Positions 1 through 64,000 of a stretch of DNA of 64,000 nucleotides are shown one piece after another (the stretch's first letter is position 1; each line of letters begins with the position of its first letter). The notes beneath the pieces were generated by a model, which did not search any database, was not told the origin of the DNA, and worked only from the letters and a program-made list of their open reading frames with translations. The DNA is from Dehalococcoidia bacterium (GTDB taxonomy: Bacteria; Chloroflexota; Dehalococcoidia; Lucifugimonadales; CAJWER01), in contig OY762633.1 in assembly GCA_963666125.1 (NCBI GenBank), forward strand, positions 1,474,935 through 1,538,934, in the 5' to 3' direction. A program made the position numbers and the translations under genes.

Positions 1-881
1 AGCACGCCGAAGGCCAGCGGCTTGGCCGGCCTCATGCGGACCGACCATAGCTCGATCTCGCCCCTCCGCGCCAGCACGTCCTTGACGATGTCGTAGTCGC
101 CCTTCGACACGCCGGCCGAGGTCAGCAGTATGTCCGCCTCCAGCCCTGCCTGCAGCTTGGCGTCCAGGTCGTCCAGGTTGTCCCGTGCGATGCCCAGCAG
201 CCTCGGCACGCCGCCGGCACGCCGCACGGCGACGGACAGGCTGTAGCTGTTGACGTCGTAGATGCTGCCCGCCCGCAGGTCCTGGCCCACGTCGACCAGC
301 TCGTCGCCGGTGGCCAGTATTGCCGCCACCGGACGCCTGATGACGCGGACGCTGCCCCGGCCCAGCGCGGCCAGTACGCCGATCTCCGCCGACCGCAGCA
401 TCGTCCCGCTCTCGAGCACCCGATCCCCCGCCCTCACGTCCTGCCCTGCGGGCCGGACGTTGGCCGTGGGCGGGACCTCCTCACGTATGCCTATCTCTGA
501 GAGCGTGCGGCCCGATGCCCTGCGATCGACCTCGTCGGTGTCCTCGAATGGCACGACGGCGTCGGCGCCCTCGGGAATCGGCGCGCCGGTCATGATCCTC
601 ATCGCCGTCCCAGGCTCCACGCGGCCCGTGGGAACCTGGCCTGCCGCCACCACCCCGGTGACCCTGAGGGTGACCGCCGAGGCCTCGGACGCACCGCGGA
701 TGTCCTCGGTCCTGAGGGCGTAGCCGTCCATGGCCGAGTTGTCCAGCGGGGGTATGTCGAACTGCCCCGCGACGTCCTCGGCGAGCACCTGCCCCTCCGC
801 TTCGAGGATCGGCCTCGTCTCGGGCTCCAAGACTTCGAAGTAGCCGAGCACGCGCTCCCGCGCCTCCTCGACGCTGATCAT
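1..881 (-). CDS. moeA: Molybdopterin molybdenumtransferase MoeA (N-terminal ~293 aa; 3' end lies beyond the window)
   Basis: Absent from the ORF track because it runs off the edge. My translation of the minus strand from ATG at ~879-881 reads MISVEEARERVLGYFEVLEPETRPILEAEGQVLAEDV..PPLDNSAMDGYAL..GTAMRIMTGAPIPEGADAVVPFE..ILLTSAGVSKGDYD, a typical MoeA N-terminal and MPT-binding region. The 262-723(+) track ORF is its antisense shadow. Confidence 0.8.
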   Translation of the reverse strand, partial: MISVEEARERVLGYFEVLEPETRPILEAEGQVLAEDVAGQFDIPPLDNSAMDGYALRTEDIRGASEASAVTLRVTGVVAAGQVPTGRVEPGTAMRIMTGAPIPEGADAVVPFEDTDEVDRRASGRTLSEIGIREEVPPTANVRPAGQDVRAGDRVLESGTMLRSAEIGVLAALGRGSVRVIRRPVAAILATGDELVDVGQDLRAGSIYDVNSYSLSVAVRRAGGVPRLLGIARDNLDDLDAKLQAGLEADILLTSAGVSKGDYDIVKDVLARRGEIELWSVRMRPAKPLAFGV

Positions 882-957
882 AGACTCGTGCTTATGCCGG
901 TGAACGTGCTCTACCAATTCGGCCTAATTTCGTTCTGCGAGGCGGGCCTCCCGTGCC

Positions 958-1113
958 TCACACATCCTCTCGCCGTACGTCTTCCCACCGCACCCACTCC
1001 CCTCTCTCTACCTCGGCCTGGCCCTCCGCCAATTCCCGCGCTTCATCTTCAGTCAAGTCCTCGGGCTCCTGAAGCAGCACGAGCAACAGGCTCTGAAGCT
1101 CCTCTTTATTCAT
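958..1113 (-). CDS. Small hypothetical protein (51 aa), acidic, possibly antitoxin-like
   Basis: Below the track cutoff. My translation reads MNKEELQSLLLVLLQEPEDLTEDEARELAEGQAEVERGEWVRWEDVRREDV*. It fills the gap between moeA and pheT on the same strand. No motif is strong enough for a functional call. Confidence 0.3.
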   Translation of the reverse strand: MNKEELQSLLLVLLQEPEDLTEDEARELAEGQAEVERGEWVRWEDVRREDV

Positions 1114-1124
1114 CACTGACGACT

Positions 1125-3551
1125 CTATGTCCTCAGCTCTGCGCCGAGCCGGCGCTGGAGCTGGCGTAGGATGTCGCCCTGGGCCCGGTCGACAGCCTCC
1201 GACGTGAGCGTGGCCCGCTCGGACTGGAAGACTATCCTGTAGGCCACGGACTTCTTCCCAGCCGGCACGCCCTCGCCGGTGTACACGTCGAAGGGCCGGC
1301 TCGATGCCACCAGCTTGTGCCGGTCGATTACCTGCTGGATGCTCGCGGAGGACGCGCCCTCGTCGACGATCAGGGCGATGTCGCGCTCCGCCTGCGGGAA
1401 CCGGCTGACCGGGACGTAGGCGACCGGACTTGCGGAGGCGGCCTCGAAGAGCGCCCCCAGGTCAATCTCGAACATGGCGACCGCCGCATCCTCCAGGTCG
1501 AACTTCTGGAGGATCGAGGGGTGCACCTCGCCGATGACGCCCACCTGCTTGCCATCCACCACGAGCCGGGCCGTCTTGCCGGGGTGCATCACCGCGTCCT
1601 CGCCGGGCTCGAACGCGGCCTCGACGCCGGTATCCACCAGCATCGCCTCCAGGGCGCCCTTGGCGTCGTAGAAGTCCATATCGGCCTGCTGGGTGAGCCA
1701 CGAAGCCGCGAATCGGGGGCCGGTCACCGCGCCGACGACCATCTGCCTCTCGTCGGGCAGGTCCCGCTCCTTGGCCTCCTCCTTCGGGATGAAGACGCGC
1801 CCTATCTCGAACAGCCTCAGCCCCTCGCCCCGGGACATCCGCCGGTTTGCCCTCAGCGTCTTCAGCATGTTGCCGCGCAGGCTCGTGCGCAGCGCCTGTA
1901 GCTCCCTGCTCATGGGGTTCGCCAACTCCAGCGGATCGCCTACGCCGTCCAGGCCGCGAACCATGTCCAGGGTCTCCCGGTCGGTCAGCGAGTATGTGAG
2001 GACCTCCTGCATCCCCGCCGCGGCCAGGGCGTCGCGGACGCGCTCCCGCAGCTCCTCGAACGGCTTCGGGCTGTGATGGGGTATGGGAGTCGCCATCGCC
2101 GTCGTGGGTATGTCGTCGTACCCGACGATCCGGGCGATCTCCTCGATCACGTCGTCCTCGATCCCGATGTCCGAGCGCCAGTAGGGCGCCGTAACCACAA
2201 GCTCTTCGCCGCCGCCGTCGCGGATCTGGAAGCCCAGCGACTCCAGCACGCCCCGCACCTTGCCGGCCGGGAGATCGACGCCCAGCACCTTCCGCAGGCG
2301 CGCCCCGGTGACCCGCAGCCCGGGGGCCTCGGAGCGTCCGGGGTACGCGTCGACTATGCCGACCGCCGCGGTGCCGCCCGCAACATCCAGGATGAGCCTG
2401 ATGGCCCGCCTGAGGGCCCTGGGGGCTAGGTCGGCGCGGATGCCGCGCTCGAACCTGTACGACGCCTCGGTGCCATTGCCGAGCGCACGCTTCGTGCGGT
2501 GGGTGTTGGACGGGTCAAAGTTCGCCGACTCGAGAAGCACCGACGTGGTGCCCTCCGTGACGCTCGAATCGACCCCGCCGACCACCCCGGCCAGGGCGAC
2601 CGGCCCCGATGGGTCGGCGATGGCGAGCATGGGCGGGCGCAGGTCGTGGGTCTCGTCGTCCAGGGTGGCGAGCCGCTCGCCGGCCCGCGCCTGCCTGACG
2701 ATGATCGCGCCGTCCGCCACCTTGTCGTAGTCGAAGGCGTGCATCGGCTGGCCGTACTCCAGCATCACGAAGTTCGTGATGTCGACGATGTTGTTGATGG
2801 GCCTCTGGCCTGCCTTCTCCAGCGTGCTCCGCAGCCACTCCGGGGACGGCCCGACGCTCACTCCCTCCACCAGCCCCGCCGTGTAGCGCGGGCACAGGGC
2901 GGGGTCCTCGATCTCGACGGTCACCCTGTCCGCTATGGGCGGGCCGTCCTCCGGGTATGCGGCGTCGGGCTCCGTGACCCGCACGCCGGTGATGGCCCCG
3001 ACCTCCCGCGCCACGCCGAGGATCGAGAGGCAGTCCGGCCTGTTCGGGGTCACCTCCGCGTCCAGCACGGCGTCGCCCAGCACGTCCACGAGGGGCGTGC
3101 CCACGGGCAGGTCGTCGTCCAGCACCAGGATGCCGTCGTGGTCGTCGCCGAGACCAAGCTCACGCTCCGAGCACACCATGCCCGACGACAGCACGCCCCT
3201 GATCTTCGCCGCCTTCAATGGCTCGACCTTGCCGGTCCTGTTGCTGAGCAGCATCGCGCCCTCGCGGGCGAAGGCGATCTTCTGCCCGGCCGCGACGTTC
3301 GGAGCGCCGCATACAACCGTGGCCGTCTCGCCATTGCCGAGGTCCACGGTGGGCAGCGTGAGCCGGTCGGCGTTCGGGTGAGGGTTCACCTCCAAGACGT
3401 GGCCGACGAGCACCTTGTCGCGGTCCCAGTCGGCCCCGGTCTCCTCGACCGCGCCGATCTCCGTTCCGGCCATGGTGAGCCTGTGGGCAAGCTCACCCGC
3501 CGGCAGGTCTACCGGGACATACCGCTTCAGCCATGAGAGGGGTACGAGCAT
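1125..3551 (-). CDS. pheT: Phenylalanine--tRNA ligase beta subunit
   Basis: 808 aa. The N-terminal tRNA-binding domain reads VLVGHVLEVNPHPNADRLTLPTVDLG. The B3/4 and B5 regions and the C-terminal FDX-ACB domain (SRFPQAERDIALIVD) are present. It sits directly downstream of pheS. Confidence 0.95.
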   Translation of the reverse strand: MLVPLSWLKRYVPVDLPAGELAHRLTMAGTEIGAVEETGADWDRDKVLVGHVLEVNPHPNADRLTLPTVDLGNGETATVVCGAPNVAAGQKIAFAREGAMLLSNRTGKVEPLKAAKIRGVLSSGMVCSERELGLGDDHDGILVLDDDLPVGTPLVDVLGDAVLDAEVTPNRPDCLSILGVAREVGAITGVRVTEPDAAYPEDGPPIADRVTVEIEDPALCPRYTAGLVEGVSVGPSPEWLRSTLEKAGQRPINNIVDITNFVMLEYGQPMHAFDYDKVADGAIIVRQARAGERLATLDDETHDLRPPMLAIADPSGPVALAGVVGGVDSSVTEGTTSVLLESANFDPSNTHRTKRALGNGTEASYRFERGIRADLAPRALRRAIRLILDVAGGTAAVGIVDAYPGRSEAPGLRVTGARLRKVLGVDLPAGKVRGVLESLGFQIRDGGGEELVVTAPYWRSDIGIEDDVIEEIARIVGYDDIPTTAMATPIPHHSPKPFEELRERVRDALAAAGMQEVLTYSLTDRETLDMVRGLDGVGDPLELANPMSRELQALRTSLRGNMLKTLRANRRMSRGEGLRLFEIGRVFIPKEEAKERDLPDERQMVVGAVTGPRFAASWLTQQADMDFYDAKGALEAMLVDTGVEAAFEPGEDAVMHPGKTARLVVDGKQVGVIGEVHPSILQKFDLEDAAVAMFEIDLGALFEAASASPVAYVPVSRFPQAERDIALIVDEGASSASIQQVIDRHKLVASSRPFDVYTGEGVPAGKKSVAYRIVFQSERATLTSEAVDRAQGDILRQLQRRLGAELRT

Positions 3552-3589
3552 CTATGAACCTGGGGCCCGCTGCGTTACGGGCGCTTCCT

Positions 3590-4645
3590 TTAGAATTGGC
3601 GCAGGAACCTGACGTCGTTGCCGTAGAAGAGGCGAATGTCGCCGATGCCGTGGCGCAGCATGCAGATGCGCTCCACGCCCATCCCGAAGGCGAACCCGGT
3701 GTACCTCTGGGAGTCATAGCCGACGCCCTCCAGCACCGACGGATGCACCATCCCTGCGCCCAGGATCTCTATCCAGCCGGTGCCGCCGCAGATGCGGCAG
3801 CCGCTGCCGTCGCACCTGAAGCAGTCTATGGCCATGTCCACGCCGGGCTCCACGAACGGGAAGAAGTCGCACCTGAACCGCGCCCGCCGCTCCTCGCCGA
3901 ATATCCGCCTGGCGAACTCGAACAGCGTGCCCTTCAGGTCGGCGAAGGTGATGCCCTCGTCCACGGCCAGCCCTTCGACCTGGTGGAAGTGCCACTCGTG
4001 GGTCGCGTCCGTGGCCTCGTACCTGAACGCCTTGCCCGGCACGATCACCCGCACGGGCGGCTGCGTGGTCTCCATGATCCGGGCCTGCATCGGCGACGTG
4101 TGGGTCCGGAGCAGCATGGGCCGGTTGCCCTCATCGTCCACGTAGTCGACCCAGAGCGTGTCCCACATGTCGCGTGCGGGATGGTCCTTCGGGATGTTGA
4201 GCATGTCGAAGTTGTACCTGTCCCACTCGACCTCCGGGCCCTCCTCGACCCCGAACCCCATGGACGCGAAGACCTCCGTGATCTCCCGGATAGTCTGGGT
4301 GACGGGGTGGAGCCTGCCCTGGGGAGCGGGCCAGCCGGGCAGCGTGACGTCGATCCGCTCCTGCTCGACCCGGTCGGCCAGGGAGGCGTCGCGCAGCCCG
4401 CGCAGCCGGGTCTCCATGTCCCCTTCCAGCCGGCCCTTCGCCCGGTTCGCGGCAGCGCCCACGGCACGCCTCTCGTCCTGGTCGAGGGAGCCGAGCCCCC
4501 GCAGCAGGCGCGTCAGCTGCCCGCTGCGCCCCAGGTACGCGACACGCCACCGGTCGACGCCGTCCGCGTCGACGGCGGCGTCCAGCTCGCGGGTAGCCGC
4601 GGCCATCACGTCCTCGACCTGCTGAACGGTGGGCCTGTCACTCAT
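3590..4645 (-). CDS. pheS: Phenylalanine--tRNA ligase alpha subunit
   Basis: The track ORF is 3590-4858. The credible start is the internal Met of MSDRPTVQQVEDVMAAATRELDAA (residue 72 of the ORF, placed by frame arithmetic, +/-1 nt). Class II core motifs are present: RTHTSPMQARIM, FRYEATDATHEWHFHQVEG, GAGMVHP..GFAFGMGVERI. Confidence 0.93.
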   Translation of the reverse strand: MSDRPTVQQVEDVMAAATRELDAAVDADGVDRWRVAYLGRSGQLTRLLRGLGSLDQDERRAVGAAANRAKGRLEGDMETRLRGLRDASLADRVEQERIDVTLPGWPAPQGRLHPVTQTIREITEVFASMGFGVEEGPEVEWDRYNFDMLNIPKDHPARDMWDTLWVDYVDDEGNRPMLLRTHTSPMQARIMETTQPPVRVIVPGKAFRYEATDATHEWHFHQVEGLAVDEGITFADLKGTLFEFARRIFGEERRARFRCDFFPFVEPGVDMAIDCFRCDGSGCRICGGTGWIEILGAGMVHPSVLEGVGYDSQRYTGFAFGMGVERICMLRHGIGDIRLFYGNDVRFLRQF

Positions 4646-4745
4646 GGGACACGTCGATATGGCACGGAGAGAGTAGCAGCACGATTCAATTATTAGGCTT
4701 GGCTCGGTAACAGTCAAATATTGCCCGCACCGGCGCAGCCGTAAT

Positions 4746-6557
4746 ATGCTGAACGTTTCGCGTTCGCCTCTCCCCATTCTCTCGTGGAGGGAAGGCCCCC
4801 CGATGCTGCGCAGTCTCAGACCCGTCAGGGTATACGTCGGCCTCCTGTCCAGATACATGGCGCCCCTGTGGCCCAGGTCGTTGCTGCTGGCCTTCCTGCT
4901 CGCGTCCTCGCTGGCGCTCCAGCTCGTGCATCCCCAGATAGTCAGGGACTTCGTCGACGCGGCGCAGCAGGGGGGCGACGCCGGCCCGCTCTACGCGGCG
5001 GGCGCACTCTACCTGGTCGTCGGGGTCGTGTACATGGCCCTCCTCGCGGCGTCCAGGTACGTCGGGGGCGACCTGGGATGGCGCGCCACCAATCGCCTGA
5101 GGTCGGACCTGGTGCTGCACGTGCTGCGCCTGGACCTCACCTTCCACCACGCCCACCCGCCCGGCGAGCTGCTGGAGCGCATAGACGGCGACGTGGAGAG
5201 GCTGGCGGAGTTCTTCTCCCAGCTCACGGTGCACATGCTCTTCGGCTTCCTGATGATCCTGGGCGTGACCGCCATCTTGTGGGTCGAGGACTGGCGGCTC
5301 GGGCTGGGCATCGCGGTCTTCGTGGCCGTCAACATCGTCATCCACGTCTACGGGCAGCGGATGTCCGCCCCCAGGTGGCTCGACAGCCGCGAACGCTCGG
5401 CGGACGTCTCCAGCTACATAGGCGAGCGGATGGACGGCATCAGGGACATCCAGACCAGCGGCGCGGGGCCGTACGAAGTCGAGCGGTTCGAGCGACTGGT
5501 CGAGGCGGAGATCAGGGCCGATACCCGTGCCAGGCTCTTCTCGACCGCGGCGGGCGGCGTGTCCGGCATGGCATACGGCCTGGGCGTGTCGGCCATCGTT
5601 GGGCTGGGGGCCTACCTCGTCCTCGGCGACGCGATCTCCGCCGGAACGGTGATGATGGTGATGCTGTACGCGCTGCGGCTGCGCGGGGACGTCCTCCAGA
5701 TCTCCCGCGACGTCGACGACCTGAACATGGCCGGCGCCAGCATCCAGAGGGTGCGCGACATCCTGGACGTGCGCCCGTCGATCCGCGACGAGGGACGCGT
5801 GGCCGCGCCCACCGGTCCCCTGTCGGTCGAGTTCGACCACGTCCGGTTCGCCTATCACGGCGACAACTGGGTGCTCAGGGACGTGTCCTTCGACCTGCGC
5901 CCGGGGCGGGTGCTCGGGCTACTGGGGCGCACGGGGAGCGGGAAGACCACCATCTCGCGGCTGGTGTTCCGCCTGTACGAGGCGCAGCGGGGTGCAGTTC
6001 GCGTGGGCGGCGTTCCGGTGAGCGACGTGGGGATCGACGCCCTGCGTAGCCGTCTCGGCATGGTCACCCAGGACGTGCAGCTATTCCGGGGGACGCTGCG
6101 GGACAACATCACCCTCTTCGACGGGACGGTTGAGGACTCGACCGTGCTCGCCGCCCTCCGGGAGCTTGGGCTGGAGACGTGGGTGGAGTCCCTGGGCGAA
6201 GGGCTGGACACGCGGCTTGCGGGCGGCGGCGACCGGCTCTCGGCCGGCGAGGCGCAGCTCGTCGCCATGGCCCGCGTATTCCTCAAGGACCCGGACTTGG
6301 TGATACTGGACGAGGCGTCGTCGCGGCTCGATCCCGCCACGGACGCGATGGTCGGCAGGGCCGTCTGGAGGCTGCTGGAGGGCCGCACCGGGATCATCAT
6401 CGCCCACCGCCTGGGCACGGTCCGCCGGGTGGACGACGTCCTGATAATCGACTCGGGGCGGGTTCAGGAGCACGGCGAGCGCGCCGCCCTGGAGGCCGAC
6501 GACGGGTCGCGGTTCAGGGCGCTGCTGCGGTCGGGGCTCGAAGAGGTGCTGGCATGA
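4746..6557 (+). CDS. ABC exporter, fused permease/ATPase subunit (first of a heterodimer pair)
   Basis: 603 aa with six predicted N-terminal TM helices. Walker A is GRTGSGKTT, the signature is LSAGEAQ and Walker B is LVILDEAS. The start may be the Met at 4803 (MLRSLRPVRVY). Its stop overlaps the next start (ATGA at 6554-6557). Confidence 0.9.
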   Translation: MLNVSRSPLPILSWREGPPMLRSLRPVRVYVGLLSRYMAPLWPRSLLLAFLLASSLALQLVHPQIVRDFVDAAQQGGDAGPLYAAGALYLVVGVVYMALLAASRYVGGDLGWRATNRLRSDLVLHVLRLDLTFHHAHPPGELLERIDGDVERLAEFFSQLTVHMLFGFLMILGVTAILWVEDWRLGLGIAVFVAVNIVIHVYGQRMSAPRWLDSRERSADVSSYIGERMDGIRDIQTSGAGPYEVERFERLVEAEIRADTRARLFSTAAGGVSGMAYGLGVSAIVGLGAYLVLGDAISAGTVMMVMLYALRLRGDVLQISRDVDDLNMAGASIQRVRDILDVRPSIRDEGRVAAPTGPLSVEFDHVRFAYHGDNWVLRDVSFDLRPGRVLGLLGRTGSGKTTISRLVFRLYEAQRGAVRVGGVPVSDVGIDALRSRLGMVTQDVQLFRGTLRDNITLFDGTVEDSTVLAALRELGLETWVESLGEGLDTRLAGGGDRLSAGEAQLVAMARVFLKDPDLVILDEASSRLDPATDAMVGRAVWRLLEGRTGIIIAHRLGTVRRVDDVLIIDSGRVQEHGERAALEADDGSRFRALLRSGLEEVLA

Positions 6558-8335
6558 GCCTCGGTCGATTCGCACTCCGGCTGGTACTCCGGAGCCCGGC
6601 GCTCTTCGCCCTGGCGTCCGTCCTGGCCATAGGGGCCGACGTGGTGCCGCTCCTCGAGGGCCTCATCCTGCGGGAGATATTCGACTCCTTCACGGGCGGC
6701 GGCGTGGGAAGCGGCATCTGGACCCTGGTGGCCCTGTTCGCCGCAGCCCAGGCCGCTTCGACCGTGGTCGGGCGGGGCTACTGGATGTCGGAAACGTGGA
6801 TGGACAACTCCCTCTGGGGCTTCGTCAGGGTGAACCTCTTCAGGACCATCATGGGGCGGCCCGCGCTGGTCGACAGGCCGAGCACCGGCGACACCATCGA
6901 CCGCTTCTCCACCGACGCCGAGGACGCCCTGGGGCCCACGTACCTGCTGACCCGGTTCCTGGGCCTCACGGTGTCCCTCGGCCTGGCCCTGTACGTGATG
7001 GCGAGCATCAACCTCCGGCTCACCCTCTTCACCCTTGCGCCGATCGTGGTGATGGTGCTCGTGACCCGCTTCTTCAGGGGGTACTTCCAGACGACCCGCC
7101 AAGCGTCCCGCGAGGCCAGCGGGGACGTGACCGGCTTCGTCACCGAGATGCTGGGGGCCGTGCTGGCCATCCAGGTCGCCTCCACGCAGCGGCAGGTGGT
7201 GCGCCGCATGAGCGTCCTGGCAGACCGACGACGACGGGAGTACGTGAAGGAGATACTCCTCGACTCCATGAACAACCTCCTCGCCGGCCTGTCGGTCCGG
7301 GTCGCGGTGGGCACGGTGATGATCGTGTCCGCCGCCCTCCTCGTGGCGGGCGACATCACCATAGGCGACTTCGTGCTCTTCGTGAGCTACTCGATGGGCC
7401 ATGCCCTGTCCACCTTTCCGGCGGCGGCGGGCAGGATGCTGGCGGAGCTGAGGCGCTCCCGGGTCTCCCTCGACCGCCTCCTGGAGCTTGTCGCCGATGG
7501 CGAGGAGGAGGGCCTCGTATCCAGGGCTCCAGCCCGCCAGGCGGCTGCCGTGCTGCCGGATCCCGGCAGTCCGGCGAGCCCGCTTGCCCTGGAGCATTTA
7601 GAGGTGCGGGGACTGAGCTACGTCCACCCGGGGACCGGCAGAGGCATCCACGACGTCGACCTGGGCCTGGAGCGGGGCTCGTTCACGGTCGTCACGGGCA
7701 GGATCGGGTCGGGCAAGACGACCCTGCTGGAGACCATACTGGGGCAGCTCCCAGCCGGCAGGGGCGAGGTTCTCTGGAACGGGGAGCCCGTCGCGGCCCC
7801 GAACGAGTTCATGGTCCCGCCCCGGTGCGCCTACACGCCGCAGGTCCCAGTGCTCTTCAGCGAGACCGTGCGGGAGAACATCACGCTGGGCCTGGAGCCC
7901 CGGCCCGGGGCCCTCGACGAGGCCGTCAGACTGGCCGTCCTGGGGCCCGACGTCGCAACCCTCAGGCACGGGCTGGACACGGTAATCGGGCCGCGCGGCG
8001 TCAGGCTCTCCGGCGGGCAGGTGCAGCGCACCGCGGCCGCCAGGATGTTCGTCCGCGAGCCCGACCTGCTCATATTCGACGACCTGTCCAGCGCCCTCGA
8101 CGCCGAGACCGAGCAGCAGCTATGGGAGCGGCTGTTTACGCTGCCCGACACGACCAGCCTCGTCGTCTCCCACAGGCGGGCCGCCTACCGCCGGGCCGAC
8201 CGTATAATCGTACTCCACGAGGGCCGCGTGGCCGCCACAGGCAAGCTCGAAGACCTACTGGACACCAGCCCCGAAATGACCCACCTCTGGCACGGCAACC
8301 TAGGCGAACGGGGAGTGGGGCCGGGGCCGCCGTGC

Positions 8336-8347
<12 letters not shown>
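6554..8347 (+). CDS. ABC exporter, fused permease/ATPase subunit (second of the pair)
   Basis: The track ORF 6179-8347 is trimmed to the in-frame ATG at 6554 (MSLGRFALRLVLRSPALFAL), which is coupled to the upstream stop. Walker A is GRIGSGKTT, the signature is LSGGQVQR and Walker B is LLIFDDLSS. Confidence 0.9.
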
Positions 8348-9127
<780 letters not shown>

Positions 9128-9144
9128 GTCGACCACCTCCTGGC

Positions 9145-10392
9145 TCACCGCTGGCCCACCCCCAGGTGTCTCTCGAGGCTCCGGCTGGCGTACGACATCG
9201 TGTACGTGATCAGCCAGAATATCACGGCAACGAACAGGTACAGCTCCCGCCCGTTGTCGGCGAACTCCACGTTGCCCTGGACAACGGCCCGGCCTATTTC
9301 GAGGATGTCCAGCATTCCGATGATGTAGACGAGGCTCGTGTCCTTGAAGAGCCCGATGAACTGCCCGACTATGGCCGGTATCACGTTGCGGACGGCCTGG
9401 GGCAGCAGTATCCACACCGTCACGCGCCAGCCGGGCAGGCCGAGCGCCCTGGCCGCCTCCGCCTGCCCGGGGGGAAGCCCCTGGAGGCCGCCCCGGATGT
9501 TCTCGGCCATGTACGCGGCGGAGAAGAGGGTGATGACGATCGCAGCACGTGTGACCGAGTTGACGGGGAAGTTCTCAGGCAGCGCCAGGGGCACGAGCAC
9601 CTGGGACACGAACAGCAGCGTGATCAGCGGGACGCCCCGGAAGACCTCGATGAACACGACGCACATCAGCTTCACCACGGGCAGGTTGCTGCGCCGCCCC
9701 AGGGCCAGCGCCACCCCGATGGGGAAGGACAGGACGATGCCCGACACCGACAGGATCAGGTTGAGCATCAGCCCGCCCCAGACCCTGGGCGACACGGGCT
9801 CCATGGCAGTCACACCCGGCAGCACGGCAGTCACGCCCGGCAGCCCGACCAGCAGGGAGAGGAACAGTACGTAGGTGACCAGGCCGCCCACTATGAGCCA
9901 GCGGGGCCGTCCCACCGCTTCGGTGGTCCCGAGCCAGTAGGCGACGGCCAGGACGGGCAGGTTGCCCAGGACCAGCAGGCGTATGTCCAGGGGCATGTTG
10001 ACGCCCTCGTGCAGCGCGCCGTAGGGCAGGAGCCCCACCACCAGCGCGATTGCGCCGTAGCCTATGGCGATGCGCAGGGCGGCCCCCTTCCACATCCCCG
10101 CCGCCAGGCCGAACAGCACCGACACCATCAGCCAGCCCACCAGCGGGCGCCAGGCGTGCTCGGTCGGGTATATGCCGATGACGTACTGCTGGGGACGGCT
10201 GGTGACCAGCGTCCAGTCCGCCGTCGTGAATACCCAGCTCAGCCCGGCCCAGCAGGCCCAGAGGGCCAGCGGCGCCGAGACGACCGTGACGATCGTGCTG
10301 GGCACGCTGCCGAACAGGTTGAACCGGGCCCACCCGATCCACCCCGTCTCGGTGCGGGGCGGCTGCATGGGCGCCGTATGCTCGGTCGCCAT
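9145..10392 (-). CDS. Amino-acid ABC transporter permease (AapM-like, extended N-terminus)
   Basis: 415 aa and polytopic. The EAA-type loop reads GLPPGQAEAARALGLPGWRVTVWILLPQA. It is 3 nt from the upstream permease gene. Confidence 0.85.
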   Translation of the reverse strand: MATEHTAPMQPPRTETGWIGWARFNLFGSVPSTIVTVVSAPLALWACWAGLSWVFTTADWTLVTSRPQQYVIGIYPTEHAWRPLVGWLMVSVLFGLAAGMWKGAALRIAIGYGAIALVVGLLPYGALHEGVNMPLDIRLLVLGNLPVLAVAYWLGTTEAVGRPRWLIVGGLVTYVLFLSLLVGLPGVTAVLPGVTAMEPVSPRVWGGLMLNLILSVSGIVLSFPIGVALALGRRSNLPVVKLMCVVFIEVFRGVPLITLLFVSQVLVPLALPENFPVNSVTRAAIVITLFSAAYMAENIRGGLQGLPPGQAEAARALGLPGWRVTVWILLPQAVRNVIPAIVGQFIGLFKDTSLVYIIGMLDILEIGRAVVQGNVEFADNGRELYLFVAVIFWLITYTMSYASRSLERHLGVGQR

Positions 10393-10395
10393 CGC

Positions 10396-11604
10396 CTAGC
10401 CTCCCCTGAACTGGATGTGCCGGTTGTACAGGTTGCCGATCAGGGAGTAGCCGAGGCTGAACAGCAGGTATATGGCCATGATGATCAGGAAGATGGAGAT
10501 GGCCGGGGCCGTCTGGGTCATGGTCTTGGCGACGCTGGTCAGGTCCGCGTAGCCGATGGCTATGGCCAGGCTGCTGTTCTTGGTCAGGTTCAGGTACTGG
10601 CTGATGAGCGGCGGGATGATGACGCGGAGGGCCTGGGGGAAGGTGACGTACCGCAGCGTCTCCATGGCGTTGAGGCCCAGCGACCGGGATGCCTCGCCCT
10701 GCCCACGCGACACCGACTGGAGCCCCGCCCGCACGATCTCGGCGATGAATGCCGACGTGTAGATGATCAGCCCCACGAGCAGCGCTGCAAGCTCGATGGA
10801 CAGGCCGATGCCCCCCTGCAGGTGGCCGAAGCGTCCCACCGGGCGGGGCAGATCGATGACCAGCGGGGCGCCCAGCGAGACCCACGCGACGGCGCCGATG
10901 AGGACGGCGGTGACGGAAGCCCAGACCAGCGGGTACGACGGTCGCCCGGTGCGAAGCTCCCGGCGTATGGCCACCTGCTGGACCGCCAGGGCCGCGGCGA
11001 CCGCCACGGCGGCGTATATCCCCCAGGCCAGCACCGTGTCCTGCGCCTTGAGCCAGGGGAGCGACAGGCCCGAGTTGTTCATGTATATCGCGTCGAACCA
11101 CACGTAGCCCTCCCGTACCTGCGGGAGACCGAGCAGCACGATGTACCAGAAGAAGAGCTGCACGATGAGCGGCACGTTGCGGAAGAACTCCACGTACACC
11201 TTGGCCGCCCGGCTCAGTATCCAGTTGCCCGCAAGCTGCGCGGAGCCTATGACGATCCCCAGCACGGTGGCGAAGGCCACGCCCACCAGGGACAGGGTGA
11301 GGGTGTTCGTCGCGGCCACCAGGAAGGCGTAGGCGAAGGTATCGCTCTCCTCGTACGGCAGCAGCGACTCGCTGATGGGCGTGGAGTACTCCCTGGACAG
11401 GAAGGACCAGCCGCGGGGGATGTCCCGCTCCTCGACGGCGGACGCGAGGTTGTAGATGAAGAACGCCACGGCCGCGATTACGATGATGGCCGAGACGATC
11501 TGGGCGGTCCAGCCCAGGATCCGCGCGTGCCGCCATACGGGTATGCCCTGGTAGGTGAGCGATGTCATCGTGCGCCCATCATCGCACAAGCGGGCTATCC
11601 CCAC
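10396..11604 (-). CDS. Amino-acid ABC transporter permease (AapQ-like)
   Basis: 402 aa as the maximal ORF (GTG start). An alternative ATG lies at 11568 (MTSLTYQGIPVW). The EAA loop reads SRGQGEASRSLGLNAMETLRYVTFPQA. Confidence 0.85.
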   Translation of the reverse strand: MGIARLCDDGRTMTSLTYQGIPVWRHARILGWTAQIVSAIIVIAAVAFFIYNLASAVEERDIPRGWSFLSREYSTPISESLLPYEESDTFAYAFLVAATNTLTLSLVGVAFATVLGIVIGSAQLAGNWILSRAAKVYVEFFRNVPLIVQLFFWYIVLLGLPQVREGYVWFDAIYMNNSGLSLPWLKAQDTVLAWGIYAAVAVAAALAVQQVAIRRELRTGRPSYPLVWASVTAVLIGAVAWVSLGAPLVIDLPRPVGRFGHLQGGIGLSIELAALLVGLIIYTSAFIAEIVRAGLQSVSRGQGEASRSLGLNAMETLRYVTFPQALRVIIPPLISQYLNLTKNSSLAIAIGYADLTSVAKTMTQTAPAISIFLIIMAIYLLFSLGYSLIGNLYNRHIQFRGG

Positions 11605-11672
11605 AAGACGACCCGGCGGATTGCCGGGCCGACACGAGGCCAGCCCTTACGTGGTGGAGTCGTGCGGGGCTC

Positions 11673-12779
11673 TCAGCGCAGGGGGGCGGCGTAGATCTGG
11701 CCGCCCTTCGGGCAGCCGGCGCAGGGAGCATCGGCCCAGAGGGCGTTTCGGCTCCCCTCGCGTGGCAGGTCAATGCCGCCCGGCCCCAGGTGGCGCTCGT
11801 AGATCTCGCCGTAGTTGCCGACGGCACCGATGACCGCCTGGCCCACGGTCTCGTCCAGCCCGAGCCCCTCCTGGCCGAACGACCCCTCCGTGCCAAGCAG
11901 CCGCTTCACCTTCACGTTGTCGCTGCCCGCCATGGTGCTCACGTTGCCCGAATCGACGCCGTAAGCCTCGGCATAGATGAGGATGCCCATGACCGTCTTC
12001 ACGATGTCGAACCACTGCTCGTCGCCGTGGGGCACGACCGGCCCCAGCGGCTCCTCGGAGATCGTCTCAGGCAGGATGACGTGGTCCTGAGGATTGGCGA
12101 GGGTGCTGCGCAGGGCCGTGAGCGCCGATCGGTCGGATGTGAACACGTCGCAGGCGCCGCTCGCGTACGACTCCAGGGCCACCTGGGACTCCTCGAACAC
12201 CCTGGCGTCGTACTCCAGGTTGTTCTGCCGGAAGAAGTCGGCCATGTTCAGCTCGGTAGTGGTGCCGCTGGTGACGCACACCGACGCCCCGCCGAGGTCG
12301 TACGAGCTGTCGACCCCCAGGCTTGCCTGCACCATGAAGCCCTGGCCGTCGTAGAACATGGTCTGGACGAAGTTGCCCCAGTACACGTCCCTGGACGTGG
12401 TCCACGTGGTGACGAACACCAGCATGTCCACTTCGCCCGACTGGAGGACCGGGCCCCGTTCGGCTGCGGTAAGCATGCGGACGTCGATGGCGTCCGGGTC
12501 GCCCAGGACGGCGGCTGCCACGGCGCGGCAGAGGTCGATGTCGAACCCGGTGGCCCTGCCCGTCTCGTCCAGAAATCCGAAGCCCGGCGTGTCCGTAACG
12601 GCGGCGCAGACGAGGCTGCCGCGCGCCCGGACCGCGTCCAGCCGGGAGCCCGCGGCCTTCTCGTCCGCCGTCTCGACGGCCGAGTCGGGCTCGCCGTTCT
12701 CGTCCGCGCACGCGGCGAGCGCGGCCAGGGCCAGGATCAGGCCCAAGGCCGCGACGAATCTGCTGTCGACTCGGAGCAT
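11673..12779 (-). CDS. Amino-acid ABC transporter substrate-binding lipoprotein (AapJ-like), copy 1
   Basis: 368 aa. The lipoprotein signal is LILALAALAACADENG. It shows strong full-length similarity to the next gene, and both end in GGQIYAAPLR. Confidence 0.88.
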   Translation of the reverse strand: MLRVDSRFVAALGLILALAALAACADENGEPDSAVETADEKAAGSRLDAVRARGSLVCAAVTDTPGFGFLDETGRATGFDIDLCRAVAAAVLGDPDAIDVRMLTAAERGPVLQSGEVDMLVFVTTWTTSRDVYWGNFVQTMFYDGQGFMVQASLGVDSSYDLGGASVCVTSGTTTELNMADFFRQNNLEYDARVFEESQVALESYASGACDVFTSDRSALTALRSTLANPQDHVILPETISEEPLGPVVPHGDEQWFDIVKTVMGILIYAEAYGVDSGNVSTMAGSDNVKVKRLLGTEGSFGQEGLGLDETVGQAVIGAVGNYGEIYERHLGPGGIDLPREGSRNALWADAPCAGCPKGGQIYAAPLR

Positions 12780-12789
12780 CTGTCACCTC

Positions 12790-12820
12790 GAGCCCGCCAC
12801 GACTGGGCCGTGGCGGGCTC
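12790..12820 (-). other. Intercistronic stem-loop between the two binding-protein genes
   Basis: The forward sequence gagcccgccac-gactgggcc-gtggcgggctc gives 11-bp perfect arms and a 9-nt loop. There is no U tract. It lies directly before the RBS and ATG of copy 1. Confidence 0.55.
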
Positions 12821-12834
12821 GGCCTTCGTTCGCT

Positions 12835-14073
12835 CTATCTCAGGGGCGCGGCGTAGATCTGGCCGCCCTTCGGGCAGTCGGAGCAGGGGGCGTCGGCCCA
12901 GAGGGCGTTCCGGCCACCCTCGCGGGGCAGGTCGACTCCGCCCTCTCCGAGGTTGCGCTCGTAGATCTCGCCGTAGTTGCCCACGGCCTTGATGATATCC
13001 TGGCCGACGTTCTGGCCGAGACCGAGCTCCTCCTGGCCGAAGGAGCCCTCGGTGCCCAGGAGGCGCTTCGCCTTCACGTTGTCGCCCGCCGCAATGGCGT
13101 CCACGTTGCCCGAGTCAATGCCGTATGCCTCGGCGAAGATGAGCAGGCCCATCACGGTCTTGACGATGTCGAACCACTGGTCGTCGCCGTGGGGCACGAC
13201 CGGGCCCAGAGGCTCCTCGGAGATCGTCTCAGGCAGGATGACGTGCTCCTCGGGATTGGGCAGGGCGCTGCGGAGCGCCGCTAGCTGCGAGCGGTCGTTG
13301 GTGAACACGTCGCAGGACCCGCTCTTGTAGGACTCGAGGACCACGTCGGTGTCCTCGTAGACCTTGGGGTTGTAGTCCAAGCCGTTCTGCCGGAAGAAGT
13401 CCGCCATGTTCAGCTCGGTGGTGGTGCCAGCGGTCACGCACACGGCTGCTCCGCCCAACTCATAGGCGCTGGTTACGCCCAGCTTGGCCGGGACCATGAA
13501 GCCCTGGCCGTCGTAGAACATGGTCTGGGCGTAGTTGCCCCAGGAGGCGTCGCGCGAAGTGGTCCAGGTGACCGTGCGCACGAGCATGTCCACCTCGCCC
13601 GACTGGATCGTGGGGCCGCGCTCGGCGGCGGTGATCAGCCGGATCTCGATGGCGTTGGGATCCCCAAGGACTGCCGTCGCAAGGGCGCGGCACAGGTCGA
13701 TGTCGAACCCGACGTTGTTGCCGGCGGCGTCCAGCGAGCCGTAGCCGGGCACGTCGTTGCGGCTGGCGCAGATGACCTTGCCGCGCTGCTTCACCGTGTC
13801 GAGGCGGCTGCCCATCATCTCGCCGCCCGTGGATGCCTTGGCGGCGTCCAACTCCCTCTGGAGCGCATCGTAGTCGGCCTTCGAAACCATGTCGCCCGAA
13901 GCGGCCCCCGACTGCGCCGCGTCCAGGGCTGCCTTCGTGCTGTCCAGCTCTGTCTTGAGCGCGTCGTAGTCCGACTGCGACACGCCGTCGCCGTCGGAGC
14001 AGGCGACGGCCGCGACCAGCGCCAGCATCGCCCCTACGACTACGACATACTTCGCCAATTGCCTCATGGTCAT
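12835..14073 (-). CDS. Amino-acid ABC transporter substrate-binding lipoprotein (AapJ-like), copy 2, with a repeat-containing N-terminal linker
   Basis: 412 aa. The signal and lipobox read VVVGAMLALVAAVACSDG. An extra ~45-aa segment contains two similar units (SQSDYDALKTELDSTKAALDAA and SKADYDALQRELDAAKAS). The remainder aligns with copy 1. Confidence 0.88.
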   Translation of the reverse strand: MTMRQLAKYVVVVGAMLALVAAVACSDGDGVSQSDYDALKTELDSTKAALDAAQSGAASGDMVSKADYDALQRELDAAKASTGGEMMGSRLDTVKQRGKVICASRNDVPGYGSLDAAGNNVGFDIDLCRALATAVLGDPNAIEIRLITAAERGPTIQSGEVDMLVRTVTWTTSRDASWGNYAQTMFYDGQGFMVPAKLGVTSAYELGGAAVCVTAGTTTELNMADFFRQNGLDYNPKVYEDTDVVLESYKSGSCDVFTNDRSQLAALRSALPNPEEHVILPETISEEPLGPVVPHGDDQWFDIVKTVMGLLIFAEAYGIDSGNVDAIAAGDNVKAKRLLGTEGSFGQEELGLGQNVGQDIIKAVGNYGEIYERNLGEGGVDLPREGGRNALWADAPCSDCPKGGQIYAAPLR

Positions 14074-14180
14074 CCTCCATCAAAATCCAAGATTCGTCCG
14101 AGTCATACCTATGTTAGCATCGCTATGTCCAGAGTGCCAATAATGACCCGGCCCTTTTTCTCCCGTTCGTGAGGGAATTT

Positions 14181-15353
14181 TCACGAATTCCCGCCAAGAT
14201 GGGACTGAATATCACCAAGTGCACGCCGGGATATGATCTCCCGCATGATCTCGGACGTGCCGGCGGCGATGGTCCAGAGCCGGTAGTCCCGCGCGAACCG
14301 CTCCACCGGCGTCTCCCGGATATAGCCGTAGCCCCCGTGCATCTGCACGCCCTCGTAGGCGACCATGTTGGCCACCTCGGTGGCATGGAGCTTCGCCATC
14401 GACACGGCGACCTCGGCCTCCTTCCCCTCAGCGAACAGGGATGCGGCGTGGTACGTGAGCCGGCGGGCCGCTTCGAGCCGCGTCAGGATGTCCGCGAACC
14501 TGTGGCGCAGGGCCTGGAGGTCCGAGAGGGGCCGGTCGAACGCGACGCGCTGGCGCAGGTGCGCGGCCGTGTCCTCCAGTGCCTGCGTGGCGGCCGAGAT
14601 GCTGAGCACGGCAGCCAGGAGCCGCTCGCGCTGCAGGCCGGACGCGAGCTGGTGAAAGCCGCGGTTCTCCTCCCCCAGGAGGTTCGACGCGGGAACGCGC
14701 GCGTCCTCGAACACGATCTCAGCCGTGTCCGACGACAGCATCCCGGTCTTGTCCAGCTTCTTGGTGACGGTCAGCCCCGGGGTGTCGCGCTCGACAAGCA
14801 ATTGGGATAGCTGGCGATGGCGGGGCCCTTCCCTGCCCGTCCGTGCGGACACGAAGTACAGGTCGCCGTACACGCCGTTCGTGGTGAAGGTCTTGGAGCC
14901 GTTCAGCACCCATTCGTCGCCGTCGCGCTCCGCCCTGGTGGATATCCCGGCCATGTCGGACCCGGCGCCCGGCTCGGTAATGGCCAGGGCGCACACCTTC
15001 TCGCCGCTGATCACCGGGGGCAGGTAGCGCGACTTCTGCTCGTCGGTGCCCAATCTGGCCAGCCAGGGCGAGGACATGTCCGTGTGGACGATCACGCTGA
15101 ACGCCACGCCCCCGGCGCGGCACCGGGCCAGCTCCTCGGCCAGGACTACCGTCATCCAGAAGTCCGCGCCGCCGCCGCCGTACTCCGGCGGATACTCGAC
15201 GCCCAGGAAGCCCAGCTCGCCCAGCTTGCGGAACAGCCTGCGCGGGATCTCGCCGCGCTCCTCCCACTCGTCCACGTTTGGGACGATCTCCTCCTCCACG
15301 AAGCGCCGCACCGCCGAGCGGAACAGCTCATGCTCGTCCCGGAATGGGTCCAT
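14181..15353 (-). CDS. Acyl-CoA dehydrogenase
   Basis: 390 aa with typical ACAD regions: ALAITEPGAGSDMAG, the FTTNG region, and YGYIRETPVERFARDYRLWTIAAGTSEIMREIISR. Confidence 0.92.
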   Translation of the reverse strand: MDPFRDEHELFRSAVRRFVEEEIVPNVDEWEERGEIPRRLFRKLGELGFLGVEYPPEYGGGGADFWMTVVLAEELARCRAGGVAFSVIVHTDMSSPWLARLGTDEQKSRYLPPVISGEKVCALAITEPGAGSDMAGISTRAERDGDEWVLNGSKTFTTNGVYGDLYFVSARTGREGPRHRQLSQLLVERDTPGLTVTKKLDKTGMLSSDTAEIVFEDARVPASNLLGEENRGFHQLASGLQRERLLAAVLSISAATQALEDTAAHLRQRVAFDRPLSDLQALRHRFADILTRLEAARRLTYHAASLFAEGKEAEVAVSMAKLHATEVANMVAYEGVQMHGGYGYIRETPVERFARDYRLWTIAAGTSEIMREIISRRALGDIQSHLGGNS

Positions 15354-15361
15354 GCCTGCTC

Positions 15362-16996
15362 CTACCGCGACCGCTCCAGCTCGAGCCGGCGTAGCTCGTT
15401 CCGCCTTATCTTGCCGCTGATCGTCTTGGGCAGGTCGTCGACGAACTCCACCTCGCGCGGGTACTTGTAGGGTGCGGTGACGCGCTTGACGTGGTCCTGC
15501 AACTCGGTGACCAGCTCGTCGGACGGGCTATTGCCCTGGGCCAGGACCACGAACGCCTTCACGATCTCGCTGCGCATGGGGTCGGGCTTGCCTATGACCG
15601 CGGCCTCCGCCACCGAGTCGTGCTCGACGAGCGCAGACTCGACCTCGAACGGCCCTATGCGGTACGAGGCGCTGATGATCACGTCGTCGGCCCGGCCCAC
15701 GAACCAGAAGTAGCCCTCGTCGTCGCGGGTCGCCAGGTCTCCCGTGTAGTACCAGCCATTGCGGAAGGCGCTGGCGTTCGCCTCGGGGTTGCGCCAGTAT
15801 CCGGGGAACAGGCCGACGGGCCATTCCGGCTCCGTTCGGACGGCCATGTTGCCCTCCTGTCCGTCCGGAAGCTCAGCGCCGTCCTCGTCCACGATCGCCA
15901 TGTAGAATCCCGGCGCCGTCACGCCCATCGACCCGGGCCTGTACTCCATGCCCGGGAACGTGGCCGCCAGGAGCGTCGTCTCAGTCTGCCCGTACCCCTC
16001 CCATATGTGCAGGCCCGTCTGGTCGCGCCACTCGTCGATGACCTCGGGATTGACGGCCTCCCCCGCGCCCACGACGTGCCTCAGCGCCTTCGGCCTGAAC
16101 CTGCCCAGGTCCTCCTGCACCATCATGCGGTAGGCCGTTGGCGGCGCGAAGAATGTCGTTATGGGGTACTCCTCGAACATCCGCAGCGTACCCGCGGCGT
16201 CGAAGCGGCCCCGGTGGTCCCAGATGAAGATGGCCGCGCCCATGTTCCACGGGGCGAAGAAGCACGTCCAGGACGCCTGCGCCCAGCCGGTGTCGGCCAG
16301 CGTCCAGTGGAGGTCGTCAGGCCGGTTGTCGAGCCAGAACTTGCCCGTGGCCACGTGCCCGATGGGGTAGGTCGAGTGGGTGTTCATCACCATCTTTGGG
16401 TGGCCCGTCGTCCCGGACGTGAAGTAGATGACCAAGGGGTACGAGGCGGGGTTGCCAGGGTGAGGGAGGTCTGCGGACGAGGCTTTGATGAGGTCTTCGT
16501 ATTCGAGCCAGGGGCCCTTGCCGCCCACGACGACCACCTTCTCCAGGGTGGGGCAGTCGGCCCGGACCGACTCGATCTTATCGACGTTGTCCGGGTCGGT
16601 GATGGCAACGGTCGACTCGGAGATGTTGATCCGGTAGGTGATGTCCTTGGGCGTGAGCAGGGTCGTGCCCGGCACGGGCACGATGCGGGCCCTCATGCAG
16701 CCGAGCATGATCTCCCACCATTCGACGACGCGCGGGAGCATCGTGAAGACGCGGCCGCCGGGCCTCACGCCCAGCCCAGCGAGGGCGTTGCCGATGCGCT
16801 TCGACCGCTCACCCATCTCGCGGAAGGTCGCCTCCCGCGACGTGCCGTCCTGTCCAACCCAGACCATCGCGACCTTGTTGGGGTCCCGACCCCACTCGTC
16901 GAAGACCTCGTAGGCCCAGTTGTAGGTCTCCGGCACCGTCTGCCGGAAGGTGCGGTACGTCTCGGCATAGTCGCCGATCTGGTACTTGTGGCTCAT
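15362..16996 (-). CDS. AMP-forming acyl-CoA synthetase (medium-chain type)
   Basis: The track ORF 15362-17893 is trimmed to the Met of MSHKYQIGDYAETYRTF (cat at 16994-16996). That start overlaps the CoA-transferase stop by 4 nt (ATGA). The AMP-binding motif is YFTSGTTGHPKMV and the C-terminus reads LPKTISGKIRR. Confidence 0.9.
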   Translation of the reverse strand: MSHKYQIGDYAETYRTFRQTVPETYNWAYEVFDEWGRDPNKVAMVWVGQDGTSREATFREMGERSKRIGNALAGLGVRPGGRVFTMLPRVVEWWEIMLGCMRARIVPVPGTTLLTPKDITYRINISESTVAITDPDNVDKIESVRADCPTLEKVVVVGGKGPWLEYEDLIKASSADLPHPGNPASYPLVIYFTSGTTGHPKMVMNTHSTYPIGHVATGKFWLDNRPDDLHWTLADTGWAQASWTCFFAPWNMGAAIFIWDHRGRFDAAGTLRMFEEYPITTFFAPPTAYRMMVQEDLGRFRPKALRHVVGAGEAVNPEVIDEWRDQTGLHIWEGYGQTETTLLAATFPGMEYRPGSMGVTAPGFYMAIVDEDGAELPDGQEGNMAVRTEPEWPVGLFPGYWRNPEANASAFRNGWYYTGDLATRDDEGYFWFVGRADDVIISASYRIGPFEVESALVEHDSVAEAAVIGKPDPMRSEIVKAFVVLAQGNSPSDELVTELQDHVKRVTAPYKYPREVEFVDDLPKTISGKIRRNELRRLELERSR

Positions 16997-18174
16997 GACG
17001 CTGCCGTATGCTCCATGGCGCCGAACACGCCCGCTGCCCTCAGCTCTTCGACCTCGGCCTGCGAGTATCCGGCCCCGGCCAGTATGTCGTCGGACTGCTC
17101 GCCCAGGCCCGGCGGGGCCTTGAACGGGCCGGTCGGCCCGGTCGAGAAGCGCGCGGGCTGTCCCAGGAACGTTGCCCCGCCGACGGAGGCGAACATGCCC
17201 CGCGCCATGAAGTGAGGATTGCCCAGGACTTCGGCCAGGTCGGAGACGGCGGCAGCGGGCACGTCGGCGGCGAGCAGCGCGTCCTCCCAATCCACGGCCG
17301 TCCTGGTGGGGAATACCTCGGCGAGCGCGGCCCGGATGGAGTCCGCCTCCCTCAGCCTCTCGTCCAGGTCCATCCCTGCCATGCGCCCAAGTCTGGCCAC
17401 GCCGCAGAAGCGGTCCCAGAAGTGGTCCTCGTGGACTATGCCGAGGCTGAGCCACCGTCCGTCGGCGCACGGGAACAGCCCGTAGTGCGGGATGAAGGTC
17501 ACGTTCGGACTGCGGCCGTCTTCCGACGGGTCCCCTGCCCTTCCGACCTCTAGCCCCATGAGGGCCAGGGCCGCGTCGGTCATCGAGAGGTCGATGTATG
17601 CGCCGGCGCCGGATGCGCCGCGTCCCGCCACGGCGGCCAGGGTCATGATGGCCGCGTAGAGCCCCGACACCAGGTCGGAGAACAGGACGGCGGGAGGCCA
17701 CGGCCTCCCCTCGACCGCCGCCTGCAGGCCCATGTAGCCGCTGAGCGCAAGGTAGTTCACGTCGTGCCCGGGCCTGTCGCGCCACGGCCCATCCTGGCCG
17801 AACCCCGAGATGGAGCAGTAGACCAACCCCGAGTTGTCCTCGGACAGGGCGGCGTAGTCGGCCCCAAGCCGCTCGGCCACGCCCGGCCGCCACCCTTCGA
17901 GCACTATGTCCGCGCGCCGGGCAAGCCTGCGGAGCGCCTCCCTGCCGCCGTCGGTTTTGAGATCGAGGGCGATGCTATCCTTGCCGTGGTTGATGCTGGC
18001 CCAGATGCCAGGGCTGTGGCGGAGTGGGTCGCCGCCGGGCGGCTCTACCTTGATCACGCGGGCGCCCAAGTCTCCCAGGATCGTCGAGCAGAACGGCCCG
18101 GGGACGTTGACAGTCATGTCCAAGACCGAAATATGCGCCAGCGGGCCGCGGCTATCGTCGTTCAAGGGGTTCAT
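16993..18174 (-). CDS. Family III CoA-transferase (CaiB/BaiF-like)
   Basis: 393 aa. The N-terminus ISVLDMTVNVPGPFCSTILGDLGARVIKVEPPGGDPLR is typical of the family. Confidence 0.9.
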   Translation of the reverse strand: MNPLNDDSRGPLAHISVLDMTVNVPGPFCSTILGDLGARVIKVEPPGGDPLRHSPGIWASINHGKDSIALDLKTDGGREALRRLARRADIVLEGWRPGVAERLGADYAALSEDNSGLVYCSISGFGQDGPWRDRPGHDVNYLALSGYMGLQAAVEGRPWPPAVLFSDLVSGLYAAIMTLAAVAGRGASGAGAYIDLSMTDAALALMGLEVGRAGDPSEDGRSPNVTFIPHYGLFPCADGRWLSLGIVHEDHFWDRFCGVARLGRMAGMDLDERLREADSIRAALAEVFPTRTAVDWEDALLAADVPAAAVSDLAEVLGNPHFMARGMFASVGGATFLGQPARFSTGPTGPFKAPPGLGEQSDDILAGAGYSQAEVEELRAAGVFGAMEHTAAS

Positions 18175-18218
18175 CGTCCGGCACCTGCATCCCCGGGTTG
18201 CCGTTCCATCATGCCGGT

Positions 18219-18908
18219 TCAGTCCGAGCCGCTGCCCCTGAATCGACCGATGAACTTGGAGCCTTGCCTCTCCTTGATCCCGGAGCCGATGAGGGCGATC
18301 TCGTTGGGCAGCACTATACCGCCCGAGAACACTAGCTTCATGGCCTCCTCCACCGTGAGGTCCGTCTCCAGGATCTCGCCCTCCGGAACGAAGGCTATGT
18401 TGCCCGAGGTCGGGTTCGGGACCGTCGGGATGTAGATGATGATTATCGACTCATCCCTGTCGGGAGGGGTGAGGAAGCCGGTCACGAACCCTATGGCGAC
18501 TGAGCCTTCCCGTGGCCACTCCACGAAGACGACGCGGCTGAAGTGCTGCTGGGAGGAGAGGGCCTCCATCGCCGTCTCTGAGACGCCGTATATCGTGCTG
18601 ACGATGGGGATGTGGTTCAGGACCGCGCTCGTCCACTCCATCACCTTCCGCCCCGGCATGGTGGCGATCATCAGCCCGATGACGTAGCAGATGATTATGA
18701 GGACGACCAGCCCCACGCCCGGTACGTCCACCGATACGCCCAGTATCTCCCGGCCTTCTACGAACGGCTGTACGGCGGAGTCGGTGTGGCCGATGATGAA
18801 GAGGATGACCACGATGGTGACGATCAGGGGCAGGAGGGCCAGGAGACCGGACAAGGTCATGCCCACCGCGTGACTCTCGATGCGCTTGAGTGCACGCCAG
18901 AGTACCAA
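18219..18908 (-). CDS. DUF502 family membrane protein
   Basis: 229 aa with two N-terminal TM helices and the family hallmark IPTVPNPTSGNIAFVPEGEI. The start could be the internal Met (MTLSGLLALL). Confidence 0.8.
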   Translation of the reverse strand: MVLWRALKRIESHAVGMTLSGLLALLPLIVTIVVILFIIGHTDSAVQPFVEGREILGVSVDVPGVGLVVLIIICYVIGLMIATMPGRKVMEWTSAVLNHIPIVSTIYGVSETAMEALSSQQHFSRVVFVEWPREGSVAIGFVTGFLTPPDRDESIIIIYIPTVPNPTSGNIAFVPEGEILETDLTVEEAMKLVFSGGIVLPNEIALIGSGIKERQGSKFIGRFRGSGSD

Positions 18909-19173
18909 GGTTCATCCTCCCCCACGCGAGCAGGCCGTCCCTGCTCATGCGGCAATCGCGGCTGGTCGGTACAACGACCCGAAGTCACCCGTACTGTAGC
19001 GGAACAGCCGCCCGGTTTCAACGGATAATGTTGGGAATTTCCAATACCGGGCTTGAAATCGACCCCGTCGGTGAGCAATCCAAATTTCTGAACAAAGCCA
19101 AAACTTTGGATAGAACTTAGTTGACTATTTTTCCAAAGAGGGTCTAGCCTGTCATCATATGGAGGTTTTTCAT

Positions 19174-21432
19174 ATGGGAAAGATAAGGCGCTCGGCAATC
19201 CTCATACTCGTCCTGGCTCTCTTCGCGGGCACGCAGTGGGCCGCGGCCCAGGACGTCTCGGCAGACTCGGGCTTCTCGCGACCGATCACGACGATCGTGG
19301 TCGACGGCGTCTCGACGCGCTCGTCGGAGGCCGCGGCAGACCTCGCTATCTCCTTCGTGAGCCTGCTCGACACCATCCAGAGCGACGACCTGTTCATGCT
19401 GATGGTCACCGACGACGCCACGCACTTCGTCGGCCCCCATCGACCCTCGGACCCTGCCTACAACCAGGTGCGGGCGGACTTCGACGCCATCCTGAGATGG
19501 CCGGTCACCATCCGGTCGGACGACCTGGGGAAGGCGCTGGCCGAGACCTACGCGGCCATGATCGAGGAGCGAGCGAGCGAGGGGTCGAGCATCTACGTGC
19601 TGGTCGGGGACTCGCCTCACAACGACTTCGACAACCTCTCGGAGGGCGTCGGGCCCCTTGTCTCCAGGATGGCGGAGCAGGGCTGGAGCCTCAGCGGGGT
19701 CAGCCTGCCCGGCGCGTCCAGATCGGCAAAGAGCTTCCTGTGGGAGGCGTCCTCGGCTTCCGGAGGGCGCATGGTGGACCTGGCCACGTACGTGGGGCTC
19801 TCCGCCGCCGCCGACAAGGTGCTCGGCGAGCAGGCGCGCGGAATGCTGACCGAGGTCGGCAGCAGGACCCTCTCGCGCAACGAGATCATCAGCTCGGTCG
19901 TCAGCGTCGCGCCCGGCACGAGCAGCACGTCGATCCTCATCTTCAGGGACTCCCCCCAAGGCTCGTTCCAGCTCAGCGACCCGTCCGGCTACGCTATATC
20001 CGAGGAGCGCACCGATTACCGGGTCGTGGAGTCCCCCAACGCCGTCGTCTGGGAGATACGGGACCCGGCGCCCGGCCACTGGAAGGTGGACGGACAGGGC
20101 ATAATCGGCAGCGTTTCCGTGTGGAGCTACTCCAGCAACTCCTACAGGATCGCCCTGCAGAGCTCCGCGGCGCTGCCCCTGCGCGAGCCGTCCTCCTTGG
20201 TGGCCTACGTCGCCGAGAACGACCGGCTGGTCATGCTCGAAGACGCACGGATCATCGCACGGGTAACCACTCCCGACGGCGCGAGGATGAAGCTCGAGCT
20301 GCTCGACGACGGGACCGGGCCCGACCAGGTTGCGGGCGACGGCATCTACTCCACGCAGCTACAGCCCCTTTCCGCGGCCGGCGACTACGAGGTGGAGCTA
20401 GACCTCTCCTGGTCCGACTTCAACCACACCCTCACCTCTTTCGCCACCTTCAGCGCGGAGGCGTATCCAAGCGTCCTCGTGGACGGCATCGAGGTGAAGG
20501 ATCTGGCGCCCGGAGAGCGGACCCACGTCGCCGACGTACTGGTACACATCGACAACACGCCGTACTCGGTTCCCCAGGAAGCGCTGATCCCCATCGTGAA
20601 CGCGGCCCCGGGTTCGGAGGCCCAGGTGGAGATCGTGCCCAGGAGCATCTTCGGCAGCGGCCCGGCGTGGGAGTACGACGTATTCCTGACCGTCTCGGAG
20701 CCGGGCACGTACTCCGTCGCGCTGCAGCTCACGACCGAGTTCGGAGGCGCTACCTTCTCCAAGCTCTCCGAGATGATAGTGCTGCGATCCGGGGGCGCGG
20801 AAGCTCCGGTCGCCGCCCCGCCGGTCGAGAAGCCGGCCGTGGCGCAGCCCGCCATAGTGCAGCCTGTCGCGGCGCAGCCCGCTACGGTGCAGCCTGCCGC
20901 AGTGCAGCCCGTGGCCCCGGCCCAGGCGGCCGAGCCCATCGAGCCCGCGCCCGTGGACGCGATAGGGGAGCCCGCTTCCCTCTCGTGGCTCGGTCTGGTG
21001 ATCGTACCCCTGCTGACGATCGTGGGCGTGGGGATCTACTTCCTACTCCAGACGCGGCCCTACGGGTACATATACGGCGACAGGGAGGAGCGCCTCGTCG
21101 ACTTCTCGGCGCTCAGGCGCAATCCCCTCGCCGCCGTCTTCCGCCGGAGCCACGTCGATGGCTCGGAGCTCGACATACCGGGCCTCGAGAACGTGGCTTT
21201 CAGGTTCTCTGGCGAAGCCATACACGTCCAGAGGGGCAAGGGTGACGGGACGACGGTGCGCGTCAACAACCAGCCGCTGGTCGACCAGGCGGTCATCCAG
21301 GACAGGACGTGGATAGGCACGCGCGGTAAGCTCTACACCTTCCTGGCCCAGCCACCCGGCCTGCCCATGGAAGACGTCCCCGAAGAGGGCATACCCGACG
21401 GAGGCATCCCCGAGGGAGCGAGCGCGGACTGA
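19174..21432 (+). CDS. Single-pass membrane protein: signal peptide, VWA-like region, beta-rich extracellular domains, P-x-x-x-Q repeat linker, TM helix, cytoplasmic FHA-like domain
   Basis: The start was chosen at ATG 19174, 8 nt after GGAGG (19161-19165); the track ORF begins at 19159. The signal peptide is MGKIRRSAILILVLALFAGTQWAAAQ. The MIDAS-like segment is degenerate (VVDGVSTRS). A DDGTGPDQVAGDGIYS motif is present. The TM helix reads LSWLGLVIVPLLTIVGVGIYFLL. The C-terminal ~110 aa (VAFRFSGEAIHVQRG..TTVRVNNQPL) are FHA-like. The functional call is weak. Confidence 0.55.
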   Translation: MGKIRRSAILILVLALFAGTQWAAAQDVSADSGFSRPITTIVVDGVSTRSSEAAADLAISFVSLLDTIQSDDLFMLMVTDDATHFVGPHRPSDPAYNQVRADFDAILRWPVTIRSDDLGKALAETYAAMIEERASEGSSIYVLVGDSPHNDFDNLSEGVGPLVSRMAEQGWSLSGVSLPGASRSAKSFLWEASSASGGRMVDLATYVGLSAAADKVLGEQARGMLTEVGSRTLSRNEIISSVVSVAPGTSSTSILIFRDSPQGSFQLSDPSGYAISEERTDYRVVESPNAVVWEIRDPAPGHWKVDGQGIIGSVSVWSYSSNSYRIALQSSAALPLREPSSLVAYVAENDRLVMLEDARIIARVTTPDGARMKLELLDDGTGPDQVAGDGIYSTQLQPLSAAGDYEVELDLSWSDFNHTLTSFATFSAEAYPSVLVDGIEVKDLAPGERTHVADVLVHIDNTPYSVPQEALIPIVNAAPGSEAQVEIVPRSIFGSGPAWEYDVFLTVSEPGTYSVALQLTTEFGGATFSKLSEMIVLRSGGAEAPVAAPPVEKPAVAQPAIVQPVAAQPATVQPAAVQPVAPAQAAEPIEPAPVDAIGEPASLSWLGLVIVPLLTIVGVGIYFLLQTRPYGYIYGDREERLVDFSALRRNPLAAVFRRSHVDGSELDIPGLENVAFRFSGEAIHVQRGKGDGTTVRVNNQPLVDQAVIQDRTWIGTRGKLYTFLAQPPGLPMEDVPEEGIPDGGIPEGASAD
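20833..20925 (+). repeat. In-frame tandem 15-bp (5-aa) repeats encoding PAVAQ-PAIVQ-PVAAQ-PATVQ-PAAVQ-PVAPAQ
   Basis: Read directly as ccg gcc gtg gcg cag / ccc gcc ata gtg cag / cct gtc gcg gcg cag / ccc gct acg gtg cag / cct gcc gca gtg cag. The repeats sit just outside the TM helix. Confidence 0.8.
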
Positions 21433-21465
21433 CACCGCACTCCCAACAAGCCTGACGCCTTCGAC

Positions 21466-21500
21466 GAGAGGACCGCCCGAAATGGGCGGTCCTCTCTGTT
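21466..21500. terminator. Bidirectional stem-loop terminator between convergent genes
   Basis: gagaggaccgccc-gaaat-gggcggtcctctc gives 13-bp perfect arms and is followed by tgtt. It lies between the ends of 19174-21432(+) and 21564-22334(-). Confidence 0.6.
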
Positions 21501-21563
21501 ATGCGAACGCTCGCCCTGAGCCTATCGAAGGGCAGTGCTCACCGGTGCGGATAGTGAGGGGTT

Positions 21564-22334
21564 CTACTCCTCGGTGATCGTGATCGTCTTGATCGCGTCG
21601 CCGGGCGTCCTCGCGGTCTGGGGGTCGCGAATGGAGATCCCGTTGACCACGTCCATGCCCTCCACGACGCGGCCGAAGACCGTGTGGCAGGACACACCCC
21701 GCTGGGCGCAATTCTTGGGGGTGCCGTCCGCCTCGTAGCCGTCCAGGAAGGGCGTGGGCACGAAGGTGATGAAGAACTGGCTGCCGTTCGTCGCGGCGCC
21801 GCCGGAGTTGGCCATAGAGAGGGTGCCCGGGGCGTCATGCCTGCGCTCGAGGCTGACCTCGTTCTCGAAGCTGTAGCCCGGCCCTCCCGCGCCCGTGCCC
21901 GTGGGGTCGCCCCCCTGGGCCATGAACCCCTGTATGACGCGGTGGAAGGTGACGCCGTCGTAGAAGCCGTCCCGCGCTAGGAACACGAAGCTGTTGACGG
22001 TCTTCGGAGCCTCCTTGGCGTAGAGCTCTACCTCGAACTGGCCTCCCTTCGCCAGCTCGAAGGTGGCGGTGTAGGACTTCTCGGTGTCTATCGTCATGGC
22101 CGGGTAGCTGTCGTACTGCTTGATCTTGCTCACTGCTGGCTCCTTGGGTGCCGGTACGGGCGTCCGTCTGGTGACCGGTGTGTTGGCCGGCTGGGCGGCC
22201 GCCGCCTTCTCCGCGGCGGTGCTCGCTATTCCGGTCGGCTCCGCCGTCTCCTCCTCGCCCGACCCGCACGCGGCCAGGAGACCCACGGCGAGAACGGCGA
22301 CGAGGGATGTCAGGATTCCATATGCTCTTTTCAT
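21564..22334 (-). CDS. Peptidyl-prolyl cis-trans isomerase, cyclophilin type, lipoprotein
   Basis: The track ORF is trimmed to the Met of [26 protein letters not shown] (lipobox; cat at 22332-22334). The cyclophilin core reads [42 protein letters not shown]. Confidence 0.9.
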
Positions 22335-22498
22335 GGCGAACCAGCCTGCTGCCGTATTGCCCCCGCGCGGGAGCGCCTCCCATTCTACAACCAAACCCCC
22401 GCCCTCTGCACCCTCCGGCGGATGAGCGGTCTCTGGCAGGGCATGTTGCGTAGTGTATGCTACGCCCCATGAACCTTGAAGATTCGAGGAAGTGACCC

Positions 22499-23773
22499 AT
22501 GTCAGGCCAGAACCCCCTATTCGACCCGCCCGGCGAATCCAGCGACTCCTTCGAGCTTTCGAGGTTCTCGATAAGGCGCTACTCGATGCAGCAGGGGCTG
22601 CTCGTCCTTGCCATCATATGCCTGCTCATAGCGATGAACGTCCAGGCAGCGCTGAATGGCAACGCCGTACTGGTGGCCCTGGCCGCGGCTACTCTCGTGC
22701 TCATGCTGGTCCTGACGGGCCTCATCCTCTTCGTAGGCGTACGGGCCGTGGCGGTCGAGATGTGGATCCGCCGGCTGGGAATGGGCGACTTCGAGTACCG
22801 GATCGAGCCGTGGGGCAAGGACGAGGTGTCCAAGCTCTGCGAGGCCCTGGAAACGCTGAGGCAGAGCTCCATCCGGGCCATGCGGCTCGACCTGGTGCAG
22901 AAGCTGTCCGACGAGCTCCAGGCCAAGAACGCCACCCTGGAAGAGACCCTGGACGAGCTGAGGAAGACCCAGGACCGCATAGTCAGCCAGCAGAAGCTGG
23001 CCGAGCTGGGAGAGCTGTCCGCCGGCATCGCCCACGAGATACGCAACCCCCTCCAGTTCATCAGGAACTTCGCCGAGTCCTCCCAGATCATGGTCGACTC
23101 CCTGAGGGAGATGTCGGAGGAGGACGAACCCCTCGACCTGGAGGAGGTGGACGACCTGACCCGGGACCTCGTCGAGGCCACGGGCCACATAATCACACAC
23201 AGCGAGAGGGCCGACCGCATCGTCGAAGACATGCTGGCACTGGGACGCAAGGGCAAGGGGATTTTCGGCAGGGTCGACCTGAACCAGCTCCTGGCCGACC
23301 AAGCCCGGCTGGCCTACCAGGCGGTCCAGTCCCAGGAGCCGGGCTTCAGCGCCGCCGTCCGTCAGGAGCTGGACGAGGACCTGGGAGATATCGTCGCGGT
23401 GCAGGAGGACCTGGCGCGCGTCTTCACCAACATGGTCACCAACGCCTGCCACGCCATGGCCGAGCGGGCCAAGTCGGCGGGGGACGAGTACGAGCCGGAG
23501 CTGAAGATAGAGAGCCGACGGACGGACGAGGGAGCGGAGATCACCATCAGGGACAACGGCATTGGCATGACGGCCGAGGTCGCCTCGAAGATCTTTAACC
23601 CCTTCTTCACCACCAAGGAGAGCAGCGCGAGCACCGGACTGGGGCTGAGCCTGTCCCGGGACATCATCCGGGAGCACGGCGGCCGGATTGCGCCCGCGTC
23701 GGAGCCCGGGGAGTACACCGTCATGACCGTGAACCTCCCCCGCGATCCCGAGGCCTCGAGGAGAGCGGAATGA
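22499..23773 (+). CDS. Sensor histidine kinase (2 TM, HAMP, HisKA, HATPase_c); no adjacent response regulator
   Basis: 424 aa. The H-box is [14 protein letters not shown], the N-box is [11 protein letters not shown]1 is RDNGIGM and G2 is STGLGLSLS. Confidence 0.85.
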
Positions 23774-23848
23774 CGTGAACCGGGCATCAAGGGCTCGCTA
23801 TCTTCGCTGACACCCGCCAGGAGTTGCCCAGAGTCTGCACGTACTTTA

Positions 23849-24856
23849 CTACCGTCCACTCTGCCTCTTAATGCGTTCAATGGACTGCTGAATCTTTGTG
23901 ACCTCGTACAGGCACTTGTCCTGCTGTTCCGGGGACATTCGATCTAGGTCGGCCAAGAATTCCGGGACCTGCATTTCCCGCCTGAAACGTTTGAACCGAC
24001 GCAGCCACATATTGTCGACGCCACGGTCCTGTGCGCTCTCAAATGCCCTATCAAATGTCTTGTCACCAGATAAGAGTATCTTGGTCGGCTCCGGGCCCAC
24101 CTTGGCCGTATCAAGGAGTTTGACCAGCTTGTCTCTCACATCCGGCGAGCTTGGAATCTCCCCGCCCTTAATCTTCCTAACGACTACGTCATCGAGCTCC
24201 GGGTTTTCGCGACGAGCCTTCTTCACTATGTTGGACTTCAGGTACTCGAAGTAGTAGCTCCACCGTGTAACGCTGGTCTCATCGTGTTCAACCATGAACT
24301 TGTATGTGTCGATGAGCTGGTTCACCTTTCTCTCCGATAGTCCCATCTCGCTTGCCATACTCTGAGCACTGACCTCATGGGTGACGTTTCTGCGGTATAG
24401 GTAGCCCGCCTGTTCGTAGGGAGCCCAGTCCTTTCTGCCAATGATGTGGTACTCGCCTAGCAGGGCGAACACGAGCTTCTCGCTGATGTCGCCGGGGAGC
24501 AGCCGAACTTTGGCCTTGCCCCACGTCTTGAGGTCGTTTCTAGCAAGCTCGCGGTATGCGGCGAGTCGACTGTTTCCTTCAAGCACTACGAGATCGCCAT
24601 CCCTCACAAGCATGGGGTCTGTCAGTCCACCGTTTGCCCTGATTGACTGAAAGAGCTGCTTGACGTGGTCCGACCCTCTCAGTCTATTGAAGATCTCTTC
24701 CTGGGACGGTTCAACACCCGGCCTTTGAATTAGCGAATATATCCTTGGATTCTCCGGATAGAATTTGAGATCGTGAATCGGAAGATATCCGTTCCGGACC
24801 GGTATCTCCTGACCACCAAGCGTAAGAGTGTCGTTGACCCATGCAGAATCAGTCAT
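23849..24856 (-). CDS. ParB/Srx-fold N-terminal domain protein with predicted HTH (island gene 6)
   Basis: 335 aa. The core reads KFYPENPR..SIRANGGLTDPMLVRDGDLVVLEGNSRLAAYRELA. It is a paralog of 26782-27831. An AGGAGG SD lies 8 nt upstream of the ATG. Confidence 0.75.
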   Translation of the reverse strand: MTDSAWVNDTLTLGGQEIPVRNGYLPIHDLKFYPENPRIYSLIQRPGVEPSQEEIFNRLRGSDHVKQLFQSIRANGGLTDPMLVRDGDLVVLEGNSRLAAYRELARNDLKTWGKAKVRLLPGDISEKLVFALLGEYHIIGRKDWAPYEQAGYLYRRNVTHEVSAQSMASEMGLSERKVNQLIDTYKFMVEHDETSVTRWSYYFEYLKSNIVKKARRENPELDDVVVRKIKGGEIPSSPDVRDKLVKLLDTAKVGPEPTKILLSGDKTFDRAFESAQDRGVDNMWLRRFKRFRREMQVPEFLADLDRMSPEQQDKCLYEVTKIQQSIERIKRQSGR

Positions 24857-24877
24857 TGTCCATGCCTCCTAGTTGGT

Positions 24878-26347
24878 CTATGCATCCAATATGGCCCGCA
24901 GGATGTCCCCAAATTCGTAGGACATCTCCTTCTGGTATGTCTCCCTGTCGATGTCGCCCTGCGCGAGCTGCGCTGCGACCTGCTTGGAGTGAAGCAGCGC
25001 CTCAACCCATTCGTCTATCGAGTCACGCATAATCAGGTTGTGAACGTGGCAAACTCTGTCTTGGGATATCCGATGGATCCTGTCCTGTGCCTGCAGGTAG
25101 TCGTCCAAGCTGAACAGCCGGTCGTAGAAGATGACGTGGTTCGCTACGGTCAGAGTCAGCCCTTCCTTGGCGGAGCCTGGGGTGGCAATGAACACCTTTG
25201 CACTCGGCTCATCGATAAAGGTGCGAATCGCGTCGGTCTGCTCCCTAGTACTCAACAGTCCGTGGACTAGCTGAGGATTGTGTTGGCTCAGAATTCTTGC
25301 CAGCCACTCGACATTTTCAACGAACGACGTCCAGACTATGCATTTTTCACCATCTCTAACTATTGATGAGACCAGCTCAAGCAGGGTCTCCAGCTTCCCG
25401 GGCTCGACCCGGTAGCTCGCATCAATCAGGTTGGGATTCGACGTCACCTGTACCAACCTGAGCAGGCGCTTCAACACCAATTCCGACTCGTCGGCCATGA
25501 GTTGCCCATCCTGGAAGATGATAGCTCGCAGAGACTCCCTGACCTGCCTGTACAACTCCTGCTGCCGGGGCTCCCATTCGGTCACCAAAGAGTGGACAAC
25601 TTTGTCAGGAAGGCTTATCTCGGCGCTTGCCTTCGTCTCCCTTACGGCAAACCCCGATATCGAGTGGAATATGCGCTGTAACTGAATCTCCAAGGCTTTC
25701 TGCCGACTTTCAGCACCGGCTAAGTCGTTCGACAGGTTCACTGATCGTTTGAATTCCCCAAAATCATCTCCAAGCGACGCGCCGTCGTCAAGGAACTTGA
25801 TCTGCGACCAGATGTCGTGCGGGCGATTTGAAACTGGGGTCCCGGACATAATAACCCGCCTGGTGAACAGAGGCGCAAGATCGAGGAATGTCATGGTGAG
25901 AGCAGCGTCGGGGTTCTTGATCTTGGTTGACTCGTCCAGAATCACCCCGACATTCCTAGTCCTGAGAAATAGATGCATCCGCTCCTTCTCGGCTTTCACG
26001 GCCTCGTAGTGAGCAAGCATGACCCGGGCGGGACTATTGAAGACATAGAAGTTCCCACCACGGTTGTTGGTCAGGATTCGAGGAACGAGTTGAGAGTGAG
26101 AGGAAAGTTCCCTCTGCCAGTTGTCAAGGAGTCCCTTCTTAACAACTATCAGGGCAGTGTCCAATAGCTGGTGAGACAGCCAGTAAACAATGAGGTCTAT
26201 CGCAACCTTCGTCTTCCCCAACCCCTGTTCATGGAATATGGCGGCATACTCGAGATCCTTGACCGCATTGACAGCCTCCAGCTGGTATGCGAATGCCTCG
26301 TGCTTCAAGGTGAGGTCTGGCTCTCTCTTTAGTGTCAATTTCTGCAA
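24878..26347 (-). CDS. SNF2-family helicase/translocase (island gene 5)
   Basis: 489 aa with a TTG start. Motif I is EQGLGKTK, II is LDESTKIKN and III is MSGTPVSN. The C-terminal lobe reads GLTLTVANHVIFYDRLFSLDDYLQAQDRIHRISQ. Confidence 0.88.
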   Translation of the reverse strand: MQKLTLKREPDLTLKHEAFAYQLEAVNAVKDLEYAAIFHEQGLGKTKVAIDLIVYWLSHQLLDTALIVVKKGLLDNWQRELSSHSQLVPRILTNNRGGNFYVFNSPARVMLAHYEAVKAEKERMHLFLRTRNVGVILDESTKIKNPDAALTMTFLDLAPLFTRRVIMSGTPVSNRPHDIWSQIKFLDDGASLGDDFGEFKRSVNLSNDLAGAESRQKALEIQLQRIFHSISGFAVRETKASAEISLPDKVVHSLVTEWEPRQQELYRQVRESLRAIIFQDGQLMADESELVLKRLLRLVQVTSNPNLIDASYRVEPGKLETLLELVSSIVRDGEKCIVWTSFVENVEWLARILSQHNPQLVHGLLSTREQTDAIRTFIDEPSAKVFIATPGSAKEGLTLTVANHVIFYDRLFSLDDYLQAQDRIHRISQDRVCHVHNLIMRDSIDEWVEALLHSKQVAAQLAQGDIDRETYQKEMSYEFGDILRAILDA

Positions 26348-26351
26348 TGAG

Positions 26352-26789
26352 TCAACCTTCCTGATGTGGCTGTAACATCAGCCGATTCATTTCGGACAGA
26401 ACGACGATTTCAACGTGAAGCAATCCCTCTCTGGCCTGGAAGTTCGCGAGTCGTGCCCTAGCGAGTCTCTCAATAGGCCATGGCACCGCCAGTATGAAGG
26501 CCGAGCCTTCCGACATCCCACATCTTCTCAGGAATGCCATGATCTGAGCTTCGGTATGTGAGTTCTCCAGGTCCCTCATGCTCTTGGCTTCGCCGATGAC
26601 TACTCTTCCCTGTTCGTTGAGCATGACATAGGCGTCGGGCACATACCCTCCAATAGGCGGCGGGCGATTAGGCGATTCACCGCCAACGGAGTCGGTAAGG
26701 ACACGTTCCCTCCGACCTCCACAGAACCTATCCCCGATGTAGTTGTGAAGTATAGCAACCAAGTTTAAGTGTTCCTCTGATTCAGGCAC
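26352..26789 (-). CDS. PD-(D/E)xK nuclease-fold protein (island gene 4)
   Basis: 145 aa with a GTG start that overlaps the upstream stop by 8 nt. A helix-1 Glu lies in SEEHLNLV. The core VPDAYVMLNEQGRVVIGEAKS gives PD-x14-E-x-K. Confidence 0.6.
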   Translation of the reverse strand: MPESEEHLNLVAILHNYIGDRFCGGRRERVLTDSVGGESPNRPPPIGGYVPDAYVMLNEQGRVVIGEAKSMRDLENSHTEAQIMAFLRRCGMSEGSAFILAVPWPIERLARARLANFQAREGLLHVEIVVLSEMNRLMLQPHQEG

Positions 26790-27831
26790 TGGTTGAAGAG
26801 GGTGAGACGATGAGCTTGCAGAGTTGAGCCAACTGGTCCCTGGTCTCAGTCAGAGCGAGATTATCGGGAGTGTTCAGGTCTTCGCGAAGACGCAGGAGGT
26901 CTGTGTAGCTCATCTTTTCTATGTGGTCCAACAGCGCATTGGCGAGCTGGGTAAGTGTGGCGTCCTTCAGCGCCTCTACCGTGGAGGGAGTGTCCAGAAT
27001 CTTTTCTGCTTCACGTGCTCCATCAGTCAGGAATACGCTCCGCGCCTGCGGATTGGCGAGGATTGCAGGGAGCCTCCTGACACGGTCGAGTGGGTACAGA
27101 ATCTGGTCGTTAACCCACCCAGCGAAATCTGCCTTTGTGTATCCCGAGGTCACGAGAGCTTCCTGTACCCGTGGGGCTTGCATCTCAACAAAAGCACTGA
27201 ACCGCGTCGGGTCAAACTGGTCGTCACTGGCAAGGAGTGGCCGGTAATGGTTCTCCATGTCGTTGTAGGCGTCGATGAATCGGTGCACCTCGGCCTTCTG
27301 CCCTCCGCAGAAATCAACGATCTGATCAGTTGTCAGGTGCTCGGAGTTGCTGAGATAGTCCAAGTACTTTGCCTTCGAGTATGGGTCCCACTGTCTTGGG
27401 CCGACCAGATGGGCCTGTAGCCGAATGGCATCGATCTCCTTTTCATCAAGCCGTTCGTACACGATTGCCGGGATTTCGTCCCATCTATCACTATCATCGT
27501 CGCTCCTCCTGAACTGGCGATAGATCAGGGCACGGGTGTTTCCCTCGATGACGACAAGCCTGTCTTCGTCCTCTCTGTTGACCAAGATGGGATGGATTAC
27601 ACCTCCATGGGTCCTGATTGATGCCCTCAGACTCTGGAATGTGGTCGTGCTCTCACCCTGCTCATAATTGGCGGCGCCAAGAGCCAGACTCATCTGATCA
27701 TCGGTCACTTCGCCGCCGTACATCTCAATGTAGCGCGCCACCCGGGGATTGGACGTATCAAGCACAAGCGTTTCGACCGGAAGCATCATGAATTGACCGT
27801 TTCTTGCAGCCATATTGTTTCTCTCCATCAA
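26782..27831 (-). CDS. ParB/Srx-fold N-terminal domain protein with predicted HTH (island gene 3)
   Basis: 349 aa. The start is TTG 27831 or ATG 27828, immediately after the upstream TAG. The core reads LDTSNPR..SIRTHGGVIHPILVNREDEDRLVVIEGNTRALIYRQF. Confidence 0.75.
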   Translation of the reverse strand: MMERNNMAARNGQFMMLPVETLVLDTSNPRVARYIEMYGGEVTDDQMSLALGAANYEQGESTTTFQSLRASIRTHGGVIHPILVNREDEDRLVVIEGNTRALIYRQFRRSDDDSDRWDEIPAIVYERLDEKEIDAIRLQAHLVGPRQWDPYSKAKYLDYLSNSEHLTTDQIVDFCGGQKAEVHRFIDAYNDMENHYRPLLASDDQFDPTRFSAFVEMQAPRVQEALVTSGYTKADFAGWVNDQILYPLDRVRRLPAILANPQARSVFLTDGAREAEKILDTPSTVEALKDATLTQLANALLDHIEKMSYTDLLRLREDLNTPDNLALTETRDQLAQLCKLIVSPSSTSA

Positions 27832-29370
27832 CTAGTCTGAATTTATATCTGAACTATTTTGCCCGACCCTGGAGGCTTCTGCGAACACTAATTCAATCAA
27901 CCCCATTGCGGAGCTCGGTGAGGGCGAGAGAGTCGCCAAAGCTCCAAATACCCTCTGATACACAACGACCTCTGAGGGAGTCATTTTATCGAACCTATGC
28001 AGCTCTGTATCAACTGAAAAGTTGTTAAGTTCTCCCTCCACATTACTGAGCCTCTCAAGAGTGCCGTTATCGAGACTATCCTTACCGATGCTCTTGCGAA
28101 GTTCCTTGATTTCCCGCAATGCCTCTTTGACCAACCCGTCCGAGTCCTCTGCAGTGAGATAACCGGACGTTGCCAAAGCACAGATGTCCTCAACGTTGCA
28201 CAGTGATGAGAGAGCCTTCCTGGCACGGTTACGAGCCATGGACTCCCGTCTACACCGCGTACTTATATTGCGTAGCACGGGGGTCAGTTGGTTTTCGAGA
28301 TTCCGCAGATGGGGGCCAGGTTCAAAGTAGTCACGTCTGGCGTTGGGAATGATCCGTGAGTCCAGGACATGCAACTCTCCCACACACCATCGATTGAACC
28401 GTTCCTCTGTAAAGAGGTCGTCGAACACCGCCTCACCACCAATCTGTATGTTCCCAACCCTGGCCTTGATGCCACGCACTCGCTGTTCTTTTGGGATCGC
28501 GCCCAAGTAGGGCGAGTGTGCGATCCAACCAACGGCCGCTTCACCATTGTGGTCGACGCTTGGTATATGAACCATCTGGAAATCCGTAAAATCAGCCTCC
28601 TTATTTACCGAGAGCCAGATTGATTTCCCATATGGTCTCTCTATCGGATCTGGATCTCCTTCCAGCAGCACTTCCAACGTGAGAGGTGCCTCAGTGCCAT
28701 CGAATAGCCCTTCGACTTCCTTGGCAAATGGGAACCCGGAACTCAAGGGCACTGGACACACTTCGCCGATATAGTCGCGGACCGCGTCACGATTGAGCAG
28801 CAGTCCCGCGGAGTGACGCGCCACATCTCCGACTTCGACCTCGAAGAAGTGCTCAGGATAATCCGAAGCTGGCAGGGTTTCCACATTGACGCAGTCAAGA
28901 ATGGCCTCCTCGAGCTCCGACTCGGTGGAGGTCAGTTCGGGAAGCCGATCGCTATGCCATGTGATTCGGGTTACCGCCTGGTTCTCGCTGGCTCGTGTTG
29001 TGAATGAGACTGTCTTTGCGAAGGCAAGCCCGGCCAGCCGTCCAACGCCACGGAAGCCCCTATCGATTCCCAATGTCTTGTCACTGCGGCCAATGGGCAA
29101 CAGCCGCCCAAGCGCTTCCTCGCGAGACAGACCAGGGCCGTGGTCTCGAATCCTGATCCGGCGCTCAGTGACATCGATAGCGATATCCACTCTTGCTCTT
29201 CCGGGTAACCCGCTCCCCGCGACTGCGTCTGCCGCATTCTGTATGTACTCCCTGTACATGGACAGCGGAGCATCGTACATCCCTGTTGTCACAAGCCCGA
29301 GTAGTCCCGCACCCGAGAGCGCTGGGGTGTTCTGGGTGACAGGCGCCAACTCAGTCACGTCTGCGCTCAT
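27832..29370 (-). CDS. GHKL (Bergerat-fold, HATPase_c_3/MORC-like) ATPase (island gene 2)
   Basis: 512 aa. The N-box is YREYIQNAADA, G1 is IRDHGPGLS and G2 is DRGFRGVGRLAGLAF. Its start overlaps the radical SAM stop (ATGA at 29367-29370). Confidence 0.8.
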   Translation of the reverse strand: MSADVTELAPVTQNTPALSGAGLLGLVTTGMYDAPLSMYREYIQNAADAVAGSGLPGRARVDIAIDVTERRIRIRDHGPGLSREEALGRLLPIGRSDKTLGIDRGFRGVGRLAGLAFAKTVSFTTRASENQAVTRITWHSDRLPELTSTESELEEAILDCVNVETLPASDYPEHFFEVEVGDVARHSAGLLLNRDAVRDYIGEVCPVPLSSGFPFAKEVEGLFDGTEAPLTLEVLLEGDPDPIERPYGKSIWLSVNKEADFTDFQMVHIPSVDHNGEAAVGWIAHSPYLGAIPKEQRVRGIKARVGNIQIGGEAVFDDLFTEERFNRWCVGELHVLDSRIIPNARRDYFEPGPHLRNLENQLTPVLRNISTRCRRESMARNRARKALSSLCNVEDICALATSGYLTAEDSDGLVKEALREIKELRKSIGKDSLDNGTLERLSNVEGELNNFSVDTELHRFDKMTPSEVVVYQRVFGALATLSPSPSSAMGLIELVFAEASRVGQNSSDINSD

Positions 29371-31010
29371 ACGATCTGCGTCCCCTTGACTGCGAGTGCT
29401 TCATCGTGATCGAAGAGTCCAGCATCTTCAACGACTTCGTCCTCCTCAAGGTAGGTGCCACTCCCGGTCATTTTCTCCATGAGCTGGCGACCGTTCGTCT
29501 TCGCGTCCTGTCTGGTGTCCAGTCCATGGAATGCCATCAACTGTCGTATCTGGTGGTCGATCGTTTGGTCATTCGCCAACTCCCGGAAATGTTTCGGGCC
29601 CATTCCATTCCCGTTGGATGGATTGGCCAGTAGATGCACGAACTCATTCTCCTGAGACTCTGAAAGGCTCCTGCGAAGCGACTCGTACTCCTCCCTTTGG
29701 GCTCGCCCTTCCCCATCCTCAAAATACTCTCGATGGAATATGAAGGCGTGCGGCAGCCTGAGCAGCCGCTCAAACTCCTCGGCGTTTTCTCCATAGGCTC
29801 TCAGGAAGAAGGACGGGCTGCCGCTCACAACTCCCCTAGTTGCCTGGAGCATAATTTGGAACGAACGGAGGTAGTATCGGTTCCATTTCTTGCCCACGTG
29901 TGACCGATCCTTCAATGTCACGGGCTGGTAGCGCATTGGGAAGGACCAGATACGGACCCCAAGCTCTTCATTAAGGTCGATGTTGAGATGCATTCTCTGG
30001 TAGAGGTCTGACGGAGTGTCCATAAAGTTATACAGCATGTAATTCGACAGGGAGGTGATCTGGTTGTCCGCCGCCATGCGAATTGACTTCTCATAGACCT
30101 TCCTGACACCGATGTGATCGAAAGCGACTCGCAGCGGGCTGATGCAGATGGTGGACATTTCACGTAGGAACATATCCGACTTGGCGAGGATTCGTGCATC
30201 CACCCCCTGGTTGAAGTCCACCCGCCGCTTGACCGATCTGTTACCATCGCGAGTTAGCTTGGCTCCGGGCGTAAAGCCCAGATCGCGAATCTCGGCAATC
30301 ACCTCCCTGTAACGCGTTGACGCCGTGATGTTGTTGTCCATGAGCACGAGGTCCTTCTTCTCCCCATGCCTTTCAGTCACCCTTTCAACCAGATTGGTAA
30401 GGGGTGGCATCTCTCGCTGCGCACCCTCCAGCTTCGGCACCCCACAGAAAGAGCACTTCCTCACACATCCACGAGATGCGTAGCCGAAGTAGGCATCATG
30501 GACAGGGTAACGGTAGTCGATATGTTCGAGGATGCTATAGTCGGGAACCAGTTCCTCGATCGGCGTGCCGGCTAGGTCGTCAGCGCCAAACTCATATTCG
30601 TCTGCCGACAGGGCTAGAGACGCTGCGGGAGGGCCATCGAGCAGACCCTTGATGAAACGTACCCCGGCCCATCTGGGTACGTTTAGGAAAGCGTCGTGCA
30701 TGAGCGAGACTGCGATGCCGCCGACAAAGACGCGCTCCCGTTGATCGTGTGCCGCACGTATGGCGAAATCGATAGCCGAGGCTGTGCGCTTCCACTCGAA
30801 AGTGAAGAGTGTGGTGACATACACTCGGTCCCATGCTTGCTCCAACGCTTCCTTGTCTTCGCCCTTCATGAAGGTGACGCGGTCTCCTCGACCAAATGAG
30901 CCGTGATAAGCGGCGAGCTTCATCAGACCCAACGGCGGATACTTGTTGGGGTAGCTAGGCTCGATAAGTAGGATATTCCTCATAGCACCAGGGACACAAC
31001 AAGCCACCAT
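29367..31010 (-). CDS. Radical SAM enzyme with N-terminal B12-binding-type domain (island gene 1)
   Basis: 547 aa; an alternative start is the Met of MRNILLIEPS at 30983. The Rossmann-like N-terminus reads ILLIEPSYPNKYPPLGLMKLAAY. The cluster motif is GYASRGCVRKCSFCGVP (CxxxCxxC). A ~150-aa acidic C-terminal extension has no motif I recognise. Confidence 0.8.
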   Translation of the reverse strand: MVACCVPGAMRNILLIEPSYPNKYPPLGLMKLAAYHGSFGRGDRVTFMKGEDKEALEQAWDRVYVTTLFTFEWKRTASAIDFAIRAAHDQRERVFVGGIAVSLMHDAFLNVPRWAGVRFIKGLLDGPPAASLALSADEYEFGADDLAGTPIEELVPDYSILEHIDYRYPVHDAYFGYASRGCVRKCSFCGVPKLEGAQREMPPLTNLVERVTERHGEKKDLVLMDNNITASTRYREVIAEIRDLGFTPGAKLTRDGNRSVKRRVDFNQGVDARILAKSDMFLREMSTICISPLRVAFDHIGVRKVYEKSIRMAADNQITSLSNYMLYNFMDTPSDLYQRMHLNIDLNEELGVRIWSFPMRYQPVTLKDRSHVGKKWNRYYLRSFQIMLQATRGVVSGSPSFFLRAYGENAEEFERLLRLPHAFIFHREYFEDGEGRAQREEYESLRRSLSESQENEFVHLLANPSNGNGMGPKHFRELANDQTIDHQIRQLMAFHGLDTRQDAKTNGRQLMEKMTGSGTYLEEDEVVEDAGLFDHDEALAVKGTQIV

Positions 31011-31028
31011 GCATCAGATTTGGAGGCT

Positions 31029-31058
31029 ATTGTACGCCAACGGACGGACGGCTGCCAA
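31029..31058 (-). promoter_or_regulatory. Candidate sigma70-type promoter of the island operon
   Basis: The minus strand reads TTGGCA (31058-31053), an 18-nt spacer, then TACAAT (31034-31029). It lies 19 nt upstream of the ORF start at 31010. Confidence 0.4.
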
Positions 31059-31077
31059 GACCCACCGCCTAACATAT

Positions 31078-31100
31078 GCCAAGGGTTGACGGTCCTTGGC
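31078..31100 (-). terminator. Stem-loop downstream of shc (possible terminator insulating the island operon)
   Basis: gccaagg-gttgacggt-ccttggc gives 7-bp arms. On the minus strand it is followed by ATATGTT. A second palindrome, GGAGGCCTCC, lies at 31107-31116. Confidence 0.35.
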
Positions 31101-31118
31101 AGTCTAGGAGGCCTCCCG

Positions 31119-33137
31119 TCAGTTGGCGGTGCTCTTCGCCGTCCCCTCTTCCGCGTACCGGCGGAAGCGCCCCAGGGCCATCAGCGGCCAGTAGTTCCTG
31201 TAGAGGTCGTACCTGATCATGAACCCGGCGGGTAGCTCGCTCCCCTGCTGCCGTACCTTGTCGACCCGCTGCCCCACGCCGTAGCCCGGGAATCCCGTGC
31301 CCGTGAACCAACGCTCGCTCCACGTCCCGTCCTGCCGCTGGGTGCCCGCCAGGTAGCGAATGCCGCGCTCGACGGTCGGGTGCTCCCACTCCCCGGCGGC
31401 CATAAGCGCGAGCAGCGCCCACGCGGTCTGCGACGCGGTGCTGCCGGCCCCCCGGCCCGCCAGCATCCGGTCGGCATAGCTGGCGCAGCTCTCCCCCCAG
31501 CCGCCGTCCTCGTTCTGGTGGGCCGCCAGCCAGTCCACGGCCCGGCGCACCGGCTCCCCCGTCATGTCCTGTCCCATCGCTTCCAGCGCAGGGAGCACGG
31601 CGCCGGTGCCGTATATGTAGTTGACGCCCCAGCGGCCGAACCAGGGGCCGTCCGGCTCCTGCTCGCCCAGCAGGTACTCCACCGCCCGGTGCAGTGGGTA
31701 CGCGTCCGTCGGGTAGCCGATGCGCGCGAGGGACTCCACCACGTGGGCAGTCACGTCCGCGCTGGGGGGATCGATCATCTCGCCGAAGTCGGCGAAGGGC
31801 ATCTCGGCCACAGCCCGCCGGGTGTTGTCCTTGTCGAAGGCCGCCCAGCCGCCGTTCTTGCTCTGGACACCGAGCATCCACTCGGCCCCGCGCCCGATCG
31901 CCTCCTCCTGCCTGCCGGCGTCCTCCAGCCGCACCCGCCTCAGGGCTATCAGCACCTCCGCCGTGTCGTCGATGTCCGGGTACGTCCTGTTGGCGAACTC
32001 GAAGGCCCAGCCCCCGGGCGGCGTGTTCTTCGCCTTGACCTGCCAGTCCCCTCCGTCGGAGACCTGCGCCCTCATGAGCCATTCGCCCGCCCGTCGCAGG
32101 ACCGGGCTGTCGGGGGCGAGGCCGGAGTCCTCCAGGGCGATCATCGCCAGGCACGTGTCCCAGACGGGAGACACGCAGGCCTGGACGCGCATGGAGTCGT
32201 TCTCCTCGATGACGAAGCCCTTGAACCCCTCGACGCCCTTCCGCATGGCGGGGTGATCGACCCCATATCCCAGGACCTTCAGGGCGATGAGCGAGTAGAC
32301 CCAGGGGGGCTGTATGCCGCCCCATGAGCCGTCGTCCTCCTGGTGGTCGACTATCCACTTGACGGCCTTGCGGATGGCGGTCTCCCGCAGCGGGTGCCAC
32401 GGGAGGGAGTTGTACCACCGGAACAGCCGGTCGGCCAGCCGGAAGAATCCCGCCATGCCCGTCAGGCCCCCGATTCCCACCCTGTCGGCGTGTCCGCTCG
32501 CTCCGTTCGGTACGAGCTCGGGAATGGCGGCGCCGATCGGGACCGGGCATACCGGCCTCCGCGAGAGCACGATGCTCAGGGGCAGCATGGTGCCCCTGGC
32601 CCAGCTCGAAAAGTCGTACAGGTTCATGGGCACCCACGGCGGGAGCAGCACCATCTCCGGCGGGAGCGCGGGCACGGCCTTCCAGCTCCACTGCCCGAAG
32701 AGGGCGAGCCATATCTTGGTGAAGACCCGTGTCCGCGGGATGCCGCCCCTGGACAGGATGAACTCGCGCGCCCTCGCCATACGGGGATCGTCGGGGGAAG
32801 CTCCCGCCAGCTTCAGGGCAAAGTAGCACTCGACGGTCGTGCTGAGGTCGCCGGGGGAGCCGTAATACTGCCCCCACGTGCCGTCCTCCCGCTGGGTCTT
32901 GAACAGGTGGTTCGACAGCTTCCTCCACGTATCGCCGTCTCCGATGCCCAGGAAGTGGGTCAGCAGGAGGTACTCGGCCTCCATCGTGGAGTTGGACTCC
33001 AGCTCGCCCCACCAGTAGCCCTCGGGGGCCTGGGTGCGTATGAAGTAGTCCAGGGAGCGGGCCACCGCCTCCGCAACCGCGTCCCTCAACCCCTGGTGAG
33101 CGGACGGCGCCCGGGCCTCTCGAACCTGCTGCTTCAC
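31119..33137 (-). CDS. shc: Squalene-hopene cyclase
   Basis: The track ORF 31119-33281 is trimmed to the GTG at 33137, which overlaps the hpnG stop (GTGA). The catalytic DxDD motif is in YPDIDDTAEVLIAL. There are multiple QW-type repeats (e.g. QNEDGGWGE, QREDGTWGQYYG). Confidence 0.93.
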   Translation of the reverse strand: MKQQVREARAPSAHQGLRDAVAEAVARSLDYFIRTQAPEGYWWGELESNSTMEAEYLLLTHFLGIGDGDTWRKLSNHLFKTQREDGTWGQYYGSPGDLSTTVECYFALKLAGASPDDPRMARAREFILSRGGIPRTRVFTKIWLALFGQWSWKAVPALPPEMVLLPPWVPMNLYDFSSWARGTMLPLSIVLSRRPVCPVPIGAAIPELVPNGASGHADRVGIGGLTGMAGFFRLADRLFRWYNSLPWHPLRETAIRKAVKWIVDHQEDDGSWGGIQPPWVYSLIALKVLGYGVDHPAMRKGVEGFKGFVIEENDSMRVQACVSPVWDTCLAMIALEDSGLAPDSPVLRRAGEWLMRAQVSDGGDWQVKAKNTPPGGWAFEFANRTYPDIDDTAEVLIALRRVRLEDAGRQEEAIGRGAEWMLGVQSKNGGWAAFDKDNTRRAVAEMPFADFGEMIDPPSADVTAHVVESLARIGYPTDAYPLHRAVEYLLGEQEPDGPWFGRWGVNYIYGTGAVLPALEAMGQDMTGEPVRRAVDWLAAHQNEDGGWGESCASYADRMLAGRGAGSTASQTAWALLALMAAGEWEHPTVERGIRYLAGTQRQDGTWSERWFTGTGFPGYGVGQRVDKVRQQGSELPAGFMIRYDLYRNYWPLMALGRFRRYAEEGTAKSTAN

Positions 33138-33961
33138 CAAGTGGCCACCCTCGTACGGGAGCTCGCGAAGCCCACGACGAAGGCGGTCAGTGAGTCCCGC
33201 GCCGCCGAGGCAGCGCCGCCGAGCCGGACCGCCGCCGGAATCGACCAGGGCCGGAGGATGACCGGCAGCACGTGCCGCCACCGGCTCCCAAGCCCTGAGT
33301 CCAGGGCGAACGAGGCGACGAAGCCCGGCAGCGGACGCTCCACGGGGTCCACGATGGAGCGCACGGCGAGGAACGGCACGTCTCTCTCACGGCAGGCCGC
33401 GCCTATCCAGAAGCTCTCCTCTTCCACTGCCAGGGCACCGGTCCTGAGCCCCAGGCGCCTCTTCTCGTCGGGATCCGATACGATATGGGAGGCCGTCACG
33501 CAGGCCCCTGCCTCGTGGCGCAGTCCCAGCCCCGCAAGCACCCGCAGCGCCTCGTCAGCCAGCCTCCCGTCCGTCCGTAGGGGCGGACCCACGTGTCCGC
33601 CCTCCCCCGCGTGGCCGCCGTCCGCGGGCGTCAGGGTACGGGCGACGACCAGGTCTCCCACGCGCTGGCCGTCAACCAGCCCGCCGGCGAAGCCGAGGGA
33701 CAGCACGGCGTCGGGGCGGCGCTCCTCCAGGACCTCGCGGACCGCCGCCTCGGCCCGGGCCCGGCCCACGCCGCTCACGGCAAGCACTGCCTCCACGCCG
33801 CCGACCCGGCCATCGTATGCCGCCTGGGACGCGGACGGCGCGACCCTCCGCCAGTGACCCGCCTCGAGGACTCCCCGGGCCTCATCCTGCAGCGCAACGA
33901 CCAGGGCCAAGTACCCTCCCACCCGTCTAGCTGGCTCCGACCCTGGCGCGATTGCCGGCAA
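33134..33961 (-). CDS. hpnG: Hopanoid-associated phosphorylase/nucleosidase (HpnG-like, PNP_UDP_1 fold)
   Basis: 275 aa as the maximal ORF. A GTG at 33922 (VGGYLALVV) would remove the 35-nt overlap with hpnH. Nucleosidase-type segments are present: LAVSGVGRARAE, LSLGFAGGL, AVEEESFWIGAA..VPFLAVRSIVD. Confidence 0.8.
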   Translation of the reverse strand: MPAIAPGSEPARRVGGYLALVVALQDEARGVLEAGHWRRVAPSASQAAYDGRVGGVEAVLAVSGVGRARAEAAVREVLEERRPDAVLSLGFAGGLVDGQRVGDLVVARTLTPADGGHAGEGGHVGPPLRTDGRLADEALRVLAGLGLRHEAGACVTASHIVSDPDEKRRLGLRTGALAVEEESFWIGAACRERDVPFLAVRSIVDPVERPLPGFVASFALDSGLGSRWRHVLPVILRPWSIPAAVRLGGAASAARDSLTAFVVGFASSRTRVATW

Positions 33962-35123
33962 GCCCCCTCACCAGGGACGCCGCGCCCCTGGGGCTGCCGA
34001 ATGCCTCGTACACCGTCGCAGACTCGAACCCGCAGTGCATCATGCAGTTGGCGCACTTGCCGTTCACACCCACGCCGTATCTCTCCCAGAGGGCGGGGCT
34101 GAACAGGTCGTCCACGTTCTCCGTATGCCTGTCCGCCAGCGGATAGCACGGCTCCCGCCAGCCCTGGACCGTGTAGGTGGGGTTGGACCAGGCGGTGCAC
34201 TGGTAGTCGCGCTCTCCCCGCAGGAAGCGGAGGTAGAGCGGGTTGTTGTAGAAGCGGATGCGCTCCATCGCCTCGTCGGTGAGCACGCGCTTGAAGACCT
34301 CGATCGACTCCTTCCGCGACAGGAACATCTCCTGCACCGGCCCATCGACGAAGTCGTACCCGGCCGAGACCATCACGCCCTCGAAGCCCATGTCCGTCAC
34401 GAGGGTGAATAGCTGGTGCAGGTCCTCGGCGTCGGACCCCCTGAAGAGGGTCGTGTTGGAGCAGACCCTGTAGCCGGACTCGAGCGCCAGCTTGGAGGCG
34501 GCCATCGCCTTCTTCCAGACGCCCTTGCGGTTGACGGCGACGTCGTGCCGGGCCTCCATCCCGTCCAGGTGGACGACCCAGGCCAAGTACTTGGAGGGCG
34601 GGACCCGTTTCATGGTGCGCTCCAGCAGGAGTCCGTTGGTGCAGCAGTAGACGAATATCTTCCGCCGGACAAGCTCTTCGATCAGCTCCGGCAGCTGCTT
34701 GTACATGGTCGGCTCGCCGCCGGCTATGGACACTATGGGTGCGCCGGAGTCCTCCACGGCCTTCAGGCACTGGTCGAGGGTGAGGGTCTTGGTGATGACG
34801 GGCAGGTACTCGCGTATGCGCCCGCAGCCGTAGCAGTCGAGGTTGCAGGCCTCCAGGGGTTCGAGCATGGTCACCAGCGGGAAGCGCTCGCGGCGGCGGA
34901 TGAACTTTTGCCCCACGACGTGGAAGAAGGTCCTGAAGGCCAGCTCGACGGGCCGCCTTGCGCCCGCTCCGCCCTCGGGCCGGTAGACGGGCAGCGCCTG
35001 CTCCGCAGTCTCCATCGCCTCGCGCACCTCGCGCTTCGGGGCCGCTTCCGTGATCACCATGGCCGCGCCTCGCTTCCTGATAGTTGGCACAGTATAGTAA
35101 TCCAGTCGCACCGCTTCGTCCAC
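33927..35123 (-). CDS. hpnH: Adenosylhopane synthase, radical SAM (HpnH)
   Basis: 398 aa; the start may be the Met at 35060. The cluster motif is LEACNLDCYGCGRI. The C-terminal Cys-rich DUF3463-type tail reads CTAWSNPTYTVQGWREPCY..GKCANCMMHCGFE. Confidence 0.88.
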   Translation of the reverse strand: MDEAVRLDYYTVPTIRKRGAAMVITEAAPKREVREAMETAEQALPVYRPEGGAGARRPVELAFRTFFHVVGQKFIRRRERFPLVTMLEPLEACNLDCYGCGRIREYLPVITKTLTLDQCLKAVEDSGAPIVSIAGGEPTMYKQLPELIEELVRRKIFVYCCTNGLLLERTMKRVPPSKYLAWVVHLDGMEARHDVAVNRKGVWKKAMAASKLALESGYRVCSNTTLFRGSDAEDLHQLFTLVTDMGFEGVMVSAGYDFVDGPVQEMFLSRKESIEVFKRVLTDEAMERIRFYNNPLYLRFLRGERDYQCTAWSNPTYTVQGWREPCYPLADRHTENVDDLFSPALWERYGVGVNGKCANCMMHCGFESATVYEAFGSPRGAASLVRGLAGNRARVGAS

Positions 35124-35132
35124 CTTGCGGGC

Positions 35133-35161
35133 TTGCGAACCGTGAGGGTTTGGGGTAAGAT
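35133..35161 (+). promoter_or_regulatory. Candidate promoter of the phd/vapC pair
   Basis: TTGCGA (35133-35138), a 17-nt spacer, then TAAGAT (35156-35161). Confidence 0.4.
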
Positions 35162-35196
35162 GTAGTCATTACGGTGACCACAACGAGGTGCGCGCC

Positions 35197-35460
35197 ATGA
35201 CCGAAGTGGGCATACGCGAGTTGAAAACCCAGGCCAGCGACATAATACGCCGGGTCCGGGAGAACAACGAGTCGTACGTCGTGACGTACCGGGGCCGGCC
35301 CGTCGCCAGGCTGGAGCCCGTCCAGGACGCGGAGGCCCGGCTCGCCCGCGACCTCGCCGTTCTCGAAGACATGGACCGCGTCGCCGAAGAAGTCGCCAGG
35401 TATTGGCCCGAAGGACTCTCGGCGGCGGACGCCGTTTCGGAAGACCGGCGAGAGTTGTAG
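35197..35460 (+). CDS. Type II antitoxin, Phd/YefM family
   Basis: The sequence MTEVGIRELKTQASDIIRRVRENNESYVVTYRGRPVARLEPV is a typical Phd/YefM N-terminus. The ATG is 8 nt after GAGG. The track ORF starts at GTG 35188. Confidence 0.85.
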   Translation: MTEVGIRELKTQASDIIRRVRENNESYVVTYRGRPVARLEPVQDAEARLARDLAVLEDMDRVAEEVARYWPEGLSAADAVSEDRREL

Positions 35461-35871
35461 TTGTACGTCGTCGATGCGAGCGTCTGGGTGAGCAGGTTCC
35501 TGCCAGGGGACGCCTTCCACGCCGAGAGCCGCCGCTGGGTGGAGGAGCGCGTCAGGCGGGGGGAAGCCCTCGTGATCCCAGCCCTCGCGCTTGCCGAGGT
35601 GGCCGGCGCGGTCGCGCGCAGAACGGGGCGCGCGTCCAACGGCAGGAGGGCCGCCCAGTACGTGGAGGAGCTCTCCGTCTCGCACCCCGTCGCGCTGGAC
35701 GAGAACCTCGCCCGGCTCAGCGCGCTGGTCGCGGCGACCTTCTCCCTGAGGGGCGCGGACGCGGTGTACGTAGCGGTCGCGAGAGGCCTGGACTCCCCCC
35801 TCGTCACCTGGGACAAGGAGCAGCTAGAGCGTGGAGCGCCCCTCGTCGAGACCCTCTCGCCGGGCGCTTGA
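35461..35871 (+). CDS. vapC: Type II toxin VapC (PIN domain)
   Basis: 136 aa. The TTG start follows the antitoxin TAG directly. The PIN N-terminus reads (M)YVVDASVWVSRFL, with conserved acidic residues further on (GADAVYVAVA..LVTWD). Confidence 0.85.
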   Translation: MYVVDASVWVSRFLPGDAFHAESRRWVEERVRRGEALVIPALALAEVAGAVARRTGRASNGRRAAQYVEELSVSHPVALDENLARLSALVAATFSLRGADAVYVAVARGLDSPLVTWDKEQLERGAPLVETLSPGA

Positions 35872-35920
35872 CAGCATGGAAACTTACGTGCTACTGTAAA
35901 TGAGGCGAGGGCGAGACGCG

Positions 35921-35968
35921 CCCCCGATTCGAAGCCGACGGACGGCTTCGGGTCGGGGGTTTTCTTTT
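35921..35968 (+). terminator. Rho-independent terminator after vapC
   Basis: cccccgattcgaagccg-acgga-cggcttcgggtcggggg is followed by TTTTCTTTT. Confidence 0.7.
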
Positions 35969-35985
35969 GGAAAGGAGGTTGTGAT

Positions 35986-36579
35986 TTGCGTTCGGCATTT
36001 CTGGACATAGTGGAGAGCCGCGACCTGGGCGGCGGGCGGTACGTGGTGACGATTGCGGCGAACGAGCGGGTGCGGCATCCGCCGGACCTGGACCTGGCCG
36101 GGATGTCGACCGAGGCGTACATGCGGAACCCGGTGGTGATGTGGGCGCACGACGTGGTGGGGCGGTCGCCTTCGGGAGGGCTGCCGGTCGGCCGGACGCT
36201 GGGGCTGAGCAAGGGCGGCGACGGGCGCGTGGCGGCGGAGTTCGAGTTCCTGGCGGAGGACCCCTTCGCACAGCGGGTGAAGAACGCGTGGGACAAGGGA
36301 TTCCTGCGGGCGGCGTCGGTGAGCTGGGTGCCGGTGGAGAGCGAGTCGGACGAGTCGGGCCGGCGGCGCGACGTGACGTCGGAGCTGGTGGAGTGGTCGC
36401 TGGTGGCGGTGCCCGCCGACCCGGACGCGCTGCGGGAGTCCCACCGGCGCCTGATCGCCGACGCGCTGGAGTGCGAGGAGGGGACGGTGGACGAGGAGTG
36501 GCGCGAGGCGATCGGGCTGCTGGTGGACCAGGTGAAGGAGGGGCTGGGAATGAATCAGAACATGGAGGAGGAAGCATGA
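35986..36579 (+). CDS. HK97-family prohead protease
   Basis: 197 aa with a TTG start 7 nt after AAAGGAGG. Typical S78 segments are NPVVMWAHD, FLRAASVSWVP and EWSLVAVPADPDA. Confidence 0.85.
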   Translation: MRSAFLDIVESRDLGGGRYVVTIAANERVRHPPDLDLAGMSTEAYMRNPVVMWAHDVVGRSPSGGLPVGRTLGLSKGGDGRVAAEFEFLAEDPFAQRVKNAWDKGFLRAASVSWVPVESESDESGRRRDVTSELVEWSLVAVPADPDALRESHRRLIADALECEEGTVDEEWREAIGLLVDQVKEGLGMNQNMEEEA

Positions 36580-38045
36580 CGACGACTGAGATGGAGACGA
36601 TCAGGAGGGAGCTGGCCGGCATCAACTCGTTCGTGCGGGAGCGGTTCGACCCGGTCTCGGAGGACGTGGGGCTGCTGAAGGAGGAGGCCGAGCGGCTGCG
36701 CGGCGAGGTCTCGCGCCTGCAGGAGCGGGAGCGCCAGCCGAGGCGCAGGGCGCTGGCCGGACAGGCCGCACAGGAGCCCGTGGTGAGCGACGGGCCCTAC
36801 GCGGGCATGGACGCGCTGGACCTGGGCCTGCTGAGGCGCATAGCCCGGTCCCAGCGGCGGGAGTCCTTCGGGCCCGGCTGGGTCGAGCGGGCCGAGGCGG
36901 CGAAGAGGTCGCTGGCCGAGGGAGCGACGGCGGCGGTCGTGCAGGAGTCCCACGAGGCGGCGGACGCGCGGCTGAGCCAGCTTCACCGGGTCGGCCCGCG
37001 CCCGACGGGCCAGCACGAGACCTTCAGCCAGCCGGTGCTCCGGTCGCTCACGCGGGCGGCGATGGACAGCACGACGGCGGGCTCGGGCGACGAGCTGGTG
37101 GCGACGCTGGAGGCGCGGGAGCTGTGGATGGACGTGAACCTGGAGACGCTGGTCACGCCGCTGATCACGACGATCGACATGCCGTCGAACCCGTTCGAGA
37201 TCCCGAGACAGCTCGGGGACGTGAACTTCTACCCCGGGACGGAGAACAGCGCCGCGGCCTCGACTGCGCTGACCACGGGCCGCGCCACGCTGGAGGCCCA
37301 CGAGCTGGTCGGCCACGTGCCATACTCGTTCACCCTGGAGGAGGACGCGGTGGTGGCGATGCTGCCGGAGATCAGGGCCGGGCTGGTGCGGAACGTGGCC
37401 CAGGTCCTGGACGACGTGGTCCTGAACGCGGACGCGTCGGGTACGAACAACATCAACGCGGACGAGGCGACGATCTCCAAGTCGGACGCCGGGAAGGGCC
37501 ACTGGCTGCTCGGCTACGACGGGATACTCCACCTGCCGCTGGCGGACAACGCGGGGCAGAGCAACGCGCACGGCGACGCGGTCTCGGACGACATGTTCAG
37601 CGAGATCAGGGCCAAGCTGGGCAAGTACGGCGCGAGGCCGTCGGAGCTGGCGTGGATCATGGACGTGAACACCTTCATCCGGGCCCAGTCGATCAGCCAG
37701 TACAGGACCATGGACAAGCTGGGGCCGAACGCGACGCTCCTGACGGGGATGCTGGGGGCCGTGGAGGGCATCCCGGTGATCGTGTCGGAGCAGATGCGCC
37801 TGGCGGACACGGACGGCAAGGTGACGGACGGCGGCAACAACAAGGACACGGGCCGCCTGCTGATCTTCAACCGCACCCAGTGGATGCAGGGGTTCAGGCG
37901 GAGGATCTCGATCGACGTGGACAGGGACACGCAGAAGCGCCAGACGGTCGTGACGGTCAGCCTGCGCCACGCTCTCACCGAGCGCTCGGGCGACAGGTCG
38001 AAGGCGACGCACACGGCGCTCCAGTACAACATCACGGGAGTGTAG
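36576..38045 (+). CDS. HK97-fold phage major capsid protein with N-terminal coiled-coil delta domain
   Basis: The track ORF 36141-38045 is trimmed to ATG 36576, which overlaps the protease stop (ATGA) and follows GGAGGAGGAAGC. The delta domain reads MTTTEMETIRRELAGINSFV..LKEEAERLRGEVSRLQERE. The body has the capsid-type segment ..PYSFTLEEDAVVAMLPEIRAGL.. Confidence 0.85.
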   Translation: MTTTEMETIRRELAGINSFVRERFDPVSEDVGLLKEEAERLRGEVSRLQERERQPRRRALAGQAAQEPVVSDGPYAGMDALDLGLLRRIARSQRRESFGPGWVERAEAAKRSLAEGATAAVVQESHEAADARLSQLHRVGPRPTGQHETFSQPVLRSLTRAAMDSTTAGSGDELVATLEARELWMDVNLETLVTPLITTIDMPSNPFEIPRQLGDVNFYPGTENSAAASTALTTGRATLEAHELVGHVPYSFTLEEDAVVAMLPEIRAGLVRNVAQVLDDVVLNADASGTNNINADEATISKSDAGKGHWLLGYDGILHLPLADNAGQSNAHGDAVSDDMFSEIRAKLGKYGARPSELAWIMDVNTFIRAQSISQYRTMDKLGPNATLLTGMLGAVEGIPVIVSEQMRLADTDGKVTDGGNNKDTGRLLIFNRTQWMQGFRRRISIDVDRDTQKRQTVVTVSLRHALTERSGDRSKATHTALQYNITGV

Positions 38046-38051
38046 CGAAGG

Positions 38052-38867
38052 GTGAATACATACGTGACGCTGGAGGCGTTGAAGGGCCCCTCGGCCCTGA
38101 ACATCACGGGGTCGGGCGAAGACGCCCGGCTGCTGGCCATGGCCGAGGGCGTGAGCCGCCTGATCGACCGGTACTGCAATCGCCACTTCTACGCGGCCAG
38201 GGCGACGCGCCGGTTCGACGGCGGCGGCGCCCGGCTGCTGCTGCCGGACCTGGTGAGGGTGGACGACGGCGGGGTGCGGACGGACGACGGCGGTGACGGG
38301 ACCTTCGGGACGACGTGGGACGCGGCGGACTACGTGCTGCTGCCCGTCAACGCGGATCCGGAGGGAGGGGGAGCGGCGGCGCGGCCTTACACGTCCATCG
38401 AGGTCGCCCCGGGCCGCGGCAGGCGGGCTTGGCCCGCGGGCCGGGGCAACGTGCGGATAGCGGGCGAGTGGGGATGGCAGCGCCGGCTGAGGCTCGAGGG
38501 CCGGACGACCGGCGCGGTCGCCGACTCGTCGGTTGGTGAGGTGACGGTGCCGAGCGGCTCCGGCGCGACGGCGGGCCACACCCTGCTCATCGGCGGCGAG
38601 CAGCTCTACGTCCGGGAGGCCGCGAGCGGCACGCTGAAGGTGGACAGGGGAGTGAACGGCACCACGGCTTCGGCCCACGACGCGGGGGCGGCGGTGCACG
38701 TGTTCGAGTACCCGGCGCCGGTGGTCGAGGCGGCGCTCCTGCACACGGTCCGGCTGTGGAGGCTCGCGAGCGGCGCGGGCGGTTCCGATGGCCGCGTCGC
38801 TCCGGACGCGGACGCGCGGGCGATGCTGGGGTCGTACCGGAAGCCGGCCCTGGGGGTGGGCGACTGA
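38052..38867 (+). CDS. Phage head-tail connector-like protein (gp6-like N-terminus) with extra C-terminal domain
   Basis: 271 aa with a GTG start. The N-terminus VTLEALKGPSALNITGSGEDARLLAMAEGVSRLIDRYCNRHFY resembles gp6-type connectors. The C-terminal motif LKVDRGVNGTTASAHDAGAAV is common in phage structural proteins. Confidence 0.55.
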   Translation: MNTYVTLEALKGPSALNITGSGEDARLLAMAEGVSRLIDRYCNRHFYAARATRRFDGGGARLLLPDLVRVDDGGVRTDDGGDGTFGTTWDAADYVLLPVNADPEGGGAAARPYTSIEVAPGRGRRAWPAGRGNVRIAGEWGWQRRLRLEGRTTGAVADSSVGEVTVPSGSGATAGHTLLIGGEQLYVREAASGTLKVDRGVNGTTASAHDAGAAVHVFEYPAPVVEAALLHTVRLWRLASGAGGSDGRVAPDADARAMLGSYRKPALGVGD

Positions 38868-39286
38868 TGGCGAACGAGATAGTGGCCGCGGTGGACGGGC
38901 TGGCGACTCTGCTGGAGGTGATCCCCGGCCTGCGCGTACACCGCCGCCCGCCGGGGGCGCTGAACCAGCTTCCGGCGGCGGTCGTGCTGTTCGAGTCGCG
39001 CGGCGGGTCGCGGACCCTCGGCGGATCGGGGTTCGTCGCGCGTATCAGGGTCGTGCTGGCCGCGTCCACGGCCGACGCGCCCGGGGCGTTCGACCGGCTC
39101 TACGACTTCATGGCCCAATCGGGCGCATCCAGCATCGAGGCGGCCGCGGCGTCGGACCCGACATGGGGCGGGAGCGTCGACGACGGCCGGCTGGCGTCCA
39201 TCGAAAACGCCGGCCGCCGCAGGCTCTGGGGCGGCGAGTACGCCGCGGCGGACTTCCACTTCGACGCGGTGAAGGGCGGGGCGTAG
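38867..39286 (+). CDS. Phage neck/head-tail joining protein-like (DUF3168-like), hypothetical
   Basis: The track ORF 38756-39286 is trimmed to ATG 38867 (TGATG coupling). The N-terminus reads MANEIVAAVDGLATLLEVIPGLRVHRRPPGALNQLPAAVVLFE. Confidence 0.4.
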   Translation: MANEIVAAVDGLATLLEVIPGLRVHRRPPGALNQLPAAVVLFESRGGSRTLGGSGFVARIRVVLAASTADAPGAFDRLYDFMAQSGASSIEAAAASDPTWGGSVDDGRLASIENAGRRRLWGGEYAAADFHFDAVKGGA

Positions 39287-39302
39287 GGGCCGCCCGCCGT
39301 GC

Positions 39303-39346
39303 TACAATGCCGGTGCAATGCTGGTACGATGCCGGTACGATGGGAG
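39303..39346 (+). repeat. Four tandem imperfect 11-bp direct repeats upstream of the Panacea-domain gene (candidate operator)
   Basis: The units are tacaatgccgg / tgcaatgctgg / tacgatgccgg / tacgatgggag. The period is 11 bp. The array ends 10 nt before ATG 39356. The first unit contains TACAAT. Confidence 0.7.
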
Positions 39347-39355
39347 AGTACGCCG

Positions 39356-39973
39356 ATGAGCGGTAACGTTGCGGTTGCTGAGAAGCTCAGGAAGACGCGG
39401 GCCGCGATAGTGTGCGTACTCGCGGCCCTGGGGAGAAAGAAGACCCACCGCACGAAGCTGGTCAAGCTGGTGTACCTGGCGGACAACAGGTTCTTCGAGT
39501 CCACCGGACGGACGCTGACGGGCAACGCGTATATGTGGGACCACTACGGCCCCAACGCCGTGGGCAACGCCATCGTGGGCGAAGCCGGCGCGCTGGTAGA
39601 CCGGGGCGTAATACGGATGTCCGTGGGCGCCTCCGCCCACGGAGGGGATGCCTACAGGTACTGGGTCGACAGCCCGGGAGAGGCGTGGGAGCTCGCTTCG
39701 AGCGACCTGGACGCGGGGGAGCTGCAGGTCGTGATGGAGGTCGTCAGGGAATACGGCGGGCTGAGCGTCGGCTCGATAGTGAAGGAGTCGAAGGAGACCC
39801 GGCCCTTCGCCAACGCGGAGCAGTACTCCGTCCTGCGGATGGAGCAGTCGCCGAGGGCCCGCGAGGTGCGGCGGACGCTGGCGGCGAACCGTGAGTTCGT
39901 AGAGTCGGCGTCGGCGGGCATCCGCGAGGCAGAGGACGGGGCCTGGGCGTACGAGGAGCGGGTCGAGGCGTAG
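39356..39973 (+). CDS. Panacea (DUF4065/SocA-like) domain protein, putative antitoxin
   Basis: 205 aa from the Met of MSGNVAVAEKL. The segment KTHRTKLVKLVYLADNRFFESTGRTLTGNAYMWDHYGPN matches the Panacea/SocA core pattern (KLxKLxYxAD..W..GP). Confidence 0.7.
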   Translation: MSGNVAVAEKLRKTRAAIVCVLAALGRKKTHRTKLVKLVYLADNRFFESTGRTLTGNAYMWDHYGPNAVGNAIVGEAGALVDRGVIRMSVGASAHGGDAYRYWVDSPGEAWELASSDLDAGELQVVMEVVREYGGLSVGSIVKESKETRPFANAEQYSVLRMEQSPRAREVRRTLAANREFVESASAGIREAEDGAWAYEERVEA

Positions 39974-39980
39974 GGCCAGG

Positions 39981-40322
39981 TCAGAGGCGGCGCTGTGGCG
40001 GCGAGCCCGCGTCCCAGATCGACAGGACCGACAGCGTCTGCTCGCCTGTCGATTCGTAGTCCACGCGGTAGACTATCCACCAGTCGCTGCTCACGTGCAC
40101 GGGCGTCGGAGAATCTCCCCCGAAGTCCATCAGGACATTTGACGCGCCGTCTATCCCGGGGCTGGTCGCCAGCAGCATGATGGTGCCGCGAAGCTTATGG
40201 TAGGCGGGCAGGTCGCTGCGCCCGAGCCTGTCGAGAAACGAGTAGGCGCGCCGCGTGTACCGAATGGTGGTCGACGCGCCCAGCGGCGGGGTTTCATCGG
40301 GTCCGCCAGCTTGTCCGGGCAT
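39981..40322 (-). CDS. RelE/ParE-like toxin-fold protein
   Basis: Only the last 113 aa of track ORF 39981-40739 are credible (cat at 40320-40322). The pattern IRYTRRAYSFLDRL..YHKLRGTIMLLATSP..SSDWWIVYRVDYESTGEQTLSVLSIWD follows the RelE/ParE layout. Confidence 0.5.
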   Translation of the reverse strand: MPGQAGGPDETPPLGASTTIRYTRRAYSFLDRLGRSDLPAYHKLRGTIMLLATSPGIDGASNVLMDFGGDSPTPVHVSSDWWIVYRVDYESTGEQTLSVLSIWDAGSPPQRRL

Positions 40323-40367
40323 TCGCTGATAGCTCCTCGAACTGCCATGATATGATACTCCAAGAGC

Positions 40368-43300
40368 ATGAACCGGATGGCTGACGACCCAGACATACCG
40401 AAGGGCGCCCGCCCTAATCTCGCCGCAGTACTGCTGCTCGCGGCCATGCTGCTGGCGGCGGTTGCTGGCGCGATCGCCTGCTCCGTTGCAAGCGCCCAGT
40501 CCGGGGGCCTGTTTTCCGAGGTAGACGGCACTCCGCCGCCCGCCGGCATCGAGACCCTGGCCAGCCGCATGGTGGAGATCGACTTCGGCCAGATCGACCG
40601 GGTGACGGATACGCCGGTCGACCCCAGGGGCCCCGCCGGAGGGAGGCCCACGACGCCCCGGGCGCTGGTGCTGAACCTGTTCGACGACGTGGTGTTCACC
40701 AGCATAGTCGAGCACGTCGAGCCCACCGCGGCGGGCCACTCGCTGTGGGGCAGGCTCGACGGCGTGGAGTTGGGGAGCATGACCCTGGTGGTCAACGGCA
40801 GCGTGGTGGCCGGCACGGTGCGGACGCCGGGCGCGGTGTACACCATCAGGACGGCCGGAGACGGCGCGTACGTCATCCGCCAGGTCGACGAGTCCTCGCT
40901 GCCGCCGCCGGCGGAGCCCCTCGAAGGGTCGTCATCTCCCGGGCCCGGCCTCGCTCCCCGGAGTGGGGGCGACCCACGGAGCGATGACGCGGGTCCCCGG
41001 GACGACGGCTCGGAGATCGACGTGATGGTGGTGTACACGCCCGCCGCCAGGCGCCGCGAAGGGGGCAGGGCCGCAATCGAGACGCTGATAGACCTGTTCG
41101 TCGCGGAGACCAACCAGGCATACGCGAACAGCCGTGTGATTCACCGGATCAGGCTGGTGTTGAAGAAAGAGGTGGACTATGAGGAGGGTGTCGACACTTC
41201 CACTAATCTAACTAGGCTCACAGGTGAATCGGATGGGTACATGGATGAGGTTCACGAGTGGCGCGATCTGTATGCTGCGGACATTGTCCACCTGATAACC
41301 ATCTATACCGCTGGGGGTGCGGGCAAGGCGGAGTCGATTGATCTAGGCGCCGATAAGGCATTCTCCATCTCCACTGCCCGTGGGACCTTAGACTCCCTAA
41401 TCTTCGCTCACGAGCTGGGCCATAGCATGGGCCTGCGTCACGACAGGTACGCAGATGGAGGAGGGGAAGGATCGAACTTTGGCTACGTGAACCAGCGAGC
41501 ATTCGAGCCGGGCGCTCCCGAGTCGGCCCGCTGGCGTACGATTATGGCTTACTCCAACCAATGTAGTGAAGTTGGAGATTTCTACTGCGAATGGCTCCCC
41601 TACTTCTCAAACCCTGAGCTGACCTACAAAGGCGATCCGATGGGCGTTCCGGCCGACCACCCATCCACCGGCGTGGACGGGCCGGCCGACGCCGTGAGTG
41701 CCCTCAACGCCAACCGCAAGGTCCTCGCGAATTATCGACGGCGCTCAACCTCCACACCGAGGGTGGACCTGACCCTGTCGCCGTACTGGCTCTCCGAGAA
41801 CGGAGGGGCGAGCGCGGTGACTGCGACCCTGCACAGGCCGTCGAGCTCGGATACCAGAGTAACGGTATCCACCTCACCGGCCGGCGCCGTCGCCCTGGGC
41901 GCGAACAGGACGCTGACCATTCCGGCGGGCCGGACGACGAGCGTTGGAGCAGTGACGATCACGGGCGTCGACAACGACCATCGAACGGGCGACGTGGTCG
42001 TGACCGTCTCGGCTGCAGTGGAGAGCACCAGCCGCGTGGCCGCGCCCGACCCCGTTGAGCTGGCGGTCGTCGACGACGAGACGACACCGGTGGTGACTCT
42101 GTCCCTGTCGCCGGCGGAGATCGTCGAAGGCGAGGGCCCGGCCCTGGTGACCGCTACGCTGGACAGCAGGTCGAGCGCCGAGACCACGGTGGTCGTATCG
42201 GCGTCGCCGGCCGAGCTTGTGGAAATTAGCTGGGGCTATGAGGTAAGAGATACCCTGGTCATCCCGGCGGGCCAGACATCCGCGAGCGGCCGGCCCGTGG
42301 AGATCCGGGGGGTGGATGACGACGTCCTGACCGGCGCCAGGAACATGGTGACCGTGTCCGGCGCGGCGGAGAACGCCCAGGGGGTCATGGGCCCCGAGGG
42401 CGTGACACTGGCCGTCATCGACGACGAGGCGCCGATTTTCACGGACGACAGCGTCTCGTACACCTTCACGTCGGGTGTGGCCGGCAGCCGTTTCGTGGAG
42501 GCGGCGCATGGCAACGGGCCACTGGCGTACTCGATATCGCCCGCCCCGGGCGATGGCGTGATCTTCCAGGCCGGCCCGCCGGCCCGGATAGGGGTCTCGG
42601 CGGCATCGGCCGCGGCCGGCCCCGCAAGCTATACGATAACGGCCGTGGACGCCGACGGCGACACCGCCACCATGACGGTCACCATCATCGTGCGCAGCCC
42701 CGTTTGCCCCGGCAGCGCCGCGGTCTCGGGGGCCACTGCCGGGGGATTGGTCGCCGACTGCGAGGCGCTGCTGGCGGCGCGCGACACCCTGGCGGGGAGC
42801 GCAGCGCTGAACTGGTCGGCGAACACCAACATCAGGAAGTGGGACGGCGTGCAGGTCTGGGACGGGCGGGTCGTCGGGTTGGGGCTCGACTCCAACCAGT
42901 TGAGCGGCACGATACCGTCGGAGCTGGCCAGCCTCAGCAACCTGCAATGGCTCTATCTGGAGAACAGCCAACTGAGCGGCGCGATACCGCCGGAGCTGAG
43001 CAGCTTGACCAAACTGGAAGGTCTGGCGCTATTGAACAACGAGTTGACCGGGAAGATACCGGCAGAGATCGGCAGCCTCGCCAATCTGCGAAGCCTGTGG
43101 CTAGGGGGCAACCAGTTGACTGGGGAGATACCGGCAGAGATCGGCAGCCTCGCCAATCTGGAATCGCTGTCGCTACCGGGCAACCAGTTGACAGGGAAGA
43201 TACCGGCAGAACTGGGCAATCTCGCCAACCTTGAATCGTTGGTGCTATGGCGCAACCAGTTGAGCGGGGCGATACCGGCAGAACTGGGCAGTCTTACCAA

Positions 43301-51374: not shown

Positions 51375-51404
51375 TTGACACCCCCGGTAGCTACAAACTA
51401 ATAT
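51375..51404 (+). promoter_or_regulatory. Candidate promoter of rny
   Basis: TTGACA (51375-51380), an 18-nt spacer, then TAATAT (51399-51404). A leader hairpin ggagccg-gactaagga-cggctcc and an AGGAAGG RBS follow. Confidence 0.5.
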
Positions 51405-51466
51405 TCATGCCACGGAGCCGGACTAAGGACGGCTCCCCGGACAATCGAATAGGAAGGTGAGTAGCA

Positions 51467-52996
51467 ATGGAAGCAGCCATTGTCGCTGTACTCGCCGTCC
51501 TGATCGGGTTGGGTTTAGGCGCTGTCGCAGGGTTTCTGGGCCGAAGAATGGTGAGCAGGAACAAGCTCACCGCCGCAGAGCAGGAAGTCTCACGGATACT
51601 GGAGGTTGCCGAGGAGGAACAGAGAAGGCTGGTACTCGAGGGCAAGGAGCAGGCCCTCAGGTTGCAGTCGGAGAGGGACGCGGAGTTTCGTGAGAGAAGA
51701 TCAGAAATCAACCGGTCCGAGAAACGCCTCTCGAGACACGAGGAGAATCTTGACAGACGCGCCACGAACCTGGAGCGCCGAGAGCGCAAGCTTACCGAGA
51801 AGGAACAGGCGGTCGATGCACTTCGAACCGAGCTCGACGGTATCAAGGACAGGGAGGTCGAACACCTAGAAGCGTTATCCAGCCTTTCGATGAGCGAAGC
51901 CCGTTCCGAGCTGATGGAGCGAGCTTCGCTGGAGATCGAGCACGACTTGGCGGTCCACTACAGGGACGCCGAGGAGCGCGCCAGGGAAGAGGCCAGCGAG
52001 AAGGCCCGCACCATAATCTCAGAGGCCATCCAGAGGCTCGCCTCGGAGGTGGTCTCCGAGGTGTCCCTGTCGTCCGTGTCCCTGCCCAACGACGACATGA
52101 AGGGCAGGGTCATCGGCAAAGAGGGCCGCAACATCAGGGCCATCGAGAAGGCCACCGGCGTCGACCTCATCATCGACGACACCCCCGAGGCCATCACCCT
52201 CTCGTGCTTCGACCCGATCCGCAGGGAGGTGGCCCGCCTGTCCATCGTCAAGCTGATAGCGGACGGGCGCATCCACCCAGCCCGCATCGAGGAGACCGTC
52301 GCGCGGACCGAGAAGGAGCTGGCGGAGACCCTCCGCAAGGCGGGCGAGGCGGCCATGATGGACGTGGGCGTCCGCGGCCTGAACGCCGAGCTCATCCGGC
52401 TCCTCGGACGGCTCAAGTACCGGTACAGCTACGGCGAGAACGTACTCCAGCACAGCATTGAGGTCGGGCACCTCTCCGGGCTGATCGCCGCCGAGATCGG
52501 GGCGAACGTCAGGGCGGCGAAGACGGGCGGCCTCCTGCACGACATCGGCAAGGCCCTGACCCACGAGGTTGAGGGCCCCCACGCCGAGATCGGTGCGGAC
52601 GTCGCCACGCGCAACAGGATCCCCAAGCACATCTGCACCGCCATAGCGGAGCACCACGACGACGAGCACAGCAGCCCGGAGTCGTTCATAGTGGCGGCCG
52701 CCGACGCGATCAGCGCGGCCAGGCCCGGCTCGCGCCGCGACACGGCGGAGCACTACATCCAGCGCCTCGAGGCCCTCGAGGATGTGGGCCGGGCATTCGA
52801 CGGCGTCGAGAAGTGCTTCGCGATCCAGGCCGGGCGCGAGATCAGGATCATGGTCAAGCCCCAGGCCGTGGACGACGTTGCCGCGACCAAGATGGCCCGG
52901 GACGTCTCGAAGAAGATCGAGGACACGCTGACCTACCCCGGCCAGATCAAGGTCACGGTAATCCGCGAGTCCCGCTCAGTCGAGTACGCAAGGTAG
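51467..52996 (+). CDS. rny: Ribonuclease Y
   Basis: 509 aa with an N-terminal TM helix, a coiled coil, a KH domain (GRVIGKEGRNIRAIE) and an HD domain (LLHDIGKA..HHDDEH). Confidence 0.93.
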   Translation: MEAAIVAVLAVLIGLGLGAVAGFLGRRMVSRNKLTAAEQEVSRILEVAEEEQRRLVLEGKEQALRLQSERDAEFRERRSEINRSEKRLSRHEENLDRRATNLERRERKLTEKEQAVDALRTELDGIKDREVEHLEALSSLSMSEARSELMERASLEIEHDLAVHYRDAEERAREEASEKARTIISEAIQRLASEVVSEVSLSSVSLPNDDMKGRVIGKEGRNIRAIEKATGVDLIIDDTPEAITLSCFDPIRREVARLSIVKLIADGRIHPARIEETVARTEKELAETLRKAGEAAMMDVGVRGLNAELIRLLGRLKYRYSYGENVLQHSIEVGHLSGLIAAEIGANVRAAKTGGLLHDIGKALTHEVEGPHAEIGADVATRNRIPKHICTAIAEHHDDEHSSPESFIVAAADAISAARPGSRRDTAEHYIQRLEALEDVGRAFDGVEKCFAIQAGREIRIMVKPQAVDDVAATKMARDVSKKIEDTLTYPGQIKVTVIRESRSVEYAR

Positions 52997-53095
52997 AAGG
53001 GACCCGGTCGGCGACCTGTGAAAAGCGGCCGGCGGTCATCCGACCACACCGTCGTTCCCGCGGAGGCGGGAACCTACCCCCGCGTGCGGCATTAG

Positions 53096-53962
53096 ATGGT
53101 CCAGGCAGACCTGCACCTGCACACGACCTTCTCGGACGGCAACCTCACGCCGACCCAGATGGTGGAGTTGTGCGCCGACCGCGGCCTGCGGTACGCCGCA
53201 ATCACCGACCACGACTCGACGGAGGGCGTAGCCGAGGCGCTCCGGGCCGCCAGGCGCTTCCCTGGCCTCGAGATCATCGTCGGCGTGGAGCTCAGCACCG
53301 ACGTGCAGGATGCCGAGATACACCTGCTCGGGTACTTCGTCGACCATGAAGACGATGACTTCCAGGGCACTCTGAACACGTTCCGAGACGGCAGGGAAGG
53401 CCGCGCCCGCCGAATGGTGGAGCGGCTCGGGGAACTGGGCGTGCCGGTGTCGTGGGAGAGGGTCGAGGAGCTGTCCGACGGCGGCGCCATCGGCAGGCCT
53501 CACATAGCCCAGACGATGGTCGAGGCGGGCTACGTCGAGTACCCGAAGGACGCCTTCGACAGGTACCTCGGCCGCAATGGCCCGGCGTATGTGGAGCGGG
53601 CCAGGATGACCCCCGCCGAGGCCGTGCGTATGCTCGTGGCGAACGGCGCGGTCCCCGTGATGGCCCACCCCACCTTCTCGGTCCCCCGTATGGACGCGGA
53701 GGGCATCGCGGAGCTGAAACGGGTCCTGGCCGAGCTCAGGAACGAGGGTCTTGCGGGCATGGAAGTCTACTACGGCGTGTATGAGCCCGAAGTCGTCGCC
53801 CTCCTGAAGTCGATGGCCGACGAGATGGGCCTGATACCGTGCGGAGGCAGCGACTACCACGCCTCGGGCAACCCCGGCGAGGCCCGCCCGGGCGAGGTGG
53901 GCCCTCCGGCGTCGTCGGTCGAGGCCCTTAGGGCGGCACAGGCCGACCTCGTTCGGCGCTGA
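53096..53962 (+). CDS. PHP-domain metal-dependent phosphoesterase (TrpH/YciV-like)
   Basis: 288 aa. The sequence MVQADLHLHTTFSDGNLTP..AITDHDS..MAHP..GGSDYHA matches PHP His/Asp motifs. Confidence 0.85.
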   Translation: MVQADLHLHTTFSDGNLTPTQMVELCADRGLRYAAITDHDSTEGVAEALRAARRFPGLEIIVGVELSTDVQDAEIHLLGYFVDHEDDDFQGTLNTFRDGREGRARRMVERLGELGVPVSWERVEELSDGGAIGRPHIAQTMVEAGYVEYPKDAFDRYLGRNGPAYVERARMTPAEAVRMLVANGAVPVMAHPTFSVPRMDAEGIAELKRVLAELRNEGLAGMEVYYGVYEPEVVALLKSMADEMGLIPCGGSDYHASGNPGEARPGEVGPPASSVEALRAAQADLVRR

Positions 53963-53971
53963 GGAATACGC

Positions 53972-54646
53972 ATGACAGCCGTCGCACTAGTCGCAGCGGC
54001 CTACCTTCTCGGCTCCATACCCTCCGCCTTTCTCCTGGCCCGTTACCTGAGGGGCATCGACATCCGGGACTACGGGTCCGGAAACGTAGGCGCGTCGAAC
54101 GTCATGGAGCACGTGGGCCTGCGGACCGGCATAGCGCTGGGTGTGTTCGACACGCTGTTCAAGGGTACAATGCCCGTGGTCGCCGCCAATCTCATGGGAC
54201 AGAGCCTGGCCGTCCAGGCGGCGGTCGGCATAGCGTCCGTCGCGGGCCACAACTGGTCGGCGTACCTGAAGCTGACCGGAGGACGGGGCATATCCATATG
54301 CATCGGCGTACTGCTCGGTATGGGACTCTGGATAGAGTTGGCGGTCGGCCTGCTTCTGATCGGGCTCATGGGCCGCGTCGTCATGAAGGACACGGGCATA
54401 TGGTCGCTGGTATCCTTCGTAGCGCTGCCGGTCGCAGCGATTCTCGCCGGGCGTGATCCCGAGGTGGCGTACATGCTGGGGGGGATGGCCCTTATGCTCA
54501 TGCTCAAGCGCCTGACAGCGAACTGGGAGCGGCCCTCGACCGAGCGCTACGGGCTAGCGCGCGTCCTGCTGCACCGCTTCCTGTGGGACAGGGACGTGCC
54601 CAGGCAGGAGGCATGGACGGGCCGAATGCCGCAGGACGGGAGGTAG
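53972..54646 (+). CDS. plsY: Glycerol-3-phosphate acyltransferase PlsY
   Basis: 224 aa. AAYLLGSIPSAFLLARYL..DIRDYGSGNVGASNV matches the PlsY signature (GSGNxGATN-like). Confidence 0.9.
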   Translation: MTAVALVAAAYLLGSIPSAFLLARYLRGIDIRDYGSGNVGASNVMEHVGLRTGIALGVFDTLFKGTMPVVAANLMGQSLAVQAAVGIASVAGHNWSAYLKLTGGRGISICIGVLLGMGLWIELAVGLLLIGLMGRVVMKDTGIWSLVSFVALPVAAILAGRDPEVAYMLGGMALMLMLKRLTANWERPSTERYGLARVLLHRFLWDRDVPRQEAWTGRMPQDGR

Positions 54647-54650
54647 TCGA

Positions 54651-55151
54651 ATGGCCGGGGAGCGCGCGCCCACCTACTGCGCGATGCATTCGGAGACACC
54701 GACGAACCTACGGTGCAGCCGCTGCGACAAGCCGGTCTGCCCCCAGTGCATGGTCCAGGCCCCCGTCGGGATCCGCTGCCAGGAGCACGGCCAGCCCGCC
54801 AAGCTCCCCACGTACGACGTATCGGCCGGATACATCGTGCGCGGAGTCGCGGCGGGCGTCGGCATCGGCCTCCTGGGGGGACTCATCCTGGGAATTGTCG
54901 GGGCGTTCACCAACCTGTTCTTCATCCCGTACGTGTTCACGCTGGCCATGGTGGGGCTGGGCTACCTGGTCGGCGAGGGCATAAGCAGGGCCACCAACAA
55001 GAAGCGGGGCCAGCCCCTCGTCATAGCGGCGGTCGTCGGCGTCCTCGCGGCCTTCGCCATTGTGACCGCATTTTCCGGGCTCCAGCTCAACCTGTTCGAC
55101 CTCATAGCCCTGGGAATCGCCATCTTCCTCGCGATTCAACGGGTCCGCTAG
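54651..55151 (+). CDS. Membrane protein with N-terminal B-box/zinc-ribbon-like Cys/His cluster
   Basis: 166 aa. The cluster CAMHSETPTNLRCSRCDKPVCPQCMVQAPVGIRCQEH is followed by 3-4 hydrophobic helices. Confidence 0.55.
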   Translation: MAGERAPTYCAMHSETPTNLRCSRCDKPVCPQCMVQAPVGIRCQEHGQPAKLPTYDVSAGYIVRGVAAGVGIGLLGGLILGIVGAFTNLFFIPYVFTLAMVGLGYLVGEGISRATNKKRGQPLVIAAVVGVLAAFAIVTAFSGLQLNLFDLIALGIAIFLAIQRVR

Positions 55152-55162
55152 CTGACGGGCTA

Positions 55163-55210
55163 TTGACAGGCCGCGATCCTGATGGTACATTTGTTTCGCA
55201 CATAAGTACC
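55163..55210 (+). promoter_or_regulatory. Candidate lexA promoter with overlapping imperfect palindrome (possible SOS operator)
   Basis: TTGACA (55163-55168), a 17-nt spacer, then TACATT (55186-55191). The palindrome GGTACATTTGTTTCGCACATAAGTACC (55184-55210) has GTAC ends and GTAC-N4-GT(T/G) half-sites on both strands. Confidence 0.45.
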
Positions 55211-55235
55211 TTGCCCCCAGTATAGGAGATTGCCC

Positions 55236-55889
55236 ATGCCACGAGTCAGGTCGAAGAAGCTATCGGACCGCCAGAAGCGGATGCTGGCGTTCATCGCGGA
55301 TTTCATCGACGAGCACCACTACCCGCCGACGGTGAGGGACATCCAGCACGGATGCGAGGTCAGCTCGACCTCGGTCGTGGACTACAACCTGAGGATCCTC
55401 CAGCGCGAGGGACACCTGAAGCGCACCGCCGAGGTGTCGAGGAGCATCGAGCTGCTAGGCAAGTCGGCGCCCAAGCGCGACAACCTGATCGCCGTGCCCG
55501 TCCTGAGCAGCATCGCCGCGGGCGAGCCCCTGCACATTCCCCCCTCATCCGCCTGGCGGCAGGAGGCGCTGGACACGGTCGAGGTCCCGGCCTTCATGAC
55601 CGGGGGCAAGACCGACGTGTTCGGGCTGAGGGTCAAGGGCGAGTCGATGATCGACGCCCTCGTGGCCGACGGCGACCTGGTAATCATGGAGCCGGCGGAC
55701 AACGTGAACGACGGCGACATGGTAGCGGCGTTCCTGGAGGACAGGGAAGAGGTGACCCTGAAGCACTTCCAGATGTCCAACGGCACCGTCACGCTCCACC
55801 CGGCAAACTCGACCATGGAGCCTATCGAAGTGCCCGCCGAGAACGTGTCGGTCCGCGGCCGGGTCGTCGGCGTCATCAGGACCGTCTGA
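55236..55889 (+). CDS. lexA: LexA repressor (S24 peptidase)
   Basis: ATG 55236 lies 7 nt after AGGAG; the track starts at TTG 55230. The wHTH is LSDRQKRMLAFIADFIDEHHYPPTVRDI. The cleavage and S24 region reads AAGEP..VKGESMIDA..GDLVIMEP. Confidence 0.9.
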   Translation: MPRVRSKKLSDRQKRMLAFIADFIDEHHYPPTVRDIQHGCEVSSTSVVDYNLRILQREGHLKRTAEVSRSIELLGKSAPKRDNLIAVPVLSSIAAGEPLHIPPSSAWRQEALDTVEVPAFMTGGKTDVFGLRVKGESMIDALVADGDLVIMEPADNVNDGDMVAAFLEDREEVTLKHFQMSNGTVTLHPANSTMEPIEVPAENVSVRGRVVGVIRTV

Positions 55890-55936
55890 GCTACGGCGTC
55901 GCAACCTTCTTAGCAAGGCATCCCTTGAACCTCGAG

Positions 55937-57118
55937 ATGCGCGTGATCGCGCACGACGAGTACGCGGAGTTCATGACCGCCGCCGCGCGGGGTTTCGCCT
56001 GGCACTGGGACGAGGCGACCGCCGAGCCGCCCAAGCCCGACCAGGACCGCTCGCTGGCCGTGTTCGACGGCGGCAAGATCGTCGGAACGGCCCACGCCTT
56101 CGGGTGCCGCATGAACATACCCGGTGGCGACGCGGCCACTGGCGGCGTGGACGACGTGGCAGTGCTCCCCACCCACCGGCGGCGCGGCATCATGCGGATG
56201 ATGATGGCTTGGCAGATGGAGGACTTCCGCGAACGGGGTGAGCCCTTCGCCGCCCTATACGCGACCGAGAGCATCATATACGGGCGCTACGGCTACGGCA
56301 TTGCGACGGTCGAGGAGAGCTGGTCCATCGACACCAGGCACTCCGCGTACGCGCAGCCTTTCGAGCACAGGGGGCGGCTGTCCTTCGTCGAGCCGGACGC
56401 CGTCCCCGAGATCTGCCCACCCATCCTGGCAAGGGCCCTGAAAGACCGCCCGGGCTCCATACCCCCTACTCCGCACAGGTGGCAGCGGATAGCCAGGAGC
56501 CGGCAGAGCCAGCAAGAGAGCGCCGCGTTCTTTCACGTTCTGTACGAGGAGGACGGCAGGACGGAGGGGTACGTCCGGTACACCATTGAAGACGACGAGG
56601 TCGTGGTCGACGTGGGAGGACTGATCTGGGCTACGCCGTCCGCCCATGCGGCCCTCTGGCGCTTCTGCCTCGACATCGACCTCACCTGGAAGGTGAAGGC
56701 CGGATGCCTGCCAGCCGACGACCCGTTGACGTGGATGCTTGCGGACCCGAGGCGGCTCTCGCGCAGGACCCACGACGGGCTGTGGATACGCCTGGTTGAC
56801 GTGCCGGCCGCCCTGGCCGCCCGAAGCTACGGAGCGCCCGGCTCCCTGGTCATCGGGGTGGCGGACCCGTTCTGCCCGTGGAACGAGGGGCGCTACGAGC
56901 TGGAAGCCGGGCCGGACGGCGCGACCTGCTCCCGGACCTCCAGGGCGCCCGATCTGGCGCTGTCGGCGGGAGACCTGGCGTCCGCGTACCTGGGCGCAGT
57001 GCCCTTCACCCTGCTGGGCAGGGCGGGCAGGGTCGAAGAGCTTGCCGGGGGATCGCTGTCGATGGCGGACGCGATGTTCGCCACGGCGCTCAAGCCGTGG
57101 AGCGCCTTCCACTTCTAG
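55937..57118 (+). CDS. Eis-like GNAT N-acetyltransferase with C-terminal SCP2-like domain
   Basis: The track ORF 55352-57118 is trimmed to the Met of MRVIAHDEYAEFM. Its upstream part overlaps lexA out of frame. The GNAT core reads VAVLPTHRRRGIMRMMM and is followed by ALYATESIIYGRYGYG. Confidence 0.8.
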   Translation: MRVIAHDEYAEFMTAAARGFAWHWDEATAEPPKPDQDRSLAVFDGGKIVGTAHAFGCRMNIPGGDAATGGVDDVAVLPTHRRRGIMRMMMAWQMEDFRERGEPFAALYATESIIYGRYGYGIATVEESWSIDTRHSAYAQPFEHRGRLSFVEPDAVPEICPPILARALKDRPGSIPPTPHRWQRIARSRQSQQESAAFFHVLYEEDGRTEGYVRYTIEDDEVVVDVGGLIWATPSAHAALWRFCLDIDLTWKVKAGCLPADDPLTWMLADPRRLSRRTHDGLWIRLVDVPAALAARSYGAPGSLVIGVADPFCPWNEGRYELEAGPDGATCSRTSRAPDLALSAGDLASAYLGAVPFTLLGRAGRVEELAGGSLSMADAMFATALKPWSAFHF

Positions 57119-57135
57119 TGCTTCCACTTCTAGTG
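57106..57135 (+). repeat. Perfect 15-bp tandem duplication spanning the stop codon of the GNAT gene
   Basis: cttccacttctagtg occurs twice, at 57106-57120 and 57121-57135. The first copy holds the TAG at 57116-57118. Confidence 0.9.
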
Positions 57136-57172
57136 TAGGATACCTTGACCGGACTTATCCAGAGGTATCGGA

Positions 57173-58909
57173 ATGGTCATAGATCAGGACTTGGCAGAGC
57201 TTAGAACACGCATCAGGCACTCTACGGCCCACGTCATGGCCGACGTGGTGACGCGGATGTTCCCCGGGACCCGGCTTGCAATCGGGCCCCCTACGGAGGA
57301 CGGGTTCTACTACGACTTCCTGTCGAGCGAGCCCTTCACCAACGACGACCTCGGCGCCATCGAGAAGGCGATGCGGAAGACGATCGCCGAGGACCTGGCC
57401 TTCGAGCTGCACGAGTACCCGAAGGAACAGGCGCTCGACATGAACGCCGACGAGCCGCTGAAGCTGGAGATCATCCACGAGATCCCGGAAGGCGAGCCGA
57501 TCACCACGTACAGGCACGGCGGGTTCGAGGACCTGTGCGCGGGGCCTCACGTAGACTCGACGGGCGGGATCCCCGCCTTCAAGCTCCTGAGCGTGGCGGG
57601 CGCATACTGGAGGGGCGACGAGAACCGCGAATCGCTGCAGCGCATCTACGGGACGGCCTTCGAGTCCCAGGACGCGCTCGACGAGCACCTGCACAGGCTG
57701 GAGGAGGCCGGGCGACGCGACCACCGGACGCTGGGAAGGGACCTGGACCTCTTCTCCATACACGACGAGACGGGGCCCGGCCTCATCGTGTGGCACCCCA
57801 AGGGCGCGCGGGTACGCGGGCTGATCGAGGACTTCTGGAAGCAGGAGCACTACGCATGGGGCTACGACCTGGTCTACACGCCCCACATCGGGCGCTCGAC
57901 CCTGTGGGAGACGAGCGGACACCTCGAGTTCTTCAGGGAAAACATGTTCGCCAACATCGACATGGAGGGCCAGGACTACTATCTCAAGCCCATGAACTGC
58001 CCCTTCCACATCCTCTACTACAAGACTGGCCTGCGGAGCTACCGCGACCTGCCCATGCGCGTCGGAGAGATCGGCACCGTGTACCGGTACGAGCGAGGCG
58101 GCGTGCTCCACGGCCTGACGCGAGTTCGAGGACTGACACAGGACGACGCCCACATCTTCTGCAGGCCGGACCAGGTCGAGTCCGAGATCGACGGCGTCCT
58201 GGACCTCACCTTTCACCTGCTGCGAAGCTTTGGACTCGACCAGTACGAGCTCATGCTCTCCACCCGGCCCGAAAAGGCGGTGGGCGCGGACGAGCAGTGG
58301 GAGCTGGCCACGGAATCGCTGCGCCGAACGCTCCACGCACGCGGGTTGGAGTTCGATATCGACGAGGGGGGCGGGGCGTTCTACGGGCCAAAGATCGACA
58401 TCAACATCCGTGACGCCATCGGGCGCGAGTGGCAGTGCACCACGGTCCAGTTCGACTTCAACCTGCCCGAACGCTTCGGCCTGCGGTACATCGGCGAAGA
58501 CGGCCGCGAGCACCAGCCCTACATGGTCCACCGCGCACTCCTCGGATCCATGGAGCGGTTCATGGGAGTGATGATCGAGCACTACGGCGGGGCTTTCCCC
58601 GTGTGGCTTGCGCCGGTGCAGGCCATGGTGATCCCGATAGCGGACCGCCACAACGAATACGCGCAGCAGATCAGGGCGCGGCTCGAGCAGTCGACCGTGC
58701 GCGCCGCGGTCGACGACGGGAACGACCGCATGAACGCCAAGATCCGCAACGCCCAGGTGCAAAAGGTGCCCTACATGCTGGTGGTGGGCGACCGCGAGGT
58801 GGAATCGGGCGGGGCGTCCGTGCGGCTGCGGTCTGGGAAGAACCTGGGAGCGATGAGCATAGAGGATACCGTCGCCAGGATCACCGAGGACGTCGAATCA
58901 AGACAGTGA
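57173..58909 (+). CDS. thrS: Threonine--tRNA ligase (lacks the N-terminal TGS domain)
   Basis: 578 aa. It begins in the editing/SAD region (RHSTAHVMADVVTRMFPGTRLAIGPPTEDGFYYDF). Class II motifs are YRYERGGVLHGLTRVRGLTQDDAH and FYGPKID. The C-terminus is an anticodon-binding domain. Confidence 0.93.
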   Translation: MVIDQDLAELRTRIRHSTAHVMADVVTRMFPGTRLAIGPPTEDGFYYDFLSSEPFTNDDLGAIEKAMRKTIAEDLAFELHEYPKEQALDMNADEPLKLEIIHEIPEGEPITTYRHGGFEDLCAGPHVDSTGGIPAFKLLSVAGAYWRGDENRESLQRIYGTAFESQDALDEHLHRLEEAGRRDHRTLGRDLDLFSIHDETGPGLIVWHPKGARVRGLIEDFWKQEHYAWGYDLVYTPHIGRSTLWETSGHLEFFRENMFANIDMEGQDYYLKPMNCPFHILYYKTGLRSYRDLPMRVGEIGTVYRYERGGVLHGLTRVRGLTQDDAHIFCRPDQVESEIDGVLDLTFHLLRSFGLDQYELMLSTRPEKAVGADEQWELATESLRRTLHARGLEFDIDEGGGAFYGPKIDINIRDAIGREWQCTTVQFDFNLPERFGLRYIGEDGREHQPYMVHRALLGSMERFMGVMIEHYGGAFPVWLAPVQAMVIPIADRHNEYAQQIRARLEQSTVRAAVDDGNDRMNAKIRNAQVQKVPYMLVVGDREVESGGASVRLRSGKNLGAMSIEDTVARITEDVESRQ

Positions 58910-59018
58910 TAGCGAAAATATGGGCCTCCGGCGCTATTGTTGCGGGCGCGTGTCTTATGCTATATTCAATGGCGCTCGCCGAACAGGCGCCGACGTAGAC
59001 CGGGATGAGGGTAGCCGC

Positions 59019-59597
59019 ATAGCCAAGGAGTATCGGACCAACGATAGGATCAGGATACCGGAGGTACTCCTGATCGACGAGAGGGGCTCGCAGCTGGGCG
59101 TCATGCCCACGCGCGAGGCGCTCCGGCTCGCCGAGGAGCGCAGCCTCGACCTCGTGGAGGTGGCCCCATCAGCCAGGCCGCCCGTGTGCCGGATCATGGA
59201 CTACGGCAAGTTCCGGTACGAGGTGACGCGCCGGGAGCGGGAGGCGCGCCGTGACAACAAGTCGAGGGGCGCGACGAACGAGCTGAAGGAGGTCAGGTTC
59301 AAGACCCGCATCGGAGACCACGACAGGGAGGCTAAGACGCGGGTCGTCCGGCGGCTGCTCGGCGAAGGGGCCAAGGTGAAGGTCTCGGTGATGTTCAGGG
59401 GAAGGGAGATCACCCACCCGGAGATCGGGATGCAGGTCCTGAGAAAGGTTGCCGAGGACCTCAAGGAAGATGCTAAAGTAGAAAAGGTGCCGGGATTCGA
59501 GGGGCGCTTCCTGTCGATGATAGTGAGCCCGGCCAAGAAGAGACAGTCCCAGCCCAAGCAGACGAAGACACCGGAGCCAGCAAGTGCCCAAGCTTAA
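59019..59597 (+). CDS. infC: Translation initiation factor IF-3 (probable non-AUG start)
   Basis: The track ORF begins at ATG 58920, but its first 33 aa (MGLRRYCCGRV..) are not IF-3-like. An in-frame ATA at 59019 follows GAGGG. The product IAKEYRTNDRIRIPEVLLIDERGSQLGVM..VCRIMDYGKFRYE matches the IF-3 N-terminus. The start is uncertain. Confidence 0.8.
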   Translation: MAKEYRTNDRIRIPEVLLIDERGSQLGVMPTREALRLAEERSLDLVEVAPSARPPVCRIMDYGKFRYEVTRREREARRDNKSRGATNELKEVRFKTRIGDHDREAKTRVVRRLLGEGAKVKVSVMFRGREITHPEIGMQVLRKVAEDLKEDAKVEKVPGFEGRFLSMIVSPAKKRQSQPKQTKTPEPASAQA

Positions 59598-59790
59598 GAC
59601 ACACAAGGGATCTGCCCGTCGATTCCGCATCACAGGGACGGGAAAGCTGCGCCGCATGAAGGGGCACAGGAGCCACCTTCGCAGGAAGAAGCCCGCCAAC
59701 GTCAGGCGCCTCTACTCGCAAAAGCTGGAGGTCTCGCCCGGCGACGAGAGGCGCGTGCGCAAGCTCCTTCCATACGGACTGCCCGACTAG
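59584..59790 (+). CDS. rpmI: 50S ribosomal protein L35
   Basis: 68 aa with a GTG start: (M)PKLKTHKGSARRFRITGTGKLRRMKGHRSHL. It overlaps the infC end by 14 nt. Confidence 0.93.
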   Translation: MPKLKTHKGSARRFRITGTGKLRRMKGHRSHLRRKKPANVRRLYSQKLEVSPGDERRVRKLLPYGLPD

Positions 59791-59831
59791 CCCCCTGCCC
59801 GACACCACCCACACAGGACCAGGAGCCACCC

Positions 59832-60200
59832 GTGACCAGGATCAAGAGCGGTACCACACGACGCCGTCGCCACAAGAAGGTGCTGAAGCAGACGCGCGGA
59901 CACCAGGGCGTCCGCCACACCCTGTACAGCCGCGCGAGGGAGTCCCTCATCCACGCCCTGAAGTACTCCTACGCCCACCGCAGGAAGAAGAAGGGCGACA
60001 TGCGGCGGCTCTGGACGATCAGGATCAACGCGGCCGCCCGCGCGAACGGCCTGTCGTACAGCCAGCTCATGCACGGGCTGCGGCTCGCGGACGTGCAGGT
60101 GAACCGCAAGGTGCTGGCCGACCTCGCCCTCAACGACCCCGATGCCTTCGCCCAGATCGCAAGCCGGTCCAAGGCCAGCCTGATGGACGCCGCCGCCTGA
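59832..60200 (+). CDS. rplT: 50S ribosomal protein L20
   Basis: 122 aa with a GTG start after AGGAG. The sequence includes TRIKSGTTRRRRHKKVLKQTRG..RRLWTIRINAAAR. Confidence 0.95.
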   Translation: MTRIKSGTTRRRRHKKVLKQTRGHQGVRHTLYSRARESLIHALKYSYAHRRKKKGDMRRLWTIRINAAARANGLSYSQLMHGLRLADVQVNRKVLADLALNDPDAFAQIASRSKASLMDAAA

Positions 60201-60232
60201 CGCGCCCTCGCTCGATCCGTCACGGCGGCTCC

Positions 60233-64000: not shown

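Follow-up and report, generated by a model that had tools for sequence, protein, structure and literature searches.

A horizontally acquired gene island of a Dehalococcoidia bacterium with a radical SAM and GHKL ATPase core as a candidate conflict system

The comparison of a 64,000-nucleotide chromosomal stretch of a Dehalococcoidia bacterium (hereafter, the window) with 80 related loci revealed that six adjacent genes comprise two modules: a core of a radical SAM enzyme and a GHKL ATPase, and a separable ParB/nuclease/SNF2/ParB cassette. By analogy with the Dnd, Dpd and Ssp systems, we suggest that the island may be a mobile modular conflict system (anti-phage or anti-plasmid) that follows a modification-plus-restriction logic, a reading to which we assign a probability of about 45%. 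It is backed by the pairing of the core genes, the modularity of the cassette, the depth of their association, a DndB-like partner, the type of enzyme, the mobility and neighbourhood of the island and the evolutionary rates of its proteins. A defensive function as such appears likely; that the radical SAM enzyme acts on DNA is proposed tentatively.

A six-gene operon in a low-GC island

All six genes lie on the minus strand, as the sequence-only reading had described. The core consists of the radical SAM gene (29367-31010, 547 aa) and the GHKL ATPase gene (27832-29370, 512 aa), and the cassette of ParB-A (26782-27831, 349 aa), a small predicted PD-(D/E)xK nuclease (26352-26789, 145 aa), an SNF2 helicase/translocase (24878-26347, 489 aa) and ParB-B (23849-24856, 335 aa). 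Direct reading of the sequence also bore out the operon structure and its five junctions. The radical SAM and GHKL genes share a 4-nt ATGA overlap, i.e., they are translationally coupled; the GHKL gene ends in TAG, which is followed by TTGATG of ParB-A without a spacer; and ParB-A and the nuclease gene overlap by 8 nt. The nuclease gene and SNF2 are 4 nt apart (TGA-CTCA-TTG, with AGGAAGG upstream), and a 21-nt gap precedes ParB-B, with the Shine-Dalgarno sequence AGGAGG 8 nt 5' of its ATG. The true start of the radical SAM protein may be M10 (30983) because its homologs align only from about residue 10-11. A promoter and a hairpin downstream of shc had also been claimed, and both are present. 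The candidate sigma-70-type promoter TTGGCA-18-TACAAT (31029-31058, minus strand), which lies 19 nt 5' of the ATG annotated for the radical SAM gene, is the top sigma-70-like site in 23500-31400 (10/12 positions). However, the six promoter-like sites in the region, compared with 3.8 +/- 2.1 in shuffles, are not above chance, and the hairpin lacks a U-tract and is not significantly stable (z = -1.48).

The block coincides with a low-GC segment of 7.2 kb (23800..31100) that is horizontally acquired. Its GC content is about 54%, a sharp trough between flanks of 66-72%; along the sequence, values run at 48-60% at ~23,800-31,100 versus 64-73% outside. No integrase, terminal repeats or meaningful flanking repeats were found at the block, and no tRNA was found near it. 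The flanking histidine kinase and squalene-hopene cyclase genes were common to none of the 80 related loci, and the insertion site in the window is unique. In all 80 loci the GC of the island was below that of its flanks (median -6.7 points). The nearest flanking ORFs, which were surveyed without a matched background control, include CBASS cyclases, GajB, AbiEii, DRT, type I/II R-M genes and PDC-S01.

A constant core and an exchangeable cassette

The six genes had been regarded as one unit, but the comparative data divide them: the radical SAM and GHKL genes are invariant and the ParB-nuclease-SNF2-ParB set is exchangeable. The core genes were adjacent in 79 of the 80 related loci, and the identities of their products to the window proteins were strongly correlated (rho 0.90, and 0.79 in the divergent subset, in which the value for SNF2 was -0.04). 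The cassette was located upstream of the core in 34 loci, downstream in 14 and inverted in two, and was absent from the remaining 30. Where it was replaced, its place was taken by NurA-HerA-GHKL2, DndB/DpdB-HEPN, a 630-aa GHKL protein with an unknown protein, or PIN_8 with GHKL; all of these alternative neighbours are conflict modules of the nuclease/ATPase/ParB type. Locus L098 shares 52-61% identity with the window in its cassette, as against only 33-37% in its core. Core-only loci such as L016 and L056 fit orphan modification modules, but also a core that acts alone. The radical SAM protein is conserved at 65-91% identity compared with a far lower 26-50% for the cassette proteins, a contrast that would suit an enzyme whose substrate is universal, together with partner components that evolve fast and carry out discrimination. 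Neither ParB proved to be tied to the radical SAM gene, contrary to the suggestion that one of them may be its partner; in the Rhizobiales clade, the position beside this gene is occupied by a protein of a third kind, from the DndB family.

The arrangement is conserved in dozens of unrelated genomes, as the synteny check showed, and this recurrence makes it more than a chance association. Identity of the core is 65-91% across at least 11 phylum-level lineages, chiefly in sponge-symbiont MAGs, and 54% where plasmids of cultured Rhizobiales and Novosphingobium carry it; some of these plasmids are conjugative. On the Rhizobium and Novosphingobium plasmids, a DndB-family (DGQHR) gene that is missing from the version in the window lies directly 5' of the radical SAM gene and overlaps it. 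DndB and DpdB are found alongside DNA-modification modules that are already known. The radical SAM family comprises 272 clusters (50% identity, E<1e-30), and in IMG/VR contigs, 48 of which carry relatives, the association persists to about 30% radical SAM identity. Short radical SAM homologs are found in phages, and in a Thermotogota prophage one such homolog adjoins HerA and NurA. The copy of the system on pNL1 neighbours the ParB-HEPN protein Saro_3948, which is listed in a survey of HEPN proteins (PMC3710099).

Predicted properties of the core and cassette proteins

All of the motifs that had been quoted earlier were found in the translations and are conserved across homologs. The expected Pfam families were recovered in part: SNF2_N, Helicase_C and HATPase_c_3 scored above the gathering cut-off, whereas Radical_SAM (22.8 bits) and ParB_N (20.9 bits for ParB-A) fell below it in the window proteins, yet both calls are backed by homologs and models. 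The CxxxCxxC motif of the radical SAM protein (C182/C186/C189) is invariant across homologs, which lack conserved N-terminal cysteines and an auxiliary-cluster cysteine triad. Radical_SAM was matched by 27 of 32 family members and the B12-binding domain PF02310 by four of 32. The best Foldseek matches of its AF2 model (pLDDT 84.5) were MgmA, MiaB, TsrM, OxsB, TokK, RimO and CysS; the model resembles cobalamin-dependent methylases, which suggests a class-B-like enzyme of the cobalamin-binding type. The protein also matched phrog_9298 (2.8e-39).

Homologs of the GHKL protein retain its N, G1 and G2 boxes; in the protein itself HATPase_c_3 scored 34.7 bits, and the NCBIfam match was 'HSP90 family protein' (2e-08); its sequence similarity to MutL is weak. 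The top 50 Foldseek matches of its AF2 model (pLDDT 78.7) were all Hsp90, TRAP1, GRP94 or HtpG, with the N-terminal and middle domains aligned. Judging by this model, the protein is closest to Hsp90 and is not specifically MORC-like as had been thought. Its proposed place in a sensing and effector arm with the nuclease and helicase was likewise not upheld, as the comparative data pair it with the radical SAM gene. Instead of a DNA clamp, a protein with the modelled fold could also be a chaperone for the radical SAM enzyme or its activator.

ParB-A and ParB-B are paralogs (E 1e-19) and, by their sequences, appear to be ParB/Srx-like proteins with a GN(S/T)R motif that is conserved in homologs. 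ParB-A matched PDC-M38A in PADLOC (1.2e-10, N-terminal domain only) and phrog_3694 (7e-13), and its motifs GNTR and HLVG.R.W are kept across 51 sequences. ParB-B matched parB_part (2.7e-4), PDC-M38A (3.4e-8) and phrog_3694 (4.8e-15), and EGNSRLA is kept across 54 sequences. The 145-aa protein had no Pfam, PADLOC, NCBIfam, PHROG or PDB sequence match. Among 35 sequences, including Rhizobium, H7, D33, P51-D52, E67, Q82 and F86 do not vary and K69 is almost invariant; this spacing (PD52, E67-x-K69, Q82-xxx-F86) points to a small predicted PD-(D/E)xK nuclease with RecB-like motifs. The SNF2 protein consists of the helicase core only (SNF2-rel_dom 3.6e-27, Helicase_C 5.6e-15), with all helicase motifs conserved in 51 sequences; its PADLOC matches, to ZorD, DpdE and DrmD, were generic and confined to their helicase halves.

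Known systems and competing explanations

No named system was matched in PADLOC, NCBIfam, Pfam or the literature searched, where the pairing of a radical SAM enzyme with a GHKL ATPase was not found either. Profile searches also agreed with the earlier statement that the six-gene block holds no methyltransferase, Pgl, Drm, Dnd, Ssp, DpdA, integrase or ParA. The Dpd system of 7-deazaguanine DNA modification and restriction consists of DpdA-B-C plus DpdD-K. As in relatives of the island, a ParB-like DndB/DpdB-family protein stands beside a DNA-modifying enzyme, the restriction arm is separable and made up of an SNF2 helicase (DpdE-like matches here) and further helicase/nuclease genes, and the island is mobile. 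However, the six-gene block is devoid of the DpdA transglycosylase, DpdC and preQ0 pathway genes, the catalytic partner is a radical SAM enzyme of the cobalamin type joined by an Hsp90-like ATPase, and the SNF2 match is limited to the generic helicase core. Phosphorothioation systems combine DndABCDE with DndFGH or other nucleases, or SspABCD with SspE/FGH. They share with the island a conserved modification core, interchangeable restriction modules, orphan cores and, in relatives of the window system, DndB-family genes, but DndA/C/D/E and Ssp proteins are absent here and any chemistry of the core would rely on radical SAM catalysis and not on sulphur insertion. Prokaryotic viperins and Ophion also centre on a radical SAM enzyme; the one in this candidate system belongs to another clade with a B12-binding-type N-terminal domain, has no PHP or PRTase partner as in Ophion, and is distinguished by its obligate GHKL partner and DNA-targeting cassettes. 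The A proteins of PDC-M38 and PD-Lambda-5 share a ParB-like N-terminal domain with ParB-A and ParB-B, but membership was ruled out: because the match spans only about 200 of 715 profile positions and no other component matched, this is shared-domain homology. MORC/paraMORC and R-M-embedded GHKL ATPases (Iyer et al. 2008; PMC3710099) are likewise found in conflict neighbourhoods that encode nucleases and SF2 helicases, although the ATPase described here is structurally nearest to Hsp90 and its constant partner is the radical SAM enzyme.

Under the modification-plus-restriction reading, host DNA would be marked covalently by the core. The radical SAM enzyme may be loaded or licensed by a GHKL dimer that serves as an ATP-gated clamp or gate, and the enzyme would act on DNA by radical chemistry, probably by transferring a methyl group. 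Restriction would fall to the cassette: the ParB-like proteins may load onto and discriminate DNA, SNF2 may translocate along it, and the nuclease may cut DNA with the wrong modification state. In one documented case, a ParB-like protein activates a DNA-modifying dioxygenase on dsDNA (PMC13229309).

The core could instead be an effector that makes an antiviral nucleotide analogue on infection, or damages or modifies invading nucleic acid, with the cassettes as sensors or parallel effectors. We consider this unlikely, although there are points in its favour. Viperins make ddhCTP and OxsB makes oxetanocin; the prokaryotic viperins (pVips) and the radical SAM enzymes of Ophion are proven defence components, and OxsB, a cobalamin-dependent enzyme that acts on deoxyadenosine phosphates, ranked 10 among the structural matches. 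Core-only loci and the short phage homologs also suit an effector. Against it stand the absence of a nucleotide kinase, phosphohydrolase or PRTase partner, the PADLOC viperin models that did not match the radical SAM protein, the obligate partner, which is an Hsp90-like ATPase, and the repeated association with nucleases and with DNA-binding proteins of the DndB/ParB type. Slimmer chances are given to the island serving its carrier element: its role would lie in the competition, exclusion or stabilisation of plasmids and ICEs, and the ParB/Srx proteins would be directed against rival elements as nucleases or NTPases. The full-length homologs on conjugative and other plasmids and the IMG/VR relatives agree with such a role, as does the part played by ParB/Srx proteins in conjugative-plasmid conflict (Maindola et al. 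2014, as cited in PMC10853773). However, most of the 80 loci, like the window, have the island on a chromosome, and the 7.2-kb block of the window contains no integrase, relaxase, ParA or replication genes; the beneficiary would be the chief difference from defence, with which this explanation overlaps.

A DNA-repair or genome-maintenance module seems improbable. It would combine radical SAM lesion repair (spore photoproduct lyase-like) and a MutL/Hsp90-like ATPase with SNF2 remodelling and end resection by a nuclease or HerA-NurA, and every component has repair-type relatives. HerA-NurA are archaeal resection enzymes, and the GHKL protein is weakly similar to MutL in sequence. Repair systems, though, are usually inherited vertically and fixed in composition, whereas this island is patchily distributed and horizontally transferred, with foreign GC in 80/80 loci, swapped cassettes that bring HEPN and PIN toxin-type domains, and defence genes in its flanks.

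To our knowledge, no class-B radical SAM enzyme acts on DNA, and the chemistry proposed under the modification-plus-restriction reading would therefore be without precedent. Since the unnamed arrangement recurs across many phyla and on plasmids, the island is probably an undescribed anti-phage or anti-plasmid system.

Modular organisation of the island

We compared 80 species-representative genomes in which the radical SAM protein has a close relative (loci L001-L080) and found that the six minus-strand genes at approximately 23,800-31,100 do not form the single unit that was proposed in the sequence-only reading, but consist of two modules. The core comprises the radical SAM gene (29367-31010) and the GHKL ATPase gene (27832-29370), which directly follows the former in 79 of the 80 loci. 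The identity of one protein to its window copy closely tracked that of the other (overall rho 0.90; divergent subset, 0.79), and in this subset the divergence of the SNF2 protein was uncorrelated with that of the radical SAM protein (rho -0.04). The cassette (23849-27831), which encodes ParB-A, a small protein of 145 aa, the SNF2 protein and ParB-B, was present in 50 loci and absent from 30; 34 loci have it upstream of the core, 14 have the downstream order of the window and two carry it in inverted orientation. In the loci that lack the cassette, other modules occupy its place: a NurA-like and a HerA-like protein with a second GHKL protein (L023, 5584-9996), a DndB/DpdB-HEPN(Swt1) fusion of approximately 770 aa (L038, 7643-9961) or a 630-aa GHKL protein with a 340-aa protein (L030, 13228-16167). 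A fourth module that is attached to the core, a PIN_8 protein with a GHKL protein, was seen in Rhizobiales (L081, 12215-15731). The Walker A region of the HerA-like protein is degenerate, and the 340-aa protein (cluster c13) matched no family. In a more distant locus, L098, the cassette was 52-61% identical to that of the window and the core only 33-37%, which, as judged from sequence identity, is direct evidence for module exchange. The pattern was repeated in 48 IMG/VR contigs (radical SAM identity of 25-63%), some of which had the full six- or seven-gene arrangement, while others had DndB-HEPN-radical SAM or, at approximately 30% identity, NurA-HerA-GHKL-radical SAM. Some window-type islands carry extra genes past ParB-B, namely a third ParB-like copy in L011 (17426-18493) and a further c13-family ORF in L004 (19414-20385), with the blocks of L004 and L010 extending to approximately 19.4 kb, which suggests that the cassette is still being extended.

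In the window itself, the positions of the six ORFs in the sequence-only reading were exact and all of the junctions that it described were present: an ATGA at which the radical SAM and GHKL genes overlap, TTGATG directly after TAG between GHKL and ParB-A, an 8-nt overlap between ParB-A and the small gene, a 4-nt gap before the SNF2 gene and a 21-nt gap before ParB-B, with AGGAGG 8 nt 5' of its ATG. The proposed promoter, TTGGCA-18-TACAAT at 31058-31029, was the top promoter-like match of the region, but such sites were no more common than in shuffled sequence. Likewise, the hairpin downstream of the squalene-hopene cyclase gene (shc) exists but is unremarkable, and it was rejected as a terminator because its stability was not significant (z = -1.48) and it had no U-tract. 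The radical SAM homologs, which are approximately 540 aa long, align with the window protein from its residue 10-11 onwards. Translation may thus really start at the second ATG, M10 (MRNILL...), at 30983 (region 30983-31010, minus strand), which would bring the distance to the promoter candidate to 46 nt.

Proteins of the core and the cassette

The CxxxCxxC motif of the radical SAM protein (C182, C186, C189) was invariant both in 32 diverse homologs and in 81 close ones. The Radical_SAM family of Pfam was matched by 27 of the 32 diverse members, the window protein scoring below the cut-off, and the B12-binding family PF02310 by four of them (best E 1.6e-8) and not by the window protein itself. 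The AF2 model was confident (pLDDT 84.5), and its two domains aligned best with the cobalamin-dependent enzymes MgmA, TsrM, OxsB, TokK and CysS and also with the methylthiotransferases MiaB and RimO; among the viral structures of BFVD there were only generic B12-type radical SAM matches. The motif, the family matches and the fold point to a partial TIM barrel with the cluster motif and to an N-terminal Rossmann-like B12-binding domain, and the protein appears to be of the cobalamin-dependent (class B) type, with predicted cobalamin binding and methyl transfer. A methylthiotransferase identity was rejected, because no cysteine on the N-terminal side of C182 is conserved in the family, which hence lacks the auxiliary 4Fe-4S cysteine triad, and no TRAM domain was found by Pfam; the likeness to MiaB and RimO is at the level of fold only. 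Near the C-terminus, a V-E-D-A-G-L motif (residues 525-531; 29418-29438, minus strand) was at least 95% conserved in the 81 close homologs within a tail that is otherwise variable and predicted to be disordered (pLDDT <50 from residue 506). A partner such as the GHKL ATPase may dock at this motif, which is not conserved in the distant members of the family.

The GHKL protein matched HATPase_c_3 above the Pfam cut-off, and its N, G1 and G2 boxes were invariant in 33 sequences. In Foldseek, its model (pLDDT 78.7) best matched members of the Hsp90 family, along both the N-terminal and the middle domain (400-490 aligned columns with Hsp90, TRAP1 and GRP94), which are followed by a long helical C-terminus. 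The model thus points to a Bergerat fold with a middle/transducer domain, i.e., an Hsp90-like GHKL ATPase, and "Hsp90-like" is preferred to the earlier label "MORC-like", for which the Foldseek matches gave no support.

Among the cassette proteins, the SNF2 protein exceeded the Pfam cut-offs for both SNF2_N (95.6 bits) and Helicase_C (56 bits) and has conserved motifs I-VI. ParB-A and ParB-B are paralogs (E 1e-19) from a divergent ParB/Srx family, in which G97 and R100 of the ParB-like GxxR (box II) were invariant in 62 sequences. ParB_N was matched by 14 of these 62, with the window proteins scoring below the cut-off, and the PHROG search returned ParB-like matches for the latter; together, these sequence features argue for membership in the ParB/Srx superfamily. 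The 145-aa protein had no match in Pfam, PADLOC, NCBIfam, PHROGs or, by profile search, the PDB sequences. Across 35 sequences it retains H7, D33, PD52, E67-x-K69 and Q82-xxx-F86, which fits the motif set of RecB-type PD-(D/E)xK nucleases and makes the protein a candidate for this group.

Distribution and mobility

The radical SAM family is large, with approximately 272 clusters at 50% identity (E<1e-30) and 6657 matches in a word-indexed database. The close clade (L001-L080), in which the radical SAM proteins are 65-91% identical, was represented among MAGs from 11 or more phylum-level lineages, including Chloroflexota, Actinomycetota, Acidobacteriota, Latescibacterota, Nitrospirota, Binatia, Spirochaetota, Gemmatimonadota, Alpha- and Gammaproteobacteria, Thermodesulfobacteriota and Poribacteria. 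Of the candidate genus and family names that these records bear, several (Spongiihabitans, Poriferihabitaceae and Aldehydirespirator) go back to studies of sponge holobionts. The GC content of the island was lower than that of its flanks in all 80 loci (median -6.7 points), and in the window the block coincides with a trough of 48-60% compared to 64-73% outside. The flanking genes of the window, a histidine kinase on one side and the squalene-hopene cyclase on the other, were common to none of the related loci that were compared, and no integrase, tRNA target or terminal repeats were found at the edges of the island. The spread of the close clade, the sponge-linked names and the low GC content look like habitat-wide gene flow across phyla within sponge microbiomes. 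Elsewhere in the window, a 1791-aa ORF (40368-45743, plus strand) combines a reprolysin-type M12 metallopeptidase domain with many leucine-rich repeats and an fn3 domain; it is of the "eukaryotic-like protein" type that was reported in sponge symbionts, and fits such an origin of the window. ARAGORN predicted a 94-nt tRNA-Val(GAC) at 49459-49552 (plus strand), where long ORFs cover both strands. This call is probably a false positive, because no Rfam tRNA was found there at the gathering threshold; the Rfam search of the whole window matched no family.

Full-length homologs that were approximately 54% identical were found on plasmids, many of them conjugative, of cultured Rhizobium, Mesorhizobium, Agrobacterium, Bradyrhizobium, Roseomonas and Novosphingobium, and orthologues are also plasmid-borne in cultured Sinorhizobium, Bosea, Methylosinus and Methylorubrum. 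In R. leguminosarum WSM1325, at approximately 13.3-21.6 kb of plasmid pR132505 (NC_012854.1), the gene order is ParB - small - helicase - ParB - DndB-family - radical SAM - GHKL, with cassette proteins that are 36-54% identical to those of the window. Some of the 131 nearest flanking ORFs matched CBASS cyclases, GajB, AbiEii, DRT, R-M genes and PDC-S01, which, as a count with no background control, suggests a defence-island setting. Phages and prophages encode short radical SAM homologs (305-360 aa). In Marinitoga camini virus 1, a Thermotogota prophage (L083, 6001-9827), one of these lies in the lysogeny region beside HerA and NurA genes that are homologous to the HerA/NurA pair of the sponge clade, and the homolog of a Bacteroides LoVEphage (L084, 4989-5906) has a PAPS-reductase-like gene, fragments of DNA methyltransferase and a gene for an RtcB ligase nearby. 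These phage-type proteins may act in defence, counter-defence or DNA modification.

Relation to known systems and proposed role

No named system could be assigned to the island, as the sequence-only reading had anticipated: PADLOC, NCBIfam, Pfam and PHROGs gave domain-level matches only, in which the helicase core matched ZorD, DpdE and DrmD, and the ParB domain matched PDC-M38A and PD-Lambda-5_A. With Dpd, the island shares only the generic DpdE helicase core, as DpdA (tRNA-guanine-transglycosylase-like), DpdB and DpdC matched no window protein; DndA/C/D/E and SspA-D were not matched in PADLOC, Pfam or NCBIfam. ZorA/B, DrmA/B and PglX/PglZ were not among the block genes, and the resemblance to Zorya, DISARM and BREX is confined to the SNF2 core, which is similar to ZorD, DrmD and BrxH. 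Ophion, which according to its description consists of radical SAM, PHP and PRTase components, also differs, since Pfam detected no PHP or PRTase domain in the island; the systems of the Dnd reappraisal and of the HEPN survey are different as well. The latter survey (PMC3710099) includes the ParB-HEPN gene that neighbours the system on pNL1 of N. aromaticivorans, and not the link to radical SAM. Beyond shared superfamily domains, the island has none of the defining components of Dnd, Ssp, Dpd, BREX, DISARM, Zorya, viperin or Ophion. At NCBI, the core proteins are named only "radical SAM protein" and "ATP-binding protein/Hsp90/HtpG", and the full-text literature that was searched, whose scope leaves out most subscription-journal papers, contained no radical SAM and GHKL system, with or without ParB/SNF2. 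We class the island among the modular modification/restriction-type defence islands.

In its architecture, a conserved enzymatic core is combined with helicase/nuclease modules that are interchangeable and with partners of the ParB/DndB-like type, and this is how the modification-restriction systems Dnd, Ssp and Dpd are built. This analogy is strengthened by the DndB-family gene that overlaps the radical SAM gene in Rhizobiales and by a phage DNA dioxygenase that requires a ParB-like activator on dsDNA (PMC13229309). By this analogy, our preferred model is that the core of radical SAM and GHKL proteins would mark DNA and the cassette would restrict DNA in the wrong modification state. The radical SAM protein is much more conserved than the cassette proteins, as would suit a core with a universal substrate and a cassette whose discrimination parts evolve fast. 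In its most far-reaching form, to which we tentatively assign a probability of about 0.3, the core would be a DNA-modifying machine of a new kind: a cobalamin-dependent radical SAM enzyme, which the GHKL ATPase would load or gate as a clamp, would install a novel carbon- or backbone-level mark on genomic DNA. The mark would serve as the self label for interchangeable cassettes, and the system would have swept horizontally through marine sponge microbiomes and rhizobial plasmids.

The marking model has its weaknesses: the window has no DndB-like gene, and the Hsp90-like partner could be a chaperone or a gate rather than a DNA clamp. To our knowledge, no class-B radical SAM enzyme acts on DNA. 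The main alternative is a core of the effector type, which would produce an antiviral nucleotide in the manner of viperin and OxsB; OxsB is among the enzymes with which the radical SAM model aligns, and the protein matched nothing in PADLOC, viperins included. Less likely, in our view, are roles in competition between mobile elements, such as the conjugative plasmids that carry homologs, or in DNA repair.

For the core, the chance of new chemistry is substantial, and the idea is directly testable, since cultured Rhizobium, Mesorhizobium, Novosphingobium and others carry plasmid orthologues. If the marking model is true, a widespread unnamed defence/modification system would be added whose catalytic heart, which joins a radical SAM enzyme of the B12 type to an Hsp90-like ATPase, has no counterpart in the characterised systems. 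Such a system could bring to light new chemistry of DNA (or of nucleotides) as well as a new role for Hsp90-like ATPases. Moreover, it would explain a gene block that sponge symbionts from 11 or more phylum-level lineages have in common at 65-91% protein identity, a striking case of habitat-wide gene flow.

Follow-up and report, generated by a model that had tools for sequence, protein, structure and literature searches.

Two anciently diverged EGNxR-type ParB paralogues bracket a nuclease-like and a SNF2 ATPase gene in a mobile candidate defence cassette

Introduction

ParB, Noc and KorB, which are CTP-dependent sliding clamps on DNA, share one fold, in which an N-terminal nucleotide-binding domain is followed by a helix-turn-helix (HTH) domain. 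To our knowledge, ParB-type CTP switches have so far been found in chromosome and plasmid segregation, nucleoid occlusion and KorB-type gene silencing, and the ParB-superfamily proteins known from defence (DndB, DpdB and DUF262/GmrSD) belong to other branches. The Dpd systems for 7-deazaguanine modification and restriction (DpdA/B/C with DpdD-K) are modular multi-gene cassettes with a SNF2 helicase, and in the Dnd/Ssp phosphorothioate systems a ParB-superfamily protein, DndB, is found with one module for DNA modification and another for restriction. Defence effectors that pair a SNF2 motor with a nuclease include ZorD of Zorya, where a PD-(D/E)xK nuclease is joined in a Mrr-like fusion, DrmD of DISARM and type ISP/III-like motors. 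Polyvalent proteins of phages and plasmids carry a ParB domain together with helicases of the SNF2 type and enzymes that modify DNA.

Results

The window, a 64,000-nucleotide stretch of a Dehalococcoidia-like chromosome, had been described in an initial annotation as encoding two divergent ParB-fold paralogues that bracket nuclease and helicase genes. Both open reading frames were found on the minus strand at the coordinates below, and all the peptide segments quoted for them were present in the translations. The pair, here called ParB_A and ParB_B, belongs to a larger cassette of 5-7 genes, with six in the 7.2-kb version of the window:

23849..24856, minus strand: ParB_A, 335 residues, EGNxR-type protein of the ParB/Noc/KorB class
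24878..26347, minus strand: minimal SNF2-family ATPase, 489 residues, core domains only
26352..26789, minus strand: PD-(D/E)xK nuclease-like protein, 145 residues, with an invariant motif
26782..27831, minus strand: ParB_B, second EGNxR-type ParB paralogue, 349 residues counted from the TTG at 27831
27832..29370, minus strand: Hsp90/HtpG-like GHKL ATPase, 512 residues, motifs ExxxN, DxGxG and GxxGxG intact
29367..31010, minus strand: radical SAM enzyme, 547 residues, alternative start ATG 30983
31029..31058, minus strand: promoter-like site TTGGCA-18-TACAAT in a low-GC spacer upstream of the cassette, a consensus match only

The 145-residue nuclease-like protein and the 489-residue SNF2 ATPase are thus indeed encoded between the two ParB genes. 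ParB_B more likely starts at the ATG at 27813, where its database orthologues start, and then has 343 residues.

The paralogy was confirmed by BLASTP, which aligned the two proteins with 29% identity over 211 residues (E 3e-18), a similarity far beyond chance. When the profiles of the two orthologue families were compared with hhalign, they matched with a probability of 99.5% (E 4.3e-22) over 233 columns that include the ParB N-domain and HTH and run some way into the helical C-terminal region. Both families are reciprocally monophyletic, with identities of 33-89% within a family and 17-26% between them, and across loci the pairwise identities among A orthologues correlate with those among B orthologues (r = 0.88). 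These values point to an ancient duplication followed by co-inheritance.

The structure models place both proteins in the ParB/Srx superfamily, each with a Foldseek probability of 1.0 to ParB/Noc/KorB. For ParB_A (AF2 model, pLDDT 83), which consists of a beta-hairpin N-extension, the ParB N-domain, the HTH and a helical C-terminal domain, the top 34 Foldseek matches in the PDB were all ParB, Noc, KorB or PadC, with E-values down to 2.6e-6, and the BFVD matches were phage ParB-like proteins. The ParB_B model has a pLDDT of 68 with low confidence in the N-domain; its top matches were ParB and Noc (E 7.5e-4). In both paralogues the N-domain is followed by the HTH, and the structural alignments extend over about 200-250 columns across the two domains. 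The PDB matches included the CTP-binding ParB-fold structures 7bnk, 7bnr and 6sdk, and residues 61-180 are aligned to 7bnk in the HMM comparison. Pfam ParB_N was matched, at scores under the gathering threshold, by ParB_B (E 3.8e-4) and by 13 of the 42 family members. We conclude that ParB_A and ParB_B diverged long ago within a single distinct subfamily of the ParB/Noc/KorB class, which we name EGNxR-ParB.

The name refers to a motif in the nucleotide pocket. The coordinates of the following motifs were checked:

24743-24751, minus strand: NPR of ParB_A
24566-24580, minus strand: EGNSR of ParB_A, counterpart of the ParB Box II GERR
27742-27750, minus strand: NPR of ParB_B
27532-27546, minus strand: EGNTR of ParB_B

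The proposal that EGN(S/T)R stands where ParB has GERR held up in the HMM alignment to Myxococcus xanthus ParB, which sets G-N-S/T-R on G-E-R-R. The conserved pocket residues of the EGNxR-ParBs align to QPR, GERR and ENLQR of this protein: QPR is replaced by NPR, GERR by GN(S/T)R and the Asn of ENLQR by His, and the replacements are kept across phyla in both paralogues. The Gln of Box I, the Glu of GERR and the Asn of ENLQR thereby become N36, N95 and H137 in both families. The residues N36-P37-R38, G94-N95-x-R97, H137, W144 and A150 are invariant in both families over many phyla, P146 is conserved in at least 90% of the members, and LEGNSRLAA is invariant in 36 ParB_A orthologues. The Box III Glu is absent from the equivalent position, which is occupied by Tyr or Phe in ParB_A and by Ala in ParB_B. 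The GxxR loop with which the ParB fold binds nucleotide phosphates is kept, with G94-x-x-R97 invariant, and ParB_A also retains the Pro-Arg of Box I, the Gly and last Arg of Box II and the RxDxxPxExA stretch. Since all three canonical ParB residues for CTP hydrolysis are substituted, gating by CTP may not apply. No significant parS-like palindrome was found within 23.4-31.5 kb, and such a site may lie elsewhere or on foreign DNA. A search of the related loci for a conserved operator upstream of the operon also found none.

The SNF2 ATPase has an intact Walker A motif (EQGLGKT) and DESxK box and was recognised by Pfam as SNF2-rel_dom (E 3.6e-27) and Helicase_C (E 5.6e-15). Its closest models were ZorD (E 4.7e-45) and DpdE-like (E 2.5e-35), and in the ZorD, DpdE and DrmD models only the C-terminal motor part is matched. 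The start of the nuclease gene overlaps the stop of ParB_B by 8 nt. No match of its 145-residue product was found in profile libraries or PDB sequences, and P51-D52(x14)E67-A68-K69, D73 and Q82 are invariant in 20 orthologues from many phyla. The GHKL ATPase matched Pfam HATPase_c_3 (E 2e-8) and the PDB profile of HtpG (E 1e-12), and its gene is coupled to the radical SAM gene by a 4-nt overlap. The radical SAM enzyme has a B12-binding-like N-domain and a single invariant CX3CX2C motif (C182, C186, C189); its match to Pfam Radical_SAM was weak, that to phrog_9298 had an E-value of 2.8e-39, and its nearest solved relatives are, weakly, RNA and protein methylthiotransferases. Homologues in phages are remote (23-30% identity) and stand alone in accessory or replication-gene regions. 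The -10 element of the promoter-like site is conserved in several related Dehalococcoidia loci.

In all 33 related loci with enough sequence, the order ParB_B, nuclease, minimal SNF2 ATPase, ParB_A was found, and ParB_A and ParB_B were never split. The radical SAM gene occurs in about 30 of the 33 assessable loci at varying position and orientation, which shows that the cassette is modular. The GHKL ATPase usually accompanies the core and the radical SAM gene, and sometimes a DpdB-like DGQHR protein does so; translational coupling of the DGQHR gene with the radical SAM gene was seen in 9 loci and also on plasmids of rhizobia. In one variant, from a rhizobial plasmid, three EGNxR-ParB paralogues stand in tandem.

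The cassette in the window has about 54% GC, compared with 66-70% for the chromosome. Across 15 loci its GC content is 52-58% in hosts of about 56-68%, and in two of them it is close to that of the flanks. The flanks differ from genome to genome; on conjugative plasmids the cassette adjoins toxin-antitoxin, integrase and PIN-like genes. From its deviant GC content, varied flanks and plasmid carriage we conclude that the cassette is horizontally mobile. Its distribution is patchy over unrelated phyla. In the window itself, it is flanked by housekeeping genes and not by a defence island.

Searches of PADLOC v2, NCBIfam 2026 and Pfam gave weak or generic matches only, none of the validated defence models matched the cassette, and a full-text search of the literature found no system with this arrangement, in agreement with the annotators, who knew of none. 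Like the ParB/Noc/KorB clamps, their top structural matches, the EGNxR-ParBs have the fold and domain order described above. Unlike them, they differ in the C-terminal domain, have no ParA or KorA partner and no detected parS-like site, and are co-encoded as two or three paralogues amid a nuclease, a SNF2 motor and a radical SAM enzyme. A ParABS partition system was rejected since no ParA-like protein is encoded by the six genes.

With Dpd, the cassette shares the modular build, a DpdE-like SNF2 helicase and, in related loci, a DGQHR partner that matches DpdB and is coupled to the presumed DNA-modifying enzyme. However, it has neither the DpdA transglycosylase nor DpdC or preQ0 genes, its presumed modifier is a radical SAM enzyme, and the version in the window has no DGQHR protein and carries paired ParBs of the Noc/KorB class. 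Dpd was rejected, since DpdA and DpdC gave no match and the SNF2 protein alone matched, to the motor part of DpdE. The two ParBs are also not DndB or DpdB: they have EGN(S/T)R and no DGQHR, match neither TIGR03187 nor Pfam DndB, and were aligned to the DGQHR family of the related loci with an hhalign probability below 2%. The layout of Dnd/Ssp is similar, but homologues of DndACDE or SspABCD are absent, the A/B paralogues are not DGQHR proteins and the chemistry may be different.

The motor and nuclease recall ZorD and DrmD but are separate minimal proteins without targeting domains. Zorya and DISARM were rejected, since the ZorABC and DrmABC partners are absent and the match to ZorD and DrmD is confined to the SNF2 core. 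The PADLOC candidates PDC-M38A and PD-Lambda-5_A have in common with the EGNxR-ParBs a ParB-like stretch of about 100-200 residues at the N-terminus (E 1e-10 to 3e-4), but are much longer proteins (454-715 residues), and the other cassette genes match nothing in these systems. PDC-M38 and PD-Lambda-5 were rejected because the matches were weak and partial (about 60-220 of 454-715 profile positions, E 1e-10 to 0.03) and no partner matched. Polyvalent ParB-methylase-helicase proteins (phrog_62, phrog_498; BFVD helicase and polyvalent matches) are very large single-chain proteins that belong to invading elements and include methyltransferases, whereas here separate genes form a cellular cassette that includes a radical SAM enzyme.

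Discussion

On balance, we think it somewhat probable that this mobile cassette is a previously undescribed defence system of the modification-restriction type (Dpd/Dnd-like), in which the EGNxR-ParB pair are obligatory subunits. The radical SAM module would mark DNA or, less likely, a nucleotide, and the nuclease and the SNF2 motor would form the effector. Among the core proteins, a DNA-binding domain is present only in the two ParB paralogues. They may act as adaptors, that is, as nucleotide-gated DNA-binding loaders or clamps that recruit the nuclease and the motor, which have no other domains, to DNA. Their working form could be an A/B hetero-oligomer or two homodimers serving one enzyme each, B possibly with the nuclease and A with the motor. 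The variant with three paralogues weakens the picture of a simple 1:1 A/B heterodimer.

In a bolder form of this proposal, which we put forward only tentatively and consider rather unlikely as a whole, an asymmetric hetero-oligomeric, nucleotide-gated EGNxR-ParB clamp targets an anti-phage or anti-plasmid nuclease-translocase, and self is distinguished from non-self by a new DNA modification installed by the radical SAM enzyme. If true, the ParB/Noc/KorB clamp switch would here serve for the first time to target such an effector, as one of its subunits, and a conserved multi-phylum cassette would extend the clamp paradigm to immunity. The cassette would also be a natural setting in which to test heterotypic ParB clamps, and its constant radical SAM partner suggests that a new enzymatic DNA mark may exist.

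The paralogues might instead be enzymes or regulators and not loaders, namely NTPases or nickases in the manner of Osa or of ParB nucleases from plasmids, or nucleotide-responsive repressors of the DndB/KorB kind that restrain a toxic nuclease-motor operon. Nucleases, NTPases and repressors are all established in the ParB/Srx superfamily (discussed in PMC10853773). Both paralogues keep the HTH, and the substituted pocket with its invariant His and Asn could form a new active site. A repressor would, however, have no conserved operator or palindrome upstream of this operon, and two or, in one variant, three co-conserved paralogues with an HTH near-invariant across phyla exceed the needs of a simple autoregulator. 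An enzymatic role is countered by the dedicated nuclease that the cassette already has. We therefore give this explanation a limited chance.

It is improbable that the cassette is a signalling system in which the product of the radical SAM enzyme is a modified nucleotide, the EGNxR-ParBs sense this product by binding it in their altered pocket and the nuclease and motor are switched on, with no marking of self. Viperin makes a modified nucleotide from CTP, which the ParB fold can bind; the pocket is conserved yet chemically altered in both paralogues, and no other partner of the core is as constant as the radical SAM gene. But the enzyme has no similarity to viperin and matches the MiaB/RimO and B12-type families. 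The coupled DGQHR/DpdB-like partner points to DNA as the target, as in Dpd, and in Phocaeicola phage PV4-TP1 remote radical SAM homologues lie near DNA methyltransferase, PAPS reductase and ASCH genes.

Spore photoproduct lyase is a precedent for radical SAM enzymes in DNA repair, and SNF2 proteins and nucleases also work in repair. A repair or chromatin-maintenance module, in which the radical SAM enzyme repairs in the manner of this lyase and ParB, SNF2 and nuclease process lesions, is nevertheless very unlikely in view of the patchy distribution over phyla, the foreign GC content in most hosts, the varied insertion sites and the plasmids with toxin-antitoxin and integrase genes; the enzyme is also not similar to the spore photoproduct lyase family. 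That the two proteins serve the partition or maintenance of an integrated mobile element, as their fold and the mobility of the cassette might suggest, can hardly be credited, since the cassette genes include no ParA, replication gene or integrase and no parS-like repeat was found, and the cassette measures just 7.2 kb, sits at varied chromosomal sites and brackets the nuclease and helicase in every locus.

The proposed defence function is directly testable since cultured carriers exist, for example Rhizobium leguminosarum WSM1325, which has the cassette on plasmid pR132505.

Two ParB-superfamily proteins in a six-gene cassette

ParB_A and ParB_B are encoded in a block of six closely packed genes, all on the minus strand (about 23.8-31.0 kb), which has a GC content of 54% in a window of about 66-70%. 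The flanking genes were named from their translations only.

Genes of the cassette and its flanks (window coordinates)
31119-33281, minus strand, squalene-hopene cyclase-like gene (flank)
29367-31010, minus strand, radical SAM enzyme, overlapping the GHKL gene by 4 nt
27832-29370, minus strand, GHKL ATPase
26782-27831, minus strand, ParB_B (start in the orthologues at 27813)
26352-26789, minus strand, p145, a nuclease-like protein of 145 aa, overlapping ParB_B by 8 nt
24878-26347, minus strand, SNF2 ATPase
23849-24856, minus strand, ParB_A
22499-23773, plus strand, histidine kinase-like gene (flank)

A promoter-like site, TTGGCA-18-TACAAT, was found in the low-GC spacer 5' of the radical SAM gene. 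When the upstream regions of 15 Dehalococcoidia loci were aligned, a -10-like element was the only conserved feature and no conserved operator was observed. The initial annotation had proposed that a cognate palindromic site might be sought in or near the cassette. Neither parS-like palindromes nor direct repeats exceeded chance between 23.4 and 31.5 kb, where the sole 36-nt repeat was the ParB_A/ParB_B paralogy visible in the DNA.

A short inverted repeat, GCCAAGG...CCTTGGC, is present at 31075-31105, in the interval that separates the stop codon of the cyclase-like gene from the cassette promoter. It may terminate transcription of the upstream host gene and may delimit the cassette. The start of the radical SAM gene is ambiguous (30983-31010). 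In related loci it aligns with the second ATG (30983) and is preceded by a GGAGG-like site, which is absent from the window.

ParB_A and ParB_B are paralogs with a ParB/Noc fold

The two proteins had been aligned by eye in the initial annotation, and all peptide segments quoted there were found in the translations. BLASTP confirmed the paralogy with 29% identity over 211 residues (E 3e-18), and family profiles built from cross-phylum orthologues matched each other with an hhalign probability of 99.5% (E 4.3e-22, 233 columns). The match spans residues 24-264 of ParB_A and 10-264 of ParB_B and so includes, besides the N-domain, the HTH and part of the helical region.

Library HMMs recognised the proteins weakly (Pfam ParB_N, E 3.8e-4 for ParB_B; TIGR00180, E 2.7e-4 for ParB_A). 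Phage ParB PHROGs matched them at 1e-5 to 1e-7, and the uncharacterised phrog_3694 was a better match for both (5e-15 and 7e-13). The fold could be settled only by structural comparison: single-sequence searches of the PDB gave only noise, and profile searches reached ParB only at E about 0.03. With the AF2 model of ParB_A (pLDDT 83), the top 34 PDB matches were only Noc, ParB, KorB, pNOB8 ParB and PadC (E down to 2.6e-6), with alignments covering the N-domain and the HTH. The ParB_B model was weaker (pLDDT 68, N-domain poor), and its first matches were still ParB and Noc. Unrelated folds for the two proteins are not borne out, and the initial observation of two ParB-fold paralogs is confirmed. 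Membership of the DndB/DpdB family was ruled out by profile comparison; neither paralog is a DGQHR protein.

After the HTH, residues 164-223 of ParB_A (window about 24188-24367) weakly matched PDB 3kog, a 'putative pore-forming toxin', in a family profile search (E 0.01), probably by chance or through a common helical motif.

The pair is ancient and obligatory

Clustered at 90% identity, the matches to ParB_A and to ParB_B number about 2,690 each. When 1.84 billion representatives were searched exhaustively by profile, 400 matched at E <= 1e-30, nearly all of them stand-alone proteins of 320-350 aa. We then surveyed 38 loci from species-representative genomes, 4 of which are cut by contig ends and 1 is a remnant. 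The order ParB_B, p145, SNF2, ParB_A was observed in all 33 loci with enough sequence, and also in seven IMG/VR loci and on rhizobial plasmids. The A and B families are reciprocally monophyletic, with identities of 33-89% within a family and 17-26% between them. From locus to locus, pairwise identity among A orthologues correlates with that among B orthologues (r = 0.88). We conclude that the ParB_A/ParB_B pair is ancient and obligatory.

A divergent variant is carried by plasmid p187_1 of Bradyrhizobium sp. 187 (locus L051, 8863-12061). Here, three tandem paralogs of this subfamily, termed EGNxR-ParB, are placed ahead of nuclease-like and SNF2 genes. Each has the EGNxR, His, W.P and A residues and is about 27-29% identical to A and to B. 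Genes for a DGQHR protein (DpdB/DndB-like), a radical SAM enzyme and a GHKL protein are convergent to the trio.

In one Dehalococcoidia locus (L013, 11258-11998) an extra ParB-like ORF directly downstream of ParB_A is 26% identical to it (E 8e-20). One Dehalococcoidia chromosome (L038, 10001-10276) has only a C-terminal ParB_A-like fragment (residues 244-335, 53% identity), which looks like a decayed cassette.

The putative nucleotide pocket is altered in both paralogs

The alignment covers 39 A and B orthologues from Chloroflexota, Planctomycetota, Spirochaetota, Acidobacteriota, Proteobacteria, Firmicutes and candidate phyla. Residues that never vary in either family are N36-P37-R38, L68, I72, G77, G94-N95-x-R97, W112, H137, W144, Y147, A150, M188, S200 and R241. 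The EGN(S/T)R motif had been equated with the GxxR patch of chromosomal ParB, and the HMM alignment to M. xanthus ParB agrees, setting GN(S/T)R on GERR. It also sets H137 on the Asn of ENLQR. The alignment begins downstream of NPR, which by motif order would correspond to Box I (QPR). The retrieved structures include Q52A and E93A mutants of these very ParB residues (7bnr, 7o0n). Both paralogs preserve the Gly and Arg that bind phosphate, and also the Pro-Arg of Box I. The three residues on which canonical ParB depends for CTP hydrolysis and clamp closure are substituted, with fixed replacements in both. From this we infer that the EGNxR-ParBs have retained a nucleotide or ligand pocket with an altered chemistry.

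The partner proteins

In p145, P51-D52(x14)E67-A68-K69, D73 and Q82 are invariant. By sequence, the motif is the PD-(D/E)xK signature; p145 had no match in sequence searches of the libraries or the PDB. The SNF2 protein has an intact Walker A, DExx and other motor motifs. It is a bare motor, since it matched only the motor segment of the far longer ZorD, DpdE, DrmD and SCO1167-type proteins.

The N-domain of the GHKL protein is HtpG/Hsp90-like (PDB profile E 1e-12), and its ATP-binding motifs are intact. The protein is not universal, being missing from four loci (L017, L024, L026 and L027) in which a shorter radical SAM gene (458-476 aa) directly follows ParB_A.

The radical SAM enzyme combines a B12-binding-like N-domain with one invariant CX3CX2C; the orthologue alignment showed no auxiliary cluster cysteines. 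Its solved relatives RimO and MiaB matched only weakly. Of 33 assessable loci, about 30 have the gene along with the core. It may stand upstream or downstream of the core or be divergently oriented, and its sequence divergence is not parallel to that of the core, indicating that the modules are shuffled.

In 9 of 38 loci and on two rhizobial plasmids the radical SAM-GHKL pair is preceded by a DGQHR gene to which it is translationally coupled; the window cassette and the Dehalococcoidia loci have none. The DGQHR protein matches TIGR03187 (E 2e-37) and DpdB (E 2e-23), and the cassettes that bear it encode three or four ParB-superfamily proteins each.

Examples of DGQHR genes (locus coordinates)
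L016, 9560-10627
L018, 11003-12070
L029, 5829-6842, minus strand
L041, 11032-12084
L051, 17209-18249, minus strand

Comparison with known systems and proposed mechanism

Dpd, Zorya, DISARM, PD-Lambda-5 and PDC-M38 were ruled out, as the matches were partial and to single components only. In logic the cassette is like Dpd and Dnd, and in its motor like ZorD and DrmD, but the genes that define each of these systems are absent. The paralogs share the fold and probably the way of working of ParB/Noc/KorB but differ from that class in their catalytic motifs and partners. None of the models in PADLOC v2, NCBIfam 2026 or Pfam 2025 represents the ParBs, p145, the GHKL or the radical SAM protein of the cassette. 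No description of the cassette was found in the full text of the open-access literature and bioRxiv. In these sources the initial statement that no system with such a ParB duplication is described holds, and the obligatory occurrence of Noc/KorB-class ParB paralogs as a pair, or as a trio, is notable and apparently undescribed.

We rate the cassette as a putative multi-gene modification-restriction-like system with ParB-superfamily components. Since the ParBs are the only core proteins with DNA-binding domains, and the putative nuclease and the motor are bare catalytic modules, the two paralogs most likely load the effector onto DNA, or clamp it there, in a nucleotide-gated manner. A self-mark would come from the radical SAM enzyme, together with the GHKL and DGQHR proteins in cassettes that have them, as DpdA/DpdB suggest by analogy. 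The gene order, with B coupled to the putative nuclease and A after the motor, points to one ParB for each enzyme; a hetero-oligomer of A and B is just as likely. Alternatively, and less probably, the ParBs could be enzymes or repressors, or could sense a nucleotide made by the radical SAM enzyme, or the cassette could be a repair module. A ParABS partition function was rejected, as there is no ParA, no parS-like site between 23.4 and 31.5 kb and no replicon.

Mobility and occurrence on plasmids and phages

In 15 Dehalococcoidia genomes the cassette has a GC content of 52-58% compared with about 56-68% in the flanks, the two being alike in two loci. None of these genomes shares the flanking genes of the window.

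Few copies of the cassette or its ParBs occur in the phage collections, with 3 weak ParB matches in GenBank phages and 7 IMG/VR loci near contig ends, and the cassette is not a typical phage gene set. Temperate phages carry stand-alone, shorter remote homologues of the radical SAM enzyme (phrog_9298, 23-30% identity).

Phage homologues of the radical SAM enzyme (locus coordinates)
L039, 6001-7083, Marinitoga camini virus 1
L042, 4989-5906, Phocaeicola phage PV4-TP1
L043, 4965-5840, Clostridium phage phiCT453B

The PV4-TP1 gene has DNA methyltransferase (fragments), PAPS reductase and ASCH genes close by, and the two remaining phages have either a HerA-like helicase with an exonuclease or replication genes beside it. 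These neighbourhoods give limited support to a radical SAM enzyme acting on DNA.

On plasmid pR132505 of R. leguminosarum WSM1325 the cassette has seven genes (NC_012854.1, 13365-21617), with generic PGAP names throughout, and is surrounded by toxin-antitoxin pairs, an integrase, a UvrD-like ATPase and a pair of GHKL and PIN-like genes. Such a pair, a second GHKL paralog with a large PIN-like-domain protein, adjoins the cassette in four loci from two phyla (L041, 15294-18810; L051, 18552-20732; L029, 21-2575; L036, 15452-18842; all minus strand). It had no PADLOC match; it may be accessory to the cassette or form a two-gene system of its own.

Follow-up and report, generated by a model that had tools for sequence, protein, structure and literature searches.

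A distinct radical SAM family linked to a GHKL ATPase on mobile islands and its possible role in DNA-directed conflict

In the window, the whole 64,000-nt stretch of DNA analysed here, a radical SAM protein (rSAM) is encoded together with a GHKL ATPase and four further proteins, and we tentatively propose that it forms the catalytic core of a DNA-directed conflict (defence) system that spreads by horizontal transfer. Because rSAM, on mobile islands, is almost always linked to GHKL, to ParB/DndB-like proteins and to paired helicases and nucleases, it looks like the core of an undescribed defence system and not like a metabolic enzyme. Most likely, it directs radical chemistry at DNA and forms the centre of a modification/restriction-like system. 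The fold and domain assignments, the strict linkage of the genes, the exchange of modules, the fusion proteins and the mobile or defence-island settings are observed. We infer that its substrate is DNA, that it modifies this DNA rather than damaging it, and that the function is antiviral. No description of the rSAM family was found in the open-access papers and bioRxiv preprints searched.

The radical SAM protein and its fold

The rSAM gene occupies 29367..31010 on the minus strand and encodes 547 amino acids from an ATG start, as indicated by the open reading frame call, Pfam Radical_SAM and an AF2 model (pLDDT 86.7, pTM 0.85). The initial annotation had described a 547-aa radical SAM reading frame with a CxxxCxxC core, and this is present on the minus strand; the plus-strand translation of the same interval is riddled with stops. 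Since the alignments to homologs, most of which have 540 aa, begin at residue 10-11, translation may in fact begin at M10 (ATG at 30983; 538 aa). Residue numbers given here are those of the 547-aa protein and equal the numbering of the homolog alignment plus 9.

The sole CX3CX2C sequence, CVRKCSFC (aa 182-189; 30444..30467, minus strand), is the [4Fe-4S]/SAM motif. Its cysteines, C182, C186 and C189, did not vary among 54 homologs with 31-91% identity, and neither did 13 more columns. The remaining cysteines are C4, C5 and C289; none outside the motif was conserved in the 54 homologs, and auxiliary-cluster cysteines are thus lacking. The N-terminal Rossmann-like domain (aa ~10-125; 30636..30983, minus strand), assigned from the AF2 model and Foldseek, is built of alternating strands and helices (pLDDT >90) and includes T66-T67-L68 and G97-G98. 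In the 54-homolog alignment, F69 and G97 of this domain were invariant, G98 was at least 90% conserved and no cysteine was conserved. The partial TIM-barrel core (aa ~170-365; 29916..30503, minus strand) was delimited by AF2 secondary structure and invariant columns, the family-invariant barrel residues in the same alignment being N227, D265, G269, R294, D298, D331 and P358.

A helical C-terminal domain (aa ~378-515; 29466..29879, minus strand; AF2 helices 369-506 in model numbering) stands where other families carry TRAM or SPASM, and it has no Pfam match. The protein ends in a disordered acidic tail (aa 517-547; 29370..29462, minus strand), with pLDDT <50 over the last 31 residues. An acidic C-terminal extension had been noted previously, which agrees with the 20 D/E versus 10 K/R in the last 107 residues; across 83 homologs, the net charge of the last 60 residues ranged from -3 to -12. 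Within the tail lies a near-invariant linear motif, VEDAGLF (aa 527-533; 29412..29432, minus strand). All 83 tail sequences compared, which came from sponge-type MAGs and rhizobial/sphingomonad plasmids, contained [VI]EDA[GAD]L followed mostly by F or Y, in variable surroundings. No recognisable DNA-binding domain was found in rSAM itself, and nothing in its sequence or structure points directly to the substrate.

Against Pfam Radical_SAM (PF04055), rSAM scored 22.8 bits, under the gathering score of 29.5, and relatives scored 35-37 bits; the top Foldseek matches were all radical SAM enzymes with the barrel core. No curated family in Pfam, NCBIfam or PADLOC reached its cutoff for rSAM. Judged by sequence and model, it is an active-looking enzyme of a distinct family. 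The family is large: a search of one database gave 6657 homologs at E<=1e-3, and another contained 1663 clusters formed at 50% identity, counts that put the feature far beyond chance.

The closest solved folds were MiaB/RimO and B12-dependent radical SAM enzymes, at 12-16% identity. Matches to TsrM, OxsB, TokK, CysS and MiaB covered both domains, with E values of 1e-8 to 1e-5 and low TM-scores (0.38-0.45). Thus rSAM resembles the class B enzymes (TsrM, OxsB, TokK, CysS, QCMT) and MiaB/RimO in its N-terminal Rossmann-like domain and barrel, but sequence profiles match it around the cluster motif only, and its helical C-terminal domain is unrelated to theirs. The B12-binding-type N-domain proposed earlier is confirmed as a Rossmann-like fold only: Pfam B12-binding gave no match at E<=0.01, and MiaB and RimO scored as well as the B12 enzymes in Foldseek. 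A conserved TxL-28-GG, matched by eye, is similar to SxL...GG in the classical B12 motif, and from this and the fold likeness rSAM may use cobalamin. Some radical SAM enzymes carry a Rossmann domain and do not bind cobalamin (PMC12931638).

Two assignments were tried and rejected. As a MiaB/RimO/MtaB methylthiotransferase, rSAM lacks the N-terminal cysteine triad, has an all-helical C-domain instead of TRAM, and scored 19.2 against a cutoff of 357 (TIGR01125) and 16.1 against 251 (TIGR00089). As a hopanoid radical SAM enzyme (HpnH, HpnJ, HpnP/R), it failed on both HMM score and linkage, and the HpnP/R models were not among its NCBIfam matches. MiaB and RimO, its best structural neighbours, act on RNA or protein, which counts against a DNA substrate.

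The GHKL partner and the exchangeable modules

The obligate partner of rSAM is a GHKL ATPase of 512 aa (27832..29370, minus strand; Pfam HATPase_c_3, 34.7 bits; AF2 pLDDT 80.6). Its invariant residues are E41/N45/D48, D76xGxG80 and G105..G110, and its model matched Hsp90/GRP94/TRAP1 NTD+MD and the MORC4 ATPase in Foldseek. As had been pointed out, the rSAM stop overlaps the GHKL start (GTATGAGC, with ATGA common to both), and the two genes are translationally coupled. They were adjacent in 79 of 80 species-level genomes, with an overlap or a gap of at most 30 nt in 72 of the 79, and their divergence was correlated (rho 0.90). Among 72,556 plasmids, the plasmids with rSAM and those with GHKL were the identical 12; the seven with SNF2 were a subset of these, and the SNF2/nuclease module was never found without rSAM-GHKL. 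This is the opposite of a known metabolic family whose homologs are never linked to the neighbouring genes, as rSAM matched no such family and the linkage held in 79/80 genomes and 12/12 plasmids. A stoichiometric physical complex of rSAM and GHKL, possibly formed via the VEDAGLF tail peptide, is plausible.

In the window, the pair belongs to a 7-kb island of low GC (0.53-0.55, versus 0.63-0.71 in the flanks) whose remaining genes, all on the minus strand, form the module ParB–PD-(D/E)xK nuclease–SNF2–ParB. The first ParB/Srx-superfamily protein (26782..27831; 349 aa, EGNTR box) scored 20.9 bits with Pfam ParB_N, below the cutoff, and also matched PADLOC PDC-M38A (1.2e-10) and PHROG ParB-like families. 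A small PD-(D/E)xK nuclease candidate (26352..26789; 145 aa) had no match in the HMM libraries searched and was recognised by its invariant catalytic signature, H7, D33, P51-D52, E67-x-K69 and Q82, in 45 homologs of 28-82% identity. The SNF2-family helicase/translocase (24878..26347; 489 aa; Pfam SNF2-rel_dom 95.6 bits, Helicase_C 56 bits) matched PADLOC ZorD (4.7e-45) and DpdE (2.5e-35) in the helicase parts only. The second ParB/Srx-superfamily protein (23849..24856; 335 aa, EGNSR box), which lies directly upstream of rSAM in most relatives, scored 20.8 bits with TIGR00180, below the cutoff, and 3.4e-8 with PDC-M38A, and is 44.6% identical to a Mesorhizobium plasmid protein annotated as 'ParB N-terminal domain-containing protein'. 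The island's only candidate modifying enzyme was said to be rSAM, and the identity of the other five products bears this out: rSAM alone has chemistry beyond NTP hydrolysis and nucleolysis. In PADLOC-DB v2, rSAM and GHKL had no match, and only generic helicase and ParB parts did (ZorD/DpdE, PDC-M38A, PD-Lambda-5_A); as PADLOC (2023) has no model for rSAM or GHKL, it provides no prior evidence of a defence function.

The rSAM-GHKL core combines with interchangeable modules. In the type B architecture, it is joined by NurA-like, HerA-like and second GHKL proteins. The HerA-like protein matched PDB HerA at E=7e-30, and both it and the NurA-like protein have homologs in Marinitoga camini virus 1, where the annotated HerA and NurA-type exonuclease flank an rSAM relative of 30% identity. 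Other loci carry PIN_8 (86 bits) with GHKL, or DndB/DGQHR proteins, one of them with a weak HEPN-like C-terminus; on plasmids, a DGQHR protein sits just upstream of rSAM. The accessory modules are all DNA-directed. As a point against DNA marking, PIN_8 and possible HEPN partners are often RNases, which points to abortive-infection logic. Two divergent DGQHR–rSAM fusion proteins, P0214 and P0401, were found in defence islands, next to AbiEi/AbiEii, an Eco57I-type gene and SLATT+ThsB_TIR. These Rosetta-stone fusions are real, because the two proteins are only 48% identical over 98% of their length.

MAGs from 11 or more phyla contained homologs with 64-91% identity to rSAM. At least 12 of the 134 immediate neighbours of 80 rSAM loci matched PADLOC defence families, a raw count with no matched control.

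Comparison with known systems

Hma of PADLOC is a helicase-methylase-ATPase type, and the island SNF2 weakly matched HmaA (1.9e-11); the GHKL protein here has no PADLOC match. Type B, in which the core is paired with HerA-like and NurA-like proteins, recalls SIR2-HerA, DUF4297-HerA and the 'HerA/FtsK capture systems' (PMC10853773), but here rSAM and two GHKL ATPases take the place of SIR2 or DUF4297, and the PADLOC HerA similarity is faint (E about 0.01). MORC/paraMORC operons combine GHKL and an S5-like transducer with SNF2 helicases and restriction-fold nucleases and are laterally transferred (Iyer, Abhiman & Aravind 2008, PMC2292703). The island similarly holds GHKL and an S5 transducer with an SF2 helicase and a nuclease. 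The methyltransferases of the MORC/paraMORC operons are ordinary DNA-modifying ones, and the paper describing them makes no mention of radical SAM (PMC2292703); no conventional DNA methyltransferase was present in any rSAM architecture.

The Dpd system (7-deazaguanine; DpdA-DpdB-DpdC and DpdD-K) likewise joins a DNA-modifying enzyme to a DGQHR/ParB-fold ATPase (PMC10164549). Its restriction part contains SNF2-type helicases, to which the DpdE match of the island SNF2 relates, and both systems are mobile islands. Unlike Dpd, the island has no TGT-like DpdA, preQ0 pathway or DpdC, its putative modifier being rSAM with GHKL, and the likeness to DpdE is confined to the helicase core (NCBIfam DpdE, 33 bits versus a cutoff of 500). 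No DpdA, DpdB or DpdC gene was found in the island, and DGQHR proteins occur in relatives only.

Like Dnd/Ssp, the system has an Fe-S enzyme next to an ATPase core, a DndB of the ParB superfamily and nucleases in modules of their own, and relatives of the system carry true DndB-family proteins above the Pfam cutoff (PF14072). The modification and restriction modules of Dnd/Ssp are decoupled and shuffled (PMC10853773). DndA, C, D, E and SspA-D were absent from the island and the related loci examined; DndC is a PP-loop protein outside the radical SAM superfamily (PMC10853773), and the ATPase here is of the GHKL and not the ABC/SMC-like type.

Modification of DNA and its alternatives

In the mechanism that we propose, rSAM would cleave SAM at its single [4Fe-4S] cluster, with its Rossmann-like N-domain working with or without cobalamin, and would function jointly with the co-translated GHKL protein, a putative dimeric clamp of the Hsp90/MORC/MutL type that is driven by ATP. 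ParB/DndB-fold NTPases would carry this unit to DNA, as separate proteins here, as upstream DGQHR proteins on plasmids and as fusions to rSAM in some relatives. In the Dpd system, DpdA needs the ATPase DpdB, a DGQHR protein, to modify DNA (PMC10164549), and DndB goes with the Dnd modification machinery (PMC10853773). The radical chemistry would most likely place a covalent mark on DNA that separates self from foreign, and interchangeable translocase–nuclease modules would attack DNA lacking, or bearing, this mark: SNF2 with PD-(D/E)xK in the window and, elsewhere, HerA-like with NurA-like, PIN_8 with a second GHKL, or DndB with its weak HEPN-like C-terminus. A bolder version is possible, if doubtful: rSAM-GHKL may supply the modifying half of a restriction-modification-like system based on radical SAM chemistry, the first of its kind, with a previously unknown covalent DNA mark (cobalamin-dependent C-methylation or another base/sugar radical adduct), loading by a ParB/DndB-fold NTPase, alternative translocase–nuclease modules as readers, and a cassette swept horizontally through marine sponge symbionts.

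It is rather less likely that rSAM is a weapon and not a marker, acting after ParB/GHKL sense foreign DNA and doing so by hydrogen abstraction from DNA (strand breaks or cross-links), by producing a viperin-like antiviral nucleotide analogue or by burning SAM. Viperin is a precedent for antiviral radical SAM chemistry. Ophion is another, whose radical SAM protein is paired with PHP and PRTase proteins (bioRxiv 10.1101/2025.09.30.679545), unlike rSAM. The viperin analogy drawn earlier can be kept as a precedent only, as viperins are single genes without a Rossmann N-domain, and rSAM has no sequence-family relation to them and no viperin match in NCBIfam or PADLOC. The status of rSAM as the most conserved component (median identity 69%, versus 49% for GHKL and 31-50% for the others) speaks for the weapon. 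So do the stand-alone DGQHR–rSAM fusions, which have no nuclease or GHKL neighbour, as would befit a self-sufficient sensor-effector; an effector or orphan modifier fits them better than a classical restriction-modification pair. However, most versions carry dedicated nucleases, beside which a second weapon would be redundant, and the absence from plasmids of SNF2/nuclease without rSAM-GHKL is the pattern of a toxic restriction module that needs a protective modifier.

An unlikely reading is that plasmids, ICEs or prophages benefit from the cassette, which would hypermodify their own DNA against host restriction or exclude competitors. The system is found on conjugative plasmids beside typical plasmid accessory genes, 522 relatives occur in IMG/VR viral contigs, and phage-borne relatives of ~300 aa form phrog_9298 (E=2.8e-39). 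In Phocaeicola phage PV4-TP1, one of the latter lies among DNA methyltransferase and PAPS-reductase genes, and the island SNF2 matches phrog_62. Among the conflict proteins of plasmids and phages, ParB domains are frequent (PMC5512222). However, the cassette stands alone as a chromosomal islet in the window and at most MAG loci: genes for an integrase, conjugation or phage functions were not seen, and no convincing flanking repeats were found. A nuclease and a translocase would be superfluous for simple self-protection, and defence genes are frequent neighbours.

It is quite improbable that rSAM post-translationally modifies its GHKL or ParB-like partner, with the Hsp90-like GHKL as chaperone or client. 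The very tight coupling to one partner, the Hsp90-family chaperones as best structural matches of GHKL, the protein substrate of its structural neighbour RimO and the conserved docking-type peptide in the tail would suit this activity, but GHKL can be compared equally well with MORC and MutL, the DGQHR fusions lack a GHKL neighbour and all other linked genes are DNA-directed. We know of no precedent for such a modification.

The island adjoins hpnH–hpnG–shc, to which it is unrelated, and rSAM begins 108 nt downstream of shc. The hpnH gene (33927-35123, minus strand; TIGR03470, 380 bits versus a cutoff of 225) shows no significant similarity to rSAM (blastp E=0.59), in keeping with the initial annotation. 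This neighbourhood, the MiaB and RimO folds and a class-B-like architecture, which hopanoid methylases also have, would suit an ordinary metabolic or housekeeping enzyme, such as a hopanoid methylase (HpnP/HpnR/HpnJ-like), a tRNA/rRNA methylthiotransferase or a RiPP/natural-product maturase of a sponge symbiont. This is strongly disfavoured and very improbable, given HpnJ at 14.9 bits versus a cutoff of 577.6, RimO/MiaB models at 16-19 bits versus 251-357, no shc, hpnH or kinase near rSAM in any of 80 related loci, an island GC ~13 points under the flanks, no auxiliary-cluster cysteines, TRAM or SPASM domain in rSAM, and linkage to DNA-directed rather than precursor-peptide or biosynthetic genes. 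Directly upstream of the rSAM start, inside the 108-nt gap after shc, a consensus scan found a promoter-like site, TTGGCA-18-TACAAT (31029..31058, minus strand), which is a consensus match only, at 10/12 positions.

The radical SAM gene and its genomic surroundings

The 547-aa radical SAM protein (rSAM) proposed in the initial annotation at 29367-31010 proved to be encoded by a real open reading frame with an ATG start, although only on the minus strand, as the plus-strand reading is full of stops. Most homologs are 540 aa long and their alignments begin at residue 10-11, so translation may actually start at M10 (nt 30983). A promoter-like sequence, TTGGCA-18-TACAAT (31058-31029), is located immediately upstream. 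rSAM is the first gene of a six-gene, single-strand island (~23.85-31.0 kb), which has a GC content of 0.53-0.55 vs 0.63-0.71 in its surroundings. Short matches, probably due to chance, were all that we found in the way of direct repeats or att-like sites flanking the island, and terminators within it were below chance expectation.

The island is flanked by a gene for squalene-hopene cyclase (shc; 31119-33281) on one side and by a histidine kinase gene on the other. The hopanoid gene hpnH (33927-35123; TIGR03470, 380 bits) had been described as unrelated to rSAM, and a blastp comparison agreed (E=0.59). A hopanoid link of rSAM was ruled out by the absence of a family match, the lack of synteny elsewhere and the foreign GC content. 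The hopanoid neighborhood is coincidental, as none of 80 related loci shares it. An hpnG-like phosphorylase ORF at 33134-33961 (-), which scored 115.5 bits against TIGR03468 (cutoff 187), shares, as called, ~150 nt with the beginning of the long shc ORF (31119-33281 (-)), suggesting that shc probably starts further downstream than the longest ORF. Elsewhere in the window, a 1791-aa protein (40368-45743 (+)) contains a metzincin-like part and leucine-rich-repeat regions resembling the type III effectors XopAE, XopAC and XopL, a eukaryote-like repeat type often seen in host-associated bacteria, and a 757-aa protein (19159-21432 (+)) carries a 'choice-of-anchor X' domain.

Sequence and predicted structure of the family

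No curated family in Pfam, NCBIfam or PADLOC claims rSAM. Its sole Pfam match was Radical_SAM, at 22.8 bits and under the gathering score, its best NCBIfam matches reached 15-20 bits vs cutoffs of 250-775, and a PADLOC search returned no match. Searches of the PDB with the single protein and with a profile gave matches restricted to the surroundings of the cluster motif. The family is nevertheless large. One database contained 6657 homologs, the top 120 of which were 82-90% identical, and of the 1663 clusters (50% identity) that an exhaustive search yielded, 272 had E<=1e-30. Among ten distant representatives, none reached any NCBIfam cutoff, and only some passed the generic radical SAM Pfam model.

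We aligned 54 members of 31-91% identity. Sixteen columns were invariant: the three motif cysteines and F69, G97, G181, V191, N227, G245, D265, G269, R294, D298, D331, P358 and W376 (547-aa numbering). The CxxxCxxC core noted previously is present as a single CX3CX2C motif, CVRKCSFC (aa 182-189). No cysteine beyond it is conserved, so an auxiliary cluster is absent.

Several relatives, among them P0142, P0150, P0156, P0182 and P0194, differ in length. Those of ~800 aa have a C-terminal extension of 260-280 aa without a Pfam match; a fused GHKL ATPase was ruled out as its identity because no similarity was found. In others, whose length is 620-690 aa, the N-domain and barrel are interrupted by insertions of 60-130 aa. 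In PHROGs, relatives of ~305 aa from phages form the family phrog_9298 (E=2.8e-39), and relatives of this type (~300 aa; L167 4989-5906, L123, L141, L148 and L161) are located in phage early/replication regions. In Phocaeicola phage PV4-TP1, the rSAM relative has split DNA adenine methyltransferase ORFs close by and a PAPS-reductase gene upstream, and in several IMG/VR contigs it directly adjoins an SNF2-like helicase.

An AlphaFold2 model built from the 54-member alignment (pLDDT 86.7, pTM 0.85) begins with a Rossmann-like domain, followed by a linker with little order and the radical SAM barrel; the C-terminal domain is entirely helical and ends in a 31-residue disordered tail. The first-ranked Foldseek matches in the PDB were MiaB, MtaB, TsrM, OxsB, CysS, TokK and RimO, with E values of 1e-8 to 1e-5, low TM-scores (0.38-0.45) and identities of 12-16%. 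Judging from the model, the two-domain class is right, yet the family is distinct.

T66-T67-L68 and G97-G98 are separated by 28 residues, a spacing that, matched by eye, presumably fits the SxL-(26-28)-GG half of the classical B12 motif. Of the B12-binding-type N-domain that had been proposed, the model upheld the Rossmann-like fold, but both the DxHxxG motif and a Pfam B12-binding match are absent from rSAM. Rossmann-bearing radical SAM enzymes that do not bind cobalamin exist (review, PMC12931638).

The acidic character ascribed to the C-terminal extension was also evident, with 20 D/E vs 10 K/R within the last 107 aa. All 83 sequences compared, plasmid versions included, share a near-invariant heptad that starts with [VI]EDA[GAD]L and usually ends in F or Y; more distant relatives lack it. 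In the window it reads VEDAGLF (aa 527-533; nt 29412-29432 (-)) and sits inside the disordered acidic tail, the remaining sequence of which varies. The heptad looks like a docking peptide. The GHKL ATPase, as the only universal partner, would be the obvious candidate for docking.

The rSAM–GHKL core and its exchangeable modules

A scan of one genome per species returned the 80 related loci, all from MAGs, in which rSAM is 64-91% identical. The GHKL gene (27832-29370 (-) in the window) follows next after rSAM in 79 of these. The initial annotation had named, as the case against its proposal, a metabolic family with homologs unlinked to the neighboring genes; this adjacency and the absence of any family that claims rSAM are the opposite of that case. 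The rSAM stop and GHKL start share ATGA in the window, in line with the overlap reported earlier, and they overlap or lie <=30 nt apart in 72 of the 79 loci. ORF calls in the related loci were heuristic, and the large overlaps are artifacts, because each ORF was extended to its furthest upstream start codon. The divergence of rSAM correlated with that of GHKL (rho 0.90, for loci that are phylogenetically non-independent). A close rSAM homolog occurred on 12 of 72,556 plasmids and GHKL on exactly those 12, while the SNF2 helicase was found on seven plasmids, all within the 12. Thus, by its co-occurrence in loci and on plasmids, rSAM–GHKL is an obligate unit on which the helicase module depends.

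All Bergerat motifs are invariant in GHKL. Its model (pLDDT 80.6) matches the N-terminal and middle domains of Hsp90/GRP94/TRAP1, as well as the MORC4 ATPase, and extends into long C-terminal helices, so that the predicted protein looks like a dimeric ATP-driven clamp. The remaining island genes encode an SNF2 helicase (Pfam and PADLOC matches), two proteins of ParB/Srx type, whose EGNTR and EGNSR boxes were read from sequence and whose ParB_N, PDC-M38A and PHROG ParB matches were weak, and a 145-aa protein (26352-26789 (-)). The latter had no match in any HMM library searched. Residues H7, D33, P51-D52, E67-x-K69 and Q82 are invariant in 45 homologs of 28-82% identity, a pattern typical of PD-(D/E)xK nucleases, and it probably represents an unannotated, small PD-(D/E)xK nuclease family.

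Three architectures accompany the core among the 80 loci. In about 52, a ParB–nuclease–SNF2–ParB module precedes or follows rSAM–GHKL (architecture A). In 15 loci, genes for a NurA-like protein (u439), a HerA-like protein (u571) and a second GHKL (GHKL2) lie upstream (architecture B). A large (~770 aa) DndB/DGQHR protein is found in eight (architecture C), and a PIN-like + GHKL pair is joined to another architecture in two. u571 matches PDB HerA 7f6d (E=7e-30). Its homolog and that of u439 are annotated in Marinitoga camini virus 1 as HerA and a Rad50/Mre11-associated exonuclease, respectively, and their genes adjoin a 30%-identical rSAM relative. The NurA-like protein on its own had no Pfam or PDB match; its assignment derives solely from homology to this phage exonuclease. 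A human-gut contig of 32% GC (MT836743) also contains architecture B, at 26-40% identity, and so do IMG/VR contigs; in the gut contig, the 505-aa gene after rSAM had no match among the sequences compared. Regions with this architecture or its rSAM/HerA/NurA trio, inside and outside the 80 loci, are L046 5366-13163, L050 5600-13136, L084 454-8314 and L083 6001-9827. Conjugative plasmids of Mesorhizobium and Novosphingobium encode a DGQHR protein directly upstream of rSAM and also carry a PIN-like + GHKL pair. The DGQHR proteins of pNL1 score above the Pfam DndB cutoff, the large one with a weak HEPN match, and the PIN-like protein matches PIN_8 (86 bits).

In two relatives of ~800 aa (P0214 and P0401), the DGQHR domain is fused to rSAM. 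With an identity of just 48% between the two over 98% of their length, the fusion is not an assembly artifact. Both fusions stand alone (L164 929-3337 and L166 1019-3394) in classical defense islands, one beside AbiEi/AbiEii and the other beside an Eco57I-type gene, a resolvase and SLATT + ThsB_TIR. At least 12 of the 134 immediate neighbors of the 80 loci, as a raw count, match PADLOC defense families (PDC-S01, type II REase, AbiEii, CBASS cyclase and effector, MkoB, SoFic and PDC-S04).

Possible functions and distribution

Only one reading would accommodate all of these facts, namely that rSAM–GHKL forms the constant core of a conflict system directed at DNA. Its ParB/DndB-fold NTPases would engage DNA for rSAM, much as the DNA-modifying enzyme of Dpd requires a DGQHR ATPase (PMC10164549). 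Dnd offers a second analogy (PMC10853773), in that an Fe-S enzyme and an ATPase would be combined with DndB and with nuclease modules that are shuffled. rSAM would mark DNA, and the translocase-nuclease pairs would act on DNA in the wrong state. In plasmids, the nuclease/helicase module is always accompanied by the core, which fits a toxic restriction module in need of its modifier. DNA marking is our tentative choice for the role of rSAM, at a little short of an even chance. An effector model seems rather unlikely, but it draws on the stand-alone fusions and the possible RNase-type partners (HEPN, PIN), both of which run contrary to simple restriction-modification. A selfish mobile-element role is doubtful, modification of protein by rSAM improbable, and ordinary metabolism hardly credible.

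The system would work like Dpd, Dnd and MORC-type restriction-modification operons but is a member of none, as it lacks DpdA/C, DndA/C/D/E and methyltransferases, respectively. Its partners also differ from those of Ophion, a recently reported radical SAM defense system. PADLOC has no models for rSAM or GHKL, and we found no description of a system of rSAM, GHKL, ParB/DGQHR and SNF2/HerA in open-access full texts and bioRxiv. Should rSAM act on DNA, bacteria would have radical SAM chemistry as a further route of DNA marking or attack beside methyltransfer, phosphorothioation and deazaguanine exchange, and a new DNA modification could emerge. Even if the function is mundane, rSAM and its obligate partner define a clean family that lacks annotation.

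The 64-91% identity of rSAM extends over at least 11 phyla (a Spirochaetia MAG has 83% and an Acidimicrobiia MAG 86%), a pattern indicating that the cassette recently spread between phyla within a single type of community. Some of the 80 MAG names mark marine-sponge symbionts (Ca. Poribacteria, Ca. Spongiihabitans thiooxidans and Ca. Poriferihabitaceae), and from the names, most of the records would be of sponge origin. The very high cross-phylum conservation suggests a shared mobile immune module of a sponge-type community. Plasmid-borne members of the family also occur in cultured, tractable hosts, among them Novosphingobium aromaticivorans DSM 12444, where the pNL1 genes are SARO_RS17520-17530, Rhizobium leguminosarum WSM1325 and Mesorhizobium, making its function directly testable.
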